From a virus (taxonomy: Duplodnaviria; Caudoviricetes), in the IMG/VR virus record IMGVR_UViG_3300032304_001646, positions 1-58,903 of that record: 58,903 nucleotides of DNA; one strand, given 5' to 3'. Of the stretch, positions 1-58,903 are shown one piece after another (position 1 is the first letter of the stretch; each line of letters starts with the position of its first letter). Position numbers and translations under genes: made by a program. The notes under the pieces are model-generated. The model made no database searches and was not told where the DNA came from. It worked only from the letters and a program-made list of their open reading frames with translations.

Positions 1-1
1 A

Positions 2-574
2 CAAATTCCTATTCAAATCTTAAAAGCAGGTATTTCCGATGAGATGTATGAAATGTATCCAGAACTAAAAGAAAAGAGAGTTGGATTGGGTGTTGCAAAT
101 ATCACAATGGAATATTTAGAAAATCTTAATCGTTTCAAATTTACCGAAGATAAAACGGAAATTAAGAATAGAATGGTTAAACAATTCCAAGCATCAGCAA
201 CTGGAATTTCCGAAAACAAATTAGATGGTAGAGGAAAAATTAACTTAGCAGAATATTTTGTGACTGTTGAGTGTTATGATTATTCGGTATCGGAAGATGA
301 AACTATAAATTTAACAAATGGTGTTAAAAATCTAATGGTAACTCGTATTGGTTTACAGGTTCGTTTTACAAACGCAGAAACTGGTGTAGTATTCGGAGCA
401 AGTGGATTGGGTGAAGCTAAAACTACAAGAGAATTAACAATACTTTCAGATGCAACTGTGGATGAAGTTAAATTTAATCAATCAACTATTTCAATAGCAA
501 CTAAGAAAGCATTAGATATTGCTTGTGCTAGAATTTTAGACAGAATGGTTAAAAAAGGAATATTCGAAAAATAA
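2..574 (+). CDS. CsgG/HfaB-like outer-membrane protein, 5'-truncated by the window edge
   Basis: The frame is open from position 2 (QIPIQILKAGISDEMYEMYPEL...). GLGVANI...RFKFTE...AEYFVTVECYD...RIGLQVRFTNAETG...GLGEA recalls the CsgG-like alpha/beta fold. Confidence 0.55.
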   Translation, partial: QIPIQILKAGISDEMYEMYPELKEKRVGLGVANITMEYLENLNRFKFTEDKTEIKNRMVKQFQASATGISENKLDGRGKINLAEYFVTVECYDYSVSEDETINLTNGVKNLMVTRIGLQVRFTNAETGVVFGASGLGEAKTTRELTILSDATVDEVKFNQSTISIATKKALDIACARILDRMVKKGIFEK

Positions 575-1110
575 TGATTAAGTTAAGAGATATACTATCG
601 GAAGACCTATTTGGGACATCATTAAAATTGAAACCATATGAATCCTTAATGGTTAAATCGGTTGTTTCTTTTATGATGGATAAGTATAAGTTTAAAGCTA
701 AGATTATAGTAAAGAAAAAAGATAAAGCAGGTATGATTGGAGACATATCATTGAACTCAAACTCTGTAGATAATAATAAATTCTATTTACATTTTAATCC
801 TAACCAATCATATAAAAGAATTATCCAATCTATGATACACGAATTAACTCACGTTAAGCAGGTATCCAAAGGTGAGTTATTACCAAACAAAGATTATACT
901 TCTATCCTATGGAAAGGTAAGGAGTATATCGATGCAAAGGAGTATGGTAAATTAATGAAATCAGATATTTCCGCATATAGAAACCTACCGTGGGAAATGG
1001 AAGCTGATACTAATATGACAGGTTTATATCCTATGTTTATTAACTCCAAACATTGGAAAGATTTAAAAGGTAAGGATGATACGTTAGATTATATAATTGA
1101 TAATATTTAA
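574..1110 (+). CDS. Putative zinc metallopeptidase (HExxH) with MIKLRDILSE leader
   Basis: MIHELTHVKQ motif plus downstream LPWEMEA (third-ligand Glu pattern); start overlaps the upstream stop (TAATG). Confidence 0.7.
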   Translation: MIKLRDILSEDLFGTSLKLKPYESLMVKSVVSFMMDKYKFKAKIIVKKKDKAGMIGDISLNSNSVDNNKFYLHFNPNQSYKRIIQSMIHELTHVKQVSKGELLPNKDYTSILWKGKEYIDAKEYGKLMKSDISAYRNLPWEMEADTNMTGLYPMFINSKHWKDLKGKDDTLDYIIDNI

Positions 1111-1114
1111 TAAT

Positions 1115-1684
1115 ATGATTAAGTTAAAGAATATATTAAACGAAGGTTCAAAAAATCCCGCTAATATAAAAGCGTATTATGAAGCATTGTGTAAGAATGA
1201 AAAGGTAACTCCTTTGCCTGTAAAATTTGGTAACGTTGGACAGGGTGGAGCGGCTTTAACATTCAATCCTAAAACAATGAAAGCTCTTTATATTTCTTTT
1301 AATGTAAATCGAATGATGGATCCTGAATATGCTGTTATTCACGAATTAACACATCAAATAAAATTAGAAACCGAAAAGGATGCATATTTGGGGAAAAAAG
1401 ACCAAACTGCTAAATTCAAAAAATTAGAAAATAAATTAGTTGAAAAATATATGTACTCTAAGTTTTCAAATATATTGTATAAGGAAAATAAAGAAATGAA
1501 TGAAAAGTTTTCAGTACAAGGTATGCGTGCTAGAGAAATAATATCTACTATATTAACAAAGACAGATTTCGCAGCAGGAGATATTGATTCTCAAAAGAAA
1601 CATAAAAGAATGATAGATGATTTAGTAAACATTCTTAATAACTTTTATGAAAAATATAATATAGATAAAAAAATTACATTGTGA
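1115..1684 (+). CDS. Putative zinc metallopeptidase (HExxH) with MIKLKNILNE leader
   Basis: AVIHELTHQ motif; start moved from 1097 to the ATG at 1115, which restores the shared leader. Confidence 0.6.
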   Translation: MIKLKNILNEGSKNPANIKAYYEALCKNEKVTPLPVKFGNVGQGGAALTFNPKTMKALYISFNVNRMMDPEYAVIHELTHQIKLETEKDAYLGKKDQTAKFKKLENKLVEKYMYSKFSNILYKENKEMNEKFSVQGMRAREIISTILTKTDFAAGDIDSQKKHKRMIDDLVNILNNFYEKYNIDKKITL

Positions 1685-2415
1685 TTAAACTAACTGATAT
1701 ATTAAACGAAGGGGTTAAAGATGGTGTAGTTACATGTGATAAATGTAATTGGCATTGGAATATATCAGATGGTGGAAAACATCCATACATATGTCATAAA
1801 TGTGGAAACGATAACACTCCAATAAGTGAAGACCTTCGTAAATGGTTTGGTAAAGGCGGAGGAGGTTCATCAACCGGTGGTGGATGGGATAGATATAATT
1901 CACAGGGAAAAAAAGTAGGCAAGTGTGGTGATAGTAAAGATGGTTCAGCATATGCGGCTTGTTTATCAAAAGAGAAAGCAGCAAAGTTAGGACCCGATGG
2001 TAGGGCTTCATTTGTAAAAAGAAAAAGAGCTGCTCAATCCAAAGCGGGTGATTCTAAAAAAGGTGGTGAACGAAAAAAAGGACAGAGACCAACATTAGTA
2101 AAGACAGGTGCAAGTGAAAATGTAAAAGAAGATTGGTCTCAAAAATATAAAAAATCAATTGATTGTAGTAACCCAAAGGGTTTTTCACAAAAAGCACATT
2201 GTGCCGGAAAAAAGAAAAACGAAAATATGAAACTAACAGTAGAACAAAAGATGGAACTATTTTTAGAAAAGAATGTTCCAACACAACCAGCAAAATGGGC
2301 AGCATCCGTAGCAGCAGCTAAACGAAAATTTGATGTATATCCATCTGCTTATGCAAATGGTTGGGCTGCAAAAAATTATAAAGCCAAAGGTGGTGGTTGG
2401 AGAACCGCTAAATAA
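1681..2415 (+). CDS. Basic multi-module protein, probable head-internal polyprotein
   Basis: GTG start, MIKLTDILNE leader. Modules: CDKC...CHKC zinc ribbon; E/DLRKWF; E/DWSQKYKKSIDCSNPKGFSQKAHC; E/KNVPT...KFDVYPSAYANGW. Confidence 0.6.
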   Translation: MIKLTDILNEGVKDGVVTCDKCNWHWNISDGGKHPYICHKCGNDNTPISEDLRKWFGKGGGGSSTGGGWDRYNSQGKKVGKCGDSKDGSAYAACLSKEKAAKLGPDGRASFVKRKRAAQSKAGDSKKGGERKKGQRPTLVKTGASENVKEDWSQKYKKSIDCSNPKGFSQKAHCAGKKKNENMKLTVEQKMELFLEKNVPTQPAKWAASVAAAKRKFDVYPSAYANGWAAKNYKAKGGGWRTAK

Positions 2416-2416
2416 T

Positions 2417-2626
2417 ATGATAAAGTTAAGTAGTTTAATCAACGAAGTAGAAGTAGGACAGGGACACGAAAACGATAGAGATATGGTTGTAGGTGTTGCT
2501 GAAATACTTCGTATGGTAGATGATATGAACAATCGAAAAGAAATAGCAGAAGCTATGTTAAGAAAATTTAAATCAGAAGATGTTATACATAATGCAGCAG
2601 AATTTTTAACACTTTGTGGCATTTAA
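2417..2626 (+). CDS. Small hypothetical protein with MIKLSSLINE leader
   Basis: ATG at 2417, just after the upstream stop; shared leader motif. Confidence 0.65.
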   Translation: MIKLSSLINEVEVGQGHENDRDMVVGVAEILRMVDDMNNRKEIAEAMLRKFKSEDVIHNAAEFLTLCGI

Positions 2627-2646
2627 TAATAATATATTAATACAAT

Positions 2647-2671
2647 GACCCTCACTTAAAATGTGGGGGTT
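2647..2671 (+). terminator. Putative intrinsic terminator hairpin
   Basis: GACCCTCAC-TTAAAAT-GTGGGGGTT stem with G-U pairs in the intergenic gap; weak U tail. Confidence 0.5.
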
Positions 2672-2685
2672 AATTATTTATACCT

Positions 2686-3381
2686 ATGAAAGATTTACTA
2701 ACTATTGTAATCCCTTGTAAAAACGAAAATGATAACATCTATGAATGTATTGGGTTTATTGCAAAGCAAGTGGGATGTACTGGAACTAAAGTTATTATTG
2801 CAGATACTTCCGATGTAGAAGAATCTCTTTGGTGGTTATGGAAAGCACAAAACGAATACAAATACTCATTAAATATAGAAGTAATAAAAGGTGGGTTTCC
2901 TGCTAAGGCAAGATTAGAAGGAAGTAAATTAGTAACCACTCCTTACGTTCTTTTTTTAGATGCAGATATAATGTTACGAAATAAATTCGTATTGGGTGAA
3001 TGTTTAGCATACAATACCAATTTAGTAACTGTACCATTCGAAACTGAAAGGGGATTTAATTGGATATTTAAATTATTTGATATTCAGCAAATATTAAGTA
3101 ATTGGTTAGGCACTCCATTTGCTATCGGTGGATTCCAATTATGGAAAACTGAAGCATATTGGAAAACGGGTGGATACAATGAAACTCATTTGTTCGCAGA
3201 AGATTATTGGGTTTCACAAAAAGCAGAAAGTATGAAGATACATAATACAAAAGGTGTATGGACATCTGCAAGAAGATTTAAAAAGAAAGGATTCCTTTAC
3301 ATGTTTTTATTAACTATAAAATGCTACATAAACCGAAACAACAATTCATTCTTCCAAAAACATCACAATTATTGGATATGA
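2686..3381 (+). CDS. Glycosyltransferase family 2
   Basis: LTIVIPCKNE N-terminus, VIIAD, LFLDAD (DxD), GGY..AED, TSARRF motifs. Confidence 0.9.
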   Translation: MKDLLTIVIPCKNENDNIYECIGFIAKQVGCTGTKVIIADTSDVEESLWWLWKAQNEYKYSLNIEVIKGGFPAKARLEGSKLVTTPYVLFLDADIMLRNKFVLGECLAYNTNLVTVPFETERGFNWIFKLFDIQQILSNWLGTPFAIGGFQLWKTEAYWKTGGYNETHLFAEDYWVSQKAESMKIHNTKGVWTSARRFKKKGFLYMFLLTIKCYINRNNNSFFQKHHNYWI

Positions 3382-4121
3382 AACATAGAGCAATCATAGT
3401 ATCCGATTTACATTTGGGAATTAAAGATAGTAAGGCGGATGAATTTATAGAATTCTTAGATAAACACCCAACTGACCTTCTTATTCTTAATGGGGATATA
3501 ATTGATGGATGGGCTTTAAATAGAGGAGCTAAGTGGAAGAAAAAACACACTAAAGTTATTTCTAAAATATTAAAGTTATCTAATAAAACACAAATAATTT
3601 GGATAAGAGGAAACCACGATGAATTTATACAAGAATTCATTGGGACGAATTTTGGACACATTGAAATTAAAGAAGATTATGTACTTAATACAAAAACTTG
3701 GGTGGAGGATGATGTATATAGGAATGAAAGGTATTACATTTTTCACGGAGATGTTGTGGATGTTTTTATAACCAAATACAAATGGTTATCAAAGATAGGT
3801 GCAGTTGGATATGATTTTGCACTATGGTTGAATAGAGTTTATAATGGATATCGTAAATGGAGAAAGTTACCATATATTTCAATATCACAAAAAATTAAAC
3901 AAAGTGTTAAAGCTGCAACCAACTATATAAACGATTTCGAAACAACCGCCTTATCAATGGCCCATAAAAAAGGATGTAATGGGGTAATTTGTGGGCACAT
4001 TCATCAACCTGCGGATATAATGATTGATGAAAAAAGATATCTCAATAGTGGGGATTGGATTGAGAATATGAGTGCTGTTTTGGTAGATTATGACGGTAAG
4101 TTATATTTATACCAAAGATAG
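3378..4121 (+). CDS. Calcineurin-like metallophosphoesterase, UDP-2,3-diacylglucosamine diphosphatase (LpxH)-like
   Basis: SDLHLG, NGDIIDGW, RGNHD, FHGD, CGHIH, YLNSGDW motifs; ATGA overlap with the GT2 stop sets the start at 3378. Confidence 0.85.
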   Translation: MKHRAIIVSDLHLGIKDSKADEFIEFLDKHPTDLLILNGDIIDGWALNRGAKWKKKHTKVISKILKLSNKTQIIWIRGNHDEFIQEFIGTNFGHIEIKEDYVLNTKTWVEDDVYRNERYYIFHGDVVDVFITKYKWLSKIGAVGYDFALWLNRVYNGYRKWRKLPYISISQKIKQSVKAATNYINDFETTALSMAHKKGCNGVICGHIHQPADIMIDEKRYLNSGDWIENMSAVLVDYDGKLYLYQR

Positions 4122-4125
4122 TACT

Positions 4126-4308
4126 ATGAAAACAAAATTAACAGCACTTGCGTTTACGTTGGTTGCATTATTAGTAGCCACCGGATTTGGATTTATATTT
4201 TATAAATTCACTAGTCAAACATTATCGGTAATGATAGGTTTTATATGTTTAATATTTATAAGACACACATACTTTGCCATTCACGAAACTTTAAAACAAA
4301 AACAATAA
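4126..4308 (+). CDS. Small membrane protein with two predicted TM helices
   Basis: MKTKLTALAFTLVALLVATGFGFIFY...VMIGFICLIFI; TATTTATA motif at 4104 upstream. Confidence 0.6.
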   Translation: MKTKLTALAFTLVALLVATGFGFIFYKFTSQTLSVMIGFICLIFIRHTYFAIHETLKQKQ

Positions 4309-4312
4309 AATT

Positions 4313-4621
4313 ATGAAAAGAATATTATCAATTGTATTGGTTTTATGGGGTGTAATGTTTTTAACAAATTGTACACCTGTAAGATATGTATATGTAGACC
4401 CTAAAGATTCAGTAGTAGTAAAACAAAGAGTGGTATATGATAATTTATATATACAATCTCCGCTATTCTTAAATTATAATTGGATTAGACCTTATTATAA
4501 TCCAATCATTATACAAAGAAACCGACCTATTATAGTACCTAATAATCGTTACATTCCTAGATTTGCTCCACAAAGACGAACTATTCCAAATAGACCTTTG
4601 CCTAAGAGAGTACCAAGATAA
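4313..4621 (+). CDS. Putative lipoprotein with Pro/Arg-rich tail
   Basis: Signal peptide MKRILSIVLVLWGVMFLTN followed by Cys. Confidence 0.6.
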   Translation: MKRILSIVLVLWGVMFLTNCTPVRYVYVDPKDSVVVKQRVVYDNLYIQSPLFLNYNWIRPYYNPIIIQRNRPIIVPNNRYIPRFAPQRRTIPNRPLPKRVPR

Positions 4622-4629
4622 ACGAATTA

Positions 4630-6015
4630 ATGAGAAGATGGGTAGTATGTTTAACGATAATTGTTATGTCTTTATTCGCAAAAAATGCGATAGGACAAAC
4701 TTATACCCAAACCTATAAGGATAAATGTACCGGTGAAATTAAGATTGCAACTACCACAATTACAAATGGTTTTGCAACCGTATCTTTTTATAATCAGGTC
4801 AGAGTATTTTCTCCACAAGAAGTAATGGCAGGCGCAGTTCAATTATTTATAACTGCAACATATACGGCATACTCAACTATGGGATGTCCAACTAATCAGG
4901 TTGTACAACAAACGGTAACAAATGCAGTAGCACAAGCAACATCACAAGCGGCATCGGCAGCAGCTTCAGCGGCAGCATCCGCAGCAAGTGGAGCTGCATC
5001 TTCTGCAGCAAGTTCAGCAGCTAGTGGGGCAGCGAGTTCAGCAGCTTCATCATCTGCATCAACATCAGTTAGTTCTTCACCACCACCTACATCATCGGGA
5101 AATAGTTCTAGTAGTAGTTCATCTTCATCATCTGGTAGTTCATCTTCATCATCGGAAACAAAGACTGAAACTAAAACAGAGACCAAATCCGAAACAAAAT
5201 CAGAGAGTAAGTCAGAATCAAAAGAGGAATCTAAATCAGAAAGTAAATCGGAAGAAAAAAAAGAGGAATCTAAATCGGAGGAGAAGAAGGAAGAATCTAA
5301 AGAAGAAAAGAAAGAGGAGAAGAAGGAAGAAAAGAAAGAGGAGAAGAAGAAAGCAATAGCAAACCCAATGCTGTTGGCTAGTGATTTAGCTGGTACTGAA
5401 GATATGGAAGGTAGATATGCAGTAATGATGAGTGTGGGTGTTTCCAAATCATCCTTAATGGGTGATAAATCATATTCAGCTACCGCACTTATTTGGAGTA
5501 CCCTAAACCAATTTGCATTGAGTGCTGGGGTGACTAAGATGGATTTTGAGGAGGGTAAATTAAATGCGATACATTCATATGGAACTACATTTGCTTACCT
5601 TAAAGGAACTCTAATGAACCTTAATGGATATACTTACATCAAACCACATCCTAAGTACGGAACATTTGGATATAATGTGGGTGTAATTACGTTAATGATG
5701 CCAAATGTAGGAAGTGGAGGATATAGTGTATCCTTAAGTGCATCGGCAGTTGGATTTTGGATGAAACCATATCAGTATAGCAGAAAAGTTACAATAACCC
5801 CACAGGCATTTGTAATGCAATCCCCAATAGCTTGGAATACAATGACTGGTAATAGTTCGGTAAGTAGAACGCCAGGTGCAATTATAGGATTGGGATATGA
5901 TTACAAAATTAGTAAAAGATTTGGATTATCTACATCATATAGAGGTGCAATGACCTTTGAACCTAACTTTAGTTTACTACATAACTTCCAAATCGGGTCA
6001 AAAATGATATTTTAG
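4630..6015 (+). CDS. Secreted protein with low-complexity linker and probable C-terminal outer-membrane beta-barrel
   Basis: N-terminal signal peptide, Ala/Ser then Glu/Lys repeats, amphipathic beta-strand pattern, terminal Phe (QIGSKMIF). Confidence 0.6.
   Translation: MRRWVVCLTIIVMSLFAKNAIGQTYTQTYKDKCTGEIKIATTTITNGFATVSFYNQVRVFSPQEVMAGAVQLFITATYTAYSTMGCPTNQVVQQTVTNAVAQATSQAASAAASAAASAASGAASSAASSAASGAASSAASSSASTSVSSSPPPTSSGNSSSSSSSSSSGSSSSSSETKTETKTETKSETKSESKSESKEESKSESKSEEKKEESKSEEKKEESKEEKKEEKKEEKKEEKKKAIANPMLLASDLAGTEDMEGRYAVMMSVGVSKSSLMGDKSYSATALIWSTLNQFALSAGVTKMDFEEGKLNAIHSYGTTFAYLKGTLMNLNGYTYIKPHPKYGTFGYNVGVITLMMPNVGSGGYSVSLSASAVGFWMKPYQYSRKVTITPQAFVMQSPIAWNTMTGNSSVSRTPGAIIGLGYDYKISKRFGLSTSYRGAMTFEPNFSLLHNFQIGSKMIF
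4930..5350 (+). repeat. Coding low-complexity tract (ASAAAS / poly-S / ETKT / ESKS / EEKK)
   Basis: Directly visible degenerate short tandem repeats inside the 461-aa ORF. Confidence 0.9.
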
Positions 6016-6025
6016 AATAATTGAA

Positions 6026-6033
6026 TATTTATA
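6026..6033 (+). promoter_or_regulatory. TATTTATA putative phage late promoter element
   Basis: Recurrent 8-mer in short intergenic gaps a few to about 40 nt upstream of start codons. Confidence 0.6.
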
Positions 6034-6051
6034 CACATAAAATAATATATT

Positions 6052-6702
6052 ATGAAAAAATTTGTTAATTTCAAAAACATTGCCATAGCAGCATTAATAA
6101 TTTACATCCTTTTACAATGGTTTAATCCAGGTGGAGTAATGCCAGGTGGAAGAACTATCAGAATTGATGGTAAAAAATACGAAGTAATTAAGCACGAAAT
6201 AGATACGGTTGATATTGTAAAGACTAAAGTGGTAACTAAAAAAGGTGAAGATATCTACCACGAAACAATTGTAGAGAAAGAAGTAATTATCCCAGCCGTA
6301 ATTGATACTTTAGCATTATTAAAAGATTATTATTCAAAAGTATTATATAAAGATACATTAATTTTACCTGATTCATTAGGGACTGTATCTGTAATCGATA
6401 CTATTTCACAAAACAAAATCTTAGGTAGAACTTTCAACGCAAGTGTTAAACAAAGAACTATCAAAGAAACTATGATTGTGAAAGAGCCTGCAAAAACTCA
6501 ATTGTATTATGGTTTGAATGCTGGATTTAACAAAGAAGATTATGTTTCAGCAGTTGGAGCTGGTTTTATTCTTAAAACTAAAAAGGATAAAATCTATAAC
6601 TTAAACATTGGTGTAAACAATAGAACTGTTGATGGAACTAATGGTTCATTTTCACCTTATGTTGGATTTGGTACTTATTGGAAAATTAAAGTAAAGAAAT
6701 AA
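6052..6702 (+). CDS. Membrane-anchored envelope protein (possibly spanin-like)
   Basis: N-terminal TM segment (IAIAALIIYILLQWF), periplasmic beta-rich region, C-terminal aromatic beta strands. Confidence 0.45.
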   Translation: MKKFVNFKNIAIAALIIYILLQWFNPGGVMPGGRTIRIDGKKYEVIKHEIDTVDIVKTKVVTKKGEDIYHETIVEKEVIIPAVIDTLALLKDYYSKVLYKDTLILPDSLGTVSVIDTISQNKILGRTFNASVKQRTIKETMIVKEPAKTQLYYGLNAGFNKEDYVSAVGAGFILKTKKDKIYNLNIGVNNRTVDGTNGSFSPYVGFGTYWKIKVKK

Positions 6703-6703
6703 G

Positions 6704-7516
6704 ATGATAAGTTTAAAGAAAATATTAAATAAAGAACCACAATCGATAAACGAAGTAACATTACAAAAAGGTAAAACTTATGGTGGTACTAAATGTGAAG
6801 GTGGATGTTTTATGGGTAAAGAAGGTTTAAAGAAAATAATTAAAATATCAAAGGATTCTCCCAAAGATGTTTTTATGTTTAGAGATGATAACTATTCTGG
6901 ATTACAACCACATTTTGTTAAAGATGGTGTAATTGCAAAAGCGACTGTACTCAATCCGGCTTATGATTTAGAAAAACATAAAGTAAGAAATTTGAATATT
7001 GGTAAGGATGTAATTCTTACAGTAAGATTATTCGTATCAACAAATGAATCGGTAAACGAAGGTTTGTATTTTGTGGGATATAATAAAGGTAGAGGACAAG
7101 GTACAGGAGTTTTTAAAGATTCGTATTCATCATATAAAGATGCTAAGAAAGCAGTAGAAAAACTTGAAAAGGAAAGAGGTGGTTCATATAATATGATTGC
7201 TTATTATGTATCTGATAAAGATGGAAAATTTGTAAGAGAATCGGTGAACGAAGCAAAAGCACCTTACGAAGTATATCACAAATCATATACATCAGCAATT
7301 GAAGCAGCTAGAGAATATGCAGAGAAAAAAGGATTTGAAATAGATAATGATGATGCTTTTAGAAAAATAGGAGTAGGACCTCGTAAACCATCGGAAGGTA
7401 AAACTAATAGTTTTAGCATACAATTATCTAAAGATGGTAAATCACAAAGAAAGCAACTTCATATACAAGTCTATGGTATGAAGAATTCTTATGAACTAAA
7501 CGCATATATCGGATAA
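6704..7516 (+). CDS. Multi-module protein with SINE/ESVNE linkers, probable head-internal polyprotein
   Basis: MISLKKILNKEPQSINE leader and two internal ESVNE linkers dividing three modules. Confidence 0.6.
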   Translation: MISLKKILNKEPQSINEVTLQKGKTYGGTKCEGGCFMGKEGLKKIIKISKDSPKDVFMFRDDNYSGLQPHFVKDGVIAKATVLNPAYDLEKHKVRNLNIGKDVILTVRLFVSTNESVNEGLYFVGYNKGRGQGTGVFKDSYSSYKDAKKAVEKLEKERGGSYNMIAYYVSDKDGKFVRESVNEAKAPYEVYHKSYTSAIEAAREYAEKKGFEIDNDDAFRKIGVGPRKPSEGKTNSFSIQLSKDGKSQRKQLHIQVYGMKNSYELNAYIG

Positions 7517-7519
7517 TAA

Positions 7520-8335
7520 ATGAAACTTTCAGAGTGCATTATTGTATCTAAGGAAATTAAAGATAAATTTATTCTAGCTAAGAATAGAGATAGAGCTTAT
7601 AATCCATCTTTAGAAATTGTACATACTATCATTGATGGTTTGGAAGTTGCATATCTACATGATTTAATAACTGATTGGAGTGAAGGTTTAAATGAAAATG
7701 GAATTGGTGTTGTAAACGCAGCACTATTAGTTGGACATGATGAAGCTGAAGCTAAGCTTGTAAAGAAAGCTGGAAAGCCGGGACCTGATGGTGATAAGAT
7801 GAGAAACATCATTAAGCAACCTACCCTAATGGCTGCAGTAAGAGCAGCACTTCAATATAAAGGTAAGACTGGATTATCTTTGAAAGGTCACACATTTGTA
7901 TCATCACCAAAACATATGGTTAGTATTGAAACTACATCAAAGCATAAGCCGGATGTTAAACTTCAAAACTCCGAATCACCTGTTGTTCGTACAAATCACG
8001 GACATATGTTTACCGATGCTGGATATACACATGGTGAAAAATATCTAAGTTCAAAAATGAGAAAGATATCAGCTGAAAAATCAGTTGATAAAGTAGATGA
8101 TTGGAAAGAGATATCACAAGCTATGAGAAAGGAATACTTTCCAAATAGACCGGCTCTTAATATGAAAAGAGATACAAAAGAGATGTCTACTTCATCTCAA
8201 ACTGTAATGAACCTAACTGATAAGATATTACAAATAACTTACTTTAAGAACAAAGTAAATGAATTCAAAGGTATCAATAGACAACTACCTGATGGATATC
8301 AACCAAAGATTACAATTGAAGTAATCGCAGTTTAA
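7520..8335 (+). CDS. N-terminal nucleophile (Cys) hydrolase, NRDE/TANGO2- or C45-like
   Basis: MKLSE-CIIVS...LAKNRDR, WSEGLNENGIGVVN, VVRTNHG, TSSQTVMNL motifs typical of Ntn hydrolases. Confidence 0.7.
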   Translation: MKLSECIIVSKEIKDKFILAKNRDRAYNPSLEIVHTIIDGLEVAYLHDLITDWSEGLNENGIGVVNAALLVGHDEAEAKLVKKAGKPGPDGDKMRNIIKQPTLMAAVRAALQYKGKTGLSLKGHTFVSSPKHMVSIETTSKHKPDVKLQNSESPVVRTNHGHMFTDAGYTHGEKYLSSKMRKISAEKSVDKVDDWKEISQAMRKEYFPNRPALNMKRDTKEMSTSSQTVMNLTDKILQITYFKNKVNEFKGINRQLPDGYQPKITIEVIAV

Positions 8336-8357
8336 TTTCAACATTTTAATAGAACCA

Positions 8358-8365
8358 TATTTATA
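8358..8365 (+). promoter_or_regulatory. TATTTATA putative late promoter element
   Basis: Motif upstream of the baseplate cluster. Confidence 0.6.
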
Positions 8366-8391
8366 TACATACAAAATGTAAATATATTAAT

Positions 8392-8784
8392 ATGTCAACA
8401 GAATTCGAATTATTTAAAGGAAAGAATCTAAGTTCTCTATTTGAGGATATATATAACAACCAATTATCCAAAAAAGCAAAAATATCTACTTTAATAGAAG
8501 AACTTAAAAAGATGATTAGACATGCCGGTGATGTGGCAAGTATAGGTCCTATACTATCTTCACTAATTGATAGTTCTGTAAAGAACGATGACCAATTGGT
8601 TAAGTTAGCAACAATTGCAACAAAAATTATAGCAGCGGAAAAGAAAACTGAAGGACAAGATGGATTCTTATCTGAATTTGAAAAAAATCAATTACTTCAG
8701 GAATTGGAAGAAACTAAACAGGAAGTAGAAAGAGTAGATGATTTAGAATTTGAATTAGAAGATTTAAAAAAGAAAATAAAGTAA
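8392..8784 (+). CDS. Hypothetical alpha-helical/coiled-coil protein
   Basis: Clean ORF with an upstream promoter motif. Confidence 0.6.
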   Translation: MSTEFELFKGKNLSSLFEDIYNNQLSKKAKISTLIEELKKMIRHAGDVASIGPILSSLIDSSVKNDDQLVKLATIATKIIAAEKKTEGQDGFLSEFEKNQLLQELEETKQEVERVDDLEFELEDLKKKIK

Positions 8785-8785
8785 T

Positions 8786-10021
8786 ATGGGGTTATCAAAT
8801 GCTAGAGTACAGGCTTCTAATAATTTATCATCAAGACCAGAAACATCTTCTAAAAAAGTAGGATGGGTACTTGAGGTATTACTTGATGAAAATGCAGATT
8901 ATGCCAAAGCTAAAAAAATAGGTGCACAACCAATTGGTTCTATACACTTTAAAACTTCGGATGATGGTATTCTGGATACAGACCCAGCATCACGAACCAT
9001 TGCACATCCATTTGATAAAAATTTCAAAAATATTCCAATTGTTGGTGAACTTGTTGAAATATATGAAGGACAAGCTGGCTCTTTTTATTATAGAAGAATT
9101 GGATTAGATGAAAACCCAACAAAAAGTGCTTTTAAAAATGCACTCCAAAAAGTAATTGTACCAAAACAAGATGAAGAACAAACTGTAGGTTCTTATAAAG
9201 AAGTATCTGCAACTGGAATAACTAAAACAAATGCAGAGGGTGCAAACGCGGAAGGTAGTTATGGGAAATATTATGATACACAAGAAAATATTCATAGATT
9301 AAAATTATACGAAGGTGATTCTTTGATTGAAACAAGATTTGGACAATCGATAAGATTTTCAGGATTTAATAATGTTGGAAACGTATTCTCACCAACAATA
9401 ATTTTAAGAAACGTAGAAAATGCAGAAAGTGGAAAAAAGGCAGCAGAATTAAGTACTGAGGAAGATATTAATAGAGATGGTAGTATAATAGCATTAACTT
9501 CTGGACAATATCAATTACCATTTGTTCCAGGAGTAATTGATGATAAGGGTAAAACAAACTTTGGAACTAAGCCTGATTCATTTGGTGAATACCCATCTAA
9601 ATTAATAGGAGACCAAATATTAATAAATTCGGGAAGAATAATACTTTCAGCAAAAAATGCAGAAATGTTATTTTATTCAAAAAAGAATTATGGATTTATT
9701 TCCGATGGTGCAATGTCAATTGATAATAAGTTAGGTATTGATATAAGTGTGGGAGATGATATTCATATTGTTACAAACGATAAAGATATTAATATGGTTA
9801 CTGGTAAAGGTTCTATATTTTTAGGAAGTGAGGCATTAGAACCTATGGTAAAAGGACAACAATTGGTTGATATATTAGCAGAATTGATTGATGCTATTAC
9901 TCAACAAACTTATTTAACACCATCCGGTCCATCGGCAGTAGGACCTACTAACATTTCTCAATTTGGTTCTATAAAATCAAAATTAAATAATATATTGAGT
10001 AGATTAAATCAAACTTCTTAA
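8786..10021 (+). CDS. Putative baseplate hub/central spike (gp5/VgrG-like)
   Basis: PIVGELVEI OB-fold-like segment, YEGDSLIETRFGQSIRF, beta-helix-like C-terminal part, EPMVKGQQL...TPSGPS tail; position upstream of gp25 and gp6. Confidence 0.6.
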   Translation: MGLSNARVQASNNLSSRPETSSKKVGWVLEVLLDENADYAKAKKIGAQPIGSIHFKTSDDGILDTDPASRTIAHPFDKNFKNIPIVGELVEIYEGQAGSFYYRRIGLDENPTKSAFKNALQKVIVPKQDEEQTVGSYKEVSATGITKTNAEGANAEGSYGKYYDTQENIHRLKLYEGDSLIETRFGQSIRFSGFNNVGNVFSPTIILRNVENAESGKKAAELSTEEDINRDGSIIALTSGQYQLPFVPGVIDDKGKTNFGTKPDSFGEYPSKLIGDQILINSGRIILSAKNAEMLFYSKKNYGFISDGAMSIDNKLGIDISVGDDIHIVTNDKDINMVTGKGSIFLGSEALEPMVKGQQLVDILAELIDAITQQTYLTPSGPSAVGPTNISQFGSIKSKLNNILSRLNQTS

Positions 10022-10022
10022 T

Positions 10023-11237
10023 ATGTCTTGGCAAATTTTTAAAGAAAATATTTTAAGGAGAGCAAACGCTCCAGATTCGATTCAAGATATTGATACCGTT
10101 GCAAAATTGTACGCGGATGAATATGATATGTGTATGAAGCGAGGTGGAGACGTTATAAATAAAGTTGCAATTACTAAAGGTAATACTGAAATTATGCAGC
10201 AGTTATTTAAAGCTGCTTTATTAAAAGGACAAATATCAAACACTCCATATGATTTAGTTGGGGAAATGGGAAAGGGAGTTATAGCATATTGGCAAGGTGC
10301 TCAATTAAATACATTCCCAATACCATTAATACCAGCACCCGGTTCAACCGTTAACATTGGAGTTACTTCAAATTTAGTTACAAATGCAGGTGTATGGGCG
10401 CCGGCTGTATCCGTTCCTTCTCCACCAAATCCGTATGAACAATTGGATTGGAGCCAAGTTCCATTAGATAAGAATGACCCTTTAGTGCAAGAAATTATTG
10501 CACCCAATCTTGAACAAATTGAAGTACAACTTCAAACCGAGCCATTAGTTGAATATGGTAATCCTGACACTTATCCTGTTGTATTGGAAATGGATAACGT
10601 AGTAGCCGAAACACTTGATAACGCATTATACGAACAAAACATTTTATATAGTGAACCAAAAACACAAGAAGAAAAAGAAGAACAAACAAAATTAATAAGT
10701 ACTGGATATAAAACGCTTGATGAGTTATTAAAAATTGCTGGTGCATGGGCTCCTAAGTTGGGTAAAAGTGAAAGAGTTAAATATGAAAATTTAAGAAGTA
10801 ATTATATTAAAGGTGTTCATGGGTTATGTCCACAAGGAACTCAAGCAGTTGTTGTTGCATTGACGGGTATACCTGGATTAGGTAAAATATCGGGTAATGC
10901 TGATTGGTTTTCATTTAAAGACCCATCTACTGGTGGTGGTAGAAGTAGCTTTGCTATATCCATTGGTGGTAAGACTTATTATAATGATAAAGTGCGTGTT
11001 GATTTTGATTCATTTGTAGCCGATGAAACAAAATGGCAAATAGGAGATATTTTAGTAAATGGTTATGAGGAAAAAGCCTACGGTCATATTCAAGTTTGGA
11101 CAGGATTTAAATGGGTAAGTGATTTTTCACAAAACAAAATTCATACTAGTGGGTGTTTAAAATCTTCAGCCGCATTATGGAGATTAAACGATAATGGTAT
11201 AGCCGCCGTAGAATCCGTTAAAAGTAAAGTAGCATAA
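10023..11237 (+). CDS. Virion protein with C-terminal Cys/His (CHAP/NlpC-P60-like) peptidoglycan amidase domain
   Basis: GLCPQG (catalytic Cys), GNADWF, GDILV, YGHIQVW (His), WVSDFSQ. Confidence 0.65.
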   Translation: MSWQIFKENILRRANAPDSIQDIDTVAKLYADEYDMCMKRGGDVINKVAITKGNTEIMQQLFKAALLKGQISNTPYDLVGEMGKGVIAYWQGAQLNTFPIPLIPAPGSTVNIGVTSNLVTNAGVWAPAVSVPSPPNPYEQLDWSQVPLDKNDPLVQEIIAPNLEQIEVQLQTEPLVEYGNPDTYPVVLEMDNVVAETLDNALYEQNILYSEPKTQEEKEEQTKLISTGYKTLDELLKIAGAWAPKLGKSERVKYENLRSNYIKGVHGLCPQGTQAVVVALTGIPGLGKISGNADWFSFKDPSTGGGRSSFAISIGGKTYYNDKVRVDFDSFVADETKWQIGDILVNGYEEKAYGHIQVWTGFKWVSDFSQNKIHTSGCLKSSAALWRLNDNGIAAVESVKSKVA

Positions 11238-11238
11238 A

Positions 11239-12204
11239 ATGTCAGTAATACCACCAAATAATAATACAACTTTAATAATTGATGATTTTATTAATTATGC
11301 AACTGCCCATTTATCTACTGTTACTGGGATAGTTAATACAATATCATTATACCCACCATTGGGAACACCGGCACCAGGAGTATTACCTTGGTCAGGATAT
11401 CAAGTTCAGCCGGCAACTCCAGGTGGTGGAGCATTGGGAGTTCCTCCGCAGGAAATAGTATTTAATGAAGCTCAGCAATTGGCATCCGATACTGCAACGT
11501 TGGAAGGAAGTAATATAAATGAAGCAACTTCAGCGGGATTTGAGGTATCATTTGAAGCACCACCACCGCCAACTGTTGAAATAGAACAAGTAGAATACCA
11601 ACTCTTAGAAGAAGCAAGGAATGAACCAGACCCACCATTATCCGAAGAAGATAAACCAAAAAACAATATTCCACCTCAACCAAATTATAAAACTAATGTT
11701 AAAGTACCAAATGAATTAGTTGCGGCTATGAAAAAATATAAAATTTGTACTACTAATATAGAAAGAGCACACTTTTTAGCACAATGTGACCATGAATCAC
11801 TTGGATTCAAATATAAAGAAGAACTATGGGGACCGACCGCTAACCAATCAGGATATGAAGGTAGGGATGATTTAGGAAATGTACAAAAAGGTGATGGATA
11901 TAAATTTAGAGGTAGGGGATATATGCAACTAACAGGTAGAGCAAATTATAGAACATTTGGACCTATTGTTGGTGCTGATTTAGAAAAAAATCCAGATAGT
12001 GTTGCAACTGAATATTTTGCAGATACAGCATGTATGTTTTGGAAAAGTAACGCTTTAAAAAATCGCTGTAAGGATGATACTACAACAAGTATTAAATTAG
12101 TTACTAAAAAAATAAATGGTGGATACAACGGATTGGCTGATAGAATAAAAAAATTCACAAAATATTGGACAGAATTACAAAAAGACCCTACACTTTGGAG
12201 TTAA
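11239..12204 (+). CDS. Virion-associated glycoside hydrolase family 19 (lysozyme/chitinase-like)
   Basis: AHFLAQCDHES, DGYKFRGRGYMQLTGRANY, INGGYNGLADR motifs. Confidence 0.9.
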   Translation: MSVIPPNNNTTLIIDDFINYATAHLSTVTGIVNTISLYPPLGTPAPGVLPWSGYQVQPATPGGGALGVPPQEIVFNEAQQLASDTATLEGSNINEATSAGFEVSFEAPPPPTVEIEQVEYQLLEEARNEPDPPLSEEDKPKNNIPPQPNYKTNVKVPNELVAAMKKYKICTTNIERAHFLAQCDHESLGFKYKEELWGPTANQSGYEGRDDLGNVQKGDGYKFRGRGYMQLTGRANYRTFGPIVGADLEKNPDSVATEYFADTACMFWKSNALKNRCKDDTTTSIKLVTKKINGGYNGLADRIKKFTKYWTELQKDPTLWS

Positions 12205-12226
12205 TTATTAAAATAATCAATTTAAA

Positions 12227-12234
12227 TATTTATA
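12227..12234 (+). promoter_or_regulatory. TATTTATA putative late promoter element
   Basis: Motif 20 nt upstream of the ATG at 12255. Confidence 0.6.
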
Positions 12235-12254
12235 AACATAACAAATAATAAAGT

Positions 12255-12752
12255 ATGGATACGGACAAACTATTAAAAGCTATTCAGATTCTTATTAAAG
12301 AGGAGCTTAAAGAGCAATTGCCTGCATTAATTAAGGAAACTGTGAGAGCTGAAGTAAAAAAACTAATAGCAGAAGGAAAACAACCTGTTAAATCACAACC
12401 AATTGGATTATCAATGGCTAAAGCTATTTTAGAAGATGATGTTATTATAGAATCGGTTAAAGAAAAAGTAGAACAAAAAAAATTTAGTAAAAACCCAATG
12501 ATTAATCAAATCCTCAATGAAACAAGAGGTGGTATTCCACAAGGTGATGGTGGATTCAGAACAATGAATTTTGGACAGGGTGATATGGGTTCAATTGTAG
12601 GTAGAACTGCAATAGCTGAAAAAATGGGGTATGGTGATTTAGCAAAAGGACCTTCTCCTACTGGATTAGGTGTAAACACTGGAGTGCCTGAATTGGATAA
12701 AGCATTGAATAGAGATTATTCTGAATTGGTTAAAAGATTTAAAAAGAAATAA
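12255..12752 (+). CDS. Hypothetical protein (structural cluster)
   Basis: Clean ORF coupled (TAATG) to the gp25-like gene. Confidence 0.6.
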   Translation: MDTDKLLKAIQILIKEELKEQLPALIKETVRAEVKKLIAEGKQPVKSQPIGLSMAKAILEDDVIIESVKEKVEQKKFSKNPMINQILNETRGGIPQGDGGFRTMNFGQGDMGSIVGRTAIAEKMGYGDLAKGPSPTGLGVNTGVPELDKALNRDYSELVKRFKKK

Positions 12753-13180
12753 TGGCAGTAATACTTGGTAAAAAGTTAGTAATCGATTCAAAGCAGTTTG
12801 AAGACTATGCAATAGGTATAACATTACCTATTCAAATAGGAAATACTGCTTTTAATCAAAGTTTTATAACTGCTGACCAGGTTAAAAGTAATATTAAAAA
12901 TTTATTACTTACAAAAAGATTTGAAAGATTGATGCAGCCTGAATTTGGGAGTGGTATTCAAGAATTATTATTTAATATGAATGATGAAATGTTTGCTGAT
13001 AACTTAGAAAATAATATTGTTGATACACTTTCTAAATGGTTACCATATGTAAATGTAGAAACTATTAATATCCAGCAATCAAACGAATTTAAAGATAATA
13101 ATAAGGTTGAAGTATCAGTTTCATTTAGAGTATCAGATACACAGGTATTAGATACGGTAACTTTTAATGTACAAACATAA
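12752..13180 (+). CDS. Baseplate wedge protein, GPW/gp25 family
   Basis: QVKSNIKNLLLT..ERLMQPEFGSGI.ELLF, WLPYV motifs. Confidence 0.9.
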   Translation: MAVILGKKLVIDSKQFEDYAIGITLPIQIGNTAFNQSFITADQVKSNIKNLLLTKRFERLMQPEFGSGIQELLFNMNDEMFADNLENNIVDTLSKWLPYVNVETINIQQSNEFKDNNKVEVSVSFRVSDTQVLDTVTFNVQT

Positions 13181-15216
13181 TGGCTATAACAACAATAAAT
13201 AAGAATTTTAAAAATAAAGGAAAGGATATAAAATATCTTAATAAAGATTTTGCAGCATTTAGAGCAAATCTTATTGATTTTACAAAAAATTATTTTCCAA
13301 AGACCTATGGTGATTTTAACGAATCATCTCCTGGTATGCTTTTTATTGAAATGGCATCATATGTAGGTGATGTTTTGGCTTATTACACAGATGATACATT
13401 GAAAGAATCTTTAATGCCTTATGCAGAAGATATTCAAAGTATTATAGCTCTTGCACAATATTTGGGGTACAAACCAAAAGTAACATCTCCGGCAGTAACA
13501 ACATTATCGGTTTATCAATTAGTACCATCTATTGGGGTTGGTGCTAGTAATAGACCAGATGATACTTTTTATTTAAAAGTAAGAGAGGGGATGATTGTAG
13601 CAAATCAAGCGGGTACCGTTCAATTTATAACAACCGATATGGTGGATTTTTCAAATGAAATTGATAGAGAGACGACCATATATCAAAGAGATGTACTTAC
13701 AGGAGAACCTACATTTTATTTAATAAAAAAATATGTACAAGCAATATCAGCCGTAAGAAATCAAAAAGAAGTAACGTTTGGAAGTTATGAAAATTTTAGA
13801 ACAATTGATTTACCGGAAACAAATATAATTGAAATATACGATTGTAGAGATTCTAATAATAATAAATGGTATGAAGTGCCGTATTTAGGACAAGAAATGA
13901 TATTCATTGATTACCCAAATACCGAAGCTAACGATTCAGACCTATATCAGTTTAAATCAACTGTACCATATGTTTTAAAAACAATAAAAACACCAAAACG
14001 ATTTACAACTAGAGTAAACCAAGATAGTACAATTACAATTGAATTTGGTGCAGGAGACCCAACGGCATCTGATGAACAATTAATTCCAAATCTTAAAAAC
14101 GTAGGATTGGGATTACCAAATTCTATTAAAAGATTGGATGAATCATTTGACCCAACTAATTTTTTAAAAACAAAAACGTATGGTACTTCACCATCTAATA
14201 CAACAATGACTGTAAAATATTATACAGGTGGAGGTATTAGTTCAAATGTTGCAGCAGGAGAATTAACAAGAATTAATGGGGTTGAATTTGAAGAAAGTTT
14301 AAGTTCTTTTACAAGAGCCCAACTTTCACTTTATAATTCTGCAAAAAATTCATTAGCAGTTGATAACGATGTACCTGCAGTTGGTGGTAGAGGTGGTGAA
14401 ACTTTAGAAGAAATTAGACAAAATGCATTAGCAAATTTTGGAGCTCAAAATAGAGCAGTAACTGCAAAAGATTATCAAATTAGAGTATTATCAATGCCAT
14501 CGAAATATGGAGCTATAGCAAAAGCATATGCTGTTGCGGATGGAACATTGGATAACAACTCACCTTCATCTATATTAGCATCACCAAACAATTTACAAGA
14601 ATTTACTGATTTAGTATTAGATTTTGTAAATAAACCAGATGATTTAGAACCAACTGAGCAAGATATAAAACAACAAATTACTAATTTTTTAATTGGTAAA
14701 ACTTCAAATGAAAATGAAAAAAATAATCCATTTGCTATTAACTTATATCTATTAGGATATGATATAAATGGTAATTTGACAAATTTAAATAGAGCCGTAA
14801 AAGAAAATCTTAAAACATATATTAACGAATACCGAATGTTAACGGATGGTATAAATATAAATGATGGGTTTGTAATTAATATTGGTTTAGAATTTGAAAT
14901 TATAACATATCCAAATTATAATAAAAATGAAATATTAACAAAATGTATAAACGAAGTAAAAGATTTCTTCAGTATAGATAATTGGCAGTTTAATCAAACT
15001 ATTAATTTAAATGAAATTGAATTGTTATTAGCAAATGTAGAAGGAGTTTCATCTGTTCCATCTGTAAAAGTTACAAATAAGTGTGGTGGTAGATATTCAC
15101 CAAATTCGTATAATATCGAAGCGGCAACTAAAGATAAAATTGTATATCCATCATTAGACCCTTCAGTTTTTGAAATTAAGTTTCCTAGTGGGGACATAAA
15201 AGGCAGAGTAAGATAA
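13180..15216 (+). CDS. Baseplate wedge subunit (T4 gp6 / baseplate J-like)
   Basis: YLNKDF, DFNESSPGMLFIEMASYVGDVL, AQYLGYKP, GGRGGETLEEIR..A...QNRAVTAKDY motifs. Confidence 0.88.
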   Translation: MAITTINKNFKNKGKDIKYLNKDFAAFRANLIDFTKNYFPKTYGDFNESSPGMLFIEMASYVGDVLAYYTDDTLKESLMPYAEDIQSIIALAQYLGYKPKVTSPAVTTLSVYQLVPSIGVGASNRPDDTFYLKVREGMIVANQAGTVQFITTDMVDFSNEIDRETTIYQRDVLTGEPTFYLIKKYVQAISAVRNQKEVTFGSYENFRTIDLPETNIIEIYDCRDSNNNKWYEVPYLGQEMIFIDYPNTEANDSDLYQFKSTVPYVLKTIKTPKRFTTRVNQDSTITIEFGAGDPTASDEQLIPNLKNVGLGLPNSIKRLDESFDPTNFLKTKTYGTSPSNTTMTVKYYTGGGISSNVAAGELTRINGVEFEESLSSFTRAQLSLYNSAKNSLAVDNDVPAVGGRGGETLEEIRQNALANFGAQNRAVTAKDYQIRVLSMPSKYGAIAKAYAVADGTLDNNSPSSILASPNNLQEFTDLVLDFVNKPDDLEPTEQDIKQQITNFLIGKTSNENEKNNPFAINLYLLGYDINGNLTNLNRAVKENLKTYINEYRMLTDGININDGFVINIGLEFEIITYPNYNKNEILTKCINEVKDFFSIDNWQFNQTINLNEIELLLANVEGVSSVPSVKVTNKCGGRYSPNSYNIEAATKDKIVYPSLDPSVFEIKFPSGDIKGRVR

Positions 15217-16286
15217 TGGCATACTATTTATTAACAGCATCAAAAGATGCAACAGTCTATCTCCAACAACCAAACCAAAATACAGGTTTAGATGAGATAT
15301 TAGAAATAAGCAAATTATATTATGGTAATGTAAAAGATATATCTCATGCATTGCTAAAATTTGAAGTAGGATACCTATCGGCATCAATATCTAATAATAC
15401 AATACAATTAGATGAAGCAACCCTTATTTTAAAAGAAACAAAAACCGAAGAAATTCCTTTAGAATATACAATTTTTGCAAATGCAATTTCGGGAAGTTGG
15501 GAAATGGGTATTGGTACTAGGTTTGATAATATATCAACACAGGGAGTAACTTGGAATTATAGAGAAGGAGATTCTAAATTAGATTGGTTAGAAAATAATT
15601 TTAATTCATTCACATCAGCTAGCCAAAATAATGGTGGTGGTGGTACTTGGTGGACTCAATATGAAGCATCGCAATCATTTAGCTATCAAACTGCTGATAT
15701 TGATATGAATGTAAAATCTTTATTAAAAAGTTGGATGAGTGGTTCTATAAAAAATGATGGTATTATATTAAGACATGCATTTAATAAAGAAGTTGATACG
15801 CAAGATTATGGCGCAATAAAATTATTTAGTAAAGAAACAAATACTATATATCAACCAAAAATTAGAATAGGTTGGGATGACCAATTATTTATAACTGGTT
15901 CATTAAACGCATTAACTTCGGAAGATATAAAAGTTGGAGTTACTAATTTAAAAGCAGAAGTTAAAGTTGGAACTACGCCAAAAATAAGAATATTTACTAG
16001 AGAATTATATCCTATTAAAACTTTTGTTAAACAATTTGCATATAGTACATTACATTATTTACCAGCAACATCATATTATCAAATTAAAGATTATACATCG
16101 GATGATATTATTATTCCTTTTTCCGATTATTCAAAAATTAGCTGTGATGTAAATGGTAATTATATAAATTTAAATCTTTCTAATTGGGAAGCGGATAGAA
16201 CATATAAAATAGAATTTAAAGTAACTATTGATGGTAATACTCAATATTTTGATGATGATATAACATTTAGAATTGTAAAAAATTAA
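15216..16286 (+). CDS. Virion structural protein (DNRLRE-like beta-sandwich)
   Basis: ASKDATVY..PNQNTGLDEILEI, SGSWEMG.G, NDGIIL, FSKET.TIYQPKI; baseplate context. Confidence 0.55.
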   Translation: MAYYLLTASKDATVYLQQPNQNTGLDEILEISKLYYGNVKDISHALLKFEVGYLSASISNNTIQLDEATLILKETKTEEIPLEYTIFANAISGSWEMGIGTRFDNISTQGVTWNYREGDSKLDWLENNFNSFTSASQNNGGGGTWWTQYEASQSFSYQTADIDMNVKSLLKSWMSGSIKNDGIILRHAFNKEVDTQDYGAIKLFSKETNTIYQPKIRIGWDDQLFITGSLNALTSEDIKVGVTNLKAEVKVGTTPKIRIFTRELYPIKTFVKQFAYSTLHYLPATSYYQIKDYTSDDIIIPFSDYSKISCDVNGNYINLNLSNWEADRTYKIEFKVTIDGNTQYFDDDITFRIVKN

Positions 16287-16287
16287 A

Positions 16288-17307
16288 ATGGCAAAAACGG
16301 GATTACAAAACGAAGCATTAATAAGTGAACTTTTAATAAGTGGTTCTAGTTCACCTATCATTTCTAAAAATGAGTTTGGTGTTTACTCATTTTTCCAAGA
16401 AAATAGGACTGATGGTGTTATATCCGGACAATTAACAAGACCAAAATATAATGAAACTGAGTTAGTAAAATCTGTTGATACTGTAATATTTGAATTACTT
16501 CCACCAGAAGCACCTCCATTTGATGATAGAATTCCAAGACCAATATATAATGAAGTAACTCAATCTGTAATTGATTTGACAGAACAGGTTGTAGACCTTA
16601 CTACTTTAGTTTTTGAATTGAGAGCTAAAGTACAAGATGTAGAAATAGTATCTGAAAGTTTGAGAGTTGATGTAGATTTACAAAATTTAAATGTAGCTGC
16701 ATCACAAAATCAGACTCAACAAATAACAACAAAAATTACAAGCACAATAACCGAATTACAAAACTCTATACAAAAAGGAGTAGCAGAATCAATTCAAAGA
16801 GTTTCTTTATTTGCAAGAAATCAAGCATTAGAACAAGAGTTAACTGTATTACGAGATACTCTGTTTGGTAAGCAGGCAAAACAAGCAGAAGGTTCAAAAG
16901 TTACCGATGATATAGCTGCTAAAATGTTAAATAAAAGTGAGGAAAAATATCAAGATATTGTATTTAGAGGTAGAGCAAAAGATGATGGTAATGGTACATT
17001 CATAAACGGTCCAGATATAGAACTTAAAAACTTTACTAAAGATAAAGTTACCATTAGTTTTAAATTTGATGGGGGTAATGCGAATGCATTCAACAAAATT
17101 GCAGATATTACATTAAATGAAGGTGAACAAAAGGTAATTAAAGTAACAACAATTAAAAAAGCAGTTGATGGGTTTAGACCTAGTGGTGGATTTGGATTTA
17201 CTGGAGATAGAGAATACACTGGTAATTTAATAATTAAATCACCAAAAGGAAGTATAACATTTACAACTTCTATCCAAAAAATGAGAGGTACTAATTTTAC
17301 TCCATAA
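16288..17307 (+). CDS. Hypothetical virion protein with central coiled coil
   Basis: Heptad-rich central region; structural cluster. Confidence 0.55.
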   Translation: MAKTGLQNEALISELLISGSSSPIISKNEFGVYSFFQENRTDGVISGQLTRPKYNETELVKSVDTVIFELLPPEAPPFDDRIPRPIYNEVTQSVIDLTEQVVDLTTLVFELRAKVQDVEIVSESLRVDVDLQNLNVAASQNQTQQITTKITSTITELQNSIQKGVAESIQRVSLFARNQALEQELTVLRDTLFGKQAKQAEGSKVTDDIAAKMLNKSEEKYQDIVFRGRAKDDGNGTFINGPDIELKNFTKDKVTISFKFDGGNANAFNKIADITLNEGEQKVIKVTTIKKAVDGFRPSGGFGFTGDREYTGNLIIKSPKGSITFTTSIQKMRGTNFTP

Positions 17308-17332
17308 TAGATGAAATAAAAATATATAAAAA

Positions 17333-18664
17333 ATGGCGATAAAAACGTTTAAAGATATTATAAACAATAAGGGGTACAGAGTTAGTTCAGATGATAGAAA
17401 AATATTTGAAGAAGGAAACTTACAATCATTTTTTGGACTTGGTGATTCTGATGCAATTGAATTTATTGTATATGATTCAAATGATAATCAGTTGCCACAA
17501 AAAGCTGTAAATGGAAAAACCGTTAGATATGTACCATTGACGAGTAGTAACATAAGTGATTATATTTTAATAGCAGAAGGTACTGTTCTTCAAAAATTTC
17601 AATTTCCAAATGAATATTTTATAGATGCGGAAAGATTACTAAGGGAAGCAGGATATGATAATGGTATTTTTAAAACACAGGTTACACTAATTAATAAAAG
17701 AGTTGGTTCTGATTCGGAAGAAGATAAATTATGGATTTCTGAAATATCACCATCTAGAACTGAAGTAAGATTATTTCCTATCAAAAATGCAAAAGTAAAA
17801 TATCCAGAATTAGAAGAAAGATTCGCATTATTTGTATCTAATAAAGACTTTAGAGATGATACAATAATTGAAGCTTTCAAAGTGATTGAGCAAATAGATT
17901 CAAATATAATTGGTACATATTTAAAAACAAAATATAGTGAAAATTGGGTTAGTAAAATGAGTGGCGAATTTAAAATAAAAAACTTTGATGAATTTACAAA
18001 TAGAATTAATACAAAATTCAGAGAAGCGGCATCTTATGAACTTACTAATAGAATATCCGATATTAATGATGTAAATTACGGTAAACGTAAACAAACAAAA
18101 ACTCCATTAACTTTATCATCTAATGCTATTGTAGAAATGTGTCAGAGATTAATTACAAGTGTAATTAATTTTTATTTACCAAAACAAGATTTAATATCTA
18201 CTGCAACATTTGACGTGGGAATAGATGAAAGTTTTGACGAAGTTGGTCAAATAACACAAACTAGAGAAAGTGATTTATTAATAGATACTTCAAATCCTGT
18301 TATAAACACAAAGAAAACAAAAACATTTGTAGAAAGTAATAAAGAATTAGAATTAAAAAAGATAATAGCAAAAGAAGAACCCTTTCCAACAGCAGGAACA
18401 ATTCTTTCATCATTTTGTCAAGGGTTTGATTTATATGGTAAATATGCGGATGGCAAAGGTGGGGAATATACGGCCTTACTTTTAGCTAATTCGGCACAAT
18501 GTGGATATAATGCACCTGATCCAGGACCTGGTGGAGGCGGCTCCGGTGGTGGAGGTGGATTAGGCGGTGATGACCCAATTGGTAATCCTGAAGATGGGGG
18601 GTTCGGTAGACCTAACTTAGGAGCTGCTGGTCAAGGTAAAAATCGAAATAACGCACAAAGATAA
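17333..18664 (+). CDS. Hypothetical virion/baseplate protein with Gly-rich C-terminus
   Basis: LWISEISPSRTEVRL motif; structural cluster. Confidence 0.55.
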   Translation: MAIKTFKDIINNKGYRVSSDDRKIFEEGNLQSFFGLGDSDAIEFIVYDSNDNQLPQKAVNGKTVRYVPLTSSNISDYILIAEGTVLQKFQFPNEYFIDAERLLREAGYDNGIFKTQVTLINKRVGSDSEEDKLWISEISPSRTEVRLFPIKNAKVKYPELEERFALFVSNKDFRDDTIIEAFKVIEQIDSNIIGTYLKTKYSENWVSKMSGEFKIKNFDEFTNRINTKFREAASYELTNRISDINDVNYGKRKQTKTPLTLSSNAIVEMCQRLITSVINFYLPKQDLISTATFDVGIDESFDEVGQITQTRESDLLIDTSNPVINTKKTKTFVESNKELELKKIIAKEEPFPTAGTILSSFCQGFDLYGKYADGKGGEYTALLLANSAQCGYNAPDPGPGGGGSGGGGGLGGDDPIGNPEDGGFGRPNLGAAGQGKNRNNAQR

Positions 18665-18691
18665 AATATAAAAAATACAATTGTATAATAG

Positions 18692-21600
18692 ATGATAGCA
18701 GTAGAAGAAATATTAAGCGATGGTGGTTTAGGTCGTGGTGAAACTGACGGAGGTGGCGGTGGCGGCGCAAATGGCGGAGGTGGCGGTGGCGGCGCAACTA
18801 GCGGTGGAACTGAAACTGGCACCGGCGGAACTCCTCCTGCTATGGTCTATCTTACTGATAAGCCAAACACACCTTTAAGTAATTTCTCAGGAAAATTACA
18901 AATAAAATGTGTAATCGGTGATATTCTTTCAAAAACGTATTCTGGTGAAAAAATACAAGCATCAATTTATATAAATGAACAATCATCTGGATTAGTAAGT
19001 CCAAGTGAAATTAAATTATCTGCAAGAGATATTTTTAATAATGGAGATTATAATATTAAAGTAGTTGGAAACGGTTATAAAAAAAGTGTTGAAAATTATG
19101 TTATAACATTAATACCGAGTCCAAATTATAATGTTAACGATAACCCTGTTTATACGGCAATCCCTTTTTCAGAAGAAGGAAAAACAAATAATTTAAAAAT
19201 TATAGGATTATCTAAATTTGAATTTTTACCAACAATAGATGAAAATAATCCAGAGTATGGAAACACTAATTTTTATGAGTTTAAAATAATACATTATATA
19301 AATGGTATTGTGCAACCGGAAACGATTGCAGAAATTGATAAAGATATTACGTTTATTTTAGAAAAAGCTGGCGCTACGGATGATGGTGAAGATAATTTAG
19401 GCAATGTACAGGCATTGACGGTTGTGTTAACCGGTGCAGATGGTAGTGCTCAATTACTTATTGATAATGCAGATGGAACTGCTGGAGAAACAGTTACACT
19501 TAACTCAGGTGTTAATGGTATAACAACATTAATAGGTAAAATTGTTACAATAAAAAGTAATTCAGTAGGAAATACTATATCAAGAATAACAGAAATAGCA
19601 GTATCAGCGAATGGTTATACAAGTGAAAAATTATTGGCAGTAACCGATACGGAATCGGTTAGTACTAAGATAACAATAGATAAAACATATGTAGTTGATA
19701 TTCAAACAGAAACTATACCAGTAATATCATTGGATAAACCCTCTATAAGTTTTGTAAATCCTGATTTAAATAGAAAACATAACATCAATTCTGAAATTGA
19801 TGCATACATTGGAATTTATAAAAATGAGTTTACGGAAGGAGTAAGAGTTAAGTTTGCAAATGAAGAACTTACATATTCAAATTTAGCAGCAGGCGAATCT
19901 GCATTAATTAACATACCTTTAGCTAAATTACCAACAGTAGGAAAATATAGAATAATTATAATACCATTTACTAGTAATGGTAATGATGGAGACCCAATTG
20001 AGTTAATGTTAAATGTAGTATCTGAAACTTATGTTGGTGTACCTGATATTAGAAATATAAATTACCCAACATTAATAAAAGGTCCAGATTATGTAGGTAC
20101 AAATGTAAATTTTAAAATTAGTTATGAATCAGTAAGTACTGATTATGTAAGAATATCTGTATTAGGAAGTTCTCAACACACACAAGCTACATCTGCGGGA
20201 AATGTAACATTAAATTATCAACAATTACTTAATTCACCTGGTGCACAATATACTGAAAGTGATGGTTTAATATCATTAACATTAAAATTAGTACCATATA
20301 ACGAACAAGGAAACGAAGTTGTTGTTGGTAAGGAAGAATTTATTACAATACAATTTGATAAAAGTGAATTAACAATACCGAGAAATGTAGTTATTAATAG
20401 ATTAGTTGATGGGTTTATATCACAATTAAATACCGCATCTTTAGTAGATGAATCATCGAAATATTTAAATCACTTATTACATTTACCAAACGATAATAAA
20501 TTAATTACAACTTGGTTGGGTAGTGAGGGTTCTTTGATTTTAAAATTATATGAGCCATTATCAACTGCAATACAACCAAACCAACAGGTATGGATTTCTA
20601 AATTACAGTCAGACCCAATTATAGAAACAATAAATATAACTGGTGAAAATGCAAGTTTTTGTCCTCCATTAAAAGGTCCTAACTTTTCATTGGAAGAAAA
20701 TAATGGAGTTGCATATCAGATATTGGATGATTTGATTGCAAGTGGTTCAATAACTTCAAATGATATAGTTAATAATTATTTAGAAGGAACAAATGTTAAT
20801 ACTACTAAATTAAATTTACAATATGTAAGTGGTTCAGATTATACATTTAAATCTTTTTCACATTTTGGTTCAGCTGAAGAAAGAGCCGCTAATTTCTTTT
20901 ACAAAGTAAAATTATTAGAAACTTACAAAGCGAGATATGAAGCATTAATAGCAACAACATTCATTCCACCGTATGATGGTTATAATGGTGGTATTTTAAC
21001 GGAAAATGGATTTCAAGTAATAACTGAAGATGGTCTATTTGATGTTCAATGGGAAATTGCACAATCAAGTGGTGTAAATCAAGCCGGTGAAGCTAAAAAA
21101 GTATTAAATACAATAAATGGTATTTTAAGAAATTTTGATGGATTTGAAAACTTTTTATACAAATCAAATAACAATTTAGCATATCCAAAGGTATTATATG
21201 TACATCCAATTACGGGATTAGGAACACTTATTTTAAGGGATACAACGCACGCAAGTGTTACTGCATGGTATAATGTATTAATTGATGAAGCGGCAAATTA
21301 TGATAAATACAATCCTAATTATTTAGTAAATAATATACCTGAATTTATTAGAGAAGATTATAATAATAATGATTTTATAGTTTTCTTAGATATGATTGGT
21401 CAACACTTTGATATAGTATGGGCTTATGTTAAAGCATTGGATAATAATAAAATATTAGAACATAAACAAATCAATGGTTTATCAAATACATTAGTTTCTC
21501 AAATGCTTCAATCGTTTGGTTGGAATCCTAAAAACGCTTTTAATTCACCATTCTTATGGGAATATGCATTTGGTAAAACAAAAGATGGATTTCAAAAATA

Positions 21601-23932
21601 TGGAATGCCACTATCTGAAGCCAATGATGAAGTTTGGAGAAGGATATTAAATAACTTACCTTATTTGTTAAAACATAAAGGTACTGCAAGAGCTATGAAA
21701 GCTATTATGGCTTGTTATGGTGTACCACAATCTATGTTAACAATAATGGAATTTGGTGGACCACAAGACCCAACGCAAGGTGGTACTAGTAAATTTACAT
21801 TTGATGATAGAACCGCTGCATTTTATTTAAAAGGAGACTTAAATGGAAATGGTAGTTCAAATATTAAAGTTCCGTGGCATGAAATAAATAGTGTTGATTA
21901 TCCTAATTGTATTGAATTTAGAATATTACCAAATGAATTACCAACGCCAGTTTATACTTTAATAAGTGGTAGTGAATGGACTTTGGATTTAGTACAAACT
22001 ACTGGTTCTTTTGGTAAATTAGAATTAAACTTTGGTGGAGATATTTCAAATAGTACATATTTTTCCGAAAGTATATCAACACCCGCATCTTATTATATTC
22101 AATATATTAATGATGAGCCATATGCGTATGGTCCTGATTTAAAAACTGGAAGTTTAGATTTTCCAATTTCAACAGAACACTATTCACAAGTTGTAATTAA
22201 TAGACATAATAGTCCTGATTCTTCTTCTTGGTTTGAGGTATGGTGGGGAACGAGTGATGGGCAGAGAATTATAACATCAGTTAGTATGTCCATACAAACG
22301 GATGATACACAATGGGAAACCGGTTCTTATTTACAAATTGGTGGTAATGGGTTTCAAGGAAATTTGGATGAAGTAAGATTATGGAAAGTTCCTTTACAAA
22401 GAAGTAAGTTTGAAAATCATACATTATTTCCAGATGCAATTAATGGAAACTCATACACAGCATCAACAGCGGATTTAGTATTCAGATTAGATTTTGAAAA
22501 GCCAAAAGATAGAATTTTAGACCCGTATATTAAAAACGTTTCAATTAGTGAAATATATGGAGAAGGTTCTGCAACTGCAAGTAATATGTATTCCGCGGCA
22601 ACATATCCATATCAATATATTCCATATGATAGAACTGTAACGGCTAATGTTCCATCTTTAGGATTTAATTATTCTAATAAAGTAAGATTTGAATCCGCAT
22701 CATTGGTTACTGATTTATCTTATAAAACAAGAGCAACTAAAAAAGCATTTGACCAGGCACCAATAGATACGAATCGTTTAGGATTATTCTTTTCTCCAAT
22801 TAAGGAATTGAATATGGATATCTTAAAAGCATTTGGTGATTTTAATATAGATAACTATATAGGAAATCCATCCGATGAATATAGAACAACTTACAAAGAA
22901 TTAGATACATTAAGACGTTATTATTTTGAAAGATTGGATAATAGAGATATCTACGAATATATACGATTGGTTAAATATATTGATAGGTCTTTATTCGATA
23001 CTTTAATTGAATTAGCGCCTGCAAGAACTAATGTAGTGAAAGGATTATTGATTGAACCACACTTTTTAGAAAGAAGTAAAATTAAGTGGACAAAACCTGT
23101 ATCCGAAAGAAATGACTTTGAATCAATTATTGATACAAAAAGAAACATAACTACTACATCTGATTATTTGGTAGAAGAAGCTAACTTAGATGTAGATAAT
23201 ATCAGTCAATTGGCAGGTGAATTGAATAATTATGATTCAGTTATTGATATAGCCGATACATCAATAGTAGGTCAAAGTATAATGTATAATGGTGAGATTT
23301 TAAATTCTATAAAACCAGAACTTGAAGCAAGTGCACCATTTTTTGATACCAAAATACAATGTCCAATTGGTGCTAGTTTAGTTGGTGAAGCCGATTCAAT
23401 GACATTTACCGAAATTGGAATGGACCCGAATTCTTTAGCAAATAGAGGATTTGGTTTATACTCAAAGAATGGTGTTTCAAAAATTAATTATTTTGATAAT
23501 ATTTTTGGAAATCACACCTCAAGTAGAAGTAACGTATATGTTGTAAAAGAACAATATACTCAAAAAATAAACACTCAAGTTAAGGGATGGCCAGTAAATG
23601 GAGCAGCTTTAAATGAGCCTGTGAGATATGAAAAAGTTCCAGTTACATTATATAGGTATAGAGTTTCAACTTTACCATTTAGTGGAAGTATAACGATTGG
23701 CAATGACGTTGCCGAAGTACAAACTTTTAAAGGATATTTACCAACTCACTACAAATATGTAAATAATTTATCTGAAGGATTAAGACGTTCATATTTTAAA
23801 GGTTCTGTTCAAAATTCATCAACCACACCAGATGGATTAAGTGCGGTAGAAACATTTATAACAAATCCTAATATTCTTAAAGTTGCTAAGACTGGTAGAG
23901 GTAGTGGAGAGCCGATTTTGGAAGTTGATTAA
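18692..23932 (+). CDS. Large baseplate/tail protein (gp7 / tail protein I-like region plus LamG-like domain)
   Basis: FLDMIGQHFD, LPYLLKHKGTARAMKA (tail protein I-like), FQGNLDEVRLW (LamG-like); Ig-like N-terminal region. Start codon uncertain. Confidence 0.65.
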   Translation: MIAVEEILSDGGLGRGETDGGGGGGANGGGGGGGATSGGTETGTGGTPPAMVYLTDKPNTPLSNFSGKLQIKCVIGDILSKTYSGEKIQASIYINEQSSGLVSPSEIKLSARDIFNNGDYNIKVVGNGYKKSVENYVITLIPSPNYNVNDNPVYTAIPFSEEGKTNNLKIIGLSKFEFLPTIDENNPEYGNTNFYEFKIIHYINGIVQPETIAEIDKDITFILEKAGATDDGEDNLGNVQALTVVLTGADGSAQLLIDNADGTAGETVTLNSGVNGITTLIGKIVTIKSNSVGNTISRITEIAVSANGYTSEKLLAVTDTESVSTKITIDKTYVVDIQTETIPVISLDKPSISFVNPDLNRKHNINSEIDAYIGIYKNEFTEGVRVKFANEELTYSNLAAGESALINIPLAKLPTVGKYRIIIIPFTSNGNDGDPIELMLNVVSETYVGVPDIRNINYPTLIKGPDYVGTNVNFKISYESVSTDYVRISVLGSSQHTQATSAGNVTLNYQQLLNSPGAQYTESDGLISLTLKLVPYNEQGNEVVVGKEEFITIQFDKSELTIPRNVVINRLVDGFISQLNTASLVDESSKYLNHLLHLPNDNKLITTWLGSEGSLILKLYEPLSTAIQPNQQVWISKLQSDPIIETINITGENASFCPPLKGPNFSLEENNGVAYQILDDLIASGSITSNDIVNNYLEGTNVNTTKLNLQYVSGSDYTFKSFSHFGSAEERAANFFYKVKLLETYKARYEALIATTFIPPYDGYNGGILTENGFQVITEDGLFDVQWEIAQSSGVNQAGEAKKVLNTINGILRNFDGFENFLYKSNNNLAYPKVLYVHPITGLGTLILRDTTHASVTAWYNVLIDEAANYDKYNPNYLVNNIPEFIREDYNNNDFIVFLDMIGQHFDIVWAYVKALDNNKILEHKQINGLSNTLVSQMLQSFGWNPKNAFNSPFLWEYAFGKTKDGFQKYGMPLSEANDEVWRRILNNLPYLLKHKGTARAMKAIMACYGVPQSMLTIMEFGGPQDPTQGGTSKFTFDDRTAAFYLKGDLNGNGSSNIKVPWHEINSVDYPNCIEFRILPNELPTPVYTLISGSEWTLDLVQTTGSFGKLELNFGGDISNSTYFSESISTPASYYIQYINDEPYAYGPDLKTGSLDFPISTEHYSQVVINRHNSPDSSSWFEVWWGTSDGQRIITSVSMSIQTDDTQWETGSYLQIGGNGFQGNLDEVRLWKVPLQRSKFENHTLFPDAINGNSYTASTADLVFRLDFEKPKDRILDPYIKNVSISEIYGEGSATASNMYSAATYPYQYIPYDRTVTANVPSLGFNYSNKVRFESASLVTDLSYKTRATKKAFDQAPIDTNRLGLFFSPIKELNMDILKAFGDFNIDNYIGNPSDEYRTTYKELDTLRRYYFERLDNRDIYEYIRLVKYIDRSLFDTLIELAPARTNVVKGLLIEPHFLERSKIKWTKPVSERNDFESIIDTKRNITTTSDYLVEEANLDVDNISQLAGELNNYDSVIDIADTSIVGQSIMYNGEILNSIKPELEASAPFFDTKIQCPIGASLVGEADSMTFTEIGMDPNSLANRGFGLYSKNGVSKINYFDNIFGNHTSSRSNVYVVKEQYTQKINTQVKGWPVNGAALNEPVRYEKVPVTLYRYRVSTLPFSGSITIGNDVAEVQTFKGYLPTHYKYVNNLSEGLRRSYFKGSVQNSSTTPDGLSAVETFITNPNILKVAKTGRGSGEPILEVD
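18748..18797 (+). repeat. GC-rich direct repeat encoding poly-Gly
   Basis: CGGAGGTGGCGGTGGCGGCGCAA occurs twice with a 27-nt period. Confidence 0.8.
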
Positions 23933-23981
23933 TTTTAAGAAACGGTTATAAGAATTAATAATTGAAAATAATAATTGGTTA

Positions 23982-23989
23982 TATTTATA
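23982..23989 (+). promoter_or_regulatory. TATTTATA putative late promoter element
   Basis: Intergenic motif upstream of 24024. Confidence 0.6.
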
Positions 23990-24023
23990 TTTTAGAAATA
24001 AAGAATTAAAAAAACAATATCAA

Positions 24024-24644
24024 ATGGCATATTTAGATAACACGGAAATAACAGTAGATGCAATTCTTACCAAAAAAGGAAGACAAAAATTAGCATCTGG
24101 ACAATCTTTGAACATTACAAAGTTCGCTTTAGGAGATGATGAGATTGATTATACACTATATGAACCGGCTCATCCAAAGGGTTCGGCTTATTACGATTCA
24201 GCAATTAGAGCTATTCCTGTAACGGAAGCAAGTCCTGATGAAACTCAAGTATTAAGATATAAGTTAGTAACCCTTCCAAAAGGAACTACTCAAATCCCAA
24301 CTGTAAGATTGGGTGTACCTTCAATTAGTGTAAATCAAAGTGAAGGGGCGGTTGGATTATTACCAACTACATCACCTGCAGGAAATGCAAGTACTGGATA
24401 TACTATGGTATTAGCAGACCAAAGAGCAGGTACGTTGACAGTAACTAGAGGAGCAAGTGGAACAGGTAATACATTGTTCTTAGGAGATGAAATAACAACA
24501 ACTGCTCAGGTTGTAACTGGTTTGGAATTCCGTTTCACACCAAATCCAGGATTAACGTTAGATGTATCTACAACCATTACCGTATATGGTAATGAAACCG
24601 GAGGTTCTCAAACTATACCTGTGATTGTAACATATAAAGCATAA
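24024..24644 (+). CDS. Virion structural protein (tail-collar / fibre-attachment-like)
   Basis: AILTKKGRQKLA...ITKFALGD resembles the N-terminus of tail-collar fibre proteins. Confidence 0.55.
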   Translation: MAYLDNTEITVDAILTKKGRQKLASGQSLNITKFALGDDEIDYTLYEPAHPKGSAYYDSAIRAIPVTEASPDETQVLRYKLVTLPKGTTQIPTVRLGVPSISVNQSEGAVGLLPTTSPAGNASTGYTMVLADQRAGTLTVTRGASGTGNTLFLGDEITTTAQVVTGLEFRFTPNPGLTLDVSTTITVYGNETGGSQTIPVIVTYKA

Positions 24645-24660
24645 TAAAAAGATATAACAA

Positions 24661-25902
24661 ATGGCACTAATTAATGACCCAAATATAACCTCTCAGATAG
24701 CAGCATTAGCTAATACTGGGACGGTAGATTCAAATCAACTTGTAACACTTTTAAATTCGGTATTACCTGCAGGACAACAAATATCAACTGTTGGAGCACA
24801 AACAACCGGTATTTATAAAAGATTTGGTGAATTTGATAAAGTAAACGCAAAAATAGAAATTGTAACAACTGGACTATGGTCTGGTGATTCTGGTTCTTTA
24901 AATAGTGCATTTACATCATCTATACAAATAGCACAACAAAGTGGACAATATTATTACAATGTGTATGACTTATCACCGGCAACTACCGATGAAGAAGAAG
25001 TTCAATTTGCAATAGCTTATGGACACGTTGATGGTAGTGGTTCTGCGGCTTTATCGGTTGATGATAATTCATTATTGGCAACAAAAGCAACATACGCACA
25101 ATATAAATCAATGTTGTTAGACCCAATTGATTCTAAATTTAATTTTGATAATTCAACTAATATTGCAACTGATGCAAATGGTTGTTATTTCATAAACTTA
25201 GCTAGGAATAGATTTAGAGAAAGTATGGATGCGGGTAACTGGTCATTAAAACTTTCTGGTTCTAATGGATTATTTACATTCATTGATAATAGTGGTAAGA
25301 AATTTGGAGATACTTATGGATTAGCTGGTAATGTATTTAAAGTAGTTTCTGGTTCATTAGAATTGGGAACTCAAAGTGAAGCAACGATTAAACATTCTGC
25401 AGATATAGCTACTGATTTAAAACCAGCACATTCAGCGACTGGTGAAGGATTTGGAGAATTCTATCCTGAAAGAGGTATTATAGTTCTTAATGCTAGAGCA
25501 ATAGGAAACGTAGTTGGTAATGTTGGTGAAGTTGGATTTCAAAACACTGGTAGTTTACAAGGTGGTATAGCAACAACGCACGAAGCATATAATCAAAAAT
25601 TATTATTCTACGCAATTAAAAAAGGTGGTGATTTTGAAGCACGTAGAACTGAAAATATTTCTACTCAACACTTCTTCGTAAGAGCAACAAATAGAGAATT
25701 TAACTACTCTAATAACCCTACTTATGTAGATGCTAGTGGATTCTTTACCGAACCAACATTTGAAACTGACCCTCAAACGTTTGTTACAACCGTAGGTCTT
25801 TATAATGATTCAAACGAACTTATTGCTGTGGCAAAAACTTCTCAACCAATTGTTAAATCATTTGATAAAGAAGTTTTAATTAAAGTTAAACTTTCATTCT
25901 AA
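24661..25902 (+). CDS. Virion structural protein
   Basis: C-terminal TTVGLYNDSNELIAVAK..PI.K motif, shared with the next gene; G.FYP..GIIVL and EFNYS.NP also shared. Confidence 0.6.
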   Translation: MALINDPNITSQIAALANTGTVDSNQLVTLLNSVLPAGQQISTVGAQTTGIYKRFGEFDKVNAKIEIVTTGLWSGDSGSLNSAFTSSIQIAQQSGQYYYNVYDLSPATTDEEEVQFAIAYGHVDGSGSAALSVDDNSLLATKATYAQYKSMLLDPIDSKFNFDNSTNIATDANGCYFINLARNRFRESMDAGNWSLKLSGSNGLFTFIDNSGKKFGDTYGLAGNVFKVVSGSLELGTQSEATIKHSADIATDLKPAHSATGEGFGEFYPERGIIVLNARAIGNVVGNVGEVGFQNTGSLQGGIATTHEAYNQKLLFYAIKKGGDFEARRTENISTQHFFVRATNREFNYSNNPTYVDASGFFTEPTFETDPQTFVTTVGLYNDSNELIAVAKTSQPIVKSFDKEVLIKVKLSF

Positions 25903-25920
25903 TAATAATTATTTTAGATA

Positions 25921-25958
25921 AAATGATAAGCCCCCTAATCAAAGGGGGTTTTTCATTT
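25921..25958 (+). terminator. Intrinsic terminator
   Basis: GCCCCCT-AATCAA-AGGGGGT stem followed by TTTT; flanks AAATGA/TCATTT extend the pairing. Confidence 0.75.
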
Positions 25959-25988
25959 ATAGAATATTTATATAAAAGAAAATAATAG

Positions 25989-26945
25989 ATGTTAAAACAA
26001 ATTCCAAAATCCGATATTATAGTAAGACCTCTCAAAGTTTATAAAGAATGGAGATTGGATGAAAATGATATTAACCCTATTTTTGCTAAAAGTGGGAGTA
26101 TTGGAGACTATGATGCGGAAATTGAAGAAAAATCATATGGGTATTCTAAAATAAGTTTATTTCGTTCAATAAAAGCACAATTTTATTTAAATCCAGAAAC
26201 ATCTTCAATGATAACGGAAGTTGGAAGAAGAAGGTCATACACTTCAAAAAACGAAAGAGTTTTACAGGAACAAATGGCAGTTTTTTCAATTCCACAATCT
26301 TATTATGGAGAAGGTATAAAGCCAGGTACTGTTGTGTTAACCAACGATGCAACTTCAAAAACATTTACCGATGATAGTTATTCAAATTTAATAGATTCTG
26401 GTAGTAATGTATCTGGTAATATTTTTTATGATAGGGGATTAGTTGTTTTAACTAGAGATATAACGAGTGGTTCTGGTGCTGGAAATTTAACTCAATTTAC
26501 TTTGGATTTTCGTTCTACAAAAACAATATATGAAAATGAAATATTCATACCAGTGTTAGAGGGAGAATTTAATTTTTCACAAAATCCATCAGCAGTATAT
26601 GAAGATGGTGCTAAAAAAGTTAGAATAACCACAAGTAGAGCTGAATCACTACGAAAAAAACCAAATGATTTAGTTACTACTGATTATTATGATGCTGGGA
26701 TTAAAAATGTAAGAAATTCAAAATATGCTTATGTTTCTAAATTAGACCCTACTAAATTTGGTAGTTTTGATGATTATGAGTATAGTGGTTCAATAGACCC
26801 AACTGGTTCTTATTTAGCTCCATATATTACAACAATTGGGTTGTATGATGATTCATTATCATTACTAGCAGTTGCAAAATTACCACAACCAATTAAATCA
26901 GAACCAAACTATCCAGTTAATTTTATAATACGTTTCGATACATAA
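25989..26945 (+). CDS. Virion structural protein, paralog of 24661..25902
   Basis: GNIFYDRGLVVL, EFNFSQNPS, TTIGLYDD..LLAVAKL..PIK; TATTTATA at 25965. Confidence 0.6.
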   Translation: MLKQIPKSDIIVRPLKVYKEWRLDENDINPIFAKSGSIGDYDAEIEEKSYGYSKISLFRSIKAQFYLNPETSSMITEVGRRRSYTSKNERVLQEQMAVFSIPQSYYGEGIKPGTVVLTNDATSKTFTDDSYSNLIDSGSNVSGNIFYDRGLVVLTRDITSGSGAGNLTQFTLDFRSTKTIYENEIFIPVLEGEFNFSQNPSAVYEDGAKKVRITTSRAESLRKKPNDLVTTDYYDAGIKNVRNSKYAYVSKLDPTKFGSFDDYEYSGSIDPTGSYLAPYITTIGLYDDSLSLLAVAKLPQPIKSEPNYPVNFIIRFDT

Positions 26946-26978
26946 CGTTATATTTATACTAAATAAACACATATAAAA

Positions 26979-27170
26979 ATGGCAAGCATTGTTGATATAT
27001 ACACAAAATCAATTCCTAAAACAGGAGTAGCTAATACTAAAGGTGGAGATAAAACTCCAATAAATGCGGATGGTGGGTTAAACCTATCAACTGATGAAAC
27101 TAAACTTAGCAAAGCTAGAAAAGGTGCAGTGAATACTACAAAAAAGTATTCAGAACTTTTCAAAAAATAA
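26979..27170 (+). CDS. Small basic hypothetical protein
   Basis: ORF preceded by TATTTATA at 26951. Confidence 0.55.
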   Translation: MASIVDIYTKSIPKTGVANTKGGDKTPINADGGLNLSTDETKLSKARKGAVNTTKKYSELFKK

Positions 27171-27173
27171 TCA

Positions 27174-27587
27174 ATGAGTTGGAAATTTAATGGAAATATT
27201 GTTACGGAGGAAAGCACACCGGAAGGTGCAGTTGGGTTTGTCTATAAAATGATACACATACCAACTGGTAGATTTTATATAGGGAAAAAATCCCTAAATC
27301 AAGTTCGAAGATTGAAACCCTTAAAGGGAAAGACTAGAAAAAGAGTTGTTAGAAGTGCTTCCGATTGGGAGAAATACTATTCATCAAACGAATGGATTAA
27401 GTCCGAAGTAAAAGAAGGTAGAGCTGGTGATTTTGAAAGAGAAATTATCCAGTTTTGCTTTTCAAAGAAATCTTTATCATATTACGAAATTAAATGGCAG
27501 TTTCATTATGATGTACTGGCCAATGAACAAGCAATAAACGAAAACCTTATGGGAAAATTCTTCCGTAGGGATATTATAAACCCATAG
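27174..27587 (+). CDS. GIY-YIG family nuclease (stand-alone)
   Basis: GFVY...TGRFYIGKK, conserved Glu (YYE) and Asn (INENL). Confidence 0.75.
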   Translation: MSWKFNGNIVTEESTPEGAVGFVYKMIHIPTGRFYIGKKSLNQVRRLKPLKGKTRKRVVRSASDWEKYYSSNEWIKSEVKEGRAGDFEREIIQFCFSKKSLSYYEIKWQFHYDVLANEQAINENLMGKFFRRDIINP

Positions 27588-27589
27588 TT

Positions 27590-27790
27590 ATGACAATACC
27601 TGAAATCTCAAAAAAGTACGGAATCTCCGAAGCTTATTTAAACGCAAAAGATGATGCATTAAAAATAGCAGCGGCATCATTAGTAGACCTTAAAGGAATG
27701 GTAATCAATAATGTACCAAGAGAGCAAATTGCTAATAAATTACAATTCTTAGCAGATTTTCTAATGGATTGTAAGAATTCTAACCATTAA
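27590..27790 (+). CDS. Small hypothetical protein (possible HTH start)
   Basis: MTIPEISKKYGISEAYL resembles a helix-turn-helix. Confidence 0.5.
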   Translation: MTIPEISKKYGISEAYLNAKDDALKIAAASLVDLKGMVINNVPREQIANKLQFLADFLMDCKNSNH

Positions 27791-27822
27791 TTAGGTTATA
27801 TCAGATAATTTTCGTATATTTG
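27791..27822 (+). promoter_or_regulatory. Bacteroidota-type housekeeping-sigma promoter (-33/-7)
   Basis: TTAG-N20-TATATTTG versus consensus TTTG-N19-21-TAnnTTTG, upstream of primase. Confidence 0.6.
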
Positions 27823-27841
27823 TGATAATAATATCCAAACT

Positions 27842-28777
27842 ATGCTATCTGGTAGGAATAAATTACAAATAATTACAATATTAGATTCTACACTCGGAGT
27901 GGGTTCATCCTTAAAGGGAAACGAACAGGCACACCATTGTCCATTTTGTAATCACCACAAAAAGAAACTTCAAATAAACTTAGATACTCAAAGGTGGCAC
28001 TGCTGGGTATGTGATTCTAAAGGTAGGAGTATATATTCTCTACTTCGCAAACTCAATGTAGATATTAGGGACCTGAATAAGGTTAAAGATGTATATGGGG
28101 ATGAACCTGAATATGATTCTAAAGAAGAATATGTAGTTAAGTTGCAATTACCAAAAGAATTCAAACAATTGTACTTTTGCCCAAAAAGTATTAATCCTAC
28201 TTATAATCAAGCCCTTCACTATTTAAATAAAAGAAATATTACAAAAGCTGATATCGTAAAGTATAACATCGGATATTGTGAAGATGGGTTATATGGTGGT
28301 AGAGTTATTATACCTTCTTACGATGATAATGGTGACCTTAATTATTTCGTAGCTCGTTCTTTTTATGAAGATGAAAAAATGAAATATAAGAATCCGCCAA
28401 TTAGTAGAGATGTAATTGTGTTTGAGAATCAAATAAATTGGAACGAACCAATTATTTTAGTAGAAGGTGTATTCGATTCATTTTCAGTAAAGAGAAATGT
28501 AATTCCATTATTAGGTAAGTTTTTACTTAGCAAATTAAAAAATAAAATTATGGAAAAGGGTGTTACTGATGTAACAATTATGTTAGATTCCGATGCAGTA
28601 GATGATTCTACTAAACATACCGAATGGTTTATGAAAAATGGGATTAAAGTAAAAAATATTATACCAACTGATAAAGATGCTGGTGAAATGGGATTTAAAA
28701 AAGTAAACGAATTATTGAAAGGAGCTAAAGAAACCGGATGGGATGACTTAGTCCTATCCAAACTAAATAATATATGA
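27842..28777 (+). CDS. dnaG: DNA primase (zinc finger plus TOPRIM)
   Basis: CPFC..HCWVC zinc finger, GRVIIP, KYKNP, LVEGVFD, MLDSDA, DKDAGE motifs. Confidence 0.88.
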   Translation: MLSGRNKLQIITILDSTLGVGSSLKGNEQAHHCPFCNHHKKKLQINLDTQRWHCWVCDSKGRSIYSLLRKLNVDIRDLNKVKDVYGDEPEYDSKEEYVVKLQLPKEFKQLYFCPKSINPTYNQALHYLNKRNITKADIVKYNIGYCEDGLYGGRVIIPSYDDNGDLNYFVARSFYEDEKMKYKNPPISRDVIVFENQINWNEPIILVEGVFDSFSVKRNVIPLLGKFLLSKLKNKIMEKGVTDVTIMLDSDAVDDSTKHTEWFMKNGIKVKNIIPTDKDAGEMGFKKVNELLKGAKETGWDDLVLSKLNNI

Positions 28778-31700
28778 GTAAATTAAAAAGAATTTATCAT
28801 ATTGCGGATATACACATTCGTAATGTAAAAAGACATAAAGAATTTAGAGAAGTATTCTACTCTATGTTCGATGAGATTAAGAAAAGAGGAACTGAAGATT
28901 CTATTATTTATTTAGCAGGTGATATTGCACACGCTAAATTAGAAATGTCACCTGAATTACTAAAAGAAATAAGTTGGTTATTAACGGAGTGTACAAAACA
29001 TTGTGAAACTATTCTTATTGCGGGTAATCACGATTGTAATATGAATAATTCGGATAGATTGGATGTACTTACTCCAATTGTAGATGCATTAAAATTACCA
29101 AACCTACATTATTTAAGAGATACTCAAGTTTACGGAATAGGTGATGTGGATTTTGCAGTATTCAGTATATTTGATAACAAAAATAATTGGCCTAAAGCCG
29201 ATACATTATTTGCAAACAAAAAGATTGCACTATTTCACGGACCAGTTGATAACTCTCAAACCGATATCGGATATGTAGTATCTTCACGTCATTTTACAAC
29301 TGATATGTTTGATGGATATGATTTAGCCCTATTGGGGGATATTCATAAAAGACAAGAGATGATATCACCATCCGGTTGTAAAGTGGTATATGCCGGTTCT
29401 TTGGTACAACAAAACTTCGGTGAGACATTAGATAAGCATGGATTCTTAGTTTGGGATTTAGATACAATGACCTATGAGGAAGTTGATATTCAAAATGATT
29501 ATGGATATTATACTATGGATATCATAAATGGTATAGTACCAGATGTAATTAATTTACCAAAGTTTCCAAGACTTAGAGTAAGATTTTCTGATACCGATGC
29601 CGCAGATACAAAGCGAGCAATAACTGAAATCAAAATAAAATATGGTGTTGAAGATTTTACAATCATAAAAACTGATAGTTTAGCAAAGAAAAAAACTGGC
29701 GATAGAGATAACCAATTAGAACTTGAAGATATTACGGATGTTAATTATCAAAACTCTTTAATAACCGATTATATACAAAGGATGATGCCATTTGTAACAC
29801 CGGAAGATATATTAGGAATCCAATCATTAAATAAAGAAATTAATAGTAGGATAGTAATAGATGATTTAACCCGAAACGTACAATGGAAGCCGGTAAGATT
29901 TGAATTCTCTAATATGTTTTCCTATGGTGAAGATAATATAATTAATTTTGATAAGGTTAGCGGACTAATGGGATTATTCGCACCAAATGCTAGCGGAAAA
30001 TCATCCCTATTTGATGCGATATCATTTTGTTTGTTTGATAGATGTAGTAGGACATTCAAAGCAGGTAATATACTAAATAATCGTAAATCAGACTTCCATT
30101 GCCAATTGGACTTTAATGTAGAGGGAATCCCTTACTTTATAAGGAGAGAAGCAAGGATGGTTAACAATGGAAGAAACGTTAAAGTAGATGTTCAATTTTG
30201 GAGGGTAAAAGATGGTATAACGGAATCCCTTAATGGAACTGAAAGGAGAGATACTAACTCCATCATTGAACAATACGTTGGTAGGTATGAAGACTTTGTA
30301 CTTACTGCCCTATCCCTTCAGGGAAACAATACCTTATTCATTGATAAATCACAATCTGAAAGGAAAGATTTAATGGCCCAATTTATGGGGTTAGATATAT
30401 TCGATAAGTTGTATGAGGCTGCTAATGAAGACATTAAGGAAGTGAGTGCACTTATCAGAAATTTCAAACGTACTGATTTTACAACCGAATTAGCGACAAA
30501 AGAAACCGACCTAAAAGAATCAAAAAAAATTGTAAACGAGTTAGAGGTAACCCTTAAAGATTTGAATAAAAAAAAGGAGGGAATCCAAAATCAAATATCT
30601 GACCTAAAGGAATCACTAACTCCAATCGATAGCCGATTAGAACTATCCACGTTAGAGGCAGCGAAGGGCAGCATTGAGAGCAAATTGGTAACTAATAGAA
30701 AGGATAGAGAAGATAAAGAAGTTAAGATAAACGAATACCAGACACTTTTAAATGAAGTATCACAATCCATAAATCAACATTCGGAAATAAATGGATTATC
30801 AATAGATGATGCTAAAAAAGAGTGGGATTTAGCAAAGGGTAAAATTGCAGATGTACAACAACAAATAGATAAATTGGAATCACAATACGAATCTAATTTA
30901 GATAAGTTAAAACATTTGGAACAACATGAATATGACCCTAATTGTCAGTATTGTATGAATAACGTATTCGTTAAGGATGCAATTGCTACTAAAGAAATTG
31001 TTAAAACACAAGAATCTCAATTAGAAACTCTTAATATCGGTCACCATGCTTTAATCAAAGCAACTGAACCTTTTGCGGATGTTGAAGATGTGTGGAGTAG
31101 TTTAATAGAACTTCGTAACAAATATCAAAAAGGTGAAATTATTATACAAAAAACGCAAGCGGAGTGGGATGGTTTAGGAACTCAATACGAACTTTTAATA
31201 ACACAACTTTCTGGAATAAAAGCCGATATTAATAGATACAATGCAATATCGGAAACCATATTACAAAATAAAGAAATAAATGAACGTATTAAAAGTTTAG
31301 AAATTCAAAAAAAGGAAGTTGATAAAGATATTTTAGATACAAATAAAAAGATTTTACAAAAAACTGGTGAAATTGGTTCTATTGATTCATTTATTAATAC
31401 CACTAAAGCAAAGATACGTGAAGTAAAAGATTTAGAAAATAAAAATACACTTTACACTTATTATTTAGATGCGGTAAAAAAGGATGGAGTACCGTACGAA
31501 CTTATTTCCAAAGCAATGCCTGTAATTGAAAACGAAGTAAACAACATATTAGCACAAGTTGTAGATTTTTCACTTTCAATGGATACTGACGGTAAAAATA
31601 TTAATGCAAAACTTGTCTATGAAGACCAAGAGTGGACATTAGAAATGGGTAGTGGCATGGAAAAATTTATTAGTGGATTGGCAATCAGAGTTGCACTTAT

Positions 31701-31920
31701 AAACATATGTGGATTACCTCGTCCAAACTTCTTAGTAATAGATGAAGGATTTGGTACATTGGATGCAGATAACCTATCTTCATTGTTTATGATGATGCAG
31801 TATCTTAAAACTCAATTCGATTTTATTTGGGTTATTTCTCACTTAGAACAAATGAGAGATATTGTAGACGGGTTGATAGAAATAAAAAAAGAAAACGGAT
31901 TTTCTAAGATTAAATTTTAG
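28774..31920 (+). CDS. Fused Mre11/SbcD nuclease and Rad50/SbcC ATPase (T4 gp47-gp46-like)
   Basis: ADIH, AGDI, AGNHD, LFHG, LGDIH phosphoesterase motifs; Walker A APNASGKSS; CQYC zinc hook; GSGME signature; Walker B LVIDEGFGTLD; ISH switch. Confidence 0.92.
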   Translation: MSKLKRIYHIADIHIRNVKRHKEFREVFYSMFDEIKKRGTEDSIIYLAGDIAHAKLEMSPELLKEISWLLTECTKHCETILIAGNHDCNMNNSDRLDVLTPIVDALKLPNLHYLRDTQVYGIGDVDFAVFSIFDNKNNWPKADTLFANKKIALFHGPVDNSQTDIGYVVSSRHFTTDMFDGYDLALLGDIHKRQEMISPSGCKVVYAGSLVQQNFGETLDKHGFLVWDLDTMTYEEVDIQNDYGYYTMDIINGIVPDVINLPKFPRLRVRFSDTDAADTKRAITEIKIKYGVEDFTIIKTDSLAKKKTGDRDNQLELEDITDVNYQNSLITDYIQRMMPFVTPEDILGIQSLNKEINSRIVIDDLTRNVQWKPVRFEFSNMFSYGEDNIINFDKVSGLMGLFAPNASGKSSLFDAISFCLFDRCSRTFKAGNILNNRKSDFHCQLDFNVEGIPYFIRREARMVNNGRNVKVDVQFWRVKDGITESLNGTERRDTNSIIEQYVGRYEDFVLTALSLQGNNTLFIDKSQSERKDLMAQFMGLDIFDKLYEAANEDIKEVSALIRNFKRTDFTTELATKETDLKESKKIVNELEVTLKDLNKKKEGIQNQISDLKESLTPIDSRLELSTLEAAKGSIESKLVTNRKDREDKEVKINEYQTLLNEVSQSINQHSEINGLSIDDAKKEWDLAKGKIADVQQQIDKLESQYESNLDKLKHLEQHEYDPNCQYCMNNVFVKDAIATKEIVKTQESQLETLNIGHHALIKATEPFADVEDVWSSLIELRNKYQKGEIIIQKTQAEWDGLGTQYELLITQLSGIKADINRYNAISETILQNKEINERIKSLEIQKKEVDKDILDTNKKILQKTGEIGSIDSFINTTKAKIREVKDLENKNTLYTYYLDAVKKDGVPYELISKAMPVIENEVNNILAQVVDFSLSMDTDGKNINAKLVYEDQEWTLEMGSGMEKFISGLAIRVALINICGLPRPNFLVIDEGFGTLDADNLSSLFMMMQYLKTQFDFIWVISHLEQMRDIVDGLIEIKKENGFSKIKF

Positions 31921-32086
31921 ATGTAACCGGTAATATATTTTTAGGTGTGGTCTTATTTAAAGACTGCACCTTTTCTTTTATAAGGGTTTCCACTAACCCA
32001 TTTATCTTATAACCCTTCTCTTTACAAAAATCTTTTAATACTTGATGAATTTCAGCATCAATTTGTATCATAGCGTATTTTTTCAT
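31910..32086 (-). CDS. Small ribbon-helix-helix-like DNA-binding protein (58 aa, absent from the ORF track)
   Basis: Manual translation MKKYAMIQIDAEIHQVLKDFCKEKGYKINGLVETLIKEKVQSLNKTTPKNILPVTSKI*; alternating beta-strand, helix, G-x-K turn, helix; TATTTATA on the minus strand at 32130-32137. Confidence 0.7.
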   Translation of the reverse strand: MKKYAMIQIDAEIHQVLKDFCKEKGYKINGLVETLIKEKVQSLNKTTPKNILPVTSKI

Positions 32087-32090
32087 ATAC

Positions 32091-32120
32091 TTCTTTAGTT
32101 TTATTTAGTATTCTTTAGTT
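32091..32120. repeat. Three tandem 10-bp repeats TT(C/A)TTTAGT(T/A), candidate operator
   Basis: TTCTTTAGTT TTATTTAGTA TTCTTTAGTT, immediately upstream of the RHH-like start codon. Confidence 0.6.
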
Positions 32121-32129
32121 TTTATTAAT

Positions 32130-32155
32130 TATAAATATTAAACCTAATATTTATT
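32130..32155. promoter_or_regulatory. Divergent late-type promoter pair
   Basis: TATAAATA at 32130 (TATTTATA on the minus strand) and TATTTATT at 32148 on the plus strand. Confidence 0.5.
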
Positions 32156-32176
32156 AACAAATAATCATAGAATCAA

Positions 32177-35100
32177 ATGCCGATAATAAAAAAATATGCT
32201 GAAACATTAACAGCACCATTAACAAATTATAATACGTTTTTGGTGGATGATAACCCCAATTCAACTTATTTCAAAGTAACTGAATTTGCCGATGTATTTA
32301 CTGGCGGTAAAAATGGGTTTTTAATTGAAGGTTCTCCATATCTAAAAGAAACAACTGAAATAAAAATTCAAATATTAGATGTTAACGGAGACCCAATCTA
32401 TTATGAGCCTGGTAATGGTATTCCTGAATACTATGAGGGATTATCAAAATTAATTGCAGTTTATGTGTATGAAGATACTCCAATTGGAGAAGCTAAGATT
32501 ACAATTTTAGGAGAAGCAAAAAATTATATAGATGCAGATGGGATAACGCAAGAAATTCCAGATGAGTGGAAAAGTGTTTATAACTTAAAATGGGAAAAAA
32601 CATTTAAAGTAAATAGATTACTTTCGAATGAAGATAAAGTTAGATTTTACAAAAGACCGGTTGTTAATATTACCGAAATAGTAAAACCAATATTTTCAAA
32701 CGTTGTTGCACAAAAAATACAAACGGGTTCGGTGATTGGTACATCTCAAACACCTGTAGCCGGTCAATCATTACTAAATTATACATCACCAACTTCATAT
32801 CTACTAACTACGGTTGGTAACACATTTTGGACAGCATCAGTAGTTGACACTTATTTGGAATTTCCTAATTTATCTTATAGACCATTAGTAACTGAAATAA
32901 TAAATGACAGACAAATTATTGTACAACCACCATATTACGATGAAGCACAGGGTAGTATAGCTATTGTTGAAAATTTTACAAATGAAGGATTTACTGCATC
33001 TTTTAATTATACGGAGGGAGTTGATAATTTAAAAACGGCATTGACTGGTTCTTTTGCTAAAATTAATATTACCGATTTAACTACATTTGTTGGCGATGTT
33101 GCTAGAGTAAAAATATTTAGAAAATCGCAATCGGATTTAGCAGATTATCAATTCATTCAGGAAATACAATTAGAATCAAATGAATTACTTATAGATTTAG
33201 AATCTCAGGTAAAAAATCAAGAATTCTATGGAATTTTTGATAAAGAAAATTTTAAATCGCAACACCCAACTGGATATTGGGTAACATCATCGAATTCGTT
33301 AACGGCAACATTTAATCAAAATTATTTATTTAATTCAGTAAAATTAGATGGAAACTTATCATCGAATTATTATTACACATCAAAATCATTTAATCTAACT
33401 GAAAATACAGAATATACACTTGGATTAAATTACAGAGGAAATAGTACAACCATAGGACAATTAGGTCAACTTAGAGTTTTTATTAGTGGTTCTAAAGATT
33501 CGGTAATTGGCGGAGATGAACAGGATATAGTAACATTTAAAGCGAATTCATCTGCCATTTTACAAAAACAAATAGCGTCTGTAAATTTTAGAGCTGAAAA
33601 TTTTACAAATTCAAAACTATATTTTGAAGTAAAAGGAACTGGATGGCATATAGCTGATGTAAGTTTAAGAGCCGCTCAAGAAACGGCATATTCTCCTGAT
33701 GAAATAACATTTATACAATCAGTACCAAGAAGTTTGCCAGTTGAAACTTTTGATTATCGTTTTGAATTTTATGATATAAATAACAACTATGTTCCCGTAT
33801 TAGTAGAAGAATCTAAAACATTCGATGGTGGTAATTTACAAACAATTAGAAAACAATTAAGATTAATAGCATCAAGTGCAGGATTTCAATTTGATTCTGG
33901 TTCTAATCCAGTACCACCTACAATTATAACAATAGAAGAAGAAAAAACTTTATTAACAGGTTCGGTGAGTTATACATCCGCATCATTTGATTTTTTTGGA
34001 AACGCATTATCTTCATCACAATATACACAATCTATCTTTCAGCAACCAATACCTCTTTATTCTGGAAGTGGTCAATATCCTGGTGTATTGCAGGGAATAG
34101 GAACTGGTAATGTTTTTATGAGAGTTCAAGATTTCACAGGTTCTAGAAGTGATATAAATGTTCAATTAATAAAATTAACTGGAGAGTGTGAAGGATTTAC
34201 CGATACTATTAACATATATAAAATATTAGATGGATTTGGTGGAGTAAATCATATTATTAGACCTTTTAGAGGAACTCAAATACGAAATAGTAGTACATCA
34301 TCTTTAGAAATACAGGCAGTAAGAATTGATGGTATAAATGATATTTTATTAAGTAAACAATCTTACAAAAACTTTTCTGATATTCAGCTACATATAATAT
34401 CTCGTTCAAAAAATTATGAATTAAATCCAAATTTAGAACCCGATAAATTTGTAAATTTATCATATGTTACTGCTAGTAATATGATTTATGGATTAACAAC
34501 AGGTTCTATTGGTACAGGACAAATAGATTATAATGCAGTATTCAATAGAGATTCAATAGATTTTAGAAGGACAATTTTCTTAATGCCTTCTTCATCAGCG
34601 GCATCAGGTCCCGCATACGCAGTATCTTCATCTATATTAGCATCAATCATATTGGAAGATTTGCAAGATGGTTTAGATAGTGGTAAAGTGTTATTTAATG
34701 TAGATACGTTTACAATAAATCCTAGAATTGAATCCACATTTCGACCTACCTTTGCATTCGCAACAGCATCATTTGCAAAAAGAGGTACTGCGCCTGGAGA
34801 AATAGAATCGGTAACATCTTCGTTTCAGGTTTATCCATCGATGTCAATTAACAAAGATTGGGTTCCTGAATATTGGTTATATTATCATACACAAAGTTTA
34901 GACCCAACTTTAACGGTTGTTGCTAGAGATGAGAATAAAAATATAATTCCATCACAAACACCAAATGGTAATGTTAGAAGTCCTTTAAACCAAACTAAAA
35001 ATTTAACATTAACATTTGTTTATACCGAACCTTGGACTTCGGCATCGGTGAGTATCGATAAAACATTTACAATTGTACCGGAAGGAAAGCAAGGAGATGA

Positions 35101-38100
35101 AAGTATTGTATTTGAAGTAAATCCAATATCAATTACACTTGGTGCAAATTCAAGAGGAGTTATAAATGATTTTAGACCATCTATTACTGATATTAAATTA
35201 AAGCAAGGTGCTTCATATCTTGCGTTTAGTTCAAGTGCATATACTTTAAATAATTTAAGTACACATGGTACTTTTTATATAGCAACTTCTTCTATAATTG
35301 AAAGAAATGTTAAAGCTGGAAATGTACAATTTACATCATCATTTGGAGTACCATATACGGCATCGTTAATAGTAAGTGCTTCATCTAATATGAGAGAATT
35401 AAGTGGAAGTATTGAATATCCATTAATTATACATCCTTACTTTACTTCATCAATTTATACGGCGAGTGTGGTTGTTAATTATACTAAAGTATTAGAAGGA
35501 GCTCCACCAATTCAAATATTAATATCACCAACATCCCCATCATTAATAGCGGATGAAGTTGGATTTGTTACTAATACAAATTATGCAGCGGCTAATACAA
35601 CAATTCAAGTAAAAGAAGGAGATGATTTTTTAATATTTACAACTCAATCAACTGATCCTGGTACTTGGAGAATAAATAAGGTAGAAACTAGTAGTTCACT
35701 AGGAATATGGCCTATTAGAACTGGCTCCGGTATTGATTTTACAAACCCAACGTTATTTAATACACATGGACCGAGTTCATCATCGTTTAGTACAGCAACT
35801 TTAAATTTTAATAGATTTGACCATCCATATGTTTCGGCTAACGCAATATATACCATTCAAGTATATCCATTTGCGCTAGGAGCCGGACATCTATATACAT
35901 CATCTATTTTTACTCGTACTCAAACATTTACAAAAAATGTAACACCACCCAAAGCACGTAGTGTTGATTTTAAAGCATCTTCATATACGGTAAACTACGA
36001 TAGAAATGGTAGAGTTAGTGCTTTATCCAATAATCCAATTATATTATCTGCCACTGCATTTAATACAACATCATCTGCGGATAAAGTATATTTTTCTATA
36101 TACGATGTTGCCTTAGATGGCTCTGAAACATTTAACTCACAATTTGTTGGTTCTGGAAATCCTGCTTTTTGTGATTTGTTTGACCAAGTGAACTATTCTG
36201 ATATAGCACCTGATACACAAAGAACATTTAAAGTTAAAATAACAGACGGAAATCCATATACATCTCCAACTGTAAACCCATATAGAGCAGAAGCTCAATT
36301 AACTATATCTGGTGTAAAGGCAGGGGCTGATTCGTATAAACTCGCTTCAACAAATGATAATTGTTCTATAACTGCTGATTTGTGGACAACGAATGTTAGT
36401 GGTACGGGAATGAAAATAACAACATTCAATGGTAATCAACAATTAACAAATGCAAATCCATTACCACTTCCCAACAACCCAAATGATTTGGATTTTAATA
36501 ATGAACCAATAGGGGTATTAGGATTTTCATCCGCATCCATAGTTTATAAAGATGCTTGGATTAATCAATCGACCGTATTCCCTACTCCTACAACAAATCC
36601 GGCAACAATTGGAAATATTACGGGTTGGACTTCTCCATCTACAAACAAAAGTGGACAAATTGTATATAGAATAGATTTTGAAGGAGATAGATTTAGTACA
36701 AATACTAGTATTAGACCTTTAGCGAGACAAACTCAATTTGTAACACAATCATTCACAGTTCAATTTGAAGCACCCGCACCATATGATGTTCAAATGACTA
36801 ATGAAAATGCATCGGTGGTTTACAAAGTATCAGGACAATATGATTTAACAGGAACAAGTAATAGTATTAGAGTGTATAGAGGTAGTACCGAATTGGTGAA
36901 TACAAATCCATTACCGGCTACTGATACTGATTCATATGGTACTACTGGATTATCAAAAGAAAAATGTAGAGTAACAATATCCAGTAAATCAGGTCACATT
37001 ACTTTAGCGGGTGGTTTAACTGCTGGTCAATTTGTGAGTGGAACTCCTGCAACAATTGGAAGTATTACCGGTTGGGCCGATCCTGTAAATAATCCAACCG
37101 CAGAAATTGTATATCAAATAGAATGTGAAGGAAGACAAACTTTAATTAAAACACAATCATTATCAATACAATACGAAGGTAATACGGGACCTGGTATTGT
37201 AATGAGAGGTATTTGGTCTAATACCGTTGATTACATTGGCGCGGTTGAAACCACAAATAAACGTAGAGATGCGGTAATATGGCCAAATCCGGCAAATTAT
37301 AATAACGAAACTCATTATTGGGCAGCTGCAAGTGGTTCTGGTCCTAATACTGGAAAGAAACATAATCCAGGAATAATTGTAGGACCACAACAACCGGATA
37401 ATGGTGGCTCGGCTTTTCCTTGGGTTGATAGTGACCATTGGCAATATTTAGGTGAAGAAGAATTCTTTGTAGCAGCTAAGATTGCAATATTTGAAGAATC
37501 ATTTGTTAAAAACACAATTAACGTAGGTGTTAAAGATATAAACACTCCATTTGCAAATATTGTATTAGCGGGTGGAAGAACTGACCCGTATATTGCAATT
37601 GGACAAACCGGTACCGTAGGAACTGCGGGAACTGCGGGTTCATCTGCAGCACCTACCGGAGTTATAGGGTATGATAGGCCTGGTATATTTTTAGGAATTT
37701 ATGAAAATGGAACTTCCGGTACAACCGGTAGATTCTCAATCAAAACCACATCTACTTCTGGAAAGGGAATGTTTTGGGATGGGGATACTTTAACAATTGT
37801 GGGAGCGATTAGACAACTTGAACCAGGAGTTAGTGAAGGTTCATTAAGAGGAGCATGGACAGTTGGATTTACTTATTTTACAAATGATATAGTTTCATAC
37901 GCAGGACAAAGTTGGAGATGTACATCTGCGCAAGCACAAAATTACCAACATATTGCAACAAATGATACAGCTGCATTAACGGGATATCCTGGAGCTGGTC
38001 CTTGGGCAATTGCTGCAGCAGCTGGTACATCTGGAACTGCAGGAAGTGGTGGAACTAATGGAACTGCAGGAACTGCAGGTGGACCTGGTCCTGGTGTAGT

Positions 38101-40012
38101 TTATAGAGGACCGTGGACTCAGGGTGTACAATATTTTAGAGACCCAGCAGCACCTGCACTTGCTACAAGACGAGATGTTGTTAAAGGAAGTAATGGACAA
38201 TACTATCTTTGTAAAGAAACATACACACCATCGGATACAACTACAAGACCAATTACTGGTGCGAATTATACAACATATTGGGAATCATTTGGTGCAACAT
38301 TTAGTTCGGTTGCAACTGATATTTTATTGGCGCAAGATGCAACTATTACAAGAGGATTGGTTATTGGGACTGATGGATTGACAGATGGATTTATCCGAAG
38401 TACTGGACCATCATCATTAACAACAGGTTCAGCTGCCGGTTTCTATTTACAACAAGATGGGCAATTCAGATTCGGAAGTAATCCTGATGATGTTCATTAT
38501 GCAGTAGGTAATAAACCACCATTTATGAGTTGGGATAACGCAACTTTAACAATTAGAGGAAAAATTGAAACTGATGCGAATACTGTTTCTCAAATCGGTG
38601 ATTGGGAAGTTGTAGATGGTAATTTCCAACATAATAGTGGACAAATTGTTTTAGATGCAGGTCTTAAAGAAATTAAAATTTCCGATTCTAGTAATATACC
38701 AAGAGTATTTATTAAGCAAGGTGAAATTACACTACCGGCAGCAGCCACCACAGAGAACATTAGTTTTCAAAATTCATATAATTTTGGAAGTCTTTTCTCT
38801 CCATCTACATACACTAGTTTAGGTTCTATTGATATAGAACAAGAGACACTTGATAATACTGGAGTTTATATTGATGTACCTGGAACATACGTTTTAGCAT
38901 CTCCAAACTTTGGAATTAGCCAAATACAATACGAGACAGATAGTAATTTTGTTGGTGGATACGCACAAGTGAATGTAGTGGTACAATGTTGGACAACTAA
39001 TAATCGTAGTGGTACACTTATTGGCTCTTATAGCTTAGCGTATGGTACTGGTGTATATAATGCAGAAGAATCTGGATTCACTTATTATTCCGGAACTACA
39101 TTTTCGATGACATTTCCAACGGCGAATACTTATTATTTCCATACGGTGACAGTCCTATATGGATTCATCCCCTACACATCAACCTTAACCGTTTATGGAC
39201 AACTAACCCCATCTACAATAACAACATCATTACAATTCGCTCAAACTGAAATTGGTAGAGATGGAATGATTGTACTATCAAATAGTACAAACTTCGCTTC
39301 AATTAAAAGAACTACAACCGCACCAATCATACAAATAGCAACAAGTGGAGCCTATCCTGGAATAGAAATTGGAAACACTAATATATCATCTACTGCACAG
39401 GCAATTAAAGTAACGGGAGGTGATGTGTTACTAACGGGTGCCGGAAATAACTTAATGGTAAATGGTGGTTTTATTGGAACGGAAAATACAGCAGCTGGAA
39501 TTCGTTTGGGTACTGATGGTACTAACTCTGTTCTAATAGGTGCTTCGTTTCCAGAATCAAGTGGCGCAGCTAGAGCTGCTAGATTGAGACCAGCCGGACC
39601 TAAATTTGGAATTACTGGTCGTGAATTGATATCGGATTCATCTACAATTAGAATAAAAAAAGATATAGAAGATTATCCAGCATCGGCATACGAAAGTATT
39701 AGACGTATTAAGCCTGTTTTATTTACCCCAATGGCGGCAATTAATAGTGATATTGAAGAAAATTATTCAATAAATTATCCATTAATACCAAATCCAAAAG
39801 AATATATTGGTAAACAGGGTGGATTTATTGCGGAATGGTTGGATTCTGATTCCGAATTGAGAAGATATTGTAACTATGGTGTAAGTGGAAGTATATCGGT
39901 TGTAGACTCAATATCGTATGATAGACTTGTAGTACCTTTAACCAAAACAGTTCAAATTCTTATGGATAAAGTGGAAGCATTAGAAGCATACATAAGTTCT
40001 TCAAAAATATAA
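32177..40012 (+). CDS. Giant tail fibre / receptor-binding protein with C-terminal peptidase S74 intramolecular chaperone
   Basis: Repeated Ig-like beta modules, carbohydrate-binding-like GAW...Y..NDIVSY.G..W.C units, GTAG collagen-like stretches, SDSSTIRIKKDI...IKPV.F...GFIAE...ISYDRL..L...Q.L (S74). Confidence 0.8.
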   Translation: MPIIKKYAETLTAPLTNYNTFLVDDNPNSTYFKVTEFADVFTGGKNGFLIEGSPYLKETTEIKIQILDVNGDPIYYEPGNGIPEYYEGLSKLIAVYVYEDTPIGEAKITILGEAKNYIDADGITQEIPDEWKSVYNLKWEKTFKVNRLLSNEDKVRFYKRPVVNITEIVKPIFSNVVAQKIQTGSVIGTSQTPVAGQSLLNYTSPTSYLLTTVGNTFWTASVVDTYLEFPNLSYRPLVTEIINDRQIIVQPPYYDEAQGSIAIVENFTNEGFTASFNYTEGVDNLKTALTGSFAKINITDLTTFVGDVARVKIFRKSQSDLADYQFIQEIQLESNELLIDLESQVKNQEFYGIFDKENFKSQHPTGYWVTSSNSLTATFNQNYLFNSVKLDGNLSSNYYYTSKSFNLTENTEYTLGLNYRGNSTTIGQLGQLRVFISGSKDSVIGGDEQDIVTFKANSSAILQKQIASVNFRAENFTNSKLYFEVKGTGWHIADVSLRAAQETAYSPDEITFIQSVPRSLPVETFDYRFEFYDINNNYVPVLVEESKTFDGGNLQTIRKQLRLIASSAGFQFDSGSNPVPPTIITIEEEKTLLTGSVSYTSASFDFFGNALSSSQYTQSIFQQPIPLYSGSGQYPGVLQGIGTGNVFMRVQDFTGSRSDINVQLIKLTGECEGFTDTINIYKILDGFGGVNHIIRPFRGTQIRNSSTSSLEIQAVRIDGINDILLSKQSYKNFSDIQLHIISRSKNYELNPNLEPDKFVNLSYVTASNMIYGLTTGSIGTGQIDYNAVFNRDSIDFRRTIFLMPSSSAASGPAYAVSSSILASIILEDLQDGLDSGKVLFNVDTFTINPRIESTFRPTFAFATASFAKRGTAPGEIESVTSSFQVYPSMSINKDWVPEYWLYYHTQSLDPTLTVVARDENKNIIPSQTPNGNVRSPLNQTKNLTLTFVYTEPWTSASVSIDKTFTIVPEGKQGDESIVFEVNPISITLGANSRGVINDFRPSITDIKLKQGASYLAFSSSAYTLNNLSTHGTFYIATSSIIERNVKAGNVQFTSSFGVPYTASLIVSASSNMRELSGSIEYPLIIHPYFTSSIYTASVVVNYTKVLEGAPPIQILISPTSPSLIADEVGFVTNTNYAAANTTIQVKEGDDFLIFTTQSTDPGTWRINKVETSSSLGIWPIRTGSGIDFTNPTLFNTHGPSSSSFSTATLNFNRFDHPYVSANAIYTIQVYPFALGAGHLYTSSIFTRTQTFTKNVTPPKARSVDFKASSYTVNYDRNGRVSALSNNPIILSATAFNTTSSADKVYFSIYDVALDGSETFNSQFVGSGNPAFCDLFDQVNYSDIAPDTQRTFKVKITDGNPYTSPTVNPYRAEAQLTISGVKAGADSYKLASTNDNCSITADLWTTNVSGTGMKITTFNGNQQLTNANPLPLPNNPNDLDFNNEPIGVLGFSSASIVYKDAWINQSTVFPTPTTNPATIGNITGWTSPSTNKSGQIVYRIDFEGDRFSTNTSIRPLARQTQFVTQSFTVQFEAPAPYDVQMTNENASVVYKVSGQYDLTGTSNSIRVYRGSTELVNTNPLPATDTDSYGTTGLSKEKCRVTISSKSGHITLAGGLTAGQFVSGTPATIGSITGWADPVNNPTAEIVYQIECEGRQTLIKTQSLSIQYEGNTGPGIVMRGIWSNTVDYIGAVETTNKRRDAVIWPNPANYNNETHYWAAASGSGPNTGKKHNPGIIVGPQQPDNGGSAFPWVDSDHWQYLGEEEFFVAAKIAIFEESFVKNTINVGVKDINTPFANIVLAGGRTDPYIAIGQTGTVGTAGTAGSSAAPTGVIGYDRPGIFLGIYENGTSGTTGRFSIKTTSTSGKGMFWDGDTLTIVGAIRQLEPGVSEGSLRGAWTVGFTYFTNDIVSYAGQSWRCTSAQAQNYQHIATNDTAALTGYPGAGPWAIAAAAGTSGTAGSGGTNGTAGTAGGPGPGVVYRGPWTQGVQYFRDPAAPALATRRDVVKGSNGQYYLCKETYTPSDTTTRPITGANYTTYWESFGATFSSVATDILLAQDATITRGLVIGTDGLTDGFIRSTGPSSLTTGSAAGFYLQQDGQFRFGSNPDDVHYAVGNKPPFMSWDNATLTIRGKIETDANTVSQIGDWEVVDGNFQHNSGQIVLDAGLKEIKISDSSNIPRVFIKQGEITLPAAATTENISFQNSYNFGSLFSPSTYTSLGSIDIEQETLDNTGVYIDVPGTYVLASPNFGISQIQYETDSNFVGGYAQVNVVVQCWTTNNRSGTLIGSYSLAYGTGVYNAEESGFTYYSGTTFSMTFPTANTYYFHTVTVLYGFIPYTSTLTVYGQLTPSTITTSLQFAQTEIGRDGMIVLSNSTNFASIKRTTTAPIIQIATSGAYPGIEIGNTNISSTAQAIKVTGGDVLLTGAGNNLMVNGGFIGTENTAAGIRLGTDGTNSVLIGASFPESSGAARAARLRPAGPKFGITGRELISDSSTIRIKKDIEDYPASAYESIRRIKPVLFTPMAAINSDIEENYSINYPLIPNPKEYIGKQGGFIAEWLDSDSELRRYCNYGVSGSISVVDSISYDRLVVPLTKTVQILMDKVEALEAYISSSKI

Positions 40013-40046
40013 AAACTATATATTTATATATATAAAAAATAATATT

Positions 40047-40331
40047 ATGGCAATTAAAACTGAAAAATTAGAAAAAGAAATTGTAGAAACTATAACTTCT
40101 TTACAAACCAAAGCAGGAGAACAAATACATGTTTTGGGTGAATTTCACATTAGACTTAGAGATTTAGAAGCTGAAAAGAAAAAAATACAAGAATTTGTAT
40201 TCTCAATTGAAGCTGAATATGACAAGTTAGTTACTACTTTAAATGAAACTCTTAAGGAATTGGAAATTAAATATCCTAAAGGAGAAGTTGATTTAAAGGC
40301 GGGTGTTGTTATATTCGATGATGTTCAATAA
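40047..40331 (+). CDS. Small coiled-coil protein (paralog of 44136..44537), possible fibre chaperone
   Basis: ...LKELEIKYPKGEVDLKAG matches ...LDALDEQYPQGRINLQDG; TATTTATA at 40021. Confidence 0.6.
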   Translation: MAIKTEKLEKEIVETITSLQTKAGEQIHVLGEFHIRLRDLEAEKKKIQEFVFSIEAEYDKLVTTLNETLKELEIKYPKGEVDLKAGVVIFDDVQ

Positions 40332-40337
40332 AATAAA

Positions 40338-40369
40338 TTTGGTAGTTTGAGAATTATTTTGTATATTTG
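40338..40369 (+). promoter_or_regulatory. Bacteroidota-type promoter (-33/-7), perfect consensus
   Basis: TTTG (40338-40341)-N20-TATATTTG (40362-40369), 16 nt before the ATG at 40386. Confidence 0.7.
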
Positions 40370-40385
40370 TTACAATTAATAAAAT

Positions 40386-42563
40386 ATGTCTAAAAAAAAG
40401 TTACTGTACATTGCACCTCACTTATCTACGGGAGGACAACCACAATACCTGTATAAACAGGTAAATCATTTTATTAAAGATTTTGATATCCAAGTTATTG
40501 AAATAAACAATAGTGGTGGAAATGCATTTGTGGTTCAAAAAAATAGAATAAAATCATTAGTAGAGGTTCATACGTTAGGGGATGATAAATCGGAAATACT
40601 TAATATTATAAATGTATTCCAACCTGATATTATACATTTTCAAGAGATACCACAATTTGATTTAGCAACAAATATATTAGATAGAATATTTTCAGATAAA
40701 AGAAAATATTTTATTGTAGCATCAACACATGGTTCATTAACAAATCCATCTGAAATATCTTATCATCCCGATAGATATGTTTTAGTATCCGAATGGAGTA
40801 GACAGAAATTTATTGATACTGGAGTAGAAACTGATGTATGGGAATATCCTATTGAAGAATATGAATTTGATAAACCAGCTGCACAAAAACTATTAGGATT
40901 AGACCCAAATTGGAAGCATGTACTTAATGTTGGATTATTTGCACCTGGTAAAAATCAGGGTGAAATATTTGCAATAGCAAGGCAATTGGAAAAGTATAAA
41001 ATTAAATTTCACTTTGTAGGAAATCAAGCTGGTAATTTTGAACACTATTGGGGTCCATTGATGAAATTTGTTCCTGACAATTGTATTATATGGGGAGAAA
41101 GAAATGATGTGGATACATTCTATTCAGCGTGTGATATGTTTTATTTTAGTTCTAAATTAGAATTAAATCCATTGTCTGTAAAAGAAGCATTGAGTTACAA
41201 ACTACCTTCTATATTTAGAAAGTTACATACCTATTTGGATACATACGATAATAATCCATTGGTAACTTATATAGATGATGATTTAAAATTAACTAAACGA
41301 ATTATTTTAGAAAAATTACAACCTGAATTTAATGAAGTACCTGGATATTTTTCGTACAATGATTTATACGATTATGTTGTTGATAATGTTAAACCCAATT
41401 CTACATTAGTTGAGGTTGGAACTTGGCTTGGTAAATCTGCAAACTATTTGTTAGATAAACTTAAAGAATCAAAAAAAGAAGTTAATTTTGTAACAATAGA
41501 TACTTTCAAAGGAACTGATGATGAGGAGTTGCACCAAAATATAGTAGGAGCATTTAATGGAGATATATTTTATGAGTTTATAGATAATACGGTTCTCTCA
41601 AATAATTATGGTTCGTTTGATATTATAAAAGATACTTCACATAATGCAGCTAATCAATTTACAAATAATAGTATTGATTATATAATGTTAGATGCTGGAC
41701 ATTCATATGAAGATGTTACTAATGATATAAAAATATGGTATAATAAAATAAAACCAGGTGGTATAATTAGTGGAGATGATTATGGTGGAAGTTATTTTCC
41801 AGGCGTAACACAAGCAGCAGATGAATATTTTTACAAACAATTCAGTAGAGGATTTAGAACTTGGTATCGTAAGAAACCTCGTATCCAAATAAAACATATG
41901 TTAACTAGACCGAATGATATGAGAGAAAGAGTATCTATTCAATCTATTAAACAATTGGAAAAATATGGAATGTATTATGAACCAATTGTAAATCAACCAT
42001 ACGAAGGATTTGCACCTGCTGAAAATTGTAGAAGGCCGGAACACATAAGTAAAGATAATAAACCAGGAGAATTATATCCTGGTGCAGGTTTAGGATGGAT
42101 GACAGGTAGACACTACGGATGTTATTTAGCACATAGAATGGCATTGGAAACTATGGATACCGAAAATTTTGATTACACTTTAGTATTTGAAGCAGATGCG
42201 TTTATCTATACCGGATTAGAAGAATTTGTTGAGATAGTACATAGAGCATGTTTCTTATCGGAGAGAGATGATGTACCATTCATTTCATTCGCAGATAATC
42301 CATCGAGAAGTAAAGAAAAAATAGATGAGTTGTTTTCAAAAACAGCACCGAATCAAGACCTTGCACATTGTTACTTAATTCCTAATAGAGAAAAACAATG
42401 GTGGGCGGATAGACTTAAAGATTGCGGATGGGATGTTGGTGACCTTTGGTATAATCACGTATTTGCTAATTATCCAAGACCACGTTATACAACTAACAAA
42501 TTGTATAGTAAACAAGCGGAAGGATTTTCTTTATTAGATTTAACAGTTAAAACTTGGAGTTAA
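40386..42563 (+). CDS. Three-domain fusion: GT4 glycosyltransferase, class I SAM methyltransferase, GT25-like glycosyltransferase
   Basis: HLSTGG, VGLF..GKNQ, ELNPLSVKEA (GT-B/GT4); VEVGTWLGKS, IDTF, LDAGHSYE, KPGGIISGDDY (Methyltransf_24-like); GCYLAH, LVFEADA, AHCYLI (GT25-like). Confidence 0.8.
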   Translation: MSKKKLLYIAPHLSTGGQPQYLYKQVNHFIKDFDIQVIEINNSGGNAFVVQKNRIKSLVEVHTLGDDKSEILNIINVFQPDIIHFQEIPQFDLATNILDRIFSDKRKYFIVASTHGSLTNPSEISYHPDRYVLVSEWSRQKFIDTGVETDVWEYPIEEYEFDKPAAQKLLGLDPNWKHVLNVGLFAPGKNQGEIFAIARQLEKYKIKFHFVGNQAGNFEHYWGPLMKFVPDNCIIWGERNDVDTFYSACDMFYFSSKLELNPLSVKEALSYKLPSIFRKLHTYLDTYDNNPLVTYIDDDLKLTKRIILEKLQPEFNEVPGYFSYNDLYDYVVDNVKPNSTLVEVGTWLGKSANYLLDKLKESKKEVNFVTIDTFKGTDDEELHQNIVGAFNGDIFYEFIDNTVLSNNYGSFDIIKDTSHNAANQFTNNSIDYIMLDAGHSYEDVTNDIKIWYNKIKPGGIISGDDYGGSYFPGVTQAADEYFYKQFSRGFRTWYRKKPRIQIKHMLTRPNDMRERVSIQSIKQLEKYGMYYEPIVNQPYEGFAPAENCRRPEHISKDNKPGELYPGAGLGWMTGRHYGCYLAHRMALETMDTENFDYTLVFEADAFIYTGLEEFVEIVHRACFLSERDDVPFISFADNPSRSKEKIDELFSKTAPNQDLAHCYLIPNREKQWWADRLKDCGWDVGDLWYNHVFANYPRPRYTTNKLYSKQAEGFSLLDLTVKTWS

Positions 42564-43711
42564 TGATATACGATAATTTAAAGAAAAATAAAAACAATAT
42601 AGTTGAAGTAAAAAATAAAGTAATAATTTATTTTGTCAATGGTCCATATGTGGAAGTTCAGGGAAACATAAGTTCTGATTATACAGTTGAATTTATAGAT
42701 AATAAAAGTGGTAAAATTTATTATTCAACTACAATTAAAAACAATATGTGGACAAGATGTAGTATAGAATATTTTGTAGAATGGAAGATAAAGATTTATG
42801 AAAATGGAAAATTGTGGTATGAATATCTTTACGATGCAAAAGATAAGCGTGTATATATAGCAATAGATTCAAAGGCATTGGGAGATTCATTAGCTTGGTT
42901 TGCATATGTAGATGAATTTAGAAAAAAACATCAATGTAAAGTAATAACTTCAACATTTATGAATCATATGTTTATTGACCAATATCCTGAAATATCATTT
43001 GTAGAACCAGGTACAAATGTAGAAGGATTATATGCAATGTATAAAATTGGATTGTTTTATAACGATGATAGTGGAATTAATCTTTATAAAAATCCAATAG
43101 ACCCAAAAGCACAAACAATGCAAAAAATGTGTTCTGATATATTGGGATTAGATTTTGTAGAAGTAAAACCAAAAATAAAACAAAGAAAACCATATATAGA
43201 CCCAAATCTTAAGCAGGTTTGTATTGGGGTATTTGGTACAGCACAATCCAAATTTTGGAATAATCCAACAGGATGGCAGACTGTTGTTGATTGGTTGAAT
43301 AGCAAAGGATATACGGTAAAATTACTTTCAAAGGAAGGGGATGATTATATGGGAAACAAATTACCAAAAGGAGTAGTTCAACATCCACACGGTCCTTTAG
43401 AATTAGTTATGGATGAAATGTTAAAATCAAAAGCATTTATTGGTATAGGTAGTGGATTAAGTTGGTTAAGTTGGTCTTTAAATGTACCAACTGTTTTGAT
43501 AAGTGGATTCTCATACGATTGGGCAGAAATGAAAGATTGTGTACGAATTGCTGCACCAAAAGGAAAATGTGAAGGTTGTTTTAATAGAATAAGATTAGAC
43601 CCATCCGATTGGAATTGGTGTCCAGACCACAAAGGTACTGAAAGACAATTCGAATGTACAAAATCGATAACATCCGAATCAGTAATAAAAGAATTAGAGA
43701 AATTTTTGTAA
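42563..43711 (+). CDS. Autotransporter strand-loop-strand O-heptosyltransferase (Aah/TibC family)-like
   Basis: N-terminal beta domain with YFVEWKIKI, ALGDSLAWF.Y...F.KKH.C, KFWNNP.GW..V, FIGIGSGLSWLSW, VLISGFS and the Cys cluster CEGCFN..WNWCPDHKG..QFECTKSI. Start at the TAATG overlap, 42563. Confidence 0.82.
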   Translation: MIYDNLKKNKNNIVEVKNKVIIYFVNGPYVEVQGNISSDYTVEFIDNKSGKIYYSTTIKNNMWTRCSIEYFVEWKIKIYENGKLWYEYLYDAKDKRVYIAIDSKALGDSLAWFAYVDEFRKKHQCKVITSTFMNHMFIDQYPEISFVEPGTNVEGLYAMYKIGLFYNDDSGINLYKNPIDPKAQTMQKMCSDILGLDFVEVKPKIKQRKPYIDPNLKQVCIGVFGTAQSKFWNNPTGWQTVVDWLNSKGYTVKLLSKEGDDYMGNKLPKGVVQHPHGPLELVMDEMLKSKAFIGIGSGLSWLSWSLNVPTVLISGFSYDWAEMKDCVRIAAPKGKCEGCFNRIRLDPSDWNWCPDHKGTERQFECTKSITSESVIKELEKFL

Positions 43712-44100
43712 TGAAAAAGATTTGGGTAAATGGAACGTTTGATGTGTTGCACATTGGACATATTAGACTTATATTACATGCAGCATCTTTAGGTGTATTA
43801 AGAGTGGGTATCGATACCGATGAAAGAGTTCGTTCAAAGAAAGGAATAGAAAGACCTTTTAATAAATTAGATGACCGTATGGAATTCTTATCTGCAATCA
43901 CCGGTGTTGATAGTGTTGTATCGTTTGATACGGATGATGAACTTCGTAATTGTATAAAAGATTGGGGTACGGATATAATGGTAATTGGTGCTGAATACAA
44001 ATATAAAGAAATAATAGGATTGGAGAATGTACCTAATATTGAATTTTTTGAAAAAATAGAAGGATTTAGTACAACTAATATATTAAAAAACAAAAAGTAA
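43711..44100 (+). CDS. RfaE domain II / HldC-like sugar-1-phosphate nucleotidyltransferase (HIGH superfamily)
   Basis: NGTFDVLHIGH, VGIDTD..V..KKG..RP, R..FL.A..GVD.V..F, G.STT.I; start at the TAATG overlap, 43711. Confidence 0.8.
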   Translation: MKKIWVNGTFDVLHIGHIRLILHAASLGVLRVGIDTDERVRSKKGIERPFNKLDDRMEFLSAITGVDSVVSFDTDDELRNCIKDWGTDIMVIGAEYKYKEIIGLENVPNIEFFEKIEGFSTTNILKNKK

Positions 44101-44135
44101 TATACTTATATATATAAAAACAAAAACAAAAACTT

Positions 44136-44537
44136 ATGGCAGAATTAGATAAAATTCCACAAAAACATTCAATTGAGATTGAATTGGTAAAATTGGATGA
44201 AACTGTATTAAACAGTATCACCGAGTTAAACCAAAAAGCTGCAGATATTATTCAAGAATTTGGAAAAATCTACGTTAGAAAAAAAGAAATTGAATTAGAT
44301 ATAATCTCTATGGATGACTTTTTAGTAAAAGGACAAGAAGAATTGGCAGCTACTAACAAAGAATTAAGAGATATACTTGATGCTTTAGATGAACAATATC
44401 CTCAAGGTAGAATTAATTTACAAGATGGTACAATTCAATATCAACCTGGAGCACCTACTAGAAAACAACAAGCTGAACAACAGGCACAACAAGCTCAACA
44501 ATCTACTGGTTCTGGTATGAAAGTTGTAAAACAATAA
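44136..44537 (+). CDS. Coiled-coil protein, paralog of 40047..40331
   Basis: Shared G...R...E and YP.G...L..G motifs; TACTTATA at 44103. Confidence 0.6.
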   Translation: MAELDKIPQKHSIEIELVKLDETVLNSITELNQKAADIIQEFGKIYVRKKEIELDIISMDDFLVKGQEELAATNKELRDILDALDEQYPQGRINLQDGTIQYQPGAPTRKQQAEQQAQQAQQSTGSGMKVVKQ

Positions 44538-44567
44538 TATCCAATATTTATATAGTAAGAAAACTAT

Positions 44568-47500
44568 ATGAAAGGATTAGCAAAATTTTTAGTAGAAACA
44601 ATATTGGATGAAGCGGCTGAAATGGACAAAGTAGTTGTTGTCTATTCTGGCCGCTTTCAACCATTTCATAAGGGACATTACGCAACTTATGAAAATTTAA
44701 TACGCAAATTCGGAAAGGATAGTGTATATATCGGAACTTCTAATGTTACCGATTCAAAAAAATCTCCATTTAATTTTAAGGAAAAGAAAGCAATAATGAT
44801 GCAGATGTTTGGAATTCCATCATCTAAAATTATTAATATCAAAAATCCATATAGACCGGAAGAAATACTAAATAAGTATGATTCTGATACAACTGGCTTA
44901 ATTGTTGTAGTTGGTGAAAAAGACCAAAACCGATTAAGTGGTAAATATTTCACTCCATATAAAGGTAAAGTAGAGCAAGGATATCTAGATAAAGGATATG
45001 TGTACGCCTCACCAGCTCAACCTAATCCTATTAGTGGTACTGATGTTCGTTATTGGTTAAGTGCTGGTAGTGAAGAAGAAAGAAAGAAAAACTTTACAAA
45101 AGCATACCCAAAGTTTGATTCTCAAATATTCAAATTAATTACTCTTAAATTAAAAGGATTAAAAGAATGCATTAACGAAGAAATTAAACTAAACGTAAAA
45201 GTTGGTGATACTTTGTTGATGGGTAAATTTAAAAACAAAAAAGTAATTGTTAAATCAATAGGTGAAGATGAGTGGGGAATGCCAACAATCAATGGTAAAA
45301 AAGCCGTAACATTTAGAATTCCTAAAAAAGAAGAATTAAAAGAAGCTGCATCTAATGCAGGATTTAGTGGAACTGCTGAACCCGATACATCATTTGTAGC
45401 AGATAGACAGAAACGAATATTAAATAAAGAAAAGCCTGAAAATTGGTATAAGCAAGGTGGGTACACTCAATTAGATAAACCTAAAGCGGATAATATGAGA
45501 GGAGTTGGTAAAACAAAAGATACTGAAACTCAATTTAGAAAATCATATTACAAAATAAATAATGTAGAAAAAAGCACATTAAACCCAGCTGATGACCCAC
45601 ATAAAGTTGAAGATTGGAAAGAAATAAAACCTAAAAAAGCAGTGAAAAAACCTAAAAGATTTTGGGAACTTCCTGAAAATCAAAAAGATACAATAATTTC
45701 AAAAGAAGATATAAATGAAATTATAGATGAAATGGAATCTTTTATATTGGGAGAAATGGCAAAGCAGGATTTAGATGCAGTTGAAAAATATGCAGATAAT
45801 CAACTAAGTCCAGAAGATATTGAATTGGGTAAAGAAACAGACCATTTTTTCCAAAGATTAAATGACCCTAGAAATGGAAAACCAATTTCAGCACCAGAAC
45901 TAACTGGATTTTTCAAAAGATTGGCAAGAAATAAAAAAAAATTTATAGAGTTTGTAAAACAATATAAAGAATTTGTTGTCAATGATACAAAAACAAACAT
46001 AAACATAGCGTTTATGAAAGTTGCAAATAAGTTGATTGCAAAAACGGTAATGAGAAAAGTCGATTTTAAATCAACAAGTCCAATATTCAAAACCGAAACA
46101 ATAGATGAAATGGGATTGGGTGGAGGAGCCGGTGTAGGTTTAAGTTTACCAGGTGGATATATCAATGGTGCACCAAAAGCTGATGATGTTAAGAAGGTTA
46201 GTAAAAAACTTAACAATAAAGGAATGAGTGGATATGAGGAGATTGATGAGATAGCAGTTCAAATTGATAATATTCCTGGTGGGTTAGCAAAAGGTATGAC
46301 ATTAAATGATATAGCTAAGCATCATAATATAAGTCCACAAACATTAAAGAATGAATTTATAAAGGGATATGCGATAGAAAGAGAACACACTACTGATGTT
46401 GATATAGCAAAAGAAATTGCATTAGACCATCTCTACGAAGACCCGAATTATTATAGTAAACTTTCTAAAATAGAAATACCATATAACGAAGCATTTACAA
46501 AAGGACAATTGTTTGCTGGTAAAATGAAAGTGGGTGGAAGGCCTGTAAATGTAGAAGTTGAATTGGTAGGTTCTGATAATAAAACAAATCAATTCATAAC
46601 TAAAATTATATATGTTGATAAAGGATATGAAAGACAGTTACCAATAGGTTCTAAGTTACCGATACCTGCTAGAATATTTAGAACACCTGGTGGAGGTTGG
46701 AGAAAAATTAAAACACCATCTGCATTTGAAAATGTAAACGAAGCAACTTCATCGGAAATCATAAAAGATTTGGATAAAGTAAAAACTGATTTACTAAAAA
46801 AGGTAGATGTATTAATTGCAAAAAAGAAAAAACTTTATTCTAATGTTGATATTGAATCTCCAATGAGTGCAGATGAAAAGAAGTTGGATAAAGATATTGC
46901 AGATATATTTTCACAAATAAATCAATTAGTTCTTCAGAAAAGAAGTTTAAAAAAAGAATCAATAAACGAATCACTATTATTGGAAGGTGGGGCTTATGGC
47001 CATATGAACCATCCATTTGATATTGAAATGAACCTTACATTTGGTGATTTAAAACAAATTGTAACAAAGGCTCTTAATGGTGATTTAGATTTAGCAAGAG
47101 AAAAGACTGATGGACAAGCATTGGCAATTAGTTGGGTAAATGGAAGATTGGTTGCTGCAAGAAATAAATCACATACAAAAAATAAAGGTGAAGGTGCAAT
47201 GACTATTGGACAAGTTGCGCAACAATTTGCTGGTAGGGGTGCATTAACTGATGCATATACATTTGCTATGAATGACCTTTCCAAAGCAATATCAGCATTA
47301 TCAGAACCACAACGTAAAAAGATATTTAAAGATGGTGCGTGTTTTATGAATTTAGAAGTAATATACCCACAAAATGCAAATGTAATTCCATACGGACAAC
47401 CATTATTAGTATTTCACGGAACTTTTGAATATAACAAAGAGGGAGAAATTATTGGAGAAAATCAATCCGCAGCATCTATATTAGCTGGAATGATTAAACA

Positions 47501-48182
47501 AGTTAATAAGCATGTACAAGATACATACACAATACAAGGACCTCCAATGCAGTCATTACCAAAATCAGAAAGTCTTTCCAAATTACAAGGAAAATATATA
47601 TCGATGATTAATAGGCTTCAAAAAGAATTTAATTTATCGGATAGTGATGGTGTTGCTGATTATCATCAAGCTTGGTGGACGGATTTTGTTGAAAAAGGTG
47701 CAAAGAAATTAGATATTGGTTCAAAAATAGGATTAGTTAAAAGATGGGCGTTTGGTGATAAATCAATGCGTATAAATCAAATACAAGATGATAAAATAAA
47801 AGCTTGGGCAGATAAAACTGATAAACAAGACCAACAAAAGATTATGAAAAATAATATTATGAAATTTGAAGAAATCTTTTTAGGAGTTGGTGCAGATGTA
47901 TTAGAATTTATGGAGTCAGTATTAACCGCAAACCCATCAGATGCAACAAAACAATTAAGAAACGAATTAGGAAATGCTATCAAACAAATAAAAGCATCTG
48001 GAAACCCACAAAAAATAGATAAACTTAAAATTGAATTACAAAGGTTAAATACATTGGGTGGTTTTGATAAAATTGTTCCAAACGAAGGTATCGTTTTTGT
48101 TTATGGGGGTAATACCTATAAATTAACCGGAGCATTTGCACCATTAAACCAAATTTTAGGTATTTTTAAATACGGAAGATAA
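44568..48182 (+). CDS. 1204-aa multi-module protein: cytidylyltransferase-like domain, small modules (including DUF5661-like), C-terminal KxDG ligase-like domain
   Basis: SGRFQPFHKGH...ISGTDVR; HFFQRLNDPRN module; EREHTTD...EIALDHL.EDP.YY.KL; GGAYGHMNHPFD..EKTDGQ..EGIV..YKLTG. TATTTATA at 44545. Confidence 0.7.
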   Translation: MKGLAKFLVETILDEAAEMDKVVVVYSGRFQPFHKGHYATYENLIRKFGKDSVYIGTSNVTDSKKSPFNFKEKKAIMMQMFGIPSSKIINIKNPYRPEEILNKYDSDTTGLIVVVGEKDQNRLSGKYFTPYKGKVEQGYLDKGYVYASPAQPNPISGTDVRYWLSAGSEEERKKNFTKAYPKFDSQIFKLITLKLKGLKECINEEIKLNVKVGDTLLMGKFKNKKVIVKSIGEDEWGMPTINGKKAVTFRIPKKEELKEAASNAGFSGTAEPDTSFVADRQKRILNKEKPENWYKQGGYTQLDKPKADNMRGVGKTKDTETQFRKSYYKINNVEKSTLNPADDPHKVEDWKEIKPKKAVKKPKRFWELPENQKDTIISKEDINEIIDEMESFILGEMAKQDLDAVEKYADNQLSPEDIELGKETDHFFQRLNDPRNGKPISAPELTGFFKRLARNKKKFIEFVKQYKEFVVNDTKTNINIAFMKVANKLIAKTVMRKVDFKSTSPIFKTETIDEMGLGGGAGVGLSLPGGYINGAPKADDVKKVSKKLNNKGMSGYEEIDEIAVQIDNIPGGLAKGMTLNDIAKHHNISPQTLKNEFIKGYAIEREHTTDVDIAKEIALDHLYEDPNYYSKLSKIEIPYNEAFTKGQLFAGKMKVGGRPVNVEVELVGSDNKTNQFITKIIYVDKGYERQLPIGSKLPIPARIFRTPGGGWRKIKTPSAFENVNEATSSEIIKDLDKVKTDLLKKVDVLIAKKKKLYSNVDIESPMSADEKKLDKDIADIFSQINQLVLQKRSLKKESINESLLLEGGAYGHMNHPFDIEMNLTFGDLKQIVTKALNGDLDLAREKTDGQALAISWVNGRLVAARNKSHTKNKGEGAMTIGQVAQQFAGRGALTDAYTFAMNDLSKAISALSEPQRKKIFKDGACFMNLEVIYPQNANVIPYGQPLLVFHGTFEYNKEGEIIGENQSAASILAGMIKQVNKHVQDTYTIQGPPMQSLPKSESLSKLQGKYISMINRLQKEFNLSDSDGVADYHQAWWTDFVEKGAKKLDIGSKIGLVKRWAFGDKSMRINQIQDDKIKAWADKTDKQDQQKIMKNNIMKFEEIFLGVGADVLEFMESVLTANPSDATKQLRNELGNAIKQIKASGNPQKIDKLKIELQRLNTLGGFDKIVPNEGIVFVYGGNTYKLTGAFAPLNQILGIFKYGR

Positions 48183-48233
48183 TCGTTTTATTTAATTTGA
48201 TATACTTATATATACAAATATATCAAACGTAAT

Positions 48234-48917
48234 ATGGCAAGAGAATTTAATAAAAAATTTATGCATCCAACTCGTAGGAAGTTGGTTGATATGGTAATGC
48301 ATGGTGCTGAATATGAAAAGGATTCATTTATTTCATTTTCTGGTGCAGATAAAGAAATTGTAAAACGTAAAGTTGGTGAAAAATGGACTGATGAAAATGG
48401 TAGGTCTTGGGAACAAACCGAAGGTGGTAGAATAGAATTTTCAGAATTAGGTGATATAATGGCCGAAACAAGAGCTTACTTAGATAAGTTAAATACTTGT
48501 AAATCTGATAATTGTAAAACAATCAAAATAGGTAGGGTTGATAAAAAAATGATATCTAAAACTGGATATTGTTTACACTGTCTTACTATAAGAGAAGCTG
48601 AAATAAAATATGATGGCTTGTGGGAAGCATATGAAGATTATAAAATATTTTCTAATATGATTGCGTATGGTAACGATGTGGTGGCTCAATTCAAACAAGC
48701 ATATAACGATGCTAAACAAACATACGAAGTAGTCCAAGAAGATGGCAAGATTGAAACTTGGAATATGGAAAGAGATGTGGAAGAACTTAAAGCAGAAATC
48801 CTTTTGGAAATTGTTAAGTTTGAAGGTGAAATTGAACAGGCTACTAAATTAAGAAATGCTGCTTACGAAAAATTAAAAGATAAAAATTACGATTTAGTAA
48901 GACCTCTTAACGATTAA
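48234..48917 (+). CDS. Hypothetical protein upstream of terminase, with possible zinc-binding Cys pairs
   Basis: CKSDNC...CLHC; TACTTATA at 48203. Confidence 0.55.
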   Translation: MAREFNKKFMHPTRRKLVDMVMHGAEYEKDSFISFSGADKEIVKRKVGEKWTDENGRSWEQTEGGRIEFSELGDIMAETRAYLDKLNTCKSDNCKTIKIGRVDKKMISKTGYCLHCLTIREAEIKYDGLWEAYEDYKIFSNMIAYGNDVVAQFKQAYNDAKQTYEVVQEDGKIETWNMERDVEELKAEILLEIVKFEGEIEQATKLRNAAYEKLKDKNYDLVRPLND

Positions 48918-48918
48918 T

Positions 48919-50514
48919 ATGAGTACAGGCATAACACAAAAAAAGTCCTTAAAGGAAATAATATCCGATGAATACAAAAAGTGCGCGGTAGACCCGATTC
49001 ACTTTATGAAAAAGTATTGTATGATTCAGCATCCGGTAAGAGGTAAGATACCTTTTCAACTTTTCCCATTTCAAGAAAAAACCCTAACTGAATTTGCTGC
49101 TAATCGTTTTAATATAGTGTTAAAATCTAGACAAACTGGTATTTCTACTCTTTGTGCCGGCTTTGCACTTTGGAAAATGTTATTTAATAGTGATTTTAAC
49201 GTATTGGTTATTGCAACAAAACAAGATGTAGCAAAAAACTTAGTAACCAAAGTAAGGGTAATGCATGAATTATTACCTAGTTGGTTAAAAGGTGGTTCTT
49301 TAGAAGATAACAAACTTTCCCTTCGTTTAAATAATGGTTCTCAAATTAAAGCAATTGCATCTTCTCCTGATGCGGGACGTTCTGAAGCATTATCACTTCT
49401 AATATTTGATGAGGCCGCTTTCATTGATGATATCGATGAGATTTGGGTGGCTGCACAATCTACTCTTTCAACGGGTGGTGCTTGTGTTGCGTTATCTACT
49501 CCAAATGGTGTGGGTAACTGGTTTCATAAAACTTGGATAGGAGCAGAAGATGGTACAAATCCATTTAGTACAATTAAATTACATTGGACAGTTCATCCTG
49601 AAAGAGACCAAAAATGGAGAGATGAGCAAGAGAAATTATTAGGAGTAAAAAAAGCAGCACAAGAATGTGATTGTGATTTCGTATCTTCGGGTGATACTGT
49701 TATTGATCCTGAACTTCTTATGTTTTATAAAGAAACATATTGTAAGGACCCAATTGAAAAGACTGGATTCGATGGAAACCTTTGGAGATGGGAATATCCA
49801 TCGGCAAATGGTTCGTATATGGTTGTAGCGGACGTTGCCAGAGGTGATGGTAGTGACTATTCTGCGTGTCATGTAATAGATGTAACCAATGCAACGCAAG
49901 TGGCAGAATATAGAGGTAAAGTTGATACAAAAGATTTTGGAAATTTCTTAGTTAATCTTTCAACCGAATATAATGATGCATTACTTGTTGTAGAGAACTC
50001 AAACATTGGTTGGGCGTGTATCCAACAATGTATAGATAGAGATTATAAAAACTTATTCTATATGAGTAAGGATTTAAAATATGTAGATGTTGAACATCAG
50101 ATGAAAAACAAATACCGAGCAGATGAAAAACAAATGGTAGCGGGATTTTCAACAACATCTAAAACCCGTCCACTTATTATTTCTAAATTGGATGAATATT
50201 TTAGAGAGAAATCAGTAATCATTCGTTCCAATCGTTTAATAGATGAGTTATTTACTTTTATATTTATGAATGGTAGAGCTGAAGCTATGAAAAGTTACAA
50301 TGATGACTTGACAATGGCACTATGTATTGGTTTGTGGGTTAGAGATACTGCACTTCGTTTAAGACAGGAAGGAATAGACCTTACTAAAAGAGCTTTAGGT
50401 GGTATAAGTTCCAATCAACAATACGAAGGAGTATATGGGGGAAACAATATGGATGATAACCCTTGGAAAATGAAAATTGGAGATGATATTGAAGACTTAA
50501 CACAATGGTTGTAA
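48919..50514 (+). CDS. terL: Terminase large subunit (T4 gp17-like)
   Basis: LFPFQ, Walker A LKSRQTGIST, Walker B LIFDEAAF, STPNG, QECDCDF, nuclease ADVARGDGSDYS, NDDLTMA. Confidence 0.95.
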   Translation: MSTGITQKKSLKEIISDEYKKCAVDPIHFMKKYCMIQHPVRGKIPFQLFPFQEKTLTEFAANRFNIVLKSRQTGISTLCAGFALWKMLFNSDFNVLVIATKQDVAKNLVTKVRVMHELLPSWLKGGSLEDNKLSLRLNNGSQIKAIASSPDAGRSEALSLLIFDEAAFIDDIDEIWVAAQSTLSTGGACVALSTPNGVGNWFHKTWIGAEDGTNPFSTIKLHWTVHPERDQKWRDEQEKLLGVKKAAQECDCDFVSSGDTVIDPELLMFYKETYCKDPIEKTGFDGNLWRWEYPSANGSYMVVADVARGDGSDYSACHVIDVTNATQVAEYRGKVDTKDFGNFLVNLSTEYNDALLVVENSNIGWACIQQCIDRDYKNLFYMSKDLKYVDVEHQMKNKYRADEKQMVAGFSTTSKTRPLIISKLDEYFREKSVIIRSNRLIDELFTFIFMNGRAEAMKSYNDDLTMALCIGLWVRDTALRLRQEGIDLTKRALGGISSNQQYEGVYGGNNMDDNPWKMKIGDDIEDLTQWL

Positions 50515-50571
50515 AAAATGTAGTGTTTTGACAATTTACGATATTTATGATATATGTCAAAATAAAATAAA

Positions 50572-51009
50572 ATGATTAGACTTAAAAATATCTTAAATGA
50601 AGATGAATATGTAGATAACGCATATTCTTTGGGTGATACTCCACATGACAATCCAATTGATGATTATGATGAGTTGGATGTTGAGCAAGAAGATATGGAT
50701 GATTTCATAAACTTCTTAAAGGGGTATTCAACGCAATTGGAAGAAGCAAATTGTAATTGTGTGTATGAAGCCGAATATCAGGGTAGAGATGTTAAGTTAG
50801 GTAAACCAACACAAGGTGATGTTAAGAAGTTTAAAGTTTATGTTAAAAACCCAAAAACAGGAAAGATAATTAAAGTAAACTTTGGACAAAAGGGGATGAA
50901 CATTAAAAAAAATAACCCAGGAAAGAGAGCAAACTTTAGAGCAAGACACAATTGTGATAATCCAGGTCCTAGAACAAAAGCAAGATATTGGTCTTGTAGA
51001 AAATGGTAA
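50572..51009 (+). CDS. Protein with MIRLKNILNE leader, acidic pro-region and basic C-terminal module
   Basis: Acidic segment, then E/AEYQGRDVKLGKP...VNFG...FRARHNCDNPGPRTKARYWSC. Confidence 0.7.
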   Translation: MIRLKNILNEDEYVDNAYSLGDTPHDNPIDDYDELDVEQEDMDDFINFLKGYSTQLEEANCNCVYEAEYQGRDVKLGKPTQGDVKKFKVYVKNPKTGKIIKVNFGQKGMNIKKNNPGKRANFRARHNCDNPGPRTKARYWSCRKW

Positions 51010-51017
51010 AATAAATT

Positions 51018-52793
51018 ATGGCAGAACAAGAATTAGATGATAGAAGTTTCTTTGGTAGGTTAAAGAAATTATTTTCAACAAAAGCAATTGTAACCGTTGA
51101 TAAAGATGGTAATCGTAAAGTTGTCGATACTGAAGAACGTCAATCAAGCACAAACTTTGTAAATCTTAAAGATAGATATACTAAGTTACAAAGGTCTTAT
51201 TATGAAAATAATCAAGGAGCTCAATCAATGGCATATCATCAAGTTCGTAGAGAACTTTTTAGAGATTACGATGCTATGGATTCAGACCCAATCATTGGTT
51301 CAGCGCTTGATATATACGCAGATGAATCTACAACTAAAAATGAATATGGTGATGTTCTTCAAATTAAATCTACAAATGAAAATGTAAAAGATATGTTACA
51401 TAATTTATTCTATGATATAATGAACATAGAATTTAATTTGTGGCCTTGGATTAGAAATTTAGTAAAATACGGTGATGCTTTCTTAGCATTAGAAATTATG
51501 CCTGGTAAAGGTATTGTTAATGTTGCTCCACATTCAATCTATAATGTAGAAAGATTAGAAGGTAGTGACCCTAATAATCCAGATTATGTAAAGTATAAGG
51601 TTGAAATGGACCGTTTTGGTAAAAAAGAATATGAGCAATATGAAATGGCTCACTTTAGAATGTTATCTGATACAAACTTTCTACCATATGGTAAATCAAT
51701 GGTAGAGGGAGCTAGAAGAATTTGGAAACAATTATCGTTAATGGAAGATGCGATGTTAATCCATCGTATTATGAGAGCACCTGAAAAAAGAGTATTTAAA
51801 ATTGATATAGGTAATATTCCACCGCAAGAAGTGGATAACTATATGCAGAAGATTATTAATAAAATGAAAAAAACTCCATTTGTTAATAAAGATACCGGTG
51901 ATTATAACTTAAAATATAATATACAAAACCTTACTGAAGATTTTTTCCTACCTGTACGTGGTAGTGATAGTGGAACAACTATTGATAACTTACAAGGTTT
52001 AGAATACGCAGCTATTGAAGATATTGATTACTTAAAGAATAAATTATTTGCAGCATTAAGAGTACCAAAGGCTTACTTATCGTATGATGAGAACGTAAAT
52101 GGTAAAGCTACTTTGGCGGCAGAAGATGTTCGTTTTGCTAGAACTATCGAAAGAATTCAAAGAACGGTTGTTAGTGAATTAACTAAAATAGCAATTGTAC
52201 ATTTAGCAGCACAAGGTATCGATGATTCTGAAATGACTAATTTTGAATTAACTTTAACTAACGCATCTACAATTTATGAGCAAGAGAAGGTTAATTTGTG
52301 GTCTGAAAAAGTAAGATTAGCATCCGATGTAAAAGCACTTAATATGTTATCATCGGATTGGGCTTATCATAATGTATTTGGATTATCGGAAGATGAGGTA
52401 AATATTGAAAGAGCTAAAGTAGTTTTAGACCTTAAAGATAGATTTAGATATAATTCAATTGAACAACAAGGACAAGACCCAGCAAATCCACCAGAACAAC
52501 AAAATGTGGAAGAAGAAATCAGTAAATTAAAAACTGAAATTGAATTAAACAGAGGAATTGGTAGACCTAGAGAAGGTAATACATATGGTAAAGATAAACA
52601 TCCATATGGTAGAGACCCATTAGGTAATAAAGAAAATGAGAAAGAGAGAAAAAGAGAGGATAGAGTATTAAATACAAACGCTAAGAAGCTAGCAAGGGAA
52701 TATATAAATGGAATTTCATCAAAAAAACAAGTTTTAATTGAAAAAGCGGGTATGCTTGATGAAAAAAATCTATTAGATGATACTAAAATTTAA
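51018..52793 (+). CDS. Portal protein (T4 gp20-like)
   Basis: ALDIYADE, PYGKS, LMEDAMLIHRIMRAPEKRVFKIDIGN, EDFFLPVRG, DIDYLKNKLFAALRVP. Confidence 0.95.
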   Translation: MAEQELDDRSFFGRLKKLFSTKAIVTVDKDGNRKVVDTEERQSSTNFVNLKDRYTKLQRSYYENNQGAQSMAYHQVRRELFRDYDAMDSDPIIGSALDIYADESTTKNEYGDVLQIKSTNENVKDMLHNLFYDIMNIEFNLWPWIRNLVKYGDAFLALEIMPGKGIVNVAPHSIYNVERLEGSDPNNPDYVKYKVEMDRFGKKEYEQYEMAHFRMLSDTNFLPYGKSMVEGARRIWKQLSLMEDAMLIHRIMRAPEKRVFKIDIGNIPPQEVDNYMQKIINKMKKTPFVNKDTGDYNLKYNIQNLTEDFFLPVRGSDSGTTIDNLQGLEYAAIEDIDYLKNKLFAALRVPKAYLSYDENVNGKATLAAEDVRFARTIERIQRTVVSELTKIAIVHLAAQGIDDSEMTNFELTLTNASTIYEQEKVNLWSEKVRLASDVKALNMLSSDWAYHNVFGLSEDEVNIERAKVVLDLKDRFRYNSIEQQGQDPANPPEQQNVEEEISKLKTEIELNRGIGRPREGNTYGKDKHPYGRDPLGNKENEKERKREDRVLNTNAKKLAREYINGISSKKQVLIEKAGMLDEKNLLDDTKI

Positions 52794-52811
52794 TAAAGAA
52801 AAATTTGTTTA

Positions 52812-52819
52812 TATTTATA
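52812..52819 (+). promoter_or_regulatory. TATTTATA putative late promoter element
   Basis: Intergenic motif upstream of the head-assembly genes. Confidence 0.6.
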
Positions 52820-52859
52820 TGTGTTAGTTTATAGGGTAGAATAAATATAGGGTAAGTAA

Positions 52860-53729
52860 ATGAAAAAAATAAAACATTCCAAATTTAAGAATACTGGAGT
52901 GTTATTTGAATTATTAGTAAGACAAATAACATTAGAAGTACTTAATGGCGACAAAACTGAAAATGCAAAGAATATCTTAAGAGAATTCTTTTCTCCAAAT
53001 ACGGAGTTAAATAGAGAATTACGTCTTTATGATATATTGTTAAAAGAAAAGTATAGTTCTGAAACAAAAGCCGATAGATTGGTAGAAACCGTATGTGATG
53101 CGCATAATAAACTAAACCACGTTGCACTTTCTAAAGAAAAATTCAATCTTATTAAAGAAATTTCAGAAAAATTTGAAATTGAACAATTTTTAGCATCTCC
53201 TATTTCTAATTATAAAACATTAGCATCTATATATAAAGTATTTGAATCTAAAAGAGTAGATGGATATGATATTAAAGATGTATTTAATTCAAAGATTACC
53301 CTAATCGAAAACATTACATCAAAACCCGCTCAAAAAACTCAACCAACTGATGAAAAAAAGTTGATTGAAACTTATAAACAACAAGATAAAGACCTTAGAT
53401 TACTTACCTATAAGATTCTAGTTGAAACTTTTAATAAAAAATATACAAACTTAGATGATTCTCAAAAGAATTTGTTGAAAGAGTATATAAATAACATTTC
53501 AAATACTACGAAATTCATAGATTATGTTGGAAAAGAATTACCAAACATAATTGCAGAATTAAATATTATTAAATCAAAACTAAAAGATAGAGTTACACAG
53601 ATTAAATTATCAGAAACTATTTCTCTTTTAGAAAAAATGAAAATTGGAAAAACTGTATCTGATTCTCAAGTTTCATCTATTATGCTTTCTTATGAGCTAA
53701 TTAAAGAACTTAAATCTAAAGTAAAATAA
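52860..53729 (+). CDS. Hypothetical head-morphogenesis-region protein
   Basis: KHSKFKNTGVLFELLVRQI N-terminus; lies between portal and protease. Confidence 0.6.
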   Translation: MKKIKHSKFKNTGVLFELLVRQITLEVLNGDKTENAKNILREFFSPNTELNRELRLYDILLKEKYSSETKADRLVETVCDAHNKLNHVALSKEKFNLIKEISEKFEIEQFLASPISNYKTLASIYKVFESKRVDGYDIKDVFNSKITLIENITSKPAQKTQPTDEKKLIETYKQQDKDLRLLTYKILVETFNKKYTNLDDSQKNLLKEYINNISNTTKFIDYVGKELPNIIAELNIIKSKLKDRVTQIKLSETISLLEKMKIGKTVSDSQVSSIMLSYELIKELKSKVK

Positions 53730-54286
53730 TGGAAGCAAGATTAAAAGAAGCAATTCGTAAATACGTTAGAGAAAGAAACATTCAAAAAACTTTGGATGAA
53801 ATGTCTGTAACGGCTAATGTTGCTGGATATGATACTCCAAACGCATTTTCAAAACCAGGACAAACTGCTAAGAAAAACAAAAGATTGGCAAATATAACCG
53901 GTGGTGAAGTTGTTGATGATTTAGAGGAAGTAAAGATATTAAATCTAAAGCAAGAAAAAGAAAAACCAACAGCAGCTAAAAAAGAACCAGGTGCGGAAAT
54001 TGCAGTTATTAGTGGTATGGAATTAGCGGAAAAAAATTTACATTTAGCTGAAAATCGTTGGGTAGCATTAAAAAAAGAAGATGGTTCTGCAAAATCTAAA
54101 ATAGGTAAAGGTATAACATCTATCAAACAACAATTGGGTGAAGTTGAAAAATTTGTTAATTGGTATTCAAAGTTAAAGACTGAGAATGGTGTTACTAAAG
54201 ATGATTACTATAAAAGAACACATAAAAGTTTACATAAAATCAAAGAAAGATTAATGAATCTTTCAGAAAAAATTAGAAATTTATAA
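53729..54286 (+). CDS. Hypothetical head-region protein
   Basis: Coupled ORF; LDE/MSVTANVAGYDTPNAF module. Confidence 0.6.
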   Translation: MEARLKEAIRKYVRERNIQKTLDEMSVTANVAGYDTPNAFSKPGQTAKKNKRLANITGGEVVDDLEEVKILNLKQEKEKPTAAKKEPGAEIAVISGMELAEKNLHLAENRWVALKKEDGSAKSKIGKGITSIKQQLGEVEKFVNWYSKLKTENGVTKDDYYKRTHKSLHKIKERLMNLSEKIRNL

Positions 54287-54287
54287 T

Positions 54288-55049
54288 ATGCCAGCAGTAT
54301 CAAAAGCACAACAACGATTTATGGGTATGGTTCATGCAGTACAAAAAGGAGACATGGATGCACCATCTAAAGAAGTTGAAAAAGCAGCTGATAGCATGAC
54401 TGATAAAGATGCTAAAGATTACGTATCGACATCACATAAAGGTCTACCAAACAAAAAAGAAAGTATGAAAATCACTAAAGAAAGACTAAAAGAATTAGTT
54501 AAGGAAGTAATGACAGAAGAATCTGAATATCAAGCGTTTTTTGCAAAAGCATTAGAAAAAGCGGGTAAAGGTATTAATGATATGTCTGACGAAGAAAAGA
54601 AAGCATTCTTTAATAAAATAGATACTGCTTGGAATGGTAAAGGTGAAAAGAGTGAATCAGTAAGTGAAGATATCGCAGCTGAATTACCAAAAGCGATAAT
54701 TCCATCAGCCGTTAAACAAAAATTAGAATTAGCAATTGATAAAATTAAAGATGCTAAATTAAATCCTACGCAAAAATTACAATTAGTTGCACAAGTAGTT
54801 GATAGTTTAGGTATTGATAAAACTCAATTAGGTACTATTGCTAATAAGATTAGAAGTAAAATGGAATCTATAAATGAAGAAGATATTAATTGGGGTGCAA
54901 CCGAAAACGCAATCATTAACTTTCTAAAAATGAATACAAAAATTTTAGATAAAAGAGTTAAAGATAGAGATACTGATGGTGTTAAAAAAGGATTACAATC
55001 AATTATTGATGGTTTAACTAATGCACAACGCAGTTTAAAATTAAAATAA
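54288..55049 (+). CDS. Multi-module head-region protein (DUF3008-like N-terminus)
   Basis: MPAVSKAQQRFMGMV...STSHKGLP; internal VMTEE, ESVSE, ESINEE linkers. Confidence 0.6.
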   Translation: MPAVSKAQQRFMGMVHAVQKGDMDAPSKEVEKAADSMTDKDAKDYVSTSHKGLPNKKESMKITKERLKELVKEVMTEESEYQAFFAKALEKAGKGINDMSDEEKKAFFNKIDTAWNGKGEKSESVSEDIAAELPKAIIPSAVKQKLELAIDKIKDAKLNPTQKLQLVAQVVDSLGIDKTQLGTIANKIRSKMESINEEDINWGATENAIINFLKMNTKILDKRVKDRDTDGVKKGLQSIIDGLTNAQRSLKLK

Positions 55050-55051
55050 TA

Positions 55052-55648
55052 ATGAAATCACTCTTAATAGAAACAAACCTATTCGAAGGTAAGGTAAATG
55101 AAGATGAGGGAGGAAGAACCTTAGTAAAAGGAGTTCTACAAAGAGCTGGTGCCGAGAATCAAAATGGTAGAGTTTATCCAAAGCCTATATTAGAAAGAGA
55201 AGCTAAGAAATACGAAACGTTTATTAAGGAACGTAGAGCATTAGGTGAATTAGACCATCCGGATTCTACTGTAATAAACTTAAAGAATGTTTCACACAAC
55301 ATTAGAGAAATATGGTGGGAAGGTGATGATTTATGTGGAACTGTTGAAGTTCTATCTACTCCATCTGGTAATATCCTTAAGGAATTATTGAAAGCCGGTA
55401 TCCTATTAGGTATCTCATCAAGAGGTATGGGTTCAACTAAACCTTTAAGTGGAAATAAGGTTGAAGTATCCGAAGATTTTGAATTGATTGGTTGGGATTT
55501 TGTATCTAATCCATCTACACATGGTGCATTTATGGTGCCTGTAAACGAATCCGTAAATAGAGGTTTACAACAAATAGGAACTGATGTTTGTGGTGAGTAC
55601 TGCAAAGCACAAGATTTAATGAGAGAAATAATAACTGAAATAGCATAA
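55052..55648 (+). CDS. Prohead core protease (T4 gp21-like, peptidase U9)
   Basis: NQNGRVYP, ALGELDHP, VSH, TPSGNI, GISSRGMGS, DFVSNPST motifs. Confidence 0.95.
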   Translation: MKSLLIETNLFEGKVNEDEGGRTLVKGVLQRAGAENQNGRVYPKPILEREAKKYETFIKERRALGELDHPDSTVINLKNVSHNIREIWWEGDDLCGTVEVLSTPSGNILKELLKAGILLGISSRGMGSTKPLSGNKVEVSEDFELIGWDFVSNPSTHGAFMVPVNESVNRGLQQIGTDVCGEYCKAQDLMREIITEIA

Positions 55649-55650
55649 TA

Positions 55651-56199
55651 ATGGCAAAGAACTTTGATATATACGATTTCGTACACAACAATAAGATAAC
55701 TTTAAAAGTTGATGGACACAAAGGAACTACTGTAGCGAAGGCATACAATGATATCCGTAAAACTAACTTAAAAGAAGTAAAGATAGTAAATGGTAAATTC
55801 AGTTTAGCTGAAAACTTAGGAGATAGAAAATTATCAAATGAAGTTAAAAAACACTTCTTAGAAATAATTTCTACTTACAACACTTTTCAAGACCAAATGA
55901 AAAGAAAATCAGATATGAGTGAGGTAGCTGATACATTGGGTGCTATTGTTGAGGCTGCAAAAGAAATGACATTAAGAGAAAGTGGTGATTGGTTCGATAA
56001 TGTGACCGTAAAAAGAAATATGCAAGAATTGGATAAATTGGGTAAATCATTTGATAAGTTTGCTGTTGAAGCAAAACAAATGGATGAGAGATTGCATTCT
56101 TTATATGAAGATATGGGACACATCTTAAATCGTTACTATGAGATTGCAGATATCAGTACCGATACAATGCACGAAAGATTAGGTAATAAAAAGAAATAA
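55651..56199 (+). CDS. Hypothetical head-region protein
   Basis: Clean ORF after the protease; helical, DWFD and LYEDMGHIL.RY segments. Confidence 0.6.
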   Translation: MAKNFDIYDFVHNNKITLKVDGHKGTTVAKAYNDIRKTNLKEVKIVNGKFSLAENLGDRKLSNEVKKHFLEIISTYNTFQDQMKRKSDMSEVADTLGAIVEAAKEMTLRESGDWFDNVTVKRNMQELDKLGKSFDKFAVEAKQMDERLHSLYEDMGHILNRYYEIADISTDTMHERLGNKKK

Positions 56200-56201
56200 T
56201 T

Positions 56202-57209
56202 ATGATTAGTTTAGGTGGATTAGTATCACAAAAAGCATTTGGTAAATTTGAAATGGGTAAAGTAGTTTCTAATCCATTTGCAAACGCATTCATTAAAGAA
56301 GGTGATGGTGAAGACCACGAAGTTTCTATGGCAAATAATTCAATAGATACCATTATTAAGATGGCAACTGAATTGAAAGCTAAAATGGGTGAGGATGAAA
56401 AACAAATCCCAGCTTGGATTCAAGACCATATAGCTAAAGCAGAAAACTTAATTTCACAAGCATCTGGAAATTATCACGAATATGGAGATTCAAACGAAAA
56501 TATTAACGAAGCACCTAAAAAATTAAAACATACTATTAGTAAAAAAGAATGGTCTAAAATTCCTAAATATAATAAACATATTGGAATGGATGGTGTTCAT
56601 TATATTATGAAATATGATGATAAACTTGGAACATATTTACAAGGTGTAGAAATAGTAGATGAATCAATAAAAGAAGCATCACCTTGTTGGAAAGGATATA
56701 AGCAAGTTGGTATGAAAGATAAAGGTGGTAGACAAGTTCCAAATTGTGTACCTGAAGGAAAGGTAAATGAAGCACCAAATACTGGAGAAAGAATACAAAA
56801 CCTTAATAATAGAATTAAAGCATTAAGAGATAAACTATCGGCAACTAAATCACCTGAACAAAAGAAATTATTTCAAGATAGATTAAAAAACGCATTACAA
56901 ACACTTTCTAATATTAAAAAAGATTTTGGAATTAAAAAAGAAATTAGTAATAAAACTCCAAAGATTTTTGTAAAAACTGCAGCAGTTGAAAAAAAGATTA
57001 GAGAATTAATGGCTGATAGAAAGAAAGCAGTAGTTCCTTACAATACTGAGAAAGACCCGGCTAAAAAAGAAAAATTAAAACAAATTCTTATCAAACTAAC
57101 TCAACAAATTCAGGGGTATGAAAAGAATTTGATTCAATTGAGAGATATGGAAGAAGAATATCTTCAACAAATGCATGCAGATGCAGAATTGGATACAACT
57201 GGTCTTTAA
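56202..57209 (+). CDS. Multi-module protein, probable head-internal polyprotein
   Basis: Modules FIKE/GDGEDHEVSMA, ENINE/APKK, ESIKE/ASPCWKGY..VPNCVP, KVNE/APNT. Confidence 0.6.
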   Translation: MISLGGLVSQKAFGKFEMGKVVSNPFANAFIKEGDGEDHEVSMANNSIDTIIKMATELKAKMGEDEKQIPAWIQDHIAKAENLISQASGNYHEYGDSNENINEAPKKLKHTISKKEWSKIPKYNKHIGMDGVHYIMKYDDKLGTYLQGVEIVDESIKEASPCWKGYKQVGMKDKGGRQVPNCVPEGKVNEAPNTGERIQNLNNRIKALRDKLSATKSPEQKKLFQDRLKNALQTLSNIKKDFGIKKEISNKTPKIFVKTAAVEKKIRELMADRKKAVVPYNTEKDPAKKEKLKQILIKLTQQIQGYEKNLIQLRDMEEEYLQQMHADAELDTTGL

Positions 57210-57234
57210 TAAATTTAATAAAATATTTTTTAAT

Positions 57235-57261
57235 AAAAGCTTGGATTTTCCAAGCTTTTTT
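57235..57261 (+). terminator. Intrinsic terminator (possibly bidirectional)
   Basis: AAAAGCTTGGA-TTT-TCCAAGCTTTT perfect inverted repeat with a T run. Confidence 0.75.
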
Positions 57262-57271
57262 CGTATATTTA
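57240..57271 (+). promoter_or_regulatory. Degenerate Bacteroidota-type promoter overlapping the terminator
   Basis: CTTG-N20-TATATTTA; same TCGTATATTT context as the primase promoter. Confidence 0.45.
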
Positions 57272-57274
57272 CAT

Positions 57275-58597
57275 ATGATTAAGCCTTTTTCAATTTTAGA
57301 TACTCGTTCTAAAGAGTGGCAAGAACGTAAAAGATGGTGGATTAACACCTATAATATCCAATCGGAATTAGGTAGAGAAGATATCGAATCAAGAGCACGT
57401 TTTTGGGAAGATAATACCGTTTCTATATTTGATGCCACACTTTGTGAAAAGATGTACGAATGGTTTTGTCCAAAAGAAGGTAGAGTATTAGACCCTTTTG
57501 CCGGCGGTAGTGTTAGGGGTATAGTTGCAACTGAAATGGGATTTATTTATAATGGTATTGACCTTTCCGATGAACAAATAGAAGCAAATAAAAAACAATC
57601 AGATAAACCAAATTGGATTACCGGTGATAGTGAGTGGGTCATTGATTCAATATATGATAAAACACAGGATTTTGTATTTACTTGTCCGCCGTATTATGAT
57701 TTAGAAAAATATACCGATAATCCTGCAGACCTATCAAATATGAATGCAGATTCATTTGATAAAAAATATTATTCAATTCTTAAAAAAGCTGCAGCAAAAT
57801 TAAAAGATAATCGTTTCTTTGCAGTTGTAGTATCCGAAGTAAGAGAACAATCAATAACGGGAAATTATAAAATCGGTAAATATAAAGGGTTGGTTTGGAA
57901 AACAATTAGAGCATGTGAGGAAGCTGGATTACACTTCTATAACGATATGATTCTATTTAATTCACAACATCAGGCTGCTAGAGTGGTTGATACATACTTC
58001 AAAAGAAATCGTAAGGTAGCATCGGTTCATCAAAACATATTAATATTTGTAAAAGGAAATCCGGATATTGCAGCAGAAGATATTGAATGGAATGGGACTT
58101 ATGAATGTGTGGTAGATGGCAAACAATATAAATCATTTAGAGAAGCTGCAATTTCAATAAACCCAAATGAATTAGTGGCTACCGAAGTTCAAAGAAGATG
58201 TCGCTCAACTAAATCCAAATACAAAGAGTGGCAAATCATTGGTGAAGAAACAAAGCCCGATATTAAATACGAAGTTGATGGTATTCCTTTTGAGAACCCC
58301 AAACAAATATCAGAATTGATTGGTGGTGATATGAGTGAATCAATGGCTAGAAATTATATAGAATCAAACAATCCCAAATATCGTCATTGGAAGAAAGCTG
58401 ATGGTTGGGATATTACCTACGAAGAAATGCAAGATTTGTGGGAAAAAAATATTCGTTTAGAATTACCTATCATTAGTTGTGATGGTAAACAATTTTATTC
58501 AATTATAGATGCAGCCAACTTCTTTGGTTGTTCAGATGAGCGTATTCGTCAAAAGCTCAAATCAGAAAAACATACCGATTACATTTATTTATTCTAA
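57275..58597 (+). CDS. Amino-DNA methyltransferase (N6-A/N4-C type) with C-terminal NUMOD1-like DNA-binding repeats
   Basis: Motif I VLDPFAGG, motif IV variant FTCPPYY; three C-terminal repeats (VDGKQYKSFREAA, VDGIPFENPKQISE, CDGKQFYSIIDAA). Confidence 0.75.
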   Translation: MIKPFSILDTRSKEWQERKRWWINTYNIQSELGREDIESRARFWEDNTVSIFDATLCEKMYEWFCPKEGRVLDPFAGGSVRGIVATEMGFIYNGIDLSDEQIEANKKQSDKPNWITGDSEWVIDSIYDKTQDFVFTCPPYYDLEKYTDNPADLSNMNADSFDKKYYSILKKAAAKLKDNRFFAVVVSEVREQSITGNYKIGKYKGLVWKTIRACEEAGLHFYNDMILFNSQHQAARVVDTYFKRNRKVASVHQNILIFVKGNPDIAAEDIEWNGTYECVVDGKQYKSFREAAISINPNELVATEVQRRCRSTKSKYKEWQIIGEETKPDIKYEVDGIPFENPKQISELIGGDMSESMARNYIESNNPKYRHWKKADGWDITYEEMQDLWEKNIRLELPIISCDGKQFYSIIDAANFFGCSDERIRQKLKSEKHTDYIYLF

Positions 58598-58636
58598 AGA
58601 ATTTTTTAGAAAATTACGTTTTCTTAAACTTTTACA

Positions 58637-58786
58637 TATTTATTGATACAATAACGTATTTTATATGCGTTTTTACATTGGTAATGAATACTCACCTTTA
58701 TGTGTAGTGACCAAAAAGCCAATAAAAAAATTCTATTTAAGCTTACAATACAATAGCTTAAGAAATCCGATAAATAAGGAAAACAA
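58637..58786 (+). promoter_or_regulatory. Late-type promoter (TATTTATT) and long structured 5' leader
   Basis: Hairpins AACGTAT/ATGCGTT, ATTGG...TCAC..GTGA...CCAAT, TTAAGCT/AGCTTAA. Confidence 0.45.
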
Positions 58787-58903
58787 ATGGCAAGTTCAAA
58801 ATTGTTGAAAGAAGCAATTGCTGATGCTAAAGCTGTACGTGAAACTGCTATCGCTAACGCTAAAATCGCATTAGAAGAAGCATTTACTCCTCGTTTACAA
58901 TCT
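58787..58903 (+). CDS. Probable prohead scaffold/core protein, 3'-truncated
   Basis: MASSKLLKEAIADAKAVRETAIANAKIALEEAFTPRLQS, open to the window end; helical; located downstream of portal and protease. Confidence 0.65.
   Translation, partial: MASSKLLKEAIADAKAVRETAIANAKIALEEAFTPRLQS

What the first reader, a model, noticed from the sequence alone, without database searches (positions are those of the whole stretch)
7520..8335. Ntn hydrolase apparently encoded as a zymogen activated by the prohead protease
Seen: the sequence reads MKLSE|CIIVS...AKNRD, so the presumptive catalytic Cys directly follows an L-x-E site. Established: Ntn hydrolases need the nucleophile as a free N-terminus (NRDE/TANGO2 proteins begin Met-Cys), and gp21-type proteases cut after (I/L)-x-E. 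Inference: the enzyme stays inactive in the producing cell and is switched on only during head maturation, acting in the virion or after injection. The substrate is unknown.
Basis: partly seen in the sequence, partly recalled or inferred. Interest (0 to 1): 0.8.

Follow-up and report, generated by a model that had tools for sequence, protein, structure and literature searches.

The report
Phage amidase capped by head-protease site
A large T4-like phage encodes an amide-cleaving enzyme whose essential first residue is hidden behind a five-residue cap that ends in the cutting motif of the phage's own head-maturation protease, so the virus probably uses that protease to switch the enzyme on, although no cut has been measured.

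Summary
ORF 7520..8335 (+, 271 aa) starts MKLSE-C. It folds with high confidence (pLDDT 95.1) as a Cys N-terminal-nucleophile (Ntn) hydrolase. Cys6 lies on the first residue of mature NAAA, isopenicillin-N acyltransferase, bile-salt hydrolase and TANGO2 chains (Z 16-21).

The window also encodes a T4-type Peptidase_S77 head protease. At least five other ORFs carry a 10-residue leader, MI[KR]Lxx[IL][IL]xE.

Among 270 homologs, the residues before the Cys fall into three classes: Met-Cys, [LIVM]-x-E|C (P1 = E in 147 of 147) and [KR]-x-[AGS]|C. The third class sits in jumbo phages with a ClpP-type head protease and no S77 match. In one complete genome, 27 other proteins share a leader that ends [KR]-x-[AS]. 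So in both lineages the cap matches that phage's own leader end.

Trans-activation by the head protease is the best reading (about 0.65). Self-processing is not excluded. Met-Cys relatives show that latency is not obligatory. The substrate is unknown. It passes neither the TANGO2/NRDE nor the AAT Pfam model.

The scan noted the same idea earlier on other DNA. I found no published description.

The parts
7520..8335 (+). Cys-Ntn hydrolase precursor gene (271 aa)
   Evidence: ORF. AF2 model pLDDT 95.1, pTM 0.92. Ntn fold matches. 1078 homologs, none with an informative name.
7520..7534 (+). Five-residue cap MKLSE, ending in L-x-E (P3-P1)
   Evidence: Conservation of [LIVM]xE before the Cys in 98 of 120 close and 48 of 150 distant homolog clusters.
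7535..7537 (+). Cys6 codon (TGC), predicted N-terminal nucleophile after cleavage
   Evidence: Invariant in alignment A1. Model residue 6 aligns with the first residue of mature NAAA beta chains, IAT Cys103, BSH Cys2 and TANGO2 residue 2.
7583..7591 (+). N22-R23-D24 motif of the active site
   Evidence: R23 and D24 invariant, N22 at 90% or more. Same spacing from the Cys as IAT N119/D121 from C103 (passages of PMC13044924).
7994..8062 (+). N159 to R181, second half of the predicted catalytic set
   Evidence: Both invariant. The 22-residue spacing equals IAT N246 to R268. Assignment is by spacing and invariance, not by residue-level superposition.
55052..55648 (+). T4 gp21-type head maturation protease (Peptidase_S77)
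   Evidence: Pfam PF03420, E 1.4e-28, 100.1 bits against a cut-off of 27. phrog_207 head maturation protease, 2.1e-50.
574..1110 (+). ORF with leader MIKLRDILSE
1115..1684 (+). ORF with leader MIKLKNILNE
1681..2415 (+). ORF with leader MIKLTDILNE (GTG start). Its homolog is fused upstream of the Ntn domain in P0155.
   Evidence: blastp 56% identity over 197 aa, E 1.3e-62, to the N-terminal part of P0155, whose Ntn domain follows L-N-E|C.
2417..2626 (+). Small ORF (69 aa) with leader MIKLSSLINE
50572..51009 (+). ORF with leader MIRLKNILNE
6704..7516 (+). Upstream neighbour, leader MISLKKILNKEPQSINE. Same reading frame as the Ntn gene, separated by TAA TAA.
6026..6033 (+). TATTTATA promoter-like motif heading the three-gene unit 6052..8335
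   Evidence: 10 of 16 + strand copies lie within 70 nt upstream of gene starts, including the baseplate, fibre and head-core units.
52860..54286 (+). Two ORFs between portal and protease enriched in [LI]xE (14 against 5.5 expected; 8 against 2.9), candidate core/scaffold substrates
   Evidence: Position as T4 genes 67/68 is recalled, not tested.
51018..52793 (+). T4-type portal protein (context)
   Evidence: Pfam Portal_T4, 1.1e-68.

Best explanation
The gene encodes a cysteine Ntn hydrolase (an amide-bond hydrolase or acyl-transferase of the IAT/NAAA/bile-salt-hydrolase/TANGO2 superfamily) made as an inactive precursor, MKLSE-Cys6.

The phage's own T4-type head maturation protease (Peptidase_S77, 55052..55648) cuts after Leu3-x-Glu5 inside the assembling prohead. 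That frees the alpha-amino group of Cys6 and so creates the catalytic nucleophile. The mature enzyme is then a head-internal cargo protein that is delivered with the DNA into the next host. There it hydrolyses an as yet unknown amide substrate.

Shown:
- the fold and the position of the Cys;
- the conserved catalytic residues;
- the motif and its conservation;
- the protease gene;
- the family of leader-bearing proteins in the same phage;
- the parallel motif switch in a second phage lineage.

Inferred: the cut itself, packaging, injection and the substrate.
For: 1. Fold. The AF2 model has pLDDT 95.1. Foldseek's top PDB hits are IAT, CV2077, bile-salt hydrolases, NAAA and PVA. VIA-align gives Z 21.2 for 3gvz, about 20 for NAAA beta chains and 19 for IAT. 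The model starts at residue 6 opposite the first residue of the mature chains.

2. Catalytic set. C6, D24, N159 and R181 are invariant and N22 is at 90% or more. Their spacing is the same as IAT C103/N119/D121/N246/R268.

3. Motif. P1 is E in 147 of 147 leaders that end in E, with no D. P3 is L/I/V/M in 146 of 147. P2 is free and the length is variable. This is the gp21 rule L/I-X-E. Asp at that position blocks processing in T4 (passages of PMC9026906).

4. Same genome. S77 protease. Five ORFs carry MI[KR]Lxx[IL][IL]xE and one a longer variant. [LI]xE is enriched in ORFs next to the protease.

5. Some homologs carry the full leader before the Cys, for example MIKLKDILTE-GKALLRE|C and MIKLLDLIKKNNINE|C. 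A leader-bearing window protein is fused to the Ntn domain in P0155.

6. Second lineage. 73 of 150 distant clusters have [KR]x[AGS]|C.
- Six such records give no S77 match; three of them are 95% or more complete.
- Of the five of these that were searched for it, four have a ClpP-type protease.
- In complete genome G004, 27 ORFs share a leader ...LExR[IV]AxLE followed by [KR] (24 of 27), any residue, then A or S (25 of 27). The Ntn gene there starts MDKNA|C.

7. The gene sits in a unit headed by the same TATTTATA motif as the baseplate, fibre and head-core units.

8. Long homologs are multi-domain proteins with topoisomerase IB (13 of 35), RNA-ligase, 2H, nucleotidyl-transferase and ChaC domains, among others. 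This is the kind of protein proposed to be injected with phage DNA (PMC5512222, passages).
Against: - No cleavage, virion proteomics or activity data exist. Only two cultured phages hold a homolog, 2 of 50,697 records.
- Ntn hydrolases as a class activate themselves (abstract of PMC9140057 in the listing). A five-residue cap could be removed in cis.
- 21 of 120 close and 16 of 150 distant clusters start Met-Cys. In G011, which has S77 and MRIxEILxE-type leaders, the Ntn gene starts Met-Cys. A cap is therefore not required for the family's function.
T4 propeptides described in PMC9026906 span 7 (Alt) to 65 residues, and targeting sequences 10-19. How this protein would enter the prohead is open.
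- The scissile bond is at the start of a core beta-strand, which may be hard for a foreign protease to reach (my inference).
- The E-to-A switch maps to one split in the domain tree, so the motif/protease-type correlation is a single evolutionary contrast.
- One class-A record estimated 89% complete (G008) and one 50% complete (G010) gave no S77 match.
- In other class-B loci only 16 of 28 leader matches are followed by [KR]x[AGS].
Confidence: 0.65

Rival explanations
1. Self-processing. The precursor removes its own cap by the usual Ntn mechanism: the Cys thiol attacks the preceding peptide bond. The head protease plays no part. The L-x-E is either what cis-cleavage needs in this family or a relic of an ancestral targeting leader.
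For: Autocatalytic activation is the hallmark of the superfamily (abstract of PMC9140057 in the listing). The closest sequence family, AAT/IAT, is self-processing, and precursor and mature structures 2x1c and 2x1d are among the best matches. Internal Ntn domains in long multi-domain homologs could free themselves in cis. Met-Cys relatives show that the enzyme works without any protease.
Against: Cis-cleavage gives no reason for strict L/I/V/M at P3 and E at P1 with a free P2 and any leader length, including 3- and 4-residue caps such as MINE or MNE. It also gives no reason for the same fold to use [KR]x[AGS] in another lineage. In each lineage the motif equals the end of the leader carried by unrelated proteins of the same genome.
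Confidence: 0.22
2. Cytoplasmic enzyme with an irrelevant or merely translational N-terminal extension. The protein acts in the infected cell, is not packaged, and either works with a blocked N-terminus (as a binding protein, as debated for TANGO2) or is trimmed by host peptidases.
For: Met-Cys forms exist in S77 phages. The cap is too short to be a T4-style targeting sequence. TANGO2 is reported as an acyl-CoA binding protein (title and abstract of PMC11867700 in the listing).
Against: All five IAT-type catalytic positions are invariant or nearly so, which argues for catalysis that needs a free alpha-amine. The strict P3/P1 conservation is not explained. Full-length leaders occur on some homologs, along with fusions to leader-bearing and multi-domain cargo-like proteins. 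The promoter-like motif is shared with virion genes.
Confidence: 0.08
3. The Ntn domain is itself the peptidase that removes the leaders, from itself and from the other leader-bearing proteins. On this reading the shared motif reflects its own specificity.
For: The motif before the Cys equals the leader end in both lineages. Some Ntn hydrolases are peptidases: the C69 dipeptidase is among the fold matches, Z 17.
Against: L/I-X-E cleavage in T4-type phages is the established activity of gp21, and an S77 protease is present. The ClpP-type head protease is present in the other lineage. Only 2 of 50,697 cultured phage records have the Ntn gene, so T4-type leader processing does not depend on it. 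Met-Cys forms coexist with leaders in G011.
Confidence: 0.03

Closest known systems
Phage T4 internal proteins IPI-III and Alt: N-terminal capsid targeting sequence removed by the gp21 prohead protease
   Same: Short N-terminal propeptide ending L/I-x-E, an S77 protease in the genome, and several unrelated proteins sharing a roughly 10-residue leader (T4 facts from passages of PMC9026906 and PMC3012670). Alt is a packaged enzyme with a 7-residue propeptide.
   Different: In T4 the cut only releases the cargo. Here it would create the catalytic nucleophile, so the cut site must abut the Cys exactly. Neither packaging nor cleavage has been shown.
Acyl-CoA:isopenicillin N acyltransferase (IAT; Pfam AAT PF03417; PDB 2x1c/2x1d/2x1e)
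   Same: Best Foldseek match (E 6e-09). Z 19, with model 6..263 on chain 103..349. The spacing of the five catalytic residues is identical. 31 of 60 homologs touch the AAT model.
   Different: IAT cleaves itself between Gly102 and Cys103 and keeps its alpha chain (recalled). The window protein does not match the AAT model, has only a 5-residue cap ending in Glu, and lacks the alpha subunit.
TANGO2 / NRDE family (PF05742; PDB 8sv7, 9bwa)
   Same: Same fold (Z about 16) with residue 6 on TANGO2 residue 2. NRD motif. Met-Cys starts in 37 of 270 homolog clusters.
   Different: No Pfam match for the window protein, and 3 of 60 homologs match only weakly (best E 0.0056). The motif reads NRDR, not NRDE. 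R181 is kept where TANGO2 has Lys166. Structural matches to CV2077, NAAA and IAT are better.
Polyvalent proteins of phages and conjugative elements (Iyer et al. 2017, PMC5512222)
   Same: Distant homologs are domains of 400-2800-residue proteins that combine topoisomerase IB, RNA ligase, 2H phosphoesterase, nucleotidyl-transferase, HAD, GNAT, ChaC/GGACT, SOD and Zeta-like domains. This is the architecture that paper proposes is injected with the DNA.
   Different: That paper's text has no occurrence of NRDE, TANGO2 or 'N-terminal nucleophile'. It proposes built-in metallopeptidases for processing, not the head protease. The window protein is a single domain.

Membership tests
Cys N-terminal-nucleophile (Ntn) hydrolase superfamily | Four-layer alpha-beta-beta-alpha fold | tested here: met
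   AF2 pLDDT 95.1. 96 PDB matches at E <= 0.001, led by IAT, BSH, PVA and NAAA. Z 16-21.
Cys N-terminal-nucleophile (Ntn) hydrolase superfamily | Nucleophile is the first residue of the mature chain, at the start of a central strand | tested here: met
   Model residue 6 aligns with the first residue of NAAA beta chains, IAT 103, BSH 2, PVA 1 and TANGO2 2. Cys6 is invariant.
Cys N-terminal-nucleophile (Ntn) hydrolase superfamily | Conserved Asn/Asp near the nucleophile plus oxyanion Asn and Arg | tested here: met
   N22, D24, N159 and R181 are invariant or at 90% or more, with IAT-like spacing. Assigned by spacing, not by residue-level superposition.
Cys N-terminal-nucleophile (Ntn) hydrolase superfamily | Free alpha-amino group on the nucleophile in the active enzyme | not testable with these tools
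   Needs N-terminal sequencing or intact-mass measurement.
Pfam AAT (PF03417) / IAT-like self-processing acyltransferases | Match to the family model above its cut-off | tested here: not met
   No AAT match for the window protein at E <= 1. 31 of 60 relatives match, best E 8.2e-10. It is therefore a neighbouring branch, not a member.
Pfam AAT (PF03417) / IAT-like self-processing acyltransferases | Autoproteolysis at Gly|Cys leaving an alpha/beta heterodimer | tested here: not met
   The residue before the Cys is Glu, and only 5 residues precede it. The chemistry itself is not testable here.
TANGO2 / NRDE (PF05742) | Match to the family model | tested here: not met
   No match at E <= 1. 3 of 60 relatives match, best E 0.0056.
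TANGO2 / NRDE (PF05742) | Met-Cys start and NRDE motif | tested here: not met
   The window protein starts MKLSE-C and reads NRDR. 37 of 270 homolog clusters do start Met-Cys.
T4-type head-internal cargo (CTS plus gp21 processing) | Peptidase_S77 head protease in the same genome | tested here: met
   PF03420, E 1.4e-28 at 55052..55648.
T4-type head-internal cargo (CTS plus gp21 processing) | N-terminal propeptide ending L/I-x-E | tested here: met
   L3-S4-E5. Conserved in 146 of 147 E-ending leaders.
T4-type head-internal cargo (CTS plus gp21 processing) | A targeting sequence of about 10 residues sufficient for prohead entry | tested here: inconclusive
   The window cap has 5 residues. Full MIKLxDILxE-type leaders occur on other window ORFs and on some Ntn homologs.
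T4-type head-internal cargo (CTS plus gp21 processing) | Presence of the cleaved protein in virions and ejection into the host | not testable with these tools
   No proteomics are held. Only MA9V-1 and MA9V-2 are cultured carriers.

The most novel reading that the evidence does not exclude
Capsid maturation proteases of at least two unrelated types (T4 gp21/S77 and ClpP-like) act as activating convertases for a widespread jumbo-phage Ntn hydrolase. Each cuts exactly in front of the catalytic cysteine. The enzyme is thus loaded inert, armed inside the head and injected ready to work, alone or as one module of large injected multi-enzyme proteins. This would be the first Ntn hydrolase whose nucleophile is made by a foreign protease. 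It would also mark a large, unstudied system of leader-tagged capsid cargo (27 or more proteins in one 312-kb genome).
Probability: 0.5. Interest if true: 0.8.

Novelty: new variant of a known kind. Interest (0 to 1): 0.7.

Why it matters
Ntn hydrolases are a textbook case of enzymes that activate themselves. A family whose nucleophile is unmasked by a viral capsid protease would be a new activation logic for the class. It would also give a natural timing switch that ties enzyme activity to virion assembly.

The motif in front of the Cys also works as a built-in reporter of head-protease specificity in uncultured phages: L/I-x-E with S77 proteases, [KR]-x-[AS] with ClpP-type proteases.

The finding further exposes large sets of leader-tagged proteins, probably head cargo, in jumbo phages that have no cultured representative. 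It links them to injected multi-domain proteins that carry RNA-repair and topoisomerase modules.

The idea can be tested at once with MA9V-1 virions or with recombinant precursor plus protease.

Tried and rejected
- Direct family assignment failed. Pfam gave only two chance-level hits, PHROGs gave none, and PDB sequence search with the single protein and with a 60-sequence profile gave nothing.
- The whole genome of the window is not held, so the major capsid protein, which lies outside the window, could not be checked for an L-x-E site.
- The T4 late-promoter word TATAAATA is not enriched: 21 found against 18.3 expected. Its reverse, TATTTATA, turned out to be the informative motif.
- Peptidase_S78 (HK97-type) was sought in five class-B records and not found.
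- Close relatives fetched from viral contigs (80 loci, all 89% identical or more) added no diversity.
- A test of independent motif switches failed. The [KR]x[AGS] class forms one clade, so the motif/protease correlation rests on one contrast plus the within-genome leader match.
- In G011 an abundant N-terminal word (EIAP, 36 ORFs) looked like a leader but is a paralogous family of about 97-residue proteins.
- I ran no complex prediction of protease with precursor, because enzyme-substrate pairs are poorly served by that test.
- The MA9V-1 papers were seen only as a search listing and not read. I do not know whether they include virion proteomics.
- A substrate could not be inferred. The ChaC fusion in G004 and in 3 of 35 long homologs hints at gamma-glutamyl or glutathione-type amides, but these are multi-domain proteins in which fusion need not mean a shared pathway.
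Full report
**Observation**

ORF 7520..8335 (+) encodes 271 residues that start MKLSECIIVSKEIKDKFILAKNRDR. The ATG at 7520 follows two in-frame stop codons. Cys6 is TGC at 7535-7537. No alternative start could place the Cys at position 2. The L3-x-E5|C6 arrangement is therefore real and unavoidable for this gene.

**What the protein is**

Sequence libraries do not name it.
- Pfam gives two chance-level hits and PHROGs none.
- PDB sequence searches with the protein and with a 60-sequence profile give nothing.

It has many relatives. The 5.8-billion-protein search found 1078 with E <= 0.001 among 1593 candidates, and none of the 120 listed has an informative name. Among 50%-identity representatives, 449 match, 163 of them at E <= 1e-30. 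Only 2 of 50,697 cultured phage records hold a homolog, Chryseobacterium phages MA9V-1 and MA9V-2, at about 43% identity.

An AlphaFold2 model built on a 60-sequence alignment is confident, with pLDDT 95.1 and pTM 0.92. Foldseek finds 96 PDB matches at E <= 0.001. They are led by isopenicillin-N acyltransferase (IAT, 2x1c, 6e-09), CV2077 (3gvz), bile-salt and penicillin-V hydrolases, and NAAA.

The second-look aligner gives Z 21.2 for 3gvz, about 20 for NAAA beta chains, 19 for IAT and 16 for TANGO2. In row after row the aligned range starts at model residue 6, opposite the first residue of the mature chain: NAAA 126/128/131, IAT 103, BSH 2, PVA 1 and TANGO2 2.

In the family alignment C6, K21, R23, D24, Y27, E55, G56, N58, N66, G123, N159, G161, G168 and R181 are invariant. 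C6, N22, D24, N159 and R181 have exactly the spacing of the IAT catalytic residues C103, N119, D121, N246 and R268, as listed in passages of PMC13044924. That mapping rests on spacing and invariance, not on a residue-level superposition.

Scanned one by one, 31 of 60 relatives touch Pfam AAT (best E 8.2e-10) and 3 of 60 touch TANGO2 (best E 0.0056). The window protein itself passes neither model. It is therefore an apparently catalytically complete Cys-Ntn hydrolase of a branch next to IAT/NAAA. It is not a TANGO2/NRDE member.

**Surroundings**

The window is part of a T4-like jumbo phage with 31% G+C. It holds:
- a T4-type portal, 1.1e-68;
- a Peptidase_S77 head protease at 55052..55648, 1.4e-28;
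- a large terminase;
- gp25- and gp6-like baseplate genes;
- a glycoside-hydrolase tail lysin.

Five ORFs start with a near-identical 10-residue leader:
- 574: MIKLRDILSE
- 1115: MIKLKNILNE
- 1681: MIKLTDILNE
- 2417: MIKLSSLINE
- 50572: MIRLKNILNE

The gene just upstream of the Ntn gene (6704) has a longer variant, MISLKKILNKEPQSINE. After the Glu the sequences diverge.

This is the layout of the T4 capsid targeting sequence. In T4, 10-19-residue leaders end in L/I-X-E and are removed by gp21. Residues 8 and 10 govern processing, and Asp at position 10 blocks it. Alt, a packaged enzyme, loses only 7 residues (passages of PMC9026906 and PMC3012670).

ORFs next to the protease are enriched in [LI]xE: 14 against 5.5 expected, and 8 against 2.9.

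The Ntn gene is the last of three genes (6052..8335) behind a TATTTATA motif. The same motif heads the baseplate, fibre and head-core units. 10 of its 16 + strand copies lie within 70 nt upstream of gene starts.

**Homologs: three ways to reach the Cys**

| Set | [LIVM]xE\|C | Met-Cys | [KR]x[AGS]\|C | Truncated or not assessable | Other |
|---|---|---|---|---|---|
| 120 closest clusters | 98 | 21 | 0 | 1 | 0 |
| 150 distant representatives | 48 | 16 | 73 | 10 | 3 (LGQ, TSE, RLV) |

In leaders that end in Glu, P1 is E in 147 of 147. P3 is L 83, I 47, V 12, M 4 and T 1. P2 is free. Leader length runs from 3 (MNE) to over 100 residues.

Some class-A homologs carry the full window-type leader before the Cys. 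Examples are MIKLKDILTE-GKALLRE|C, MIKLINLIKQPLNE|C and MIKLLDLIKKNNINE|C.

Several have the Ntn domain inside a longer protein, still preceded by [LIV]xE. In one of these, P0155, the upstream domain is homologous to the leader-bearing window ORF 1681..2415, with 56% identity over 197 residues and E 1.3e-62.

**The second lineage**

Class-B proteins are often 400-2800 residues long. They combine the Ntn domain with other domains:
- topoisomerase IB, in 13 of the 35 scanned;
- RNA ligase and 2H/LigT phosphoesterase;
- poly(A)-polymerase-type nucleotidyl-transferase;
- HAD, GNAT, SOD, pyrophosphatase and phosphatidylserine decarboxylase;
- ChaC/GGACT and Zeta-like domains.

These resemble the polyvalent proteins proposed to be injected with phage DNA (PMC5512222). 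The text of that paper has no occurrence of NRDE, TANGO2 or 'N-terminal nucleophile'.

Six class-B records gave no S77 match: G001-G005 and G007, three of them estimated 95% or more complete. The search did find S77 in MA9V-1, whose homolog reads FLNE|C, in class-A record G009 and in Met-Cys record G011.

Against the pattern, class-A records G008 (89% complete) and G010 (50%) gave no S77 match. The class of G006 could not be read in my script.

S78 was absent from five class-B records. A ClpP-type protease was found in G002, G003, G004 and G007, but not in G001. In G004 it is the PHROG 'head maturation protease', 3.7e-39, and matches Pfam CLP_protease at 1.2e-25. It lies about 9 kb from the Ntn gene.

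G004 is a complete 312-kb genome with terminal repeats. In it, 27 ORFs share an N-terminal leader of about 20 residues...SAQQIRSLEMRIARLE. The leader is followed by K or R (24 of 27), any residue, then A or S (25 of 27). After that, similarity falls off. LEKx[AS] occurs 22 times in the first 45 residues of 328 ORFs and 13 times in all the rest.

The Ntn gene of the same genome starts MDKNA|C and is fused to a ChaC domain.

Similar leaders occur in 13 of 26 other class-B loci. In those, 16 of 28 matches are followed by [KR]x[AGS]. The loci without them hold long proteins in which a related RVA[AS]R[HFY]L motif sits at the termini and between domains, often 8-14 residues before the [KR]x[AGS]|C.

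**Reading**

In two lineages with different head-protease families, the three residues in front of the catalytic Cys copy the end of the leader that unrelated proteins of the same genome carry. In the T4-like lineage that end is the experimentally known gp21 site. Self-processing offers no reason for this pattern, nor for strict P3 and P1 with a free P2 in caps as short as MINE.

The most economical explanation is that the head protease cuts there. Because the enzyme needs a free Cys alpha-amine, that cut is also the activating step. I put this at about 0.65.

**Against this reading**

- Nothing has been measured.
- The superfamily is known for self-activation (abstract of PMC9140057, seen in the listing).
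- The E/A switch is one split in the domain tree. Only the Met-Cys state arises repeatedly, with 12 Fitch changes in all on a midpoint-rooted FastTree of 147 domains. Before that tree I dropped sequences that were truncated or lacked an identifiable Cys, and I added only 8 of the 120 close clusters.
- Met-Cys forms, 37 of 270, show that the family can do without a cap.
- In G011, which has S77 and MRIHEILSE- and MRMSDLLLE-type leaders on neighbouring genes, the Ntn gene starts Met-Cys.
- The leader may serve mainly for targeting, with the exact junction forced by Ntn chemistry.
- The five-residue cap of the window protein is shorter than any T4 propeptide described, so its route into the prohead is open.

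**Function**

The substrate is unknown. The fold neighbours all cleave or transfer acyl-amide bonds in lipid amides, bile-salt conjugates, penicillins and dipeptides. The recurrent company of counter-defence-like modules, and the ChaC fusions, suggest an injected enzyme that acts on a host small-molecule or peptide amide. That is inference only.

**Novelty**

I found no paper that links an Ntn hydrolase to a prohead protease or to phage head cargo. The two Aravind-group papers were checked by term search only. The library does not cover subscription journals.

The scan itself has noted the same idea before on other DNA. The notes are e1-5913447 (the same MKLSE|C cap in another genome), e1-5784480, and e1-5374501 and e1-5374485 (R-Q-A|C). 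I read them after reaching my own reading. They are not independent evidence.

I class this as a new variant of a known kind. T4-style leader-and-protease cargo processing is known. Its use to create the nucleophile of an Ntn hydrolase, and its parallel in ClpP-type jumbo phages, is not.

Noticed in passing
window 574-2626 and 50572-51009: Five ORFs share the 10-residue N-terminal leader MI[KR]Lxx[IL][IL]xE. This looks like a T4-style capsid targeting sequence. None has a Pfam family, and their functions are unknown.
   Followed up: partly
window 6026, 8358, 12227, 23982, 25965, 40021, 44545, 52812, 2675, 4253 (+ strand TATTTATA): TATTTATA lies 20-60 nt upstream of ten operon-head genes, including the baseplate, fibre and head-core units. 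It is probably the late promoter element of this phage. 10 of the 16 + strand copies are so placed.
   Followed up: partly
window about 27810-27841, 40355-40385, 57245-57274: A different upstream motif, TTTTCGTATATTTG or TTTTGTATATTTGT, precedes the primase, glycosyl/methyl-transferase and DNA-methylase genes. It may be a host-type (Bacteroidota-like) early promoter.
   Followed up: no
window 6704-7537: The upstream leader-bearing ORF and the Ntn ORF are in the same reading frame, separated only by TAA TAA. This suggests a former fusion, as in the long homologs.
   Followed up: partly
G004 (L154-L169), whole record: 27 ORFs of a complete 312-kb phage genome start with a conserved leader of about 20 residues, ...LExR[IV]AxLE-[KR]-x-[AS]. 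The genome has a ClpP-type head protease at 97119..97850. This is a large leader-tagged protein set for which I found no description.
   Followed up: partly
P0134, P0135, P0141, P0197 and others; G004 ORFs 12477..13862, 92406..93053, 219229..220242, 221883..223139: A short motif, RVA[AS]R[HFY]L, recurs at N-termini, at extreme C-termini and between domains of class-B multi-domain proteins, sometimes twice in tandem. It may be a docking or cleavage signal.
   Followed up: partly
G004 87009..88430 (-); also P0253, P0268, P0236: The Ntn domain is fused to a ChaC/GGACT gamma-glutamyl-cyclotransferase domain. This is a possible hint to gamma-glutamyl or glutathione-type substrates.
   Followed up: no
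G011 (L170-L186): 36 paralogous ORFs of about 97 residues start M.[FI]EIAPK.TE and contain GWRLPT. They are scattered in arrays over a 327-kb phage record.
   Followed up: no
L151 (MA9V-1 record 126606-126944): The Peptidase_S77 match of Chryseobacterium phage MA9V-1 lies in an open frame of 1349 residues. The protease may be part of a much larger protein there.
   Followed up: no
window 18692-23932 and 32177-40012: Two giant ORFs of 1746 and 2611 aa have no family match apart from a weak CBM_5_12 hit in the larger one. The first has a long Gly-rich N-terminal stretch.
   Followed up: no
(ESM Atlas): Bacillota clusters named 'conjugal transfer protein' that carry CBAH/AAT domains are among the feature look-alikes (score 0.94). 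Ntn hydrolases may also travel with conjugative elements.
   Followed up: no
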